In this document: piece by piece, positions 1 to 26,087 of the stretch | Layout of the letters: every line of letters starts with the position of its first letter | How positions within the stretch are numbered: position 1 is the first letter of the stretch | Assembly (NCBI GenBank): GCA_021160405.1 | Contig: JAGHCO010000136.1 | Span: 1 to 26,087, forward strand | Origin: Candidatus Aerophobota bacterium | GTDB taxonomy: Bacteria; Aerophobota; Aerophobia; Aerophobales; JAGHCO01 | Reading direction: 5' to 3' | Length of the DNA: 26,087 nt | Made by a program: the position numbers and the translations under genes | The notes under the pieces: model-generated | What the model saw: only the letters and a program-made list of their open reading frames with translations | Told to the model about the DNA's origin: nothing | Database searches by the model: none

Positions 1-23
1 AGAATAATTGATTTTTTAACCAT
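1..23 (-). CDS. 5' end of a gene running off the left edge (MVKKSII...), divergent from valS
   Basis: ATG at 23-21 on the - strand, preceded by AGGAGG (ctcct near 30-35 on +). Only 7 codons are visible. Confidence 0.45.
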
Positions 24-127
24 TTATTTCCTCCTAAAAATTTAGTAAAAGGTTTACTCTTTCCTCACAACTTTTACTAAATTTTCCATAAATTGTCAAC
101 TAAATTTGACATATCTCTTCATTACTC

Positions 128-156
128 TTGACTATTTTTATCTCTAAGTGTAAGAT
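128..156 (+). promoter_or_regulatory. Putative sigma70-type promoter for valS
   Basis: TTGACT (128-133), 17-nt spacer, TAAGAT (151-156), 24 nt upstream of the valS ATG. Confidence 0.5.
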
Positions 157-180
157 AAAACACAGGGAAAGGATAAATTT

Positions 181-2850
181 ATGGAAAAAAGATACAATCC
201 AAAAGCTGTAGAGGAAAAGTGGGAAAAGTACTGGGAAAGCAAAGATTACTTTTCTCCTCAAAAGGGGAGAAAGAGTGCTGTTTTCTCCATGGTTATGCCT
301 CCCCCTAACATTACAGGAATTTTGCATATGGGTCATGCTTTTAACTCTACAATTCAGGATATTGTGGTTAGATTTAAACGTATGCAGGGATACGAGGTTC
401 TATGGATTCCAGGAATAGACCATGCTGGTATAGCTACCCAGAATGTAGTTGAAAAAGAGCTGTCCCGAGAAGGACTGGATAGAGATAAGCTGGGTAGAGA
501 AGAATTTGCGAAAAGAGTCTGGCAATGGAAGGAAAAATATGGAGAGAGAATCTTCTCTCAACTTAAAAGCTTGGGAGTATCTTGTAGCTGGAGGGATAAA
601 TCCTTTACTATGGATGAGCACCACTGCCAGGCTGTAAGAGAGGCTTTTGTAAGATTATATCAGCAGGGATATATCTACCGAGGAAACTATATAATTAACT
701 GGTGTCCTCGCTGCCAAACAGCTCTATCTGATATTGAGGTGGAATACAGAGAGATAAAGGGAAAGCTTTACTATATAAGATATCCTTTTAAAGTTAATGA
801 AGGATCTATTAAAGATAGAACTAAAAAATTTTTGGTGGTGGCTACTACCAGACCAGAAACTATGCTGGGGGATACTGGGGTAGCAGTAAATCCTCAAGAT
901 GAGCGATTTAAAAATATTAATGGGAAAACTATCATTCTGCCTTTAGTAGGAAGAGAAATTCCTTTAATTTACGATGACTATATAGACCCAGAATTTGGAA
1001 GTGGTGCTCTTAAGGTTACGCCGGCTCATAGCTATGATGATTTTTTAATTGGTGAGAGGCACCATCTTCCTGTTATTAACATATTTAACAAAGACGCCAC
1101 TATAAATGAAAATGGGGGCAAATATCAGGGGCTGGATAGATATAAGGCTAGAGACAGGATACTAAATGATTTAAGGATGCAAGGATACCTGGAGAAAACT
1201 GAGGACCATACTTATAGAGTTGGGCATTGTTACCGATGTGGCACACCGATAGAGCCTTACCTTTCCCTTCAGTGGTTTATTAAAATGAAGGATTTAGCTA
1301 AGGAGGCTATAAAAGTAGTAAAGAGAGGCGAAATTAAATTTGTTCCTTCTTACTGGGAAAAGAGCTATTTTAACTGGCTGGAAAATATCCATGATTGGTG
1401 TATATCTCGCCAGATCTGGTGGGGACACCAAATACCAGTTTGGTACTGCCAGAAATGCGGAAAGATAATTGTCTCTAAGGTTACCCCAACCCACTGCCCT
1501 CAATGCAAATCAACCGATTTAAAGCAAGAGGAGGATGTCTTAGATACCTGGTTTTCTTCAAGTCTTTGGCCATTTTCTACCTTGGGATGGCCCGAGAGAG
1601 GAGATAAATTTGATAGGTTTTATCCTACTTCTCTTTTGTGCAGTGGATGGGATATCCTCTTTTTTTGGGTAGCAAGAATGGTAATGATGGGGTTAAAATT
1701 TACTGAAAAGGTTCCCTTTCATCAGGTTTATATCCATCCCTTAATAGGAGATGAAAAGGGGGAGAAGATGAGCAAATCTAAAGGGAATGTTGTAAATCCC
1801 CTTAAAATGATGGAAAAATACGGAACCGATGCTTTTAGATTTTCTTTAGTGGCTCTTGAAACAGAGACACCTTATCTTCGATTTTCTGAGGATAGAGTAA
1901 GGGGATACAGAAATTTTACTAATAAGATATGGAATGCCTCTCGCTTCTGTTTAATAAACTTAAAAGATTTTGTTCCCTCGGACGATCTTGAAAATCTTGA
2001 ACTTGTAGAACTTTCCGATAGATGGATTTTATCTCGTTACCGAAAAGTAACAGTAGAGGTTACCAAAAAATTAGAGAAATTTGAATTTCCTCAAGCTGCT
2101 CAAATTCTCTATCAGTTTATCTGGGGAGAGTTTTGTGACTGGTATATAGAACTGGTAAAACCTCGTTTACAAGAAAAAGACACCAGCTCTCGCTATGTTG
2201 CTCAGTTTATTCTTTATCGGGTTTTAAAGGGAACATTAAAACTTCTCCACCCTTTCATGCCCTTTATTACTGAAGAGATACATCATCTTTTGCCTCTTTT
2301 GCCAGGAAAACTTGAAGAAAAGGAAAGTATTATGGTCTCTTCCTGGCCAGAGGAAAAAAAAGAAGAAGATAGAGAGGCTGAGGAAAAAATGGGATTTTTA
2401 ATGAGAGTTATCAGTGAAATTAGAAGTATCAAGTCAGAGGTGGGAATTCCTCCCAAAGCTCAAGTTGACCTTTTTATAAAAGATAGAGATGCAAAAGACT
2501 TAGCTATCTTAAAAGAGAACTCTTCCTATATTAAAAATTTAGTGAGAACTAATCAACTCTTTATAGGAGAGAATATATCTAGACCTGATCTATCAGCCTC
2601 CTCAGCGGTGGGTAAGACAGAGATATTTCTTTCCCTTAAAGGATTGGTTAAAATAGAGGAGGAAAGGGAAAGATTAAGGATTAATTTAAAAAAGATTGAT
2701 GAGCAACTTTACCACACTTTAAAGAAGCTCTCTTCCTTAGAGTTTTTAAAGAAAGCTCCTCCAGAGGTGGTGGAAAAGGAGAAAAAGAAAAAGATAGAGC
2801 TGAAACTGCACAGGGAAAAGCTGAGCAAGTATTTGGAGGAAATTAAATGA
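181..2850 (+). CDS. valS: Valine--tRNA ligase
   Basis: 889 aa. PPPNITGILHMGH (HIGH motif), KMSKS, TTRPET editing motif, DTWFSS, C-terminal coiled-coil arm. Confidence 0.97.
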   Translation: MEKRYNPKAVEEKWEKYWESKDYFSPQKGRKSAVFSMVMPPPNITGILHMGHAFNSTIQDIVVRFKRMQGYEVLWIPGIDHAGIATQNVVEKELSREGLDRDKLGREEFAKRVWQWKEKYGERIFSQLKSLGVSCSWRDKSFTMDEHHCQAVREAFVRLYQQGYIYRGNYIINWCPRCQTALSDIEVEYREIKGKLYYIRYPFKVNEGSIKDRTKKFLVVATTRPETMLGDTGVAVNPQDERFKNINGKTIILPLVGREIPLIYDDYIDPEFGSGALKVTPAHSYDDFLIGERHHLPVINIFNKDATINENGGKYQGLDRYKARDRILNDLRMQGYLEKTEDHTYRVGHCYRCGTPIEPYLSLQWFIKMKDLAKEAIKVVKRGEIKFVPSYWEKSYFNWLENIHDWCISRQIWWGHQIPVWYCQKCGKIIVSKVTPTHCPQCKSTDLKQEEDVLDTWFSSSLWPFSTLGWPERGDKFDRFYPTSLLCSGWDILFFWVARMVMMGLKFTEKVPFHQVYIHPLIGDEKGEKMSKSKGNVVNPLKMMEKYGTDAFRFSLVALETETPYLRFSEDRVRGYRNFTNKIWNASRFCLINLKDFVPSDDLENLELVELSDRWILSRYRKVTVEVTKKLEKFEFPQAAQILYQFIWGEFCDWYIELVKPRLQEKDTSSRYVAQFILYRVLKGTLKLLHPFMPFITEEIHHLLPLLPGKLEEKESIMVSSWPEEKKEEDREAEEKMGFLMRVISEIRSIKSEVGIPPKAQVDLFIKDRDAKDLAILKENSSYIKNLVRTNQLFIGENISRPDLSASSAVGKTEIFLSLKGLVKIEEERERLRINLKKIDEQLYHTLKKLSSLEFLKKAPPEVVEKEKKKKIELKLHREKLSKYLEEIK

Positions 2851-3773
2851 AAGAAGAAATTGAGCGAAGCTTAACAAAAGATATGCAAGTTGGAGGTCAG
2901 GCTGTTATAGAGGGTGTAATGATGCGCTCTCCAGAATATGTTTCTGTTGCTGTGCGAAAGGCTAACGGAGAGATTTTAGTTAAAAGGGACCCTTACGTAT
3001 CTCTTTTAAAAAGGTATAAATTTTTAAATATTCCCATAGTTAGAGGAGTAGTAGTTTTAATTGAAACTTTATATATTGGAATAAAGACTCTCACCTTTTC
3101 TGCCGATGTAGCTATTCAGGAAGAAGATGAGGAGGTAGTGGCCAATCCAAAAAAAGAAAAAAAGAGGGAAATTTTTACTACTTTATGGTTAATTCTTACA
3201 GTTTTTCTTGGTGTAGCTCTTGCCCTTCTACTTTTCTTTTATTTACCTTTGATTTTAACTGGTTTTTTAAAAATCCAACAGGGTTTTTTATTTACTCTTA
3301 TTGAGGGATTGATAAGAATAACAATTTTTTTTATTTATCTTTGGCTAATAACTCAGTGGAAAAGTATGAGAAGAATATTTGAGTATCATGGGGCAGAACA
3401 TAAGAGCATTTTTACTCTTGAGGCGGGTGAGGAACTTATTCCAGAAAATGCCAGAAAGTATTCCACTCATCATCCAAGATGCGGAACTAACTTTCTTTTG
3501 ATAGTGATGATAGTAAGCATAGCAGTGTTTATCTTTTTCCCAAGACCTTATACTTTGATGGACCGGTTAATTAGATTTCTTTTTGTTCCCTTAATTGCTG
3601 GTATATCCTATGAGTTAATAAAAATATGCGGTAAAAAGAGAAATAATAAATTGGTAAGAGCCTTAGCTGCCCCTGGTTTATGGCTGCAAAGATTAACCAC
3701 CAAAGAGCCAGATGACGAGCAGCTTCAGGTAGCTATAGCAGCTTTAAAAAGCTCATTAAGCAAAGAGAATTAA
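2847..3773 (+). CDS. DUF1385 (YqhQ-like) membrane protein, putative metal-dependent enzyme
   Basis: GGQAVIEGVMMR, YHGAEHK, HPRCGTNFL and QRLTTKEPDD motifs; several hydrophobic segments; ATGA overlap with the valS stop. Confidence 0.88.
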   Translation: MKEEIERSLTKDMQVGGQAVIEGVMMRSPEYVSVAVRKANGEILVKRDPYVSLLKRYKFLNIPIVRGVVVLIETLYIGIKTLTFSADVAIQEEDEEVVANPKKEKKREIFTTLWLILTVFLGVALALLLFFYLPLILTGFLKIQQGFLFTLIEGLIRITIFFIYLWLITQWKSMRRIFEYHGAEHKSIFTLEAGEELIPENARKYSTHHPRCGTNFLLIVMIVSIAVFIFFPRPYTLMDRLIRFLFVPLIAGISYELIKICGKKRNNKLVRALAAPGLWLQRLTTKEPDDEQLQVAIAALKSSLSKEN

Positions 3774-3925
3774 ACAGAGCTCTGAGAAAAACCCTCTTTC
3801 TTTGCTGCTCGGCGAGGTGTTTTTAAAAAGGTAAGCGGCGATCAAGAAAGATTCTAAATCCGATATAGATTATGTGCTTAAAGTTTTAGAAGAGTATAGG
3901 GATAAATTCTAATTACTATTTAGCC

Positions 3926-3987
3926 AAAGATTTACGCTGATACTTTTCTTTTGTTCATTTACATTAAACCTATCTGCGTTCATCTTT
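3926..3987. repeat. Imperfect 16-bp inverted repeat (REP-like) between the convergent DUF1385 and gcvPB genes
   Basis: aaagatttacgctgat (3926-3941) vs atctgcgttcatcttt (3972-3987): 13/16 complementary; abuts the gcvPB stop. Confidence 0.4.
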
Positions 3988-5436
3988 TTACTCTCTTTCC
4001 CATTTTATTTTTGGATTTCTATTTGCCTGTACCTCATCAAGTCTTAAAACAGGAGTTGTATGAGGAGCCTCCTTTACTAAGGAGGGATTCTCCTCTATTT
4101 CTTTTGCAATTTGCAAAAGAGTATTGATAAATACATCCAGAGTTTCCTTACTCTCTGTTTCGGTAGGCTCAATCATTAAAGCCTCCCCTACTATATGGGG
4201 GAAATAAATGGTAGGAGGATGTATTCCAAAGTCAAGAAGACGTTTGGCGATATCTAAAGTTCTTACTCCCTTTTCTCTTTTATTTTGAGCAGAAAGAACA
4301 CATTCATGCATACAGACTTCCTTGTAGGGAGAAGGGTAGTAATCTTCAAGTTTCTTCCTAATGTAATTAGCAGAAAGTATAGCATTTTCACTTACCTTTC
4401 TTAAACCCTCTTTGCCCAATATTCTTAAATAGCAGTAAGCTTTTATAACTACCCCAACATTGCCATAAAAAGATCTTACCTTTCCTATAGATTTGGGTCT
4501 TTGGTAGTTTAGCCAGTAACCATCCTCATTTTTTTCTATAGTGGGAATGGGCAAATATGGTTCAAGAGCTTTCTTTACTCCTACTGGTCCCGATCCAGGT
4601 CCTCCTCCTCCATGAGGGGTAGAAAAGGTCTTATGAAGATTAAAATGCATTATGTCAACCCCAAAATCCCCTGGTTTAGTTATACCCGTAAGGGCGTTAA
4701 GGTTAGCTCCATCAAGGTAAACAAAACCTCCTTTAGAATGAAGAATATTTGCTATATCAAGAATATTTTTTTCAAATAAACCCAGGGTATTGGGAACGGT
4801 AAGCATTATACAGGCTACTTTTTCATTTACATTTTTAGATAAATGCTTTAAATCCACCTCTCCCTCTGAATTAGACTTTATCTTTACCACTTTAAATCCT
4901 GCTAAAGAAGAGCTGGACGGGTTTGTTCCATGAGCAGAATCAGGAATAAGAATTTTATCCCTCTTTTCTTTTTTATCCTCAAAAAAGGCTTTAACCATTA
5001 ATATACTGGTGCGCTCACCATGGGCTCCTGCTGAAGGTTGAAGAGAGATTTTATCCATCCCTGATATTTTCTCTAACATCTTGCCAGTCTCATAAAGGAT
5101 GTGAAGGATTCCCTGAGTTGTGGATAAAGGCTGGTAAGGATGAAGCTCACAAAGGTGAGGAAGATTAGCTAAGGTTTCATTTATCTTAGGATTGTATTTC
5201 ATAGTGCAGGAACCTAAGGGATAAAAATTAGTATCTATACTCATATTTATTTGAGAAAGCCTGGTAAAATGGCGAACTAAATCAGGCTCGCTCACCTGAG
5301 GAAGACCTAACTCTTTCTTACGCAAGTTATTGGGAGGAATAAATTTTTTTATCTCTTCTTTCCTTAAACCAATCTCAGGCAAAGATACTGCAAATCTTCC
5401 CTTCCTGCTTTTCTCAAAGATTAAAGCTTCACTCAT
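3988..5436 (-). CDS. gcvPB: Glycine dehydrogenase (decarboxylating) subunit 2
   Basis: 482 aa. PLGSCTMKYNP, FNLHKTFSTPHGGGGPG (PLP lysine), EPTETESKETLD. Confidence 0.96.
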   Translation of the reverse strand: MSEALIFEKSRKGRFAVSLPEIGLRKEEIKKFIPPNNLRKKELGLPQVSEPDLVRHFTRLSQINMSIDTNFYPLGSCTMKYNPKINETLANLPHLCELHPYQPLSTTQGILHILYETGKMLEKISGMDKISLQPSAGAHGERTSILMVKAFFEDKKEKRDKILIPDSAHGTNPSSSSLAGFKVVKIKSNSEGEVDLKHLSKNVNEKVACIMLTVPNTLGLFEKNILDIANILHSKGGFVYLDGANLNALTGITKPGDFGVDIMHFNLHKTFSTPHGGGGPGSGPVGVKKALEPYLPIPTIEKNEDGYWLNYQRPKSIGKVRSFYGNVGVVIKAYCYLRILGKEGLRKVSENAILSANYIRKKLEDYYPSPYKEVCMHECVLSAQNKREKGVRTLDIAKRLLDFGIHPPTIYFPHIVGEALMIEPTETESKETLDVFINTLLQIAKEIEENPSLVKEAPHTTPVLRLDEVQANRNPKIKWERE

Positions 5437-6778
5437 TTACCTCTCCCAATAAAGAAATTAATTTATCCATTTCCTCCTTAGTTCTTTTTTCAGTGGTACA
5501 TAACAGAAGGTGGTTTTTAAGCTCAGGATAAAATCTTCCCAAATCCAGTCCTCCTAAAATTTTTTCTTCTAAAAGTTTTTGATTGATCTTTTTAGAAGAA
5601 ATAGGTGCTTTTACTACAAATTCTTTAAAAAAGGGAGCAGAAAAGGGAGATGAGTATCCGGGGAGCTTTTTTATTTTTTCTTTTAAATAATGGGAATTTT
5701 TTAAACAGAGCATCGCTACCTTTTTTAACCCTTCCTCTCCTAAGCAGGAAAGATAAATACAGGCTCTCAAAGCATTTAGATTTTGGTTGGTGCAAATATT
5801 GGAGGTAGCTTTTTCTCTTCTTATATGTTGTTCCCTGGTTTGAAGAATAAGAGTAAACCCTCTTTCTCCCCTTTTATCTTTAGCCTCTCCTACAATTCTT
5901 CCCGGCATTTGACGCAGGAATTCTTTGCGGGTAGTAAAAATTCCCAAACATTCTCCTCCCAGGTAGGGAGGACTGCCAAGAGCTTGTCCTTCTGCCACAG
6001 CAATGTCCGCATTGTACTGTCTGGGAGGGGATAAAAGGCCCAAAGATACGGGGTCGCAACTTACAATATAAAGGGAGCCGAATTTATGGACAATTTTTTC
6101 TATCTGGTTTGTTTTTTCCAGATATCCAAAAAAGTTGGGATTTTGAACAATAACACCTGCTATACTCTCATCTATTTCATCTTGTAGTAGGTTAAGATCC
6201 AGGGTTCCCTCAGAAGTGTAAGGTATTTGAATTAGCTTTATCCCTAAAGGTTTTGTGTAAGTTGAAAGGACCTGATAGTACTCTGGATGCAAGCTTTTAG
6301 CTACTAAAAATTTTTCTCTTTTTCTAATGCGATAGGCCATAAGAGCTGCCTCTGCCAGTGAAGTTGCTCCATCATACATAGAGGCATTGGATACATCCAT
6401 CTGGAAAAGATTACAAATGAGAGTTTGATACTCATAAATAGCCTGCAGGGTTCCTTGAGAAGCCTCAGCCTGATAGGGAGTGTAAGAGGTATAAAATTCT
6501 GAGCGAGAAGCTAAGTGCTCTACTACCGCAGGAACAAAATGATCGTATATACCTCCTCCCAAGAAGGAGATGCATTCCTCTAAGGAAGAGTTTTGTAAGG
6601 AAAGTCTTTTTACCTCTCTGGTAAGCTCCATTTCCGATATACCAGAGGGAAGATTCAAGGGAGAAGTGAGACGAATTTCCTTTGGAACAGTAATTAGCTC
6701 CTCTATTGATTTCACTCCTATTTCAGCTAACATTTGTTGTTGATCTTTTAAGGTATGAGGAATGTATGGTATATCCAT
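5429..6778 (-). CDS. gcvPA: Glycine dehydrogenase (decarboxylating) subunit 1
   Basis: 449 aa. FLGGGIYDH, EFYTSYTPYQAEASQG, HIRREKATSNICTNQ; 8-bp overlap with gcvPB. Confidence 0.96.
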   Translation of the reverse strand: MDIPYIPHTLKDQQQMLAEIGVKSIEELITVPKEIRLTSPLNLPSGISEMELTREVKRLSLQNSSLEECISFLGGGIYDHFVPAVVEHLASRSEFYTSYTPYQAEASQGTLQAIYEYQTLICNLFQMDVSNASMYDGATSLAEAALMAYRIRKREKFLVAKSLHPEYYQVLSTYTKPLGIKLIQIPYTSEGTLDLNLLQDEIDESIAGVIVQNPNFFGYLEKTNQIEKIVHKFGSLYIVSCDPVSLGLLSPPRQYNADIAVAEGQALGSPPYLGGECLGIFTTRKEFLRQMPGRIVGEAKDKRGERGFTLILQTREQHIRREKATSNICTNQNLNALRACIYLSCLGEEGLKKVAMLCLKNSHYLKEKIKKLPGYSSPFSAPFFKEFVVKAPISSKKINQKLLEEKILGGLDLGRFYPELKNHLLLCTTEKRTKEEMDKLISLLGEVNE

Positions 6779-6808
6779 TTTTCTCCTTTTGTTTTTTTGG
6801 CAAACCCA

Positions 6809-7917
6809 TTATCGTCTGCTTTCCTTTTTATATATCCTGGGAACTCTTTTGCCTATACCACATACAAAATAGTGCCTATCTTTGAAACAAGTTCATCTAC
6901 CGAAATTTGAGCATTCTCCTGCCTACCAAACAAACTACCTCATCGTCTACCCTTACATCTGGAATATGACTAACATCTACCAGATTCATATCCATACATA
7001 TCGTTCCCACTACAGGAGCTCTTTTTCCTTTAATAAGTACTTCTCCTTTATTGGATAGGGCTCTGGTGTATCCATCAGCATAGCCTACGGGAAAAGTGGC
7101 AATTATACTTTTTCCTTGGTAGTAAAAATTCTACCGTAGCTAAGACTTACTCCTGCAGGCACAGTTTTTAGATAAGCTACCTCAGTCTTAAATCTCATAA
7201 CAGGCTTAAGGTTAATGGTATGATTTACCTTAGTTGAAGGATATAGTCCATAAAGCATAATCCCTGGTCTTACCAGATCAAAATAAGAGGAATGAATGTT
7301 CAGAATTGCCGCACTGTTATCAGCATGCCTTATAGGGATGTGAATTCTCTCTTCTTCTAAATTAGCAATTACTTTTTTTAAACCTTTTGATCTGTAGTTC
7401 AGTAAAACTTTTATCTTTATCTGCTACCGAAAAATGAGTAAAAATACCTTCTATTTCAATACCTTTCAAGTGAGAAATTTCCTTAACAAAGTCTGTTATT
7501 TTCTCTGGGGTAACTCCCAATCGTCCCATCCCTGTATCTACCTTTATTGAACTTTGACAGTTTGACCCTGGGATTTAGCCTCAGCCGACAAGGCCTTAAC
7601 TAGCTCCATATTACAAACAGCCTGAGATAGCTTATATTTCACTACCTGTTGAACTTGTGCTGGTGGAGATAATCCGAAAACTAAAATTAGTGATTGAATT
7701 CCAGCCTTACGTAACTCCGCCGCTTCCTCAAGTGTAGCCACAGCTAAGCACTGAGCCCCATTTTTTAAGACGATTTTGGCTACCTCTACTGCTCCGTGCC
7801 ATAGCCGTTTGCTTTCACTACTGCCATTATCTTTACTTTATCACCGATTCTCTTGCGAATCTCACTGATATTATAGGTGATATTATCTAAATTAATTTCC
7901 GTCCTTGTAGGTCTCAT
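6809..7917 (-). pseudogene. alr: Alanine racemase pseudogene (about 6 frame-disrupting lesions)
   Basis: Manual translation across frames recovers MRPTRTEINL, MAVVKANGYG(H)GA, VATLEEA, (H)IKVDTGMGRLG, THFS, NSAA, VRPGIMLYG, SYG, VGYADGY, ICMDM, RVPRIY. Indels near 7799, 7547, 7376, 7111, 6933 and 6867. Confidence 0.93.
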
Positions 7918-7960
7918 TTCCCGCCCTTTAAATCCAGAATTTTTAACTTCTGAGGTATTC

Positions 7961-8635
7961 TTAGTACTTTTCAGCCAGCTTTGGATCATAGGGTGCTTTT
8001 CTTTCAATACAGCCTTTTCTGGGACAGAGTTGACAACTGTGAAATTTAATTTCAGTGGGGAAGTAAATTCCAGAGACAGACTTTTTAGGAATCATCAGGA
8101 AACTATTAGTTAAACTCACTCCTATGATTTTTTGACTGTCGCCAAAGATAGAGAATAACTCTTTTTGTTGAGTGATGGGCCAGTCTTCTAAAGAACCTGG
8201 ACTCATAGTGGAGATCTGTCCAAGTTTGTATTTTCTCTTGAGATGCGTTTCCAGATACCTCTGGATATGATCTAAAGCTAAATCCGCTATTCTCTCCAAA
8301 TAGTATTGCTTAAGTAAATCTTTCATTGAGGATGCCTTATCCTCTAATTTCTTTCCAACGGTAATAATGTAAGGAAAAACTCTTTCCAATTTATCCAGAT
8401 TTTTTCTAAGAACCTTGCTTTTAAATTGGACTTTCCCAATATCTAAGGTTATATCTGTTTTATTTTCTACAAAAGCTATCTTATAGACAGCTTTTGGGTT
8501 TATTAAATTAGCAGATAAATCGATAAGTTCTTTTATAAGTTCCCTTTGATTTGCTTGCATCTTATCATTTATCCTGAGATATTTAGATATCTCCTCAAAA
8601 CTAAATTTGATAGGGATGTTACTTAATACTTCCAT
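7961..8635 (-). CDS. Stand-alone B12-dependent methionine synthase activation (AdoMet-binding) domain-like protein
   Basis: 224 aa. FPYIITVG, SPGSLEDWPITQQKELF, IGVSLTNSFLMIPKKSVSGI resemble Met_synt_B12 stand-alone proteins; ends in CQLCPRKGC. Confidence 0.75.
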   Translation of the reverse strand: MEVLSNIPIKFSFEEISKYLRINDKMQANQRELIKELIDLSANLINPKAVYKIAFVENKTDITLDIGKVQFKSKVLRKNLDKLERVFPYIITVGKKLEDKASSMKDLLKQYYLERIADLALDHIQRYLETHLKRKYKLGQISTMSPGSLEDWPITQQKELFSIFGDSQKIIGVSLTNSFLMIPKKSVSGIYFPTEIKFHSCQLCPRKGCIERKAPYDPKLAEKY

Positions 8636-8665
8636 TCTGTTTTCCTTTTTTACACCTGAGCTGTT

Positions 8666-8820
8666 TTAGAGCATATTTTGAATGGTATAGATAATTTTTT
8701 TCTATTTTCCCTTGTTAGCTGAAGTAATTCTATATCTTTTCTTTGTCTTATTTTTTCCAAAAATTCATTTTCATAGATTGGTATAGTAGCTATGACTTTA
8801 TTTGGAGTATCAAGAACTTG
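8666..8820 (-). pseudogene. C-terminal remnant of a THEP1/NTPase_1-type nucleoside triphosphatase
   Basis: VLDTPNKVIATIPIYENEFLEKIRQRKDIELLQLTRENR resembles the THEP1 C-terminus as I recall it (VVATIP...KEIRR....LIELTPENR). No Walker A, own start or RBS is present. Confidence 0.65.
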
Positions 8821-8827
8821 TAAGTCC

Positions 8828-9223
8828 TTATTTTTCCTTTTCCTTTTTTGTCCATTCCTCATAATCCTCAGAGTCCATTAAGTTATTTAGCTCCTCTGGA
8901 TTTTGTAACTTTACTTTAATCATCCAACCTTTACCATAAGGGTCTTTGCTTATTAAATCTATTTGCTGAGACAGTTCCTCGTGAACCTCTACTACTTCAC
9001 CGCTTACAGGAGAGTTTAAATCGGAAACAGCTTTAACTGACTCTATAACACCAAAAGGGGAGCCTTGAGTTATTTTTTCTCCCACCGAGGGAAGTTCTAT
9101 ATATACAAGGTCAGTAAGCTGCTTTGCTGCAAAATCTGTAATTCCAACAGTGCCTACATCATTCTCAACTTTTATCCACTCATGAGTTTTGGTATACTTT
9201 AAGTCCTTAGGGTACATTTTCAT
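8828..9223 (-). CDS. gcvH: Glycine cleavage system H protein
   Basis: 131 aa. YTKTHEW, GITDFA, ESVKAVSD (lipoyl lysine), DPYGKGW; GGAGG RBS. Confidence 0.97.
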   Translation of the reverse strand: MKMYPKDLKYTKTHEWIKVENDVGTVGITDFAAKQLTDLVYIELPSVGEKITQGSPFGVIESVKAVSDLNSPVSGEVVEVHEELSQQIDLISKDPYGKGWMIKVKLQNPEELNNLMDSEDYEEWTKKEKEK

Positions 9224-9238
9224 AAACCTCCGGTAATT

Positions 9239-12200
9239 TTAAATATTTTCTTCAGGAAAACGAGACAGGACTACAGCTTCCTGAGGGAGAACTGTTCTAT
9301 CCCCTTCATTCAAGTTTCTTGCAGGCTTTTCTGAGAATCTTCCCCGAGGAAGAGGAAATATTGCAATCTCTTCACTTTCCTGAATCCTTTTATCAACATA
9401 AGCTAAGCCAACTTGAAAATCTTCTGCTAAAGTGCAACTGGTAACTTTTCCAACATATTTGCCTCTTTTATCTACTACAGGGTCATGCGGTCTTATCATC
9501 CTACCATAGCTTGATTTTAATTTAAACCTTATAATTTTCTTTTCCCTTCCTCTCTCTTTTTCCAATAAGATTTCTCTTCCAATAAAAAAGGGTTTATGAA
9601 ACTTAACAAAAGCTCCATAACCTGCTTCAATAGGGTCAATTTTGTACCTTCCGTCAAGTTCATGTCCATGTAAAGGAAGACCTGCCTCCACTCTGGTTGA
9701 ATCTCTTGCCCCCAGGCCACATGGTTTAACTTTAAATTCCCTACCTTTTTCCAAAATCAAGTTCCAGATGAATGGAGCATCCTTAGGATGAAGGTAAAGC
9801 TCATAGCCTATATCTTCCCCGGTATAACCTGTGCGAGAGATTATCATTTTTACTCCAGCAATCTCTCCTTCTATAAATTCATTCTTCTCCAGTCTTGCTA
9901 TCTCTTCTTGTAATTTTTTATTTTCTGCTAATTTTTGCAAGATTAAAACTGATTTAGGTCCCTGAAGAGCTATATCTACTTTTTGTTCCTCTCCCGTTGA
10001 TTCATCTTTTAAATTTTTAATATTTACCGCGCTTGCAATTTCTCTTGGTGGATAACTTTTATCTATAATATAGCGTTTAGAATTAACTGCCTTTAACCAG
10101 CTTAATACTTTTTCCTGATTGGCGGCATTATCAACAATCATATATCTTTGCTTTCCGCGGCAATAAATCATAATATCATCTATTACATTGCCATCAGGGT
10201 CAAGGAGGAAGCTATACTGAGATTGTCCAATCTTTATCCATCGAACATAGTTGGTAGTAACGACATCTAAAAAGTCGGCGGCATTTTCTCCACTAACTTC
10301 CAAAATTCCCATATGACTTACATCAAAGAGCCCTGCCGCCTCTCTCACTGCTCTGTGTTCTTCAGAGATACTTTTATAATAAATGGGCATTTCCCATCCA
10401 GCAAACTGAGTGAATTTTGCTCCCAATTTTAAATGTTCCTCGTATAAAAAAGATCTTTTAGTTTTTTTCTCTTTCTCCTGATAGTGAAACTCCTCTTTTT
10501 TTACCTCTAGGGGTATATTATTTTGACTAAATAGTTTTTGTCCGATAAAATAAGGTTTGGATAGGTCAAAATAAGAGAGAAAATTTTTATACAAAGATAA
10601 ACCATCAATTTTACCTCTCTCTTCAGAGGAAATTTTTTCCTTTAAATGAACATGCTCTCCCCTTTTAATATCAGCCAGATTAACTTTTAAGGTTTCACTT
10701 AACTTTTGTAAAGTTTCCTCTTTCGTTTCTGTTAAATCTTCCACCACCACTGGCCCCTGAATTTTAGCAAATATATCATCGGGATCAAAAATAATATACC
10801 CATCTGATAAACCTTCCAGCCAAAGCTTTACCCTCTGAGTTTGAGACAGGGTAGTTGCAACTAAATAACGATCTTTTCCTTTATTATCAGGAGGGAGATG
10901 AACAATTAAAACATCATCAATAAGCTTCCCTTCAGCGTCTAAGAAAAAAGAGGAAGCAAACTCACCTGGCTTAAGATTAGCTATATTAGCAGTAGATAAT
11001 TCTTGCAGGAAAGGCTTTGCTCTTTCTCCACTTACTTTTAGGACTCCTATATTGCTCTCTTCCCTGTTTGATTCTTGTTTAAGTAAATCAGGCTCTTTTT
11101 GAGAAAAGGCAAATTTTGGTATTTCAGCTTCTTTTTTCTGGATTAGCTCTGTTACCTCTTTTCTTACCTCCTCAATTATATCAAGGTTTATCTTCCCCCT
11201 TGGTAGATCTCCCGTTAATCCTTCATAAATAAAGGGGTGAATGTTAGTTATAACCCTGTGAATAAGCTCTGCTATTTTCTCCATTTCCTCTTTTCCAAAT
11301 CCTCGCTGAGTAGCCCAGGGAGTTCCCAATCTAATAGCACTTGCCTCAGCAGCAGTTTCATCTCCAGGGATAGTATTTTTGTTAACTACCAGGCCACAAA
11401 GATCCAAAATGCGGGCAGCCATTTCTCCTTTTAAAGGAAAGCCGGTTTTTGTTTTAATAGCATTTAAATCAACCAATAAAAGGTGAGTATCAGTTCCTCC
11501 ATAAGCTATTTTCAGCCCCTTTTTTTCTAATGATGAGGCTAATACTTTAGCATTTTCAACTATTTTTTCCTGGAGTTTTTTAAACTCCTCTGTCCCGGCA
11601 ATTTTAAATGTAGTTGCTATAGCTGCAATTGTATTGATGTGAGGACCTCCCTGTTCCCCGGGAAAAACAGCCTCATCTATTAGTTTAGCTTTTTCTCTAT
11701 CGGTAGTTAAGATAACTGCTCCGCGAGGACCACAGAGGGTTTTGTGAGTGGTAAAAGTTATAACATCAGCAAAGCCGACTGGACTTGGATATATCCCAGC
11801 AACTACCATTCCTGCAACATGGGCAATATCAGCAAATAAAAGCGCCCCTACACTATCAGCAACTTCTCTAAACTTTCCCCAATCAACACTCCAGGGGTAA
11901 GCACTGTAACCTGCAATTATTATCTTGGGTTTGTATTGATAGGCAAGGTTTTTAATAGCATCATAGTTAAGTTTCCCACTTGTTAGATCAGCCTCATAGG
12001 GGATGACCTTGTAGTATTTGCCAGAACGGTTAAATTCACTCCCGTGGGTAAGATGTCCTCCATAAGATAGGGACATACCCATAATTGTATCACCTGGTTT
12101 AATAAAAGCCGCATAAACAGCATTATTTGCTGCCGCCCCTGATAAAGGTTGGACATTAACAAAAATTTTATCGGCACTCACCTTATCTGTGGCAAAACAC

Positions 12201-12592
12201 TTAGCTATTCTTCTTTGAGCCAGCGATTCAACAAAATCAGCGAACTCAACTCCTTTGTAAAAACGTCTATCAGAGTAGCGTCTATAGTTGGCAAGCTGAT
12301 AGTTATAATCAAGCAACACTTTTTCATCATTTTCTTCACTCATTCTTGGGGAAGGATATCCTTCAGCATAGAGGTTGCTAAAAGGTGATGATAAAGCTTC
12401 TCGAACAGGTTTTGGGCAGATACTCTCCGAAGGTATAAGAATAATTTTTTGTATCTGCCGAGCTTTCTCAAAATCAATAATAAGGCTTATGTCGGGGTCT
12501 ACTTTAGAAAGTTCCGCCTCAAGATAATATGAATAATCTCTCCCCTTACCCTTAAATTTTTCCTTTGATAAAAGACCTTTTTTTTCTTCCAT
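9239..12592 (-). CDS. glyA-gcvT: Fusion of serine hydroxymethyltransferase (about aa 25-485), a partial GcvT folate-binding domain (about aa 513-620) and a full GcvT aminomethyltransferase (about aa 710-1117)
   Basis: SHMT motifs: YAEGYP, NVQP, GGHLTHG, TTHKTL, GGTDTHL, IRLGTP. GcvT motifs: EHRAVR, GLFDVSHMG, SRTGYTGE, GLGARD, EAGLPLHG. One uninterrupted ORF. Confidence 0.93.
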   Translation of the reverse strand: MEEKKGLLSKEKFKGKGRDYSYYLEAELSKVDPDISLIIDFEKARQIQKIILIPSESICPKPVREALSSPFSNLYAEGYPSPRMSEENDEKVLLDYNYQLANYRRYSDRRFYKGVEFADFVESLAQRRIAKCFATDKVSADKIFVNVQPLSGAAANNAVYAAFIKPGDTIMGMSLSYGGHLTHGSEFNRSGKYYKVIPYEADLTSGKLNYDAIKNLAYQYKPKIIIAGYSAYPWSVDWGKFREVADSVGALLFADIAHVAGMVVAGIYPSPVGFADVITFTTHKTLCGPRGAVILTTDREKAKLIDEAVFPGEQGGPHINTIAAIATTFKIAGTEEFKKLQEKIVENAKVLASSLEKKGLKIAYGGTDTHLLLVDLNAIKTKTGFPLKGEMAARILDLCGLVVNKNTIPGDETAAEASAIRLGTPWATQRGFGKEEMEKIAELIHRVITNIHPFIYEGLTGDLPRGKINLDIIEEVRKEVTELIQKKEAEIPKFAFSQKEPDLLKQESNREESNIGVLKVSGERAKPFLQELSTANIANLKPGEFASSFFLDAEGKLIDDVLIVHLPPDNKGKDRYLVATTLSQTQRVKLWLEGLSDGYIIFDPDDIFAKIQGPVVVEDLTETKEETLQKLSETLKVNLADIKRGEHVHLKEKISSEERGKIDGLSLYKNFLSYFDLSKPYFIGQKLFSQNNIPLEVKKEEFHYQEKEKKTKRSFLYEEHLKLGAKFTQFAGWEMPIYYKSISEEHRAVREAAGLFDVSHMGILEVSGENAADFLDVVTTNYVRWIKIGQSQYSFLLDPDGNVIDDIMIYCRGKQRYMIVDNAANQEKVLSWLKAVNSKRYIIDKSYPPREIASAVNIKNLKDESTGEEQKVDIALQGPKSVLILQKLAENKKLQEEIARLEKNEFIEGEIAGVKMIISRTGYTGEDIGYELYLHPKDAPFIWNLILEKGREFKVKPCGLGARDSTRVEAGLPLHGHELDGRYKIDPIEAGYGAFVKFHKPFFIGREILLEKERGREKKIIRFKLKSSYGRMIRPHDPVVDKRGKYVGKVTSCTLAEDFQVGLAYVDKRIQESEEIAIFPLPRGRFSEKPARNLNEGDRTVLPQEAVVLSRFPEENI

Positions 12593-13779
12593 TATTTTTC
12601 AACTGCTTTTTTAATTCTTTTCAGACCCTCTAATATACCTTTTTTAGAGGTTGCGTAGGATAATCTTATGTATTCCTCTTTTTCTCCTTCGTTTCTACAC
12701 CCAAAGCAGCTCCTGCTTAGCACTGCCACATCTGCCTCATAAAGAAGGTATTTTTGAAGTTCTTTGGAGCCTTTGAGATTAAGATTTTGGCAAACCTCAG
12801 TCACATTAGGGTATATATAAAAAGCCCCCTTTGGTTTAATGCATCTTATTCCTTTAATTTCATTTAATCCTTCCCAGATAATCTCTCGTCTTTCTTTAAA
12901 CTCCTTTACCATAGATAAAGAAGAATCCTGTGGACCTTCCAGAGCTTCAACTCCTGCATATTGAATAAAGGTATTTGTGCAGGAGTTAATATTAGTCTGG
13001 ATTCTGGTAATATCTTGCGCTAAATCTTTCCTCATTACTCCAAATCCTAACCTCCAGCCAGTCATAGCATAGGTTTTTGAAAAACCATCTATTAAAATTG
13101 TTCTTTCTTTCATCCCTGGAATAGATGCTATGCTTTTAAATTCTGTATCATAAATAATTTGAGAATAAACCTCATCTGATACAATCCAGATATTTTTTTC
13201 CTTAGATATTTCGGCAATCATCTTTAGATCATCTTGGGTTAAGATACCTCCTGTAGGATTTTGGGGAGAGTTAATAATTATCATTTTTGTTTTGTCAGTT
13301 ATCTTTGCCTCTAATTGCTCGGGGTCAAAACTAAATTCTTTTTCTTCTAAAAGAGGAAGAGGAACAGGTTTTGCTCCAACAAAGTTTATGAACGATTCAT
13401 AAATTGGGAAACCCGGATTTGGATATATTACCTCATCTCCTTCATTAACACAGGCGAGAATACCATAGGCAATAATTGGTTTTGCTCCTGGGGTAATTAC
13501 CACCTCTTCAGGGTCTACTTCTATACCTCTGGTTTTAGAAATATACCGGGCAACTGATTCTCTTAAGGAAGGAACACCAGATGAGGGAGAGTAATGAGTA
13601 TACCCATCTTTAATTGCCTTTACTCCTGCATCTTTAATGTTTTGCGGTGTATCAAAATCAGGTTCTCCAATGGCAAAGCTTATAATATCTTTTCCTTCTG
13701 CTTTTAGTTTGTTCACCTCTGCCAAAACTTCAAAGGCAGTTTCAGTTCCTAACCTCTTCATCCTTTTTGCTTTTTCCAT
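12592..13779 (-). CDS. PLP-dependent class I/II aminotransferase (aspartate aminotransferase-like)
   Basis: 395 aa. IGEPDF, NSPQNPTG, SDEVY, GFSKTYAMTGWRLG (PLP lysine); TAATG coupling to the glyA-gcvT start. Confidence 0.92.
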   Translation of the reverse strand: MEKAKRMKRLGTETAFEVLAEVNKLKAEGKDIISFAIGEPDFDTPQNIKDAGVKAIKDGYTHYSPSSGVPSLRESVARYISKTRGIEVDPEEVVITPGAKPIIAYGILACVNEGDEVIYPNPGFPIYESFINFVGAKPVPLPLLEEKEFSFDPEQLEAKITDKTKMIIINSPQNPTGGILTQDDLKMIAEISKEKNIWIVSDEVYSQIIYDTEFKSIASIPGMKERTILIDGFSKTYAMTGWRLGFGVMRKDLAQDITRIQTNINSCTNTFIQYAGVEALEGPQDSSLSMVKEFKERREIIWEGLNEIKGIRCIKPKGAFYIYPNVTEVCQNLNLKGSKELQKYLLYEADVAVLSRSCFGCRNEGEKEEYIRLSYATSKKGILEGLKRIKKAVEK

Positions 13780-13794
13780 ATTTTACCTTCTTTC

Positions 13795-13812
13795 ATACCA
13801 AAGATATATTAA
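13795..13812 (+). promoter_or_regulatory. Candidate operator ATACCAA-N4-ATATTAA, copy 1
   Basis: ataccaaagatatattaa lies between the predicted -10 and the aminotransferase start; 14/18 identical to the copy at 14542-14559. Confidence 0.45.
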
Positions 13813-13822
13813 AGATATTTAA

Positions 13823-13851
13823 TTTATATCACATAAAAAAAATTTTGTCAA
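13823..13851 (-). promoter_or_regulatory. Putative sigma70 promoter for the aminotransferase-glyA/gcvT-gcv operon
   Basis: On the - strand: TTGACA (13851-13846), 17 nt, TATAAA (13828-13823), with a TGn extension. Confidence 0.55.
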
Positions 13852-13875
13852 GATGTAAATCAAAATCTTTATTAT

Positions 13876-14487
13876 TTATAACTGAGCTTTTATTTTCTCT
13901 ATAAAGAATTCAGCGTGGGCAGCTAATATGTTAGCAGATGAATCCTTATCTTTTTTTTCAATGGCAGAAATTAACCTCTGAAAGTCCTCTCTGAAGGTAT
14001 ACACGAAGGATTTGTCCTTTGGCAAAATCCACAATCTTAAAACTCTATCTCTTAGGGCTTGTAAAATACCGTAAAGCACTTGATTATGAGTTGCCATATT
14101 TATTAAATCGTGGAATTTAGAATCTAATTTTATTAATTCTTTCTCATCCAAATTGTCTTTGAACTTATTAAGAAGGTTTTTCATTTTCTCTATTTCATCT
14201 TTTGTTGCTCTTTCGGCTGCTAATTTACCAGCTATCTTTATAAGAGGTCTTCGCAGTTCCATCACATCAATAAGTTCTTTAAATTCAACAGAGCTAACAT
14301 GAACTCCACTATAGGGGACTATCTCAACTAAGCCTTCAGCATCAAGACGAACCAAAAGTTCTCTTAAAGGGGTTCTTCCTATGTTAAATTCCTTCATTAG
14401 CTCTTTTTCCTTTAATACCTGGCCTGGTTTGTAATCACCTAATACTATTTTCTCCCTTAAAATAGAGTAAACGCTGTTTTTATCCAA
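13876..14487 (-). CDS. GntR-family (FadR/FCD) transcriptional regulator
   Basis: 203 aa, TTG start after GGGAGG. wHTH segment (KELMKEFNIGRTPLRELLVRLDAEGLV); FCD-like LDSKFHDLI...NQVL...AH. Confidence 0.9.
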   Translation of the reverse strand: MDKNSVYSILREKIVLGDYKPGQVLKEKELMKEFNIGRTPLRELLVRLDAEGLVEIVPYSGVHVSSVEFKELIDVMELRRPLIKIAGKLAAERATKDEIEKMKNLLNKFKDNLDEKELIKLDSKFHDLINMATHNQVLYGILQALRDRVLRLWILPKDKSFVYTFREDFQRLISAIEKKDKDSSANILAAHAEFFIEKIKAQL

Positions 14488-14533
14488 ATTATTTCCTCCC
14501 TATAGTTTGTTAAAGGCAAGACTTATATATCTC

Positions 14534-14562
14534 TTGCCAAGTTAATATCCACTTGGTATAAT
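14534..14562 (+). promoter_or_regulatory. Putative strong sigma70 promoter for the transketolase
   Basis: TTGCCA (14534-14539), 17 nt, TATAAT (14557-14562), with an extended -10 TGn. Confidence 0.6.
14542..14559 (-). promoter_or_regulatory. Candidate operator ATACCAA-N4-ATATTAA, copy 2
   Basis: Reads ataccaagtggatattaa on the - strand; overlaps the spacer and -10 of the transketolase promoter. Confidence 0.45.
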
Positions 14563-14563
14563 A

Positions 14564-14592
14564 TTAATATATTATTAATGTATTTTTGTCAA
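14564..14592 (-). promoter_or_regulatory. Possible promoter for gntR
   Basis: TTGACA (14592-14587 on -) followed by an AT-rich -10 region; the exact hexamer is ambiguous. Confidence 0.35.
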
Positions 14593-14597
14593 AGTCT

Positions 14598-14632
14598 GTC
14601 CTCTCATCGGAAAAGAGGACTTTATCTTTTTT
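14598..14632 (+). terminator. Hairpin plus T-rich tract in the transketolase leader (possible attenuator)
   Basis: gtcctct-catcggaaa-agaggac followed by tttatctttttt. Confidence 0.3.
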
Positions 14633-14671
14633 CTGAGAGTAAGTTTAAGAAGGGGAAAAGGAGGTTTATAA

Positions 14672-16705
14672 ATGCCCATTATAGATTCTAAGACAGGAAA
14701 AGTAAGAAGGAATTATACAGTTGAGGAGTTAGTAGAAAAGGCAAGAGAGATGAGAGCATACAGTATGGTTGCTCTTACTGCAGCTTCCTCAGGGCATACT
14801 GGTGGAACCATGTCAATTATGGATATTGCTGCAGCCCTTTACCTCAAAAAGATAAGACATGACCCAAAGAATCCTGAGTGGGAAGACAGAGATAGAGTTT
14901 TTTGGTCTACAGGTCATAAAGCTCCTGCCCTTTATGTAGCTTTGGGTGAGGCAGGTTATTTCCCAATAGAAGAGATAGTAAAGTTAAGGAAGCTGTGGTC
15001 TGGTTTTGAAGGTCACCCTAATAGATTAAAGCTACCAGGGGTTGAGCTTTCTGCTGGGTCCTTGGGACAAGGTTTAGGCGTAGCAGTAGGCTGTGCACTT
15101 AATGCTAAGTTAGAGGGGAAAAGTTACAGAGTTTACTGTATCAATGGGGATGGGGAGCTTGATGAGGGTTCTATTTGGGAGTCTATAATGTGCGCTGCTC
15201 ATTATAGATTAGATAATCTTGTATCTATTGTTGATAGAAATAATTTGCAAATTGATGGTCCTACAGAAAAAGTGATGAGGTTGGAATCTATTGTTAATAA
15301 ATGGAGAGCTTTTGGATGGAACACTATTGAAATTGATGGTCATAATATAAGTGAGATTCTAAACGCTTTAGATGAAGCTGAGAAGGTAAAAGGAAAACCA
15401 ACAGTGATAATCGCTAAAACAACTAAAGGAAAAGGTGTCTCCTATGCTGAGAATGTAGTTGGTTACCATGGCATTCCTCCAAAGGATGGAAGGTCAGGAA
15501 AAGAATCGTTAGATAAGGCTCTGGGAGATATAGGCGATCCTAAATTTACTAAAGAGAAGATAGATAAACTTCTAAAAATTGCCAATGATTATCAAAGAGA
15601 AGTTGATAAAAAGATAGATGCTTCTTTGCCTAAGTTTAGTAGAAATTACTGGTGGAATTCAACTGATAAGATGAAGGTTAAGATGGATGCTACCAGAAAT
15701 GGCTTTGGTAGGGCTATAGAAAAATTGGGTGATGATAAAAGAGTTGTTGCTTTGGGAGCTGATATTACAAATTCAATAAGAATGAATAAGTTCTATGCTA
15801 ATCATCCCGAGAGAAAAAATAGATTTTTTAGTATAGGTATAGCTGAGGCTAATATGACTTTGGTAGCATCTGGTTTAGCTAAGGAGGAAAAAATACCATT
15901 TATTGGCTCTTATGGGGTCTTTATAACTGGTAGAAATTGGGACCAGTTAAGAACTACTGTATGTTACAATAACTTTAATGTAAAGATTGCCGATGCTCAC
16001 GGTGGTATCTCAGTTGGAAAGGATGGAGCTACCCATCAGGCACTGGAGGAAATAACTAACATGTGTTATCTACCCAATATGCGTATGGCTATCCCCTGTG
16101 ATTCAGTTGAAACAGAAAAGGCAACTAAGGCAATAGCCTCTATTGATGGGCCTTGTGTAGTTAGGTATGCAAGGGAGGCAACTCCCATAGTAACCACCAA
16201 TAATACTCCCTATAAGTTTGGTTTAGCAAACATAATAAGGTATAGAGGTGAGAGGGAGAATTTTATAGAAGCATTTGAGATAAAGCTTTCCACTGACTAT
16301 ACCTCAGAAAACGAGGATTTAAGTATAATTTCCTGTGGACCTATGGTCCCAGAGGCGATGAGGGCGGCTTATATTTTAAGAGAAGAGTTTGGAATCGAGG
16401 CAAGAATACTAAATGTGCATACAGTTAAACCAATTGATAAGGAGGCAATTGTAAGAGCAGCGCAGGAAACAGGTATTATAATCACAGCGGAAGAGCATCA
16501 GGTTGGTGGTTTTGGAAATATTGTAGCAGGAGTGATAGCAAAGGGTAAAAGATACACTTCACCATTGCTGATGGATATGGTTGGGGTAGAGGATAAATTT
16601 GGTGAATCTGGAGCACCATGGGAGTTAATGAAAGCATTTGGTCTAACTGCTGAGCACATTGCAAAAAGGGCTAAAGAGTTGTGGGATAAGAAAAGTGATG
16701 CGTGA
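14672..16705 (+). CDS. tkt: Transketolase-family enzyme with N-terminal TPP-binding and C-terminal subunits in one chain
   Basis: 677 aa. SGHTGG, DRVFWSTGHKAP, FEGHP, GSLGQG, GDGELDEG...N TPP motif, GIAEANM, DGATHQALEE, EEHQVGG; AGGAGG RBS. Confidence 0.88.
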   Translation: MPIIDSKTGKVRRNYTVEELVEKAREMRAYSMVALTAASSGHTGGTMSIMDIAAALYLKKIRHDPKNPEWEDRDRVFWSTGHKAPALYVALGEAGYFPIEEIVKLRKLWSGFEGHPNRLKLPGVELSAGSLGQGLGVAVGCALNAKLEGKSYRVYCINGDGELDEGSIWESIMCAAHYRLDNLVSIVDRNNLQIDGPTEKVMRLESIVNKWRAFGWNTIEIDGHNISEILNALDEAEKVKGKPTVIIAKTTKGKGVSYAENVVGYHGIPPKDGRSGKESLDKALGDIGDPKFTKEKIDKLLKIANDYQREVDKKIDASLPKFSRNYWWNSTDKMKVKMDATRNGFGRAIEKLGDDKRVVALGADITNSIRMNKFYANHPERKNRFFSIGIAEANMTLVASGLAKEEKIPFIGSYGVFITGRNWDQLRTTVCYNNFNVKIADAHGGISVGKDGATHQALEEITNMCYLPNMRMAIPCDSVETEKATKAIASIDGPCVVRYAREATPIVTTNNTPYKFGLANIIRYRGERENFIEAFEIKLSTDYTSENEDLSIISCGPMVPEAMRAAYILREEFGIEARILNVHTVKPIDKEAIVRAAQETGIIITAEEHQVGGFGNIVAGVIAKGKRYTSPLLMDMVGVEDKFGESGAPWELMKAFGLTAEHIAKRAKELWDKKSDA

Positions 16706-16777
16706 ATGCGTAGAAGAGTCAAAGAGAAAAGGTTCTACGTTCAACGTAAAAAAATGGTAAATATTCAGTGAACCATG

Positions 16778-16893
16778 TGTCATTGTGAGGAGTGTAAACA
16801 AGGAAGCAATCTCGGTTTTGGGATTGCTCATTTGTCATTGCGAGCGATAGCGAAGCAATCTCACGCCTGCCTTTGGCAGGCTCGCAATGACAA
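16778..16893. repeat. Composite REP-like palindromic element (GTCATTGCGAG...GAAGCAATC family) between convergent tkt and ackA
   Basis: Perfect 14-bp inverted repeat ttgtcattgcgagc (16832-16845) / gctcgcaatgacaa (16880-16893); inner hairpin gcctgcc-ttt-ggcaggc; a degenerate second copy from 16778 with an agcaatc/gattgct stem. Confidence 0.8.
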
Positions 16894-16900
16894 TAGTATA

Positions 16901-18253
16901 CTATACCTGAGTATCCAACGGTATTTTAGCTACAATTTTAGCCATAGCTGGATTTCTCTTGCATTCTATGGCAAATTCCTCCTCCCGCATCTTATTTCTA
17001 TAACCAGGCTCTTCAAAGGAATACTTAAATTTGGTATGGACATCGTATCTTCCCTCAAGAATGGCTACTGCATCCTCTACAAAAACTATCTCCTCATCAG
17101 TGGGGATGACAAATATCTTTGTCCTGGAATCCTCTGAGGAGATATCTACTTCAGCATTTCTTGTTCTGGCCAGAGCATTTTTTTCCTGGTCATACTTAAT
17201 TCCCAAAATCTCAAGCCCGTTTAAGATCTTCGCTCGGATTGGACTGGATAATTCTCCTACTCCTGCAGTGAAGATAAGGGCATCAACTTCTCCTAAAGCA
17301 GCTGCATAAGCACCGATATACTTCTTAAGCCTATAAGTTTCAATTTCTATAGCAAGTTGAGCTCTTTTTTCACCATTTTCTGCTGCCTTGAGTACATCTC
17401 TTCTATCTGTGTACTTACCGGTTATTCCTAAGATGCCGCTTTTTTTGTTGAGAATATTGTCCATTTCCTCTGTAGTATAACCTTTTTTCCTCATCATAAA
17501 AAGATCAATTGCTGCATCATGATCACCTGCCCGAGTGCCCATAACTGCTCCCTCCAAGGGTGTAAATCCCATGCTTGTATCTAAAGAAACTCCGTTCTTT
17601 ACTGCATTTATGCTAACGCCATTGCCAATGTGACAACTTATCAGATTACATTCAAAGGGATCTTTACCAAGCAAAACAGCTGCTCTTTTCGCTACATATA
17701 ATAGAGAAGTTCCATGGAAACCGTATCTCCTTACGCCGTATTCCTCATACCATTCGTAAGGCAAGGCGTAAATGTAAGCATAAGAAGGCATTGTTTGATG
17801 CCAGGCTGTGTCAAAGACAGCCACCTGGGGAATATTGGGCAGCAGTGATTTTGCTGCCTCTATTCCTGCGATATTAGGTGGATTATGGAGAGGAGCGAGG
17901 GAGGCAACTTCCTTAATCATATCCAAAACTTTCTCATTGATAAGAACGGATTTAGTGAACTTTTCTCCTCCGTGCACTACCCGGTGCGACACCACCTTAA
18001 TTTCTTTGAGGTCCCCCATCACTTCCTTCCCTGAATTCATCAAAGTATCAATGATAAGCTTAATAGCTATTTTATGATTTGGGCATTCATGGTTAAGGCG
18101 AAGAGGGTCTCTTCCTGGTACCTCTTGGATGATAAAAGATCCTCCTATTGTAACTCTTTCTACTATTCCCCTAGCCTTGATTTTCCTATCATCCCAATCG
18201 TAGAGTAAATATTTAACCGAGGAACTGCCACAATTCAAGGATAAGATAAGCAT
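16901..18253 (-). CDS. ackA: Acetate kinase
   Basis: 450 aa. NCGSSS, HRVVHGG, PLHNP, GFHGTS, HIGNG, FTAGVGE, PTDEE; C-terminal extension. Confidence 0.96.
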   Translation of the reverse strand: MLILSLNCGSSSVKYLLYDWDDRKIKARGIVERVTIGGSFIIQEVPGRDPLRLNHECPNHKIAIKLIIDTLMNSGKEVMGDLKEIKVVSHRVVHGGEKFTKSVLINEKVLDMIKEVASLAPLHNPPNIAGIEAAKSLLPNIPQVAVFDTAWHQTMPSYAYIYALPYEWYEEYGVRRYGFHGTSLLYVAKRAAVLLGKDPFECNLISCHIGNGVSINAVKNGVSLDTSMGFTPLEGAVMGTRAGDHDAAIDLFMMRKKGYTTEEMDNILNKKSGILGITGKYTDRRDVLKAAENGEKRAQLAIEIETYRLKKYIGAYAAALGEVDALIFTAGVGELSSPIRAKILNGLEILGIKYDQEKNALARTRNAEVDISSEDSRTKIFVIPTDEEIVFVEDAVAILEGRYDVHTKFKYSFEEPGYRNKMREEEFAIECKRNPAMAKIVAKIPLDTQV

Positions 18254-18263
18254 TAGTTTCTCC

Positions 18264-19283
18264 TTAAAGTTTTACCGCTTGCTCTTCCAATATTTGTGAT
18301 TGGACTGCAGTTATGGCTATTACTCCTACAATATCCTGAACACTACATCCCCTCGAAAGATCGTTTACCTGTTTAGTGAGCCCTTGAACAAGAGGCCCGT
18401 AGGCCTGAGCCCTGGCTAATCTTTGGGTTAACTTATAAGCGATGTTACCGCAATTTAAATCGGGGAAGATTAAGACATTTGCCCTACCCGCCACAGAACT
18501 TCCTGGAGCTTTTCTTGCTGCTATAGAGGGCACTAATGCAGCATCGCCTTGCAGTTCACCATCAATTAACAGATCCGGCCTTCTTCGCTGAGCAATAGAT
18601 GTTGCCTCAACAACCTTGTCCACTGTGGAGTTCTTACCACTACCTTTGGTGGAAAAGGAAAGCATAGCCACTCTTGGCTCAATGCCGATTAAGCTTTTTG
18701 CTGTTTCAGCAGAGACAATAGCAATTTCAGCTAATTGTTCAGCATTTGGATTAGTTACCATCCCACTATCGGCAAAGATGAAAAGTCCCTTTTCGCCATA
18801 AGGACAATCAGGAACAACCATCACAAAATAAGCAGATACTGTCTTGATATTCCTCATTCTTTTAAAAACCTGTAATGGTGGTCTTAAAGTCCAACTGGTG
18901 TGATGAGCTGCTCCTGAAACTGCACCATCGGCATCGCCTAAATAGACCATCATAGTGGCATAATACATTGGATCTTTTAAAATCTTTGTAGATTCATCCA
19001 AACTTACGCCCTTTTTCTTGCGTAGTTCATAAAATTTTTGGGCGTAAAGTTCTCTCTTCTCAGAAGTAAGGGGATTAACAATCAGGATTCCATCAATATT
19101 AACCCCCTCTTTTTTAGCTACCGAGAGAATCTCATCCTTATCTCCTAAAAGGATTATCCTGGCAATGTTTTCCTTTAATATAACTTCTGCTGCCCTTAAA
19201 ATTCTTTTCTCTCTTCCCTCTGGTAGGACAATAACCTTTGAAGTTTTCCTTGCCTGTTCTTTAATTTTTTCTATGAACTCCAT
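18264..19283 (-). CDS. pta: Phosphate acetyltransferase (short form)
   Basis: 339 aa. VLPEG, AMLSFSTKGS, DGELQGDAA, FPDLNCGNIAYKL, DLSRGCS. Confidence 0.95.
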   Translation of the reverse strand: MEFIEKIKEQARKTSKVIVLPEGREKRILRAAEVILKENIARIILLGDKDEILSVAKKEGVNIDGILIVNPLTSEKRELYAQKFYELRKKKGVSLDESTKILKDPMYYATMMVYLGDADGAVSGAAHHTSWTLRPPLQVFKRMRNIKTVSAYFVMVVPDCPYGEKGLFIFADSGMVTNPNAEQLAEIAIVSAETAKSLIGIEPRVAMLSFSTKGSGKNSTVDKVVEATSIAQRRRPDLLIDGELQGDAALVPSIAARKAPGSSVAGRANVLIFPDLNCGNIAYKLTQRLARAQAYGPLVQGLTKQVNDLSRGCSVQDIVGVIAITAVQSQILEEQAVKL

Positions 19284-19301
19284 ATCTTTTTCCCCTTAGG
19301 A

Positions 19302-20231
19302 TTAAGCATTCTCTCCAGCTAAGGCTAACAGCTTTTTTTCCTTTTCCTCTATATTTTTTTGCAGTTCTTCAACTACTTTCTTGTTTTCCTCCTTAAGAAG
19401 ATGTCTGAATCTGCCCTGAGATTCTAACCAATCCTTTAAAGGTTTTTTCTTTCTCGGTTTATAAGTGATTCTGTACTTACCATTCTCAATCTCATATAAG
19501 GGCCAGAATCCTGAAAGAACAGCTAATTTAGCTATTTCAATGGTTTGATCAGCAGGATATCTCCACCCTCTGGGACAGGGGGAAAGAATATTAATGAAAG
19601 AGGGACCATTTGCACTTAAGGCTTTTTGAACTTTTTTCATTAAATCATTGTAATAACCAGGAGAAGCTTGAGCAACATAGGGAATATTGTGAGCAGCAAC
19701 AATTTGAGTTAAGTCTTTTCTATATTCAGTTTTACCTTCAGGAATAGCTTTACCTGCTGGAGATGTAGTAGTAGAAGCTCCCCGGGGACTAGCACTGGAG
19801 CGCTGTATGCCCGTATTCATATAAGCCTCGTTGTCATAGCAGATATACAGAAATCTATGACCTCTTTCTAAGGCTCCTGAGAGAGCTTGAATCCCAATAT
19901 CATAGGTTCCCCCATCTCCTCCAAAGGCAATAAATCTTATTTCTTTGTCTATCTTTCCCTGTCTTTTCAATGAGCGATAAGCAGCCTCAACTCCAGAAAT
20001 AGTAGATGCTGCATTTTCAAAGGCATTATGAATCCAGGGTACCTTCCAGGCAGTGTAAGGATAAATGGTGGTTCCTACTTCTAAACATCCTGTAGAACAA
20101 CAAATTACCACTGGGGTATCCACTGCTAAAAGAACCTGTCTTACAATAATAGGTGCCCCACACCCGGGACAAAGTCGGTGACCATTTGAAAAAAGTTCTT
20201 CTTTTTTAGATAAATCTTTAAGAGACGGCAT
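19302..20231 (-). CDS. porB: Pyruvate:ferredoxin oxidoreductase beta subunit
   Basis: GHRLCPGCG, GGDGGTYDIG (TPP), DNEAYMNTGIQRS, SPCPRGW. Confidence 0.93.
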   Translation of the reverse strand: MPSLKDLSKKEELFSNGHRLCPGCGAPIIVRQVLLAVDTPVVICCSTGCLEVGTTIYPYTAWKVPWIHNAFENAASTISGVEAAYRSLKRQGKIDKEIRFIAFGGDGGTYDIGIQALSGALERGHRFLYICYDNEAYMNTGIQRSSASPRGASTTTSPAGKAIPEGKTEYRKDLTQIVAAHNIPYVAQASPGYYNDLMKKVQKALSANGPSFINILSPCPRGWRYPADQTIEIAKLAVLSGFWPLYEIENGKYRITYKPRKKKPLKDWLESQGRFRHLLKEENKKVVEELQKNIEEKEKKLLALAGENA

Positions 20232-20243
20232 TTTTTTCTCCTG

Positions 20244-21425
20244 TTATTCTCTTACTCCTAAATAATTAACTAAGTTTTTAACTTTTCCTGTTTTCCTAAT
20301 CTGAATAAGATCCTGAAAAACTTTTTTAATATCTTCTATTCCAATATTTCTCCCTCCCAATCCATAAATGTAGTTAACTACGGGAATTCTTCTTTCCTCA
20401 TCAAGCAAGGCTGACCTTACCTCTAAGAAAATTGGTCCTCCTACAGCTCCAAAAGAAGCAGAACGATCCATAACTGCTACTACTGCCACTTTTCTTAGAC
20501 TCTGTTTAATCTCATCCTGAGGGAAAGGTCTGAAAGCTCTTATCTTTAAAAGTTTTGCATTTATTCCTTCCTCTTTTAGCTCCTCTATCGCTCCCTTTAC
20601 TGTTCCTGCAGTAGATCCTGCGGCTATTACCACTAAATCTGCATCCGGGGAACCAAACTCCTCTATCAACTCATAGCTTCTTCCAGAAAGCTGAGTGTAC
20701 TCTCCCCCTATTTTTTTAATTACATCAAGAGCATTTTTCATAGCTTCTACTTGCTGGCGCTTATGCTCAAAGTAGTAATCAAAGAGATCGAGAGGGCCGT
20801 AAGTTACAGGATTATCTATATCCAAAAGTGGATAGCGGGGATTATACTTTCCTATAAATTTTCTTACCTGTTCATCTTCAAGTATCTTCACTCTTTCTGT
20901 TCCATGGGAGATGATAAACCCATCAAAGGTAACCATTACTGGAAGAAGAACACTTTTATCTTCTGCAATACGCACAGCTTGAATAAGATTGTCGTAAATT
21001 TCCTGACAGTTCTCACTGTAAAGTTGAATCCAACCCGAATCTCTTGCTCCCATAGAATCTGAGTGGTCACAGTGAATATTGATGGGACCACTTAAGGCCC
21101 GATTTACCACAGGCATCACTATGGGTAATCTTAAAGAAGCTGCTATATAAACAATTTCCCACATTAAAGCTAAACCATTAGCTGAGGTAGCTGTCATTGC
21201 TCTTGCCCCAGCCGATGCAGCTCCTACACAAGCACTCATAGCTGAGTGCTCACTCTCTACTCTTACCATTTCTGTATCTACGAGACCATTAGCTACAAAT
21301 TCAGAAAATATTTGCACTATCTCTGTTTGAGGGGTAATAGGATAAGCTGCCATTACATCTGGATTAATTTGCCGTATAGTCTCAGCAGCAATTTCATCGC
21401 CTGTCATAGCTTTAATTGTTTCCAT
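20244..21425 (-). CDS. porA: Pyruvate:ferredoxin oxidoreductase alpha subunit
   Basis: AYPITPQT, ESEHSAMS, TATSANGLALM, NRALSGPINIHCDHSD. Confidence 0.93.
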   Translation of the reverse strand: METIKAMTGDEIAAETIRQINPDVMAAYPITPQTEIVQIFSEFVANGLVDTEMVRVESEHSAMSACVGAASAGARAMTATSANGLALMWEIVYIAASLRLPIVMPVVNRALSGPINIHCDHSDSMGARDSGWIQLYSENCQEIYDNLIQAVRIAEDKSVLLPVMVTFDGFIISHGTERVKILEDEQVRKFIGKYNPRYPLLDIDNPVTYGPLDLFDYYFEHKRQQVEAMKNALDVIKKIGGEYTQLSGRSYELIEEFGSPDADLVVIAAGSTAGTVKGAIEELKEEGINAKLLKIRAFRPFPQDEIKQSLRKVAVVAVMDRSASFGAVGGPIFLEVRSALLDEERRIPVVNYIYGLGGRNIGIEDIKKVFQDLIQIRKTGKVKNLVNYLGVRE

Positions 21426-21426
21426 T

Positions 21427-21735
21427 TTATTTTTCTCCTTCTTTTTCAGCTTTATACTTAGCCTCTTCTATCATCTCAATTGCTTTGAATGGGCATTCAG
21501 TAGAACATATTCCGCATCCCTTACAATAATCATACCTAAAACCTTTCATTTTCCCATCTTCCACTATAATAGAGCTATCGGGGCAATATATCCAACATAT
21601 AAGGCAATGCTTACACTTTTTCTCATCTAAAACTGGACGAAAGGTTCTCCAACTCCCTGTTAAGTATTCCTTAGCACTTCCTGCCTCTAAAATAAGACCT
21701 CCCAAAGGAACATCTTTCCAACCCTTCTCTTTCAT
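21427..21735 (-). CDS. porD: Pyruvate:ferredoxin oxidoreductase delta subunit (2x[4Fe-4S])
   Basis: TGSWRTFRP, CKHCLICWIYCP, CKGCGICSTECP. Confidence 0.93.
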   Translation of the reverse strand: MKEKGWKDVPLGGLILEAGSAKEYLTGSWRTFRPVLDEKKCKHCLICWIYCPDSSIIVEDGKMKGFRYDYCKGCGICSTECPFKAIEMIEEAKYKAEKEGEK

Positions 21736-22304
21736 TCTAATTTTACCTCCTCATAAGCCTTCTCAATAGCTGAGATGTTGCTTTCCGCTATCTTAGAGCT
21801 AAATTTCTTTTCAAATTTTTCTCTCACACTGGAAAGCAAAGTTTCCAGTTTTATAAGTGGATTTGCTTTAATTAAAGCTCCCAACATTGGCATATTGGGA
21901 AGATTTCTTCCCAGTGTCTTTAGGGAAATAGAAGTAGCATCTACGGTAAAAACTTTTCCCTTATTAAACTTTAATCTTTCTCTAATCTCTTCAGGAGAAG
22001 ATTTAGTATTTACTAAAAGGATTCCTTCATCTCCCAGACCTTGGGTAACATTAGCTACCTCCAGTAAAGTGGAATCAAGCACCACTACAGCCTCAGGGTT
22101 GACAATATCACAGTGAATTAAAATTGGACTTTTACTAATTCTGGTAAAAGCTTTCATAGGAGCTCCTTCTCTTTCCGGGCCATATTCAGGAAAACCCTGA
22201 ATATATTTTCCCTCTTTCAAGGCGGCTCCAGCTAAAAGCAAAGCTGCTGTTTTAGCTCCCTGACCGGCTCTCCCATGCCAGCGGATCTCAGTAATCTTTT
22301 TCAT
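21732..22304 (-). CDS. porC: Pyruvate:ferredoxin oxidoreductase gamma subunit
   Basis: EIRWHGRAGQGAKTA, FPEYGPEREGAP. Start placed at ATG 22304 (GGGAGG RBS) rather than 22325. Confidence 0.92.
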   Translation of the reverse strand: MKKITEIRWHGRAGQGAKTAALLLAGAALKEGKYIQGFPEYGPEREGAPMKAFTRISKSPILIHCDIVNPEAVVVLDSTLLEVANVTQGLGDEGILLVNTKSSPEEIRERLKFNKGKVFTVDATSISLKTLGRNLPNMPMLGALIKANPLIKLETLLSSVREKFEKKFSSKIAESNISAIEKAYEEVKLE

Positions 22305-22349
22305 TAAAAGCCTCCCTTCATGCACTAATTTTCTTGCAAAATTTATGCT

Positions 22350-22377
22350 ATTCTATCTGAAATTATTGGATTGTCAA
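22350..22377 (-). promoter_or_regulatory. Putative sigma70 promoter for porCDAB-pta-ackA
   Basis: On the - strand: TTGACA (22377-22372), 16 nt, TAGAAT (22355-22350). Confidence 0.55.
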
Positions 22378-22388
22378 ATTTTAAATTT

Positions 22389-24257
22389 TTAAGCCTCTTC
22401 ACGGTGTCTTTCTGCAAGAAGTACAATATCACGCAATTCATCAATGTTCCGCGCTCTCAACCAATTTCTATCAAAATTTGCATCCTCCACAATTTGCGCA
22501 ATTGCTGAGAGTACTCGCAGGTGAAAGTTCCTCTCATCACGTGTGCCAACTAAAATAAATACAGCATATACAGGTGGCATATCATCTACAAAGTTGACTC
22601 CACTCTTGCATCGTGCAATTAGCAGATCAAATTTATGTTTACCTTCAATAATTATATGCGGAATTGCAAGTCCTGGACGTATCTCTGTTGTTGATTCTTT
22701 TTCACGCAAAACGAGTGCATTGAACAGTTCCCCATAGTTAGTGTTTAACCGTCTGGCAAGTTTCTCTGCTGCTACTTTAAGGAACTGCGTAAGTGTAAGC
22801 TCTTTATCTATATCTATTATCTTGCAGTTCTTTACTAATTTATCAAATCTATCCTCTATTATATTATCACGTTCCCTTAATATTCCCCGCAGCTCAGCAC
22901 CTAATGAATCACTTGCTATTTCTCTGGCAGTAACACGTTCAATTATATGTAATAGAGCAGACTTACGCGTCGCACGACCATGAACATAAATCCAGTACCA
23001 CACAAGACTAACAAGGATAAATACACTTGCTGTTATAAGTGCAACAAAACCCATCTCGTATAATAAAAAACCATAACAGATAAGCCCGGCTATCTGTAAC
23101 CAGGGATAAAAGGGTGAGAGAAATGTTGGTTTATAGTTCATAAGGTGACTCTCTCTCATAACGATGCATGCCAGCAGTTCAAGCATATACATCATAATCA
23201 GCGCTGTGGAGGCAACTTCTACAAGGTTTTCAATGCTTAGAAAAAGTATAACTGCTAACATAAAAATTCCTGTAAATATTATTGAAAAGTGAGGTGTGTT
23301 AAATTTTTTATTTATTTGAGCAAAGAAATCAGGTAAGATTTGGTCACGACTCATTGCTATTGGATATCGTGAAGCAGCTAAAATACCAGCATTGGCAGTT
23401 GATACAAAGGCAAATATTGCGCCAATTGACATCAATACACTGCCAAATGTTTCAAATATTTTGTATCCACCAGTTGATATTGGTGTAAGTGAACCTGCAA
23501 ATTCATGACTATCAAGCAAACCCACTGTTACAAAAATAGTTAGCCCATAAAGTAGTAATACAATAAAGAATGCCAATATCATACTATAGGGGATATTTTT
23601 TGTAGGATTTTTAACCTCTTCAGCAATACTTGCAATCTTTGTTATCCCACCAAATGATATAAAAACCATACCTGCTGCAGCAAACAATGTATGTGCACCA
23701 AATGGGATAAATGGTGTGTATCTGTGAATATTAAGTGAGGTAAAACCACGAAAAATATAAAGGAGCAGCAAACTTATAAGTAAAATTACAAGTAAAATCT
23801 GAACCCTACCTGTAAGTTTAACACTTCTCAAGTTAAGAATTACGAAAAGGACACAAAAACCTGCCGCAATAAGCTTAATTTGCCAGAGGGTAAGATTGGG
23901 ATTAATTAATATTGCAAATGCACCAATACCAACCAATGCAAATGCACTTTTAATGCTGAGAGAAAACCACTCTGCAAAGCCACCTATCACCCCTGCTACC
24001 GAGCCCATACTTCTCTCAACAAAAAAATAACCACCGCCTGCCTTAGGCATAGCTGTAGCAAGCTCAGCCTTGGTAAATAGAGCAGGTAGAACAAATATAC
24101 CTGCTAAAATATAAGCTAAGATTACTGCTGGACCAGTTTTAGCATAAATTAGACCTGGGAGAACAAATAAACCTGAGCTGATCATTGCACCTGCAGCGAT
24201 GCAAAAGACATCTAAAAGGCTTAGTTGTCGAGTTAATCGCTTATGATTGGCGTGCAT
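22389..24257 (-). CDS. APC-family amino acid permease fused to a C-terminal PTS EIIA(Ntr/Fru)-like domain
   Basis: 622 aa. AAGAMISSGLF (TM1), ELATAMPKAGGGY, FISFGG...IAEEVKNP; soluble C-terminus with LREKESTT...GLAIPH (conserved His). Confidence 0.9.
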   Translation of the reverse strand: MHANHKRLTRQLSLLDVFCIAAGAMISSGLFVLPGLIYAKTGPAVILAYILAGIFVLPALFTKAELATAMPKAGGGYFFVERSMGSVAGVIGGFAEWFSLSIKSAFALVGIGAFAILINPNLTLWQIKLIAAGFCVLFVILNLRSVKLTGRVQILLVILLISLLLLYIFRGFTSLNIHRYTPFIPFGAHTLFAAAGMVFISFGGITKIASIAEEVKNPTKNIPYSMILAFFIVLLLYGLTIFVTVGLLDSHEFAGSLTPISTGGYKIFETFGSVLMSIGAIFAFVSTANAGILAASRYPIAMSRDQILPDFFAQINKKFNTPHFSIIFTGIFMLAVILFLSIENLVEVASTALIMMYMLELLACIVMRESHLMNYKPTFLSPFYPWLQIAGLICYGFLLYEMGFVALITASVFILVSLVWYWIYVHGRATRKSALLHIIERVTAREIASDSLGAELRGILRERDNIIEDRFDKLVKNCKIIDIDKELTLTQFLKVAAEKLARRLNTNYGELFNALVLREKESTTEIRPGLAIPHIIIEGKHKFDLLIARCKSGVNFVDDMPPVYAVFILVGTRDERNFHLRVLSAIAQIVEDANFDRNWLRARNIDELRDIVLLAERHREEA

Positions 24258-24307
24258 AGTTTATTGTCCCTATAATCCAATTATTTATAAAAATTTTGTA
24301 ACAGTTT

Positions 24308-24475
24308 AGCCACTAAGTCACCAAGGCACAAAGAAAAAGATAAGCCTTAAACCCATAAAGATAATCTTAATACCTTTTCTTAATAGCTAAGAAATTACGA
24401 AGAGATCATCATTAAAAATGGTATTAGGAGAATTATTGTATAATCTTGGTGTCTTCGTGTCTTGGTGGCTGAATA
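24308..24475. repeat. Mini-element bounded by inverted copies of a period-8 (NcacNaag) repeat
   Basis: agccactaagtcaccaaggcacaaag (24308-24333) faces cttggtgtcttcgtgtcttggtggctgaata (24445-24475). Confidence 0.65.
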
Positions 24476-24497
24476 ATTACCCTTATTTTATATTTTC

Positions 24498-25658
24498 CTA
24501 CAAATTTGGTCTCCAGATCCTTACAATAAATTCCTGACCCCGTTCTTCAAAGTCAGGCTCTCTACCAGTGTATTTTTTTAAAAGTCTTATCATTCGAGGT
24601 ATACCAGTTCCAATCTGGGTCATATACCCCATCTTTGCAAGATAAGAAACAATAAGTTGATTTCGTTCTGAATGTACACCTAACTTTATGTTTTCTAAGG
24701 TAACAGTATTGGGCAATTTTCCGGGGCTCATAATTTCCAATCTGTTATCAAATATAAAAATGCGGATTTGAGAAGGGATATGATAATCACGATGGGCGAC
24801 AGCATTAACTACTGCTTCTCTTAATACTCCTCTGGGAATTTCAAATTTTAACTCATTTTCAAATCCTTCAATTTTAACCTTTGTTCTAAGATATTGATTT
24901 AAGACTCTATCTGCACCATCTATTTGTTCTTCGAGTTTCCCCTCCAGATCCTTTTTCTCAAATTCTTCTCCTATTTCATTGCCATAAAATTTTGCTATTG
25001 TAATTTTACATACAGGAAAGTGTTTCTGTGGATTTAATGCAAAAAGAAGATAGCCACCAACGGTAAAGACTAACTTTTCATCCATCAGTGTTAAAACTTT
25101 CATATTTTCCAATAGTTTATTCAAGTCAACATTCATCTCTTCAATCTTTGTTTGGTAAAAACTTTCAAAAAATCTTCTAAAATAAAGTATGTCTAATTCA
25201 TCAACAGAAGTTGTAGGCACAGGTAGCTCGTCATAATAAATAGAACGGGTCGCTTGATACAGTCTTAGAAGTTCTTCTCTTGAAGCTTGTCTCCTGCCAG
25301 AGCTTGTTCTAATATAATATACACCTCTATTAGTTCTATAAGGTCTTTCCGGCCCTTTGGGTATATAAATACATAAGATTATTTTTTTATTGACCTTAAC
25401 TTTTTCTATACTAATAGCAAGTGAAGGCTCGCAGTTATTATGAGAGATATTTTCAACCCTGTGCATTTCTATATCAGGTTTTGATACACCCTTTATCTCT
25501 TTTTTATCAGAAACTCCTAAAAGTATTTTTCCTCCTTCAGTGTTTGCAAAAGCAACAATCTCAGCAGCTATATCATCAGGATGAACTTTTTCTTCTTTAA
25601 ATTCAGTAAATGAATCTTCCCCCTTTTTGATTATCTCTAATAACCCAACTTTATTCAT
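24498..25658 (-). CDS. AlbA_2/Schlafen-domain protein with a RecG-C-like (HATPase_c_4) domain
   Basis: KGEDSFTEFK, IVAFANTEGGKILLGVSD, REAVVNAVAHRDY, SPGKLP, GTGIPRM. Probable start MNKV at 25658; the ORF is open to 25712. Confidence 0.85.
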   Translation of the reverse strand: MNKVGLLEIIKKGEDSFTEFKEEKVHPDDIAAEIVAFANTEGGKILLGVSDKKEIKGVSKPDIEMHRVENISHNNCEPSLAISIEKVKVNKKIILCIYIPKGPERPYRTNRGVYYIRTSSGRRQASREELLRLYQATRSIYYDELPVPTTSVDELDILYFRRFFESFYQTKIEEMNVDLNKLLENMKVLTLMDEKLVFTVGGYLLFALNPQKHFPVCKITIAKFYGNEIGEEFEKKDLEGKLEEQIDGADRVLNQYLRTKVKIEGFENELKFEIPRGVLREAVVNAVAHRDYHIPSQIRIFIFDNRLEIMSPGKLPNTVTLENIKLGVHSERNQLIVSYLAKMGYMTQIGTGIPRMIRLLKKYTGREPDFEERGQEFIVRIWRPNL

Positions 25659-25716
25659 TTTGAATATTTTCAATAGCCTCCTTTTTCGTTTTGCCCTGTG
25701 AAATACATCCAAACAT

Positions 25717-25774
25717 AAAAAAGGGGACAGGCTACTTTTTTCTCCAAAAAAGGGGACAGGCTACTTTTTTCTCC
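25717..25774. repeat. Perfect 2 x 29-bp tandem duplication (aaaaaaggggacaggctacttttttctcc)
   Basis: Units at 25717-25745 and 25746-25774 are identical. Confidence 0.9.
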
Positions 25775-25875
25775 TCTGAGTGTAAGAATTTCTAATAGAG
25801 GGAAAATAATCCCAGCCAATAGGGATAAGACAGCAATTTATTATCTTATTATAGACATTGATTTTTTCAGTGTAC

Positions 25876-25953
25876 TATTCAGCCACCAAGACACAAAGAC
25901 ACCAAGTAAACCCGGTCTTAAAATTTTTAACGTCCTCTGTATCTTCAGTGGTT
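25876..25953. repeat. ccac..aag/agag-type repeat pair; the left part is a 31-bp inverted copy of 24445-24475
   Basis: tattcagccaccaagacacaaagacaccaag (25876-25906), plus a degenerate reverse unit cctctgtatcttcagtggtt (25934-25953). Confidence 0.75.
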
Positions 25954-26068
25954 AATTTTTTTAGCCAATGTGGAGAAATTTTTCTTTAATTCTTTAACTT
26001 TCACCTCTATTAGCATTTTTACAGGCCACCTTTCTATATTATCAGGGAAGCATTGTCAAATTCCTTTT

Positions 26069-26087
26069 CCCTCTTCCCCTGCGGGAG
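26069..26087. repeat. Possible start of a ccctctccc...gggagaggg palindromic repeat, cut by the window edge
   Basis: ccctcttcccctgcgggag at the extreme right end; the rest is not visible. Confidence 0.3.

Follow-up and report, generated by a model that had tools for sequence, protein, structure and literature searches.

Glycine cleavage genes of the Bacillus subtilis type form a gcvT-gcvPA-gcvPB operon preceded by a glycine riboswitch, which at gcv operons is an ON switch. In the photorespiratory and serine-cycle route, GDC and SHMT are followed by a serine aminotransferase, hydroxypyruvate reductase and glycerate kinase; the known serine-pyruvate and serine-glyoxylate aminotransferases are, to our knowledge, all of class V. 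Hydroxypyruvate is a substrate common to GRHPR-like dehydrogenases and to transketolase, and we know of no other 2-oxo acid derived from serine or glycine that serves as a transketolase donor. Transketolase assays and biocatalysis have for decades relied on it as their standard artificial donor. In synthetic transaminase-transketolase cascades serine donates the amine, and the hydroxypyruvate formed from it donates the ketol unit; our literature search found no paper assigning hydroxypyruvate a physiological role as transketolase donor. Specialised catabolic transketolases are known, for example apulose-4-phosphate transketolase, in D-apiose catabolism, and sulfo-TK, for sulfoquinovose.

The 26,087-nucleotide stretch analysed here (the window) is best read as carrying a glycine/serine-catabolic module of an uncultured Aerophobetes-type sediment bacterium. 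Gene identities were set by matches to Pfam and NCBIfam profiles. The last gene of the minus strand operon, gcvPB (glycine dehydrogenase (decarboxylating) subunit 2, 3988..5436; NF003346, 735 bits for a cut-off of 441), overlaps by 8 nt with gcvPA (subunit 1, 5429..6778; NF001696, 644 bits for a cut-off of 364). The lipoyl carrier protein is encoded by gcvH (8828..9223, minus strand; PF01597, 156 bits; NF002270, 171 bits), and the ESVKA lipoyl-lysine motif is visible in its translation. Next to it, on the same strand, lies a gene for a single chain of 1117 residues (9239..12592), in which SHMT, a partial GcvT-like domain and a full GcvT follow each other. Both recognised enzymes exceed their NCBIfam cut-offs: the SHMT part (residues 106-444) scores 441 bits with NF000586 (cut-off 335) and has the PLP motif THKTLCGPRG, and the GcvT part (residues 710-1077), which is the T-protein of this glycine cleavage system (GCS), scores 354 bits with NF001567. 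The P-protein (alpha and beta), the H-protein and the T-protein (NF001567/TIGR00528) are all above cut-off. At least 569 species genomes encode a homologous SHMT-GcvT fusion. The L-protein, dihydrolipoyl dehydrogenase, is not encoded in the window, and PF02852 was not found in genome G000, which is only 72.7% complete; it is present, unlinked, in 27 of the 31 genomes of the order. The first structural gene of the operon, overlapping the fusion by 1 nt, encodes a class-I, AspAT/ArAT-like aminotransferase (12592..13779, minus strand; PF00155, 246 bits). The GCS components are those of the B. subtilis-type operon, but the T-protein is fused to SHMT and an aminotransferase heads the operon. A further difference is that a transketolase gene is attached to it, divergently in the window and inside the operon in relatives.

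A preliminary description of this DNA had seen on the minus strand one tightly coupled run of genes, including alr and a gene for a B12 activation protein. The genes of the run are real, except that alr (about 6830..7902, minus strand) turned out to be a frameshifted pseudogene. It was delimited by tblastn pieces and ORF fragments: a search with the intact alanine racemase of contig L003, a 91%-related contig, matched five successive frame segments (-3, -2, -1, -3, -2). At the DNA level, the remnant and the intact alr of that contig share 88% identity, and six of the nine indels listed from other metagenomes are located inside it. The second gene (7961..8635, minus strand) encodes a protein of 224 aa resembling the MetH activation domain, although the PF02965 match (29 bits for a cut-off of 25) covers only residues 155-193, that is, profile positions 211-248 of 273. 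It is absent from the gcv operons of relatives. Its orthologues, found in 17 of the 31 genomes of the order, are at other loci, and also occur in genomes devoid of the fusion. This gene is a lineage-specific insertion outside the module core, and neither it nor alr is conserved as a part of the module. Nor is the ackA-pta-PFOR adjacency of the window kept in relatives, even in a 91% identical one.

Upstream of the aminotransferase gene, the minus strand region 13780..13875 contains a promoter, read from the sequence as TTGACA, 16 nt and TATAAA, and a conserved TTTAATATAT block. It is followed by a gene for a regulator of the GntR family, FadR (FCD) subfamily (13876..14487, minus strand), with an N-terminal winged-helix GntR domain (PF00392, 62.5 bits) and a C-terminal FCD ligand domain (PF07729, 67.2 bits). 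On the plus strand, a promoter-like site for the transketolase gene (14534..14562; TTGCCA, 17 nt, TG-TATAAT) matches the consensus at 11 of 12 positions. Both promoters carry conserved blocks in close relatives: the one of the transketolase gene is kept in four of them, and in one of these, L018, a perfect FadR-type palindrome, TGGTATAGATACCA, lies over the -10 box of the aminotransferase promoter. The operator proposed earlier to be shared by gntR and the transketolase gene is not distinguishable from chance: 12/16 is the closest agreement of any 16-mer shared by the two intergenic regions, and the best match in shuffled sequence averages 12.6. In eight related loci, including close relatives, RF00504 glycine riboswitches are found directly upstream of the aminotransferase gene. 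None was detected in the window, either at the gathering threshold or at E<=1, and the GntR/FCD gene occupies the place that the riboswitch holds in these other relatives. The best reading is that the regulator replaces the riboswitch in this genome, with the transketolase gene running divergently from it.

The transketolase (14672..16705, plus strand) is a single chain with the domains Transketolase_N (PF00456, 191 bits), Transket_pyr (PF02779, 111 bits) and Transketolase_C (PF02780, 82 bits), and scores 630.7 bits with the equivalog NF004559 (cut-off 488). Residues H42, H82, H115, D160, N190, H266, E392, H443, D451 and H455 were aligned with H37, H77, H110, D155, N185, H258, E366, H416, D424 and Q428 of human TKT, and these ten catalytic and ThDP-Mg positions are invariant among 35 aligned sequences. 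The phosphate-binding residues R342, S368, H443 and R501 (human R318, S345, H416 and R474) are kept in 32 to 35 of the 35, depending on the residue. As every catalytic and phosphate-binding residue of the human enzyme is retained, phosphorylated acceptors are to be expected. The three-domain architecture and the ThDP/Mg motif are likewise those of the EC 2.2.1.1 references (human TKT, 3MOS/4KXU; split transketolase of Carboxydothermus hydrogenoformans, 6YAK/6YAJ), and compared to the split enzyme the window protein is a single-chain version with an inserted linker of about 50 aa. No feature of the active site sets it apart from an ordinary pentose-phosphate enzyme. What differs from the references is that it belongs to a clade of its own (support 100/100), as an accessory second or third transketolase that tracks an aminotransferase and gcv operon. 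It is the second type in its genome; nearly all of the order has the other type (NF004556, 1007 bits in G000), which is likely to be the housekeeping enzyme. Apulose-4-phosphate transketolase and sulfo-TK set a precedent for an additional paralogue that serves a single catabolic pathway from within its operon, but these are of the split type, use unusual sugar donors and have no link to amino-acid metabolism.

The preliminary description had predicted that the transketolase would be syntenic with the cluster in relatives, and had set this beforehand as a test of its proposal. The prediction survived: in 12 of the 18 Aerophobales genomes having this transketolase, and in many metagenome contigs, the gene is beside the SHMT-GcvT fusion. 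Two arrangements were observed. In many relatives the order, behind a glycine riboswitch, is aminotransferase, fusion, transketolase, gcvH, gcvPA, gcvPB and lplA; the transketolase gene lies between the fusion and gcvH with gaps of 29-183 nt in eight genomes of the survey and in nine contigs. In the window, contig L003 and three genomes, it is divergent and adjoins the aminotransferase and fusion genes, with or without gntR. A survey of co-occurrence, as suggested earlier, found the transketolase in 18 of the 21 genomes of the order bearing the fusion and in none of the 10 that lack it. One contig, L120, has the transketolase gene next to gcvH without the fusion. It could be argued that the transketolase gene came to its place when a mobile aminotransferase-transketolase pair was rearranged, and that its adjacency to gcv genes is metabolically meaningless, given that arrangements vary between families and that three Aerophobales genomes hold the orthologue away from the gcv locus, with a LarA-like gene. 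We think this quite improbable: there are two independent arrangements, spacing is tight inside a riboswitch-controlled operon, co-occurrence with the fusion is strict, sequences are conserved at 78-92%, and the pair persists across distant lineages.

In such distant lineages, an orthologue of the class-I aminotransferase is directly beside a single-chain transketolase, without gcv genes, at 12 of 21 loci and in both gene orders (39-62% identity for the aminotransferase, 52-65% for the transketolase), as opposed to 0 of 36 loci with a split transketolase. In the transketolase tree, both basal subclades consist of aminotransferase-linked members, and the gcv-embedded clade arises from among them. 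As read from these comparisons, the pair is older than the operon. Conceivably, its two enzymes are of housekeeping type and merely travel together, the locus supplying building blocks for nucleotide and aromatic amino-acid synthesis without a shared metabolite: C1 units, glycine and serine from GCS and SHMT, amino groups from a general aspartate or aromatic aminotransferase, and pentose and erythrose phosphates from the transketolase. The solved structures nearest to the aminotransferase are indeed the aromatic and aspartate aminotransferases of P. horikoshii (1DJU, 1GD9), with prephenate aminotransferase also among the close ones, and the active site of the transketolase is fully canonical. 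One distant pair adjoins a transaldolase gene, an ordinary pentose-phosphate context, others have housekeeping genes around them, for instance tsaD and glycosyltransferases, and archaeal aromatic-biosynthesis clusters contain transketolase genes. Against this, the order already has its near-universal other transketolase while the operon-borne one tracks the fusion, the sampled pairs had no genes for aromatic or purine biosynthesis next to them, and a glycine riboswitch as the control element points to the removal of surplus glycine, not to anabolism. We consider supply of building blocks unlikely.

The reading that we favour, tentatively and at somewhat less than even probability, is a catabolic route from glycine to sugar phosphates, through serine and hydroxypyruvate. 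It builds on what is observed: the identities of the genes, active sites that are intact, a linkage that is conserved, co-occurrence and, in relatives, control by a riboswitch. GcvP, GcvH and the GcvT part of the fusion would oxidise one glycine to CO2, NH3 and methylene-THF, and the SHMT part, on the same polypeptide, would combine this C1 unit with a second glycine into serine. The aminotransferase would then convert serine to hydroxypyruvate; pyruvate/alanine is its likely amino acceptor pair, since relatives have an alanine dehydrogenase gene in the operon. Hydroxypyruvate would finally serve the dedicated transketolase as a decarboxylating, practically irreversible ketol donor. Glyceraldehyde-3-P, ribose-5-P or erythrose-4-P, as the aldose phosphate acceptor, would take up the C2 unit, and carbon of glycine and serine would thereby enter the pentose-phosphate pool. 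What we infer is which substrate the aminotransferase uses, that hydroxypyruvate is the link, and in which direction flux runs. Membership of the class-V AGXT/SGAT family of serine aminotransferases was ruled out for the aminotransferase, as Aminotran_5 gave only 19 bits, below cut-off. We nevertheless propose it to be a serine:2-oxoacid aminotransferase, and it may work like a serine aminotransferase though outside that family.

Up to transamination, this route would run as the photorespiratory and serine-cycle one does, with GCS and SHMT first. It would differ in the class of the aminotransferase (I, not V) and in its sink, a transketolase replacing the reductase and decarboxylative C2 transfer replacing reduction to glycerate. 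A GRHPR-like reductase is found in sister operons: contigs L001 and L002, whose aminotransferase and fusion are 84% and 78% identical to those of the window, have no transketolase and carry a 2-hydroxyacid dehydrogenase gene after gcvPB, and many Chloroflexota loci likewise have a GRHPR-like reductase gene. A gene resembling glyoxylate/hydroxypyruvate reductases (NF009714, about 400 bits) adjoins the fusion at no fewer than 14 other loci. A GRHPR-like dehydrogenase in the place of the transketolase fits the proposed shunt, hydroxypyruvate being the only such donor that we know of. These fusion-adjoining dehydrogenases score best as glyoxylate reductases, and could also be taken to mean that the aminotransferase acts on glycine, exchanging glycine/glyoxylate with alanine/pyruvate, so that the operon would link glyoxylate, alanine and glycine and the transketolase would have an indirect role. 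The alanine dehydrogenase, alanine racemase and amino-acid ABC transporter genes in the operons of three relatives are in line with this. Glyoxylate, however, is no transketolase donor, and so a glycine aminotransferase would leave unexplained both the adjacency of the pair without gcv genes and the position of the transketolase gene within the operon; we regard this possibility as improbable.

The direction of flux deserves a similar comment. GCS and SHMT are reversible, and the enzymes might operate as an assimilatory reductive glycine pathway: GCS in reverse would form glycine out of CO2, NH3 and methylene-THF, SHMT would turn it into serine, and the aminotransferase-transketolase pair would commit serine to sugar phosphates, an anabolic outlet whose irreversible decarboxylating step would pull flux forward. 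A pterin-binding, CdhD-like gene is present on the contig of one relative, which would agree with such a pathway. A glycine riboswitch as the inducing element is more in keeping with an excess of glycine, the route loses carbon, and the operons of relatives include genes for amino-acid uptake and alanine catabolism; an assimilatory direction is therefore very unlikely. The loss of one carbon in three as CO2 also counts against the catabolic route that we favour, as do the AspAT/aromatic subgroup of the aminotransferase, the ordinary active site of the transketolase, the distant pair beside a transaldolase gene and the three Aerophobales genomes whose orthologue is away from the gcv locus. Another role for the transketolase could be in charging GcvH, whose lipoyl arm would receive the dihydroxyethyl (glycolaldehyde) unit bound to ThDP; a comparable transfer by two-component enzymes resembling transketolase yields glycolyl-ACP in some natural-product pathways. 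Its gene is immediately upstream of gcvH in the riboswitch-type arrangement, and the fusion-less contig L120 keeps these two genes together. Yet no acyltransferase (E2) or ACP partner is present, pairs of other lineages lack gcvH, and the acceptor pocket for phosphate is intact, which leaves this transfer hardly credible.

Synteny, co-occurrence and the pair of distant lineages thus stand in favour of the shunt from glycine and serine proposed by the preliminary description, whereas the shared operator, the B12 activation protein and alr no longer contribute to it. Its alternative, a transketolase cleaving an amino-sugar or sugar-acid, found no support in the gcv-linked loci. A broader proposition, to which we give slightly less weight than to the route itself, is that aminotransferase and single-chain transketolase constitute a natural two-enzyme "serine shunt", widespread in uncultured anaerobes, which in Aerophobetes merged with a channelling SHMT-GcvT fusion and GCS into one glycine-induced pathway. 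The two reaction types and their order would be those of the synthetic cascades, but the latter are engineered, with omega-transaminases and non-phosphorylated acceptors, while here the gene pair is natural and the acceptors are probably phosphorylated. No paper describing such a route was found in our literature search. A conserved glycine-controlled operon with transketolase and aminotransferase beside the glycine-to-serine enzymes would supply hydroxypyruvate with a physiological role as donor. If true, amino-acid carbon would have a new way into sugar phosphates without gluconeogenesis from pyruvate, of relevance for models of carbon flow in subsurface sediment communities and for engineered reductive-glycine pathways.

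Other outlets for serine were also considered. We agree with the preliminary description that genes for serine dehydratase and hydroxypyruvate reductase are absent from the window. Of the 31 genomes surveyed in the order, just 4 yielded an Fe-S serine dehydratase, which speaks for the proposed route; G000, at its 72.7% completeness, was not among them. A glycerate kinase and a 2-hydroxyacid dehydrogenase are encoded elsewhere in G000, so the standard hydroxypyruvate route may coexist with the one proposed here.

The transketolase of the window (Tkt, 677 aa, 14672-16705, + strand; NF004559, 631 bits) faces away from a - strand run composed of a GntR/FCD regulator gene (13876-14487), a class-I aminotransferase gene (AT, 12592-13779), a 1117-aa SHMT-GcvT'-GcvT fusion (9239-12592), gcvH (8828-9223), gcvPA (5429-6778) and gcvPB (3988-5436), all called from an ORF listing combined with Pfam and NCBIfam scans. 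Genome G000, to which the window belongs, encodes three transketolase types: the window Tkt, an enzyme on contig C48 and a split pair on contig C220. The C48 enzyme (3047-4975, 642 aa; NF004556, 1007 bits) adjoins a LacI regulator and a sugar epimerase, its type was found across nearly the whole order, including genomes without the operon Tkt, and it is likely the housekeeping enzyme of G000. On this contig (L004:1-7591) the epimerase neighbour is a hydroxypyruvate-isomerase-like TIM-barrel protein, and on the opposite strand, some 1.3 kb away from the transketolase, there is a gene for a MOFRL glycerate kinase.

Tkt and the fusion were each searched in the 30 other genomes of the order; the counts out of 31 include G000. 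The window Tkt has orthologues, 78-88% identical to it, in 18 of the 31 genomes, all of them among the 21 that carry the fusion, and in none of the 10 fusion-less genomes. Related genomes do not count as independent samples here, yet Tkt and fusion also covary within families f4 and f6. The preliminary description had joined the divergent transketolase to a glycine/serine cluster, and its synteny with that cluster was recovered in relatives: the two genes are adjacent on the same contig in 12 genomes, in two arrangements, read from gene tables and from our own annotation of fetched loci. In type A, tkt lies within a co-directional operon ordered AT, fusion, Tkt, gcvH, gcvPA, gcvPB, lplA, with gaps of 29-183 nt flanking tkt (full in genomes G003, G014, G020, G024 and G028 and in loci L008, L113-L117, L132 and L143; partial in G001 and G027). 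In type B, Tkt is divergent from GntR-AT-fusion-gcvH-(ABC-alr-AlaDH)-gcvPA-gcvPB, as in the window, its 91%-identical relative L003, G011 and G019, and, with the same layout lacking GntR, G007. On one contig (L120:8001-10248) a gcvH fragment comes straight after a Tkt of 81% identity and the fusion is absent upstream; this may be what a rearrangement has left of the in-operon type.

In three genomes (G015, G018 and G022) the Tkt orthologue lies away from the gcv locus, always behind a LarA-like gene. Genes for an HpcH-type aldolase and for an Fe-alcohol dehydrogenase stand with it in G015 and G018; in G015 they are joined by genes for a 2-hydroxyacid dehydrogenase and for a xylose-isomerase-like TIM-barrel protein. 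The placement of Tkt behind this gene of the nickel-pincer racemase family was noted in three Aerophobales genomes, at L009:972-11946, L012:5390-10992, L011:7949-11407 and L118. The L009 operon holds genes for GntR/FCD, a DHDPS-family aldolase, an HpcH aldolase, a cyclase, a 2-hydroxyacid dehydrogenase, an Fe-ADH, a xylose-isomerase-like TIM-barrel protein and an MFS transporter, and resembles a pathway for a hydroxy acid or a sugar acid terminating in Tkt.

With Tkt as query, a metagenome scan gave 31 single-chain relatives of full length, alongside 36 loci of the split type. An AT orthologue (39-62% identity) stood directly beside Tkt in 12 of 21 single-chain loci (Tkt identity 52-75%), in both gene orders and with gcv genes absent; it was found in none of the 36 split-type loci. 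Elsewhere the neighbours of single-chain Tkts were xylose-isomerase-like TIM-barrel proteins, HpcH aldolases, 2-hydroxyacid dehydrogenases and, once, a class-V aminotransferase; a transaldolase was found in one locus, and some AT-Tkt pairs stand in housekeeping or pentose-phosphate contexts. The single-chain Tkts formed a clade in a maximum-likelihood tree (100/100 support), which a branch of 1.04 substitutions per site separates from the split types. Both basal subclades of this clade are filled by AT-linked Tkts, with the gcv-embedded Aerophobetes clade nested within, in a tree whose rooting is uncertain because the outgroup branches are long. Judged from these gene neighbourhoods, the AT-Tkt pair appears to be the conserved core of the module, and the simplest history would start from an old AT-Tkt pair that, in Aerophobetes, received the fusion and gcvH-P as insertions. 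We regard a functional coupling of Tkt with the AT/gcv module as probable.

What could pass between these enzymes is suggested by their chemistry. Transketolases take their ketol unit from 2-ketoses whose C1 hydroxymethyl group is free, and hydroxypyruvate, the oxo acid of serine, is to our knowledge the sole suitable 2-oxo acid derived from any proteinogenic amino acid. The fusion, GcvP and GcvH would convert two glycines into serine, the proposed substrate of AT; the hydroxypyruvate formed would then serve as C2 donor for Tkt, towards sugar phosphates. Aligned with human TKT and 34 relatives, Tkt has kept all catalytic residues, the ThDP/Mg site and the four phosphate-binding residues, and no special-donor signature was seen in this alignment. 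By every sequence criterion it is a genuine transketolase, which should bind phosphorylated partners. Since hydroxypyruvate is accepted by transketolases in general, this canonical sequence fits the proposed route without discriminating between models. With hydroxypyruvate as donor the transketolase reaction is practically irreversible, CO2 being released (PMC11997939).

Related operons that lack the transketolase bear on the same metabolite. In L001 and L002, two loci whose AT and fusion are 84% and 78% identical to those of the window, Tkt is absent and gcvPB is followed by genes for a 2-hydroxyacid dehydrogenase, RidA and a class-III aminotransferase. A dehydrogenase was found beside the fusion in at least 14 of 80 fusion loci from other phyla, and the two fusion-adjacent Chloroflexota dehydrogenases that were scanned had glyoxylate/hydroxypyruvate reductase as best match (NF009714, 396-409 bits). 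Hydroxypyruvate is the substrate common to such reductases and transketolase, and the sister operons support the hydroxypyruvate link independently. The usual serine exit is the Fe-S serine dehydratase, which was detected in only 4 of the 31 genomes and not in G000 (a 1.54-Mb MAG of 262 contigs, 72.7% complete). Among the points that weaken the model, AT is of the AspAT/aromatic type, outside the class-V serine aminotransferase family, some AT-Tkt pairs stand in the housekeeping or pentose-phosphate contexts mentioned above, and G000 encodes elsewhere a glycerate kinase and a 2-hydroxyacid dehydrogenase. A complementarity between glycerate kinase and operon Tkt was also considered; most riboswitch-type genomes with in-operon tkt do lack the MOFRL glycerate kinase, but the pattern was not clean and the idea was dropped. 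The specific hydroxypyruvate mechanism is thus proposed tentatively, as a reading that may well prove wrong.

Glycine aptamers, single or tandem, were found by Rfam directly upstream of AT in seven type A loci and in the related locus L020, and score 46-72 bits where the gathering score is 32. Glycine riboswitches of gcv operons, the subject of work by Mandal et al. in 2004, are reportedly ON switches. With the riboswitch upstream of the type A operon, tkt there would belong to a glycine-induced transcript. The Rfam scan gave no glycine riboswitch in the window, L003, L018, L019, L001 or L010, loci in which the GntR/FCD gene holds the riboswitch position; in the window, other known RNAs were likewise sought and none was found.

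A promoter-like site near consensus precedes tkt (14534-14562, + strand; TTGCCA, 17 nt, TG-TATAAT) and faces the gntR promoter, and another, for the AT operon, lies between gntR and AT (TTGACA, 16 nt, TATAAA). The 18-mer proposed earlier as a GntR operator shared by the two regions did not survive comparison with shuffled sequences: the best 16-mer match between the regions, 13780-13875 and 14488-14671, was 12/16, versus a mean best of 12.6 in shuffles. Both promoters carry conserved blocks in GntR-type relatives, and in L018 a perfect FadR-like palindrome covers the AT -10 box; a GntR operator at the AT and tkt promoters is plausible on these motifs. A structured attenuator in the tkt leader, suggested by eye from a hairpin and T-run, was rejected, as its fold (z = -0.67) resembled shuffles and a terminator scan of the leader gave no match. 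The tkt leader also shows strain variation: an 8-nt insertion, AAAATGAA, is present at 14649, just upstream of the tkt ribosome-binding site, in two other metagenomes. The datasets found to contain the window sequence were sediment and vent DNA metagenomes only, with no RNA run among those listed. Together with the names given to the closest homologues, these metagenomes point to Candidatus Aerophobetes living in marine sediment or at hydrothermal vents.

Two genes counted as members in the preliminary description have to be removed from the module. The alanine racemase gene, alr, is actually a pseudogene (6830-7902, - strand), to which the intact Alr of L003 aligns across five successive frame segments. 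The remnant is 88% identical in DNA to the intact gene of L003, whereas the flanking genes reach 91-92%. Across Logan contigs of four further metagenomes, this 1.1-kb segment holds 6 of the 9 listed indels plus two internal skips; intact window genes have substitutions only, with no indel listed. The alanine racemase is decaying in place. Relative to L003, the window lineage is further marked by the loss of an amino-acid ABC transporter and of alanine dehydrogenase, and by the gain of a MetH-activation-like gene (7961-8635, - strand, 224 aa), which has been relocated to a place between gcvH and the alr remnant. The product of this gene matches PF02965 over 39 residues only and has a C-terminal Cys motif. 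Since orthologues of this supposed B12 activation protein were found in 17 of the 31 genomes at other loci, including fusion-less genomes, it is not core to the module, and a B12/methyl-transfer link through it was ruled out on the same grounds.

The window is bounded on the gcvPB side by valS (181-2850) and a DUF1385 gene (2847-3773), both on the + strand. Beyond tkt, on the - strand, come ackA, pta, the genes of a four-subunit pyruvate:ferredoxin oxidoreductase (PFOR) and an AlbA_2/Schlafen gene. Synteny with L003 ends just beyond the tkt stop codon, which makes the ackA-pta-PFOR neighbourhood incidental. A cycle from hydroxypyruvate through xylulose-5-P to acetyl-P, in which a phosphoketolase would tie Tkt to ackA-pta, was ruled out; no phosphoketolase was found in the 31 genomes of the order, the only matches being weak cross-matches to Tkt genes. 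An APC-family amino-acid permease with a C-terminal PTS EIIA-2 domain (22389-24257, - strand) is an unusual transporter-regulatory fusion.

All enzymes of the module are of known kinds, and a full-text literature search found neither the fusion nor the AT-Tkt pair described, nor any paper on glycine metabolism in Aerophobetes. The window contributes the GntR-controlled, divergent-tkt variant of the module, a view of the decay of an alanine branch (alr pseudogene, AlaDH and transporter lost) and genome-level figures for the co-occurrence of Tkt and fusion.

Fusion loci outside this pattern were also seen. In a Chloroflexota group (L029:9001-18545, L030, L048) a LarA-like gene comes after an SHMT-GcvT fusion; the operon convergent with these two genes specifies the N and C subunits of a split Tkt, together with an Fe-S/CCG-domain protein and a MOFRL glycerate kinase. 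Five Spirochaetota loci (L053, L067, L068, L075, L079) share the order fusion, 406-412-aa gene, 2-hydroxyacid dehydrogenase, gcvH, gcvPA, gcvPB. In L075, the only one scanned, the 406-412-aa gene is DUF1015 and the dehydrogenase is phosphoglycerate-dehydrogenase-like, so that this partner set appears to be of the serine-biosynthesis type, not AT-Tkt. L001 (4025-7999) and L002 (104-4078) carry a second SHMT-GCV_T paralogue of 931 aa with a Pfam AFOR_C (aldehyde:ferredoxin oxidoreductase C-terminal) match, which lies with a GFO/IDH/MocA oxidoreductase just upstream of the GntR-AT-fusion operon. Finally, in a MAG labelled Proteobacteria (L049:3-12357), gcvH-gcvPA-gcvPB, an unknown gene and the fusion are preceded by genes for a class-I aminotransferase and for a split Tkt-like pair, whose strong divergence shows in a PF00456 score of only 34 bits.

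Follow-up and report, generated by a model that had tools for sequence, protein, structure and literature searches.

The window, by which we mean the whole stretch of 26,087 nucleotides that was analyzed, contains a single open reading frame of 1117 residues in which an SHMT (residues 28-485), a middle GcvT-like piece (residues 513-690), and an apparently complete GcvT (residues 713-1113) follow one another. The fused gene occupies the usual gcvT slot, in the order aminotransferase-[fusion]-gcvH-...-gcvPA-gcvPB, and its start codon overlaps the stop of the upstream aminotransferase gene by one base (TAATG). The genes at the locus are as follows.

3988..5436, minus strand: gcvPB, from profile matches.
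5429..6778, minus strand: gcvPA, from profile matches.
8828..9223, minus strand: gcvH, 15 nt downstream of the fusion, with GGAGG ahead of it.
9239..12592, minus strand: the whole fused gene (P0001), a single ORF of 1117 aa with 1117 open codons.
12592..13779, minus strand: class I/II aminotransferase, the translationally coupled upstream gene, which conservedly adjoins the fusion in Aerophobetes.
13876..14487, minus strand: GntR/FCD regulator heading the operon, in the position of the glycine riboswitches of sister lineages.
14672..16705, plus strand: transketolase, divergent here.

The source assembly is a fragmented MAG (262 contigs, 72% complete), some database homologues are split or partial, and one apparently split homologue was traced to a run of N; a long ORF could on these grounds be an assembly or frameshift artefact joining separate glyA and gcvT genes. 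However, both linkers of the gene are in frame and free of stops, and the identical single frame recurs across hundreds of independently assembled genomes. SHMT, middle piece, and GcvT were colinear in 80 of 80 fetched loci from independent assemblies, and relatives encode the same fusion in single open frames of ~1050-1260 aa. Contigs from four public runs cross both junctions with zero joints and zero indels; these Logan contigs have low depth, come from metagenomes of hydrothermal vents and marine sediments, and cover the region in pieces, with gaps in each run and no single record spanning it. An artefact is therefore extremely improbable. The one-ORF SHMT-GcvT'-GcvT chain described in the first-pass annotation was upheld by the open frame, the Pfam matches, and the common order of the 80 loci, and continuity across the junctions, on which that annotation had staked its reading, held in the loci, the relatives' frames, and the Logan contigs.

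We delimited the following features within the fused gene.

11138..12511, minus strand: SHMT domain, residues 28-485, from Pfam, NF000586, conserved residues, and a fold match.
12269..12352, minus strand: SHMT insertion of ~27 aa, residues 81-108, between the active-site motifs YAEGYP and RRFYKG.
11057..11137, minus strand: linker 1, residues 486-512, with 41-43% pairwise identity and pLDDT <50.
10709..11056, minus strand: core of the middle pseudo-T domain, residues 513-628, corresponding to GCV_T profile positions 46-160.
10733..10822, minus strand: most conserved motif of the middle domain in the alignment, residues 591-620 (W..LSDGY..FD..D.F.K..GP.VV.DL).
10607..10708, minus strand: linker 2, residues 629-662, a variable filler at the place where long homologues have the RTGYTGE...GARD half of T-protein domain 1 (~100 aa).
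10523..10606, minus strand: tail of the middle domain, residues 663-690 (DGLSLY...SKPYFIGQ), corresponding to the last GCV_T strand.
9611..10447, minus strand: complete T-protein folate-binding domain, residues 716-994, from Pfam, GcvT models, and invariant residues.
9359..9541, minus strand: predicted T-protein C-terminal barrel, residues 1018-1078, from a sub-cut-off GCV_T_C (PF08669) match and whole-length models.

The SHMT domain scored 415 bits against Pfam SHMT (PF00464; cut-off 27), in two stretches (residues 28-84 and 106-444), and 441 bits against NF000586 (cut-off 335). The PLP lysine is K284, within the T-T-H-K-T motif. Across an alignment of 117 homologues, Y75, E77, Y112, H180, D255, H258, K284, N404/N406, and R421 were invariant, and F111 was kept in at least 90%; the E. 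coli counterparts are Y55, E57, Y65, H126, D200, H203, K229, N347, and R363. Compared with bacterial GlyA (EC 2.1.2.1; G. stearothermophilus 1KKJ, E. coli 1DFO), the domain shows ~42% identity and shares all active-site residues that were checked; superposition on 1kkj and 2w7d gave a TM by target of 0.94-0.95 and an rmsd of 2.7 at 42% identity. The fused SHMT differs from GlyA in the ~630 further residues that come after it and in its 27-aa insertion, which lies between YAEGYP and the RYYGG-type motif. This insertion, which breaks the Pfam match in two, is missing from the second glyA of the genome, a canonical gene of 430 codons. With its catalytic residues present, the SHMT domain is, as judged from sequence, intact.

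Next, we compared the C-terminal copy with stand-alone T-proteins (GcvT/AMT, EC 2.1.2.10; T. maritima 1WOO, B. subtilis 1YX2, E. coli 3A8I). Residues 716-994 scored 270 bits on their own against Pfam GCV_T (PF01571), and the C-terminal 410 residues passed the GcvT equivalog models (TIGR00528, 303.5, cut-off 235.85; NF001567, 354.2, cut-off 300). Seven catalytic and folate residues, Y793, D806, Y810, N822, Y923, E931, and R963, equivalent to Y83, D96, Y100, N112, Y188, E195, and R227 of the T. maritima enzyme, were each present in 117 of 117 homologues. On the barrel, GCV_T_C gave 20.4-22.1 bits, under its cut-off of 25.9; the whole-length GcvT models that pass their cut-offs align as far as residues 1073-1077, and AF2 placed strands at residues 1018-1109 with a pLDDT of ~85-90. 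Like stand-alone T-proteins, the C-terminal part keeps the seven residues, a gene position before gcvH-gcvPA-gcvPB, and probably all three domains, and it is predicted to be a complete T-protein with an intact catalytic domain. Unlike them, it is fused behind SHMT and behind a second, degenerated version of its domains 1 and 2. Both T-copies carry an insertion of ~19 aa after the W-L-K helix, absent from the T. maritima enzyme.

The middle domain was recognized by Pfam GCV_T at residues 513-628 (48.6 bits, E 8e-13, cut-off 25.6), over only profile positions 46-160 of 255. BLASTP of residues 490-715 against residues 700-1117 yielded 29% identity over 163 columns (E 2e-16), which bears out the internal duplication seen by eye in the first-pass annotation, including both motif pairs quoted there, and adds a third echo near the domain end (KPYFIGQ and KPFFIGRE). 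As had also been expected of it, the segment modeled as a GcvT-family fold (Z 13.5-15.4); E. coli T-protein matched it at Z 14.9, and SoxA and YgfZ at Z 15.4. In its tail, L667, Y681, and G684 were invariant in the 117-sequence alignment; K679 was invariant in an alignment of 44 sequences and present in at least 90% of the 117.

Long homologues (~1220-1250 aa) have a whole T-protein domain 1+2 at the middle position. This long-form domain is closer to its own C-terminal copy (203 bits, 37% identity, with the insertion in common) than to the best solved GcvT (110 bits on the phmmer scale), which indicates that the duplication was internal. The short forms do not make up one clade (AU test: lnL difference 419.5, p-AU 1.4e-57), and at least 5-6 changes between short and long are required across the tree. 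These comparisons show the middle domain to be what has decayed from a second copy of T-protein domains 1+2, produced by tandem duplication within the gene, and the short form to be the outcome of repeated deletions in separate lineages. The extra partial copy is better read as what is left of a complete domain 1+2 than as a purpose-built relay.

The residues for catalysis have largely gone from this domain. At the position of Y83, Ser occurs in 113 of 117 homologues; that of Y100 is occupied by Leu in 100 of 117 and by Leu or Val overall; that of D96 varies among Asp, Ser, Glu, and His and is Asp in this protein; and that of N112 is Thr here and Asn in 102 of 117. The SHMG motif has lost its His. 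Asp559 (T. maritima position 95) is conserved in 113 of 117. This protein lacks both the half with Y188, E195, and R227 and the N-terminal ~45 residues, through deletion, and domain 3 of the middle copy is absent from every homologue. The residue pattern argues that the middle domain is no longer an aminomethyltransferase, i.e., that it is a reduced pseudo-enzyme.

Loss of catalysis has not been accompanied by loss of conservation: pairwise identity among homologues was 61-72% in the core vs 31-43% in the linkers, and the core was conserved as strongly as the catalytic domains. The block with the loop at residues 598-615 had a pLDDT of ~59 when the domain was folded alone vs ~88-90 in the full-length AF2 model (pTM 0.82), and because of this rise the loop is a likely inter-domain contact in the predicted structure. 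Homologue models from AFDB superposed with TM 0.84 for SHMT plus the middle domain, TM 0.94 (rmsd 2.5) for the middle domain plus the T-protein, and TM 0.83 for the whole chain. It is from the pTM, the changes in pLDDT, and these superposition scores, all of them values of predictions, that we infer the contacts of the middle domain.

Such conservation could also mean that the domain is functional in itself, as a second folate site relaying THF or methylene-THF, as an H-protein dock, or as an allosteric site. Consistent with this, it retains the GcvT-family fold (Z 13.5-15.4), is under purifying selection, keeps Asp559 in 113 of 117 homologues, and matches non-catalytic relatives of that fold, i.e., YgfZ, IBA57, and the TrmE N-domain, which bind folate. 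The matches to YgfZ (1NRK) and IBA57 (6QE3) are as good as those to true T-proteins (Z 14.7-15.4), and the two share with the middle domain the lack of aminomethyltransferase residues. The match to the TrmE/MnmE N-terminal domain (1XZQ; PF10396) is weak (Z 6.4-6.6), with Pfam TrmE_N scores of 24.5 and 17.2 bits under the cut-off of 29.8. Unlike all three, however, the middle domain is a recent intragenic GcvT duplicate, truncated and outside those families. The Y83 to Ser and Y100 to Leu replacements, the lost SHMG His, and the variable D96 position also speak against a function of its own, as does the independent loss, more than once, of the half bearing Y188, E195, and R227 and of the N-terminal ~45 residues. 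In the E. coli T-H complex, the latter region is required for H-protein binding. Given these replacements and deletions, a folate relay or canonical H-protein dock, both suggested in the first-pass annotation, is poorly supported and unlikely for the short form, and we regard a middle domain functional in itself, in any of the three senses, as quite improbable.

To see how widely the fusion occurs, we surveyed genomes and found it in at least 228 species genomes; the best 80 are all MAGs. It is present in 20 of the 31 genomes of phylum Aerophobota and in all 31 of one order on the Anaerolineae side; uncultured Aerophobetes and Anaerolineae typically carry it. No other GCV_T gene occurs in its genome, five fusion-less relatives had no GCV_T at all, and the fusion is the only T-protein of this lineage and of the phylum. 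Database names of such proteins are merely "GcvT" or "glycine hydroxymethyltransferase" and pass over the fusion; the first-pass mention of similar fusions in annotations was borne out. Because these names cover a single function, reconstructions of Aerophobetes, Anaerolineae, and Acetothermia metabolism may mis-score one of the two. A full-text literature search found no study of an SHMT-GcvT fusion, in agreement with the first-pass remark that no biochemical characterization was known.

With respect to genomic context, gcvH, gcvPA, and gcvPB were adjacent to the fusion in ~27 of 80 loci; many of the remaining loci are too short for neighbors to be seen. In Aerophobetes with the long form, transketolase lies within a riboswitch-controlled operon, between the fusion and gcvH. 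Glycine riboswitch aptamers were found upstream of the aminotransferase-fusion operon in four loci of sister lineages (L013, L029, L032, and L057), whereas a search of the 26,087-nt window found none, either at the gathering threshold or with E relaxed to 1. Glycine riboswitches before gcvT operons are switched on by glycine, and their presence before the sister operons speaks for a direction that consumes glycine (2 Gly to Ser). Other genes in the window encode an amino-acid permease, a 2-oxoacid:ferredoxin oxidoreductase, Pta, and AckA, a set that looks fermentative.

GcvT and SHMT are linked by 5,10-methylene-THF, which one produces and the other consumes, or the reverse, and both the glycine cleavage system (GCS) and SHMT are reversible. 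The fusion might for this reason serve a reductive glycine pathway, in which formate or CO2 is converted to methylene-THF, the reversed GCS makes glycine, and serine is formed from it by the fused SHMT with another C1 unit. Fusion-bearing relatives >90% complete have FolD (5/5) and formate-THF ligase (4/5), the two lying side by side on one contig in four relatives, and lipoamide dehydrogenase was found in 25 of 31 genomes of the phylum, although the presence of Fhs, FolD, and Lpd genes in complete relatives does not give the direction of flux. In the reductive direction, however, T-protein and SHMT would both use up methylene-THF, so that nothing would pass between the fused sites. The riboswitches at the head of the sister operons, the fermentative look of the permease, oxidoreductase, Pta, and AckA genes, and the failure to find CdhC/AcsB in the source genome (72% complete) also count against this pathway, which we consider unlikely. 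Of the two directions offered by the first-pass annotation, 2 Gly to Ser thus gains from the sister-operon riboswitches and reductive glycine synthesis loses. We set aside a connection with glycine reductase (Ser to 2 Gly to acetyl-P to AckA) on a weak negative: none of the 31 phylum genomes gave a GRDB match, nor did any control genome.

The reading that we favor, at a probability of roughly 0.6, is that the chain is bifunctional and couples glycine cleavage to serine synthesis by local folate cycling, with the middle domain as spacer or adaptor. The T-domain would take the aminomethyl group off lipoyl-H-protein to give 5,10-methylene-THF and ammonia, and the SHMT, ~200 residues upstream on the chain, would combine methylene-THF with a second glycine to form serine and return THF. 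The net reaction would be 2 Gly + NAD+ to Ser + CO2 + NH4+ + NADH, with folate cycling locally. Since SHMT dimerizes, two chains would pair into a particle with two T-wings, in which the middle pseudo-T domain may act as a non-catalytic rigid spacer or adaptor that packs on both neighbors via the conserved 591-620 loop and fixes their geometry. Expression would follow glycine supply, through the riboswitch in sister lineages and the GntR/FCD regulator here.

Against this reading stands the canonical second glyA of the genome, with which bulk serine/glycine interconversion does not depend on the fused SHMT. FolD, Fhs, Lpd, CdhC, and an Fe-S serine dehydratase were not found in the source genome (72% complete); because complete relatives have FolD, Fhs, and Lpd, the absence of these three can be put down to its completeness. 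A closed THF loop deduced from missing FolD and Fhs was dropped, as complete fusion-bearing relatives have both as well as Lpd; with FolD and formate-THF ligase there are other exits and sources of methylene-THF, and the system would not be a closed loop. Channeling of methylene-THF between the fused sites is something that we purely infer, and the fusion may serve only stoichiometry or co-expression. In a bolder version of the coupled reading, which we hold to be possible but doubtful, the three modules would make up a rigid dimer whose dead T-copy sets the T-protein cavity against the SHMT folate site, and methylene-THF, which readily releases formaldehyde when hot, would be handed over inside the protein. 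If true, anaerobes of vents and sediments would have a natural, covalent way of channeling folate, and engineered glycine/serine C1 pathways would gain a part ready for use.

Photorespiration in plant mitochondria has this net chemistry too (2 Gly to Ser + CO2 + NH3 + NADH), carried out by GDC and SHMT with methylene-THF going from T-protein to SHMT; the plant enzymes are separate proteins, whereas those of the fusion are covalently joined. Direct hand-over of methylene-THF between glycine decarboxylase and SHMT has long been debated for plant mitochondria and also matters for the design of synthetic reductive-glycine and serine-cycle pathways. Two folate enzymes joined covalently by nature, in whole phyla and as the only T-protein, offer a direct experimental handle on it. 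The family also illustrates how a duplicated enzyme domain may lose the same half again and again while decaying to a conserved structural module.

As regards shorter proteins, considered as evidence of the partner to which the middle domain belongs, a split between SHMT and middle+T on locus L086 (a 566-aa protein) was rejected as an artefact of an N run. A tblastn search of plasmids with a Thermoflexus protein as query returned ordinary gcvT genes only and was uninformative. The Thermoflexus proteins, of 561 aa, begin at the core of the middle domain.

The gene at 9239-12592 (-) reads through 1117 codons in one open frame, and its product carried the following Pfam matches.

Pfam matches in the 1117-residue product
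Residues 28-444: serine hydroxymethyltransferase (SHMT), in two stretches split by an insertion of ~27 residues
Residues 513-628: second GCV_T stretch (middle copy), profile positions 46-160 of 255 only; 48.6 bits, E 8e-13, cut-off 25.6
Residues 716-994: GCV_T, full domain (C-terminal T-protein)
Residues 1018-1078: GCV_T_C, weak match

BLASTP of the middle against the C-terminal region (29% identity, 163 columns, E 2e-16) aligned both motif pairs from which the first-pass annotation had proposed an internal GcvT duplication, and added an echo at the domain end (KPYFIGQ in the middle, KPFFIGRE in the C-terminal copy). This similarity and the shared motif pairs indicate, at the sequence level, that the duplication is genuine and well past chance. 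An artefactual long frame was ruled out. SHMT and GCV_T occurred together in over 120 database clusters with lengths of 1090-1280 residues, the SHMT, middle, and T-protein parts were colinear on one strand in all 80 fetched loci, and matches in relatives lay within open frames of about 1050-1260 codons. Independently assembled contigs from four public vent and sediment runs covered the gene piecewise at depth 3-8, with gaps in every run and no single record spanning the whole gene; both domain junctions, where the same annotation had placed the risk of a break, were free of joints and indels in these contigs. An apparently split homologue (locus L086) reflected a run of N.

The SHMT part exceeded the NF000586 cut-off (441 vs 335 bits) and superimposed on solved SHMTs with a TM-score of 0.94-0.95 at 42% identity. 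K284 (T-T-H-K-T), Y75 and E77 (YAEGYP), Y112 (RRFYKG), H180, D255, H258, N404/N406, and R421 were invariant in 117 aligned homologues, and F111 (RRFYKG) was retained in at least 90% of them. By E. coli numbering, K284 is the PLP lysine, N404/N406 the folate site, and R421 the carboxylate-binding residue. The C-terminal part exceeded the cut-offs of the GcvT equivalog TIGR00528 (303.5 vs 235.85 bits) and NF001567 (354 vs 300 bits). Counting along the HMMER alignment to T. maritima 1WOO placed Y793, D806, Y810, N822, Y923, E931, and R963, each conserved in 117/117 homologues, at Y83, D96, Y100, N112, Y188, E195, and R227, the folate and catalytic set. Both catalytic domains were shown by these alignments to be intact, predicting competent SHMT and T-protein on one chain. 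Taken singly, GlyA and GcvT here are of the ordinary kind; the difference is that they are joined, with a conserved pseudo-T domain between them.

In the middle copy, the Tyr83 position was Ser in 113/117 homologues, the Tyr100 position was Leu in 100/117 (Val in the window's protein), the catalytic Asp96 position was variable (D 71, S 26, E 14, H 4), Asn112 was replaced by Thr in the window's protein, and the SHMG motif lacked its His. Pairwise identity among homologues was nevertheless 61-72% in the middle core (513-628) and 58-81% in its tail (663-690), compared with 60-83% in the catalytic domains and 31-53% in the three linkers. The middle copy is thus predicted to be catalytically dead, yet it is conserved like the catalytic domains and unlike the linkers. 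Its most conserved stretch, residues 591-620, contained invariant W591, D597, Y599, F602, D603, and P614 and near-invariant L595, D606, K610, G613, V616, V617, and L620. Modelled in isolation, this region gave a confident prediction (pLDDT 79.5) that matched T-proteins, sarcosine oxidase alpha, YgfZ, and IBA57 over ~160 residues (Z 13.5-15.4), bearing out its reading as a GcvT domain; the match to the TrmE N-domain reached only Z 6.4-6.6.

Homologues fell into two length classes. In the long form (about 1220-1250 aa), the middle region aligned to residues 2-243 of solved T-proteins, which correspond to domains 1 and 2 in full, the C-terminal barrel being absent. In one long form, it matched its own C-terminal copy with 203 bits (37% identity, 306 columns), with almost no gaps across an insertion that is lineage-specific and follows the W-L-K/R helix, whereas the best solved GcvT gave only 110 bits (phmmer scale). 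The stronger match to its own copy and the shared insertion point to an intragenic tandem duplication as the probable origin. The window's protein belongs to the short class: it lacks the first ~45 residues of the middle region and ~100 residues holding the RTGYTGE...GARD half, in place of which stands a poorly conserved filler (residues 629-662). In a tree computed with the middle columns left out, the window's short clade (11 rows, support 100) stood beside a long-form Aerophobetes clade, and a second short group was nested within Anaerolineae-type sequences. The long/short label required at least 5-6 changes, a single short clade was rejected by the AU test (lnL difference 419.5, p 1.4e-57), and the residual fillers of the two groups were unlike each other. 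These data indicate that the same half of the duplicate was deleted repeatedly, making the short form a repeated secondary reduction.

The full-length AlphaFold2 model (mean pLDDT 84, pTM 0.82) fell below pLDDT 50 only at the N-terminus, two short loops, and linker 1. It superimposed as a whole chain on the AlphaFold DB homologue A0A7C5APS2 (TM 0.83), and AlphaFold DB homologue models also superimposed on parts of it, over SHMT and the middle core at TM 0.84 (by hit) and over the middle domain and T-protein at TM 0.94 (rmsd 2.5). For the block containing the conserved 598-615 loop, pLDDT rose from ~59 in the isolated domain to ~88-90 in the full-length model, indirect evidence that the middle domain packs against its neighbours. 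Its most fitting role is that of a structural adaptor; the folate relay or canonical H-protein dock suggested earlier is unlikely, because the residues are lost and half of the domain was repeatedly deleted.

The middle domain was encoded in at least 228 genomes (one genome per species), of which the best 80 were all MAGs. The fusion occurred in 20 of the 31 species genomes of the window's phylum; GCV_T was absent altogether from five fusion-less members, three of them >90% complete, which leaves the fusion as the phylum's sole T-protein. It was also present in 31/31 genomes of one Anaerolineae-side order, about half of which carried two paralogues of the whole fusion, both on one contig in the genome of locus L074 (G031:C201:3176-4873 and 12515-14284). 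Other bearers were labelled Acetothermia, Spirochaetota, and others. Three Thermoflexus sp. proteins (P0221-P0223, 561-586 aa) ran from the exact middle-domain core through the T-protein without SHMT, and could be either a variant lacking that domain or gene calls that were truncated. A full-text literature search found no description of an SHMT-GcvT fusion with a conserved pseudo-T domain, and database names were only 'GcvT' or 'glycine hydroxymethyltransferase'. New here are the short form as a repeated reduction, the apparent replacement of a riboswitch by a protein regulator described below, and the fusion as the phylum's only predicted T-protein.

The fusion's start overlaps the stop of an aminotransferase gene by one base; gcvH lies 15 nt 3' of the fusion, followed farther downstream by gcvPA and then gcvPB.

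Neighbouring genes
12592-13779 (-): class I/II aminotransferase
14672-16705 (+): transketolase, full-length

The fusion was the only GCV_T in the window's genome, which also encodes a canonical glyA on another contig; it fills the T-protein slot of the glycine cleavage operon. Glycine riboswitch aptamers lay directly upstream of the aminotransferase-fusion operon in long-form Aerophobetes (L013, L029, L032) and one Anaerolineae locus (four loci in all, with L057), but none was found in the window or its closest relatives (L007, L010). In this short-form clade, a GntR/FCD regulator gene (within window interval 13780-14671) heads the operon in the riboswitch's place; a protein regulator has apparently taken over from the RNA sensor.

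The T-domain would make methylene-THF, with which the fused SHMT would convert a second glycine to serine, returning THF. Of the two directions proposed in the first-pass annotation, 2 Gly to Ser is the only one in which folate passes between both fused sites, and it is consistent with the sister operons being controlled by glycine. That the fusion serves reductive glycine synthesis is improbable: T-protein and SHMT would both draw on methylene-THF, leaving no obvious hand-over, although complete relatives carry the reductive-route genes Fhs, FolD, and Lpd. These three were not found in the window's genome, an absence explained by its 72% completeness, and a closed folate loop based on their absence was dropped given the complete relatives. 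Transketolase and the aminotransferase accompany the fusion throughout Aerophobetes, in the long-form order glycine riboswitch, aminotransferase, fusion, transketolase, gcvH, gcvPA, gcvPB (L013, L029, L032). As transketolase can use hydroxypyruvate as a ketol donor, these neighbours may, speculatively, hint at a route from glycine through serine and hydroxypyruvate to transketolase.

The ~2 kb between gcvH and gcvPA (6779-8827) included an ORF of 224 aa that weakly matched the MetH activation domain (29 bits), and no long ORF occupied ~1.1 kb of it (6809-7917); since gcvPA immediately follows gcvH in the close relative L006, the gap is a local insertion. Upstream on the fusion's strand, 16901-24257 (-) encodes an amino-acid permease that carries a fused PTS EIIA domain; next come the four subunits of a 2-oxoacid:ferredoxin oxidoreductase, then phosphotransacetylase and acetate kinase. 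Together, beside the glycine module, they make up a gene set for converting amino acids to acetate with a yield of ATP. The protein of 404 aa encoded at 24498-25712 (-) combines Schlafen AlbA_2 and HATPase_c_4 domains and bears no relation to the glycine module.
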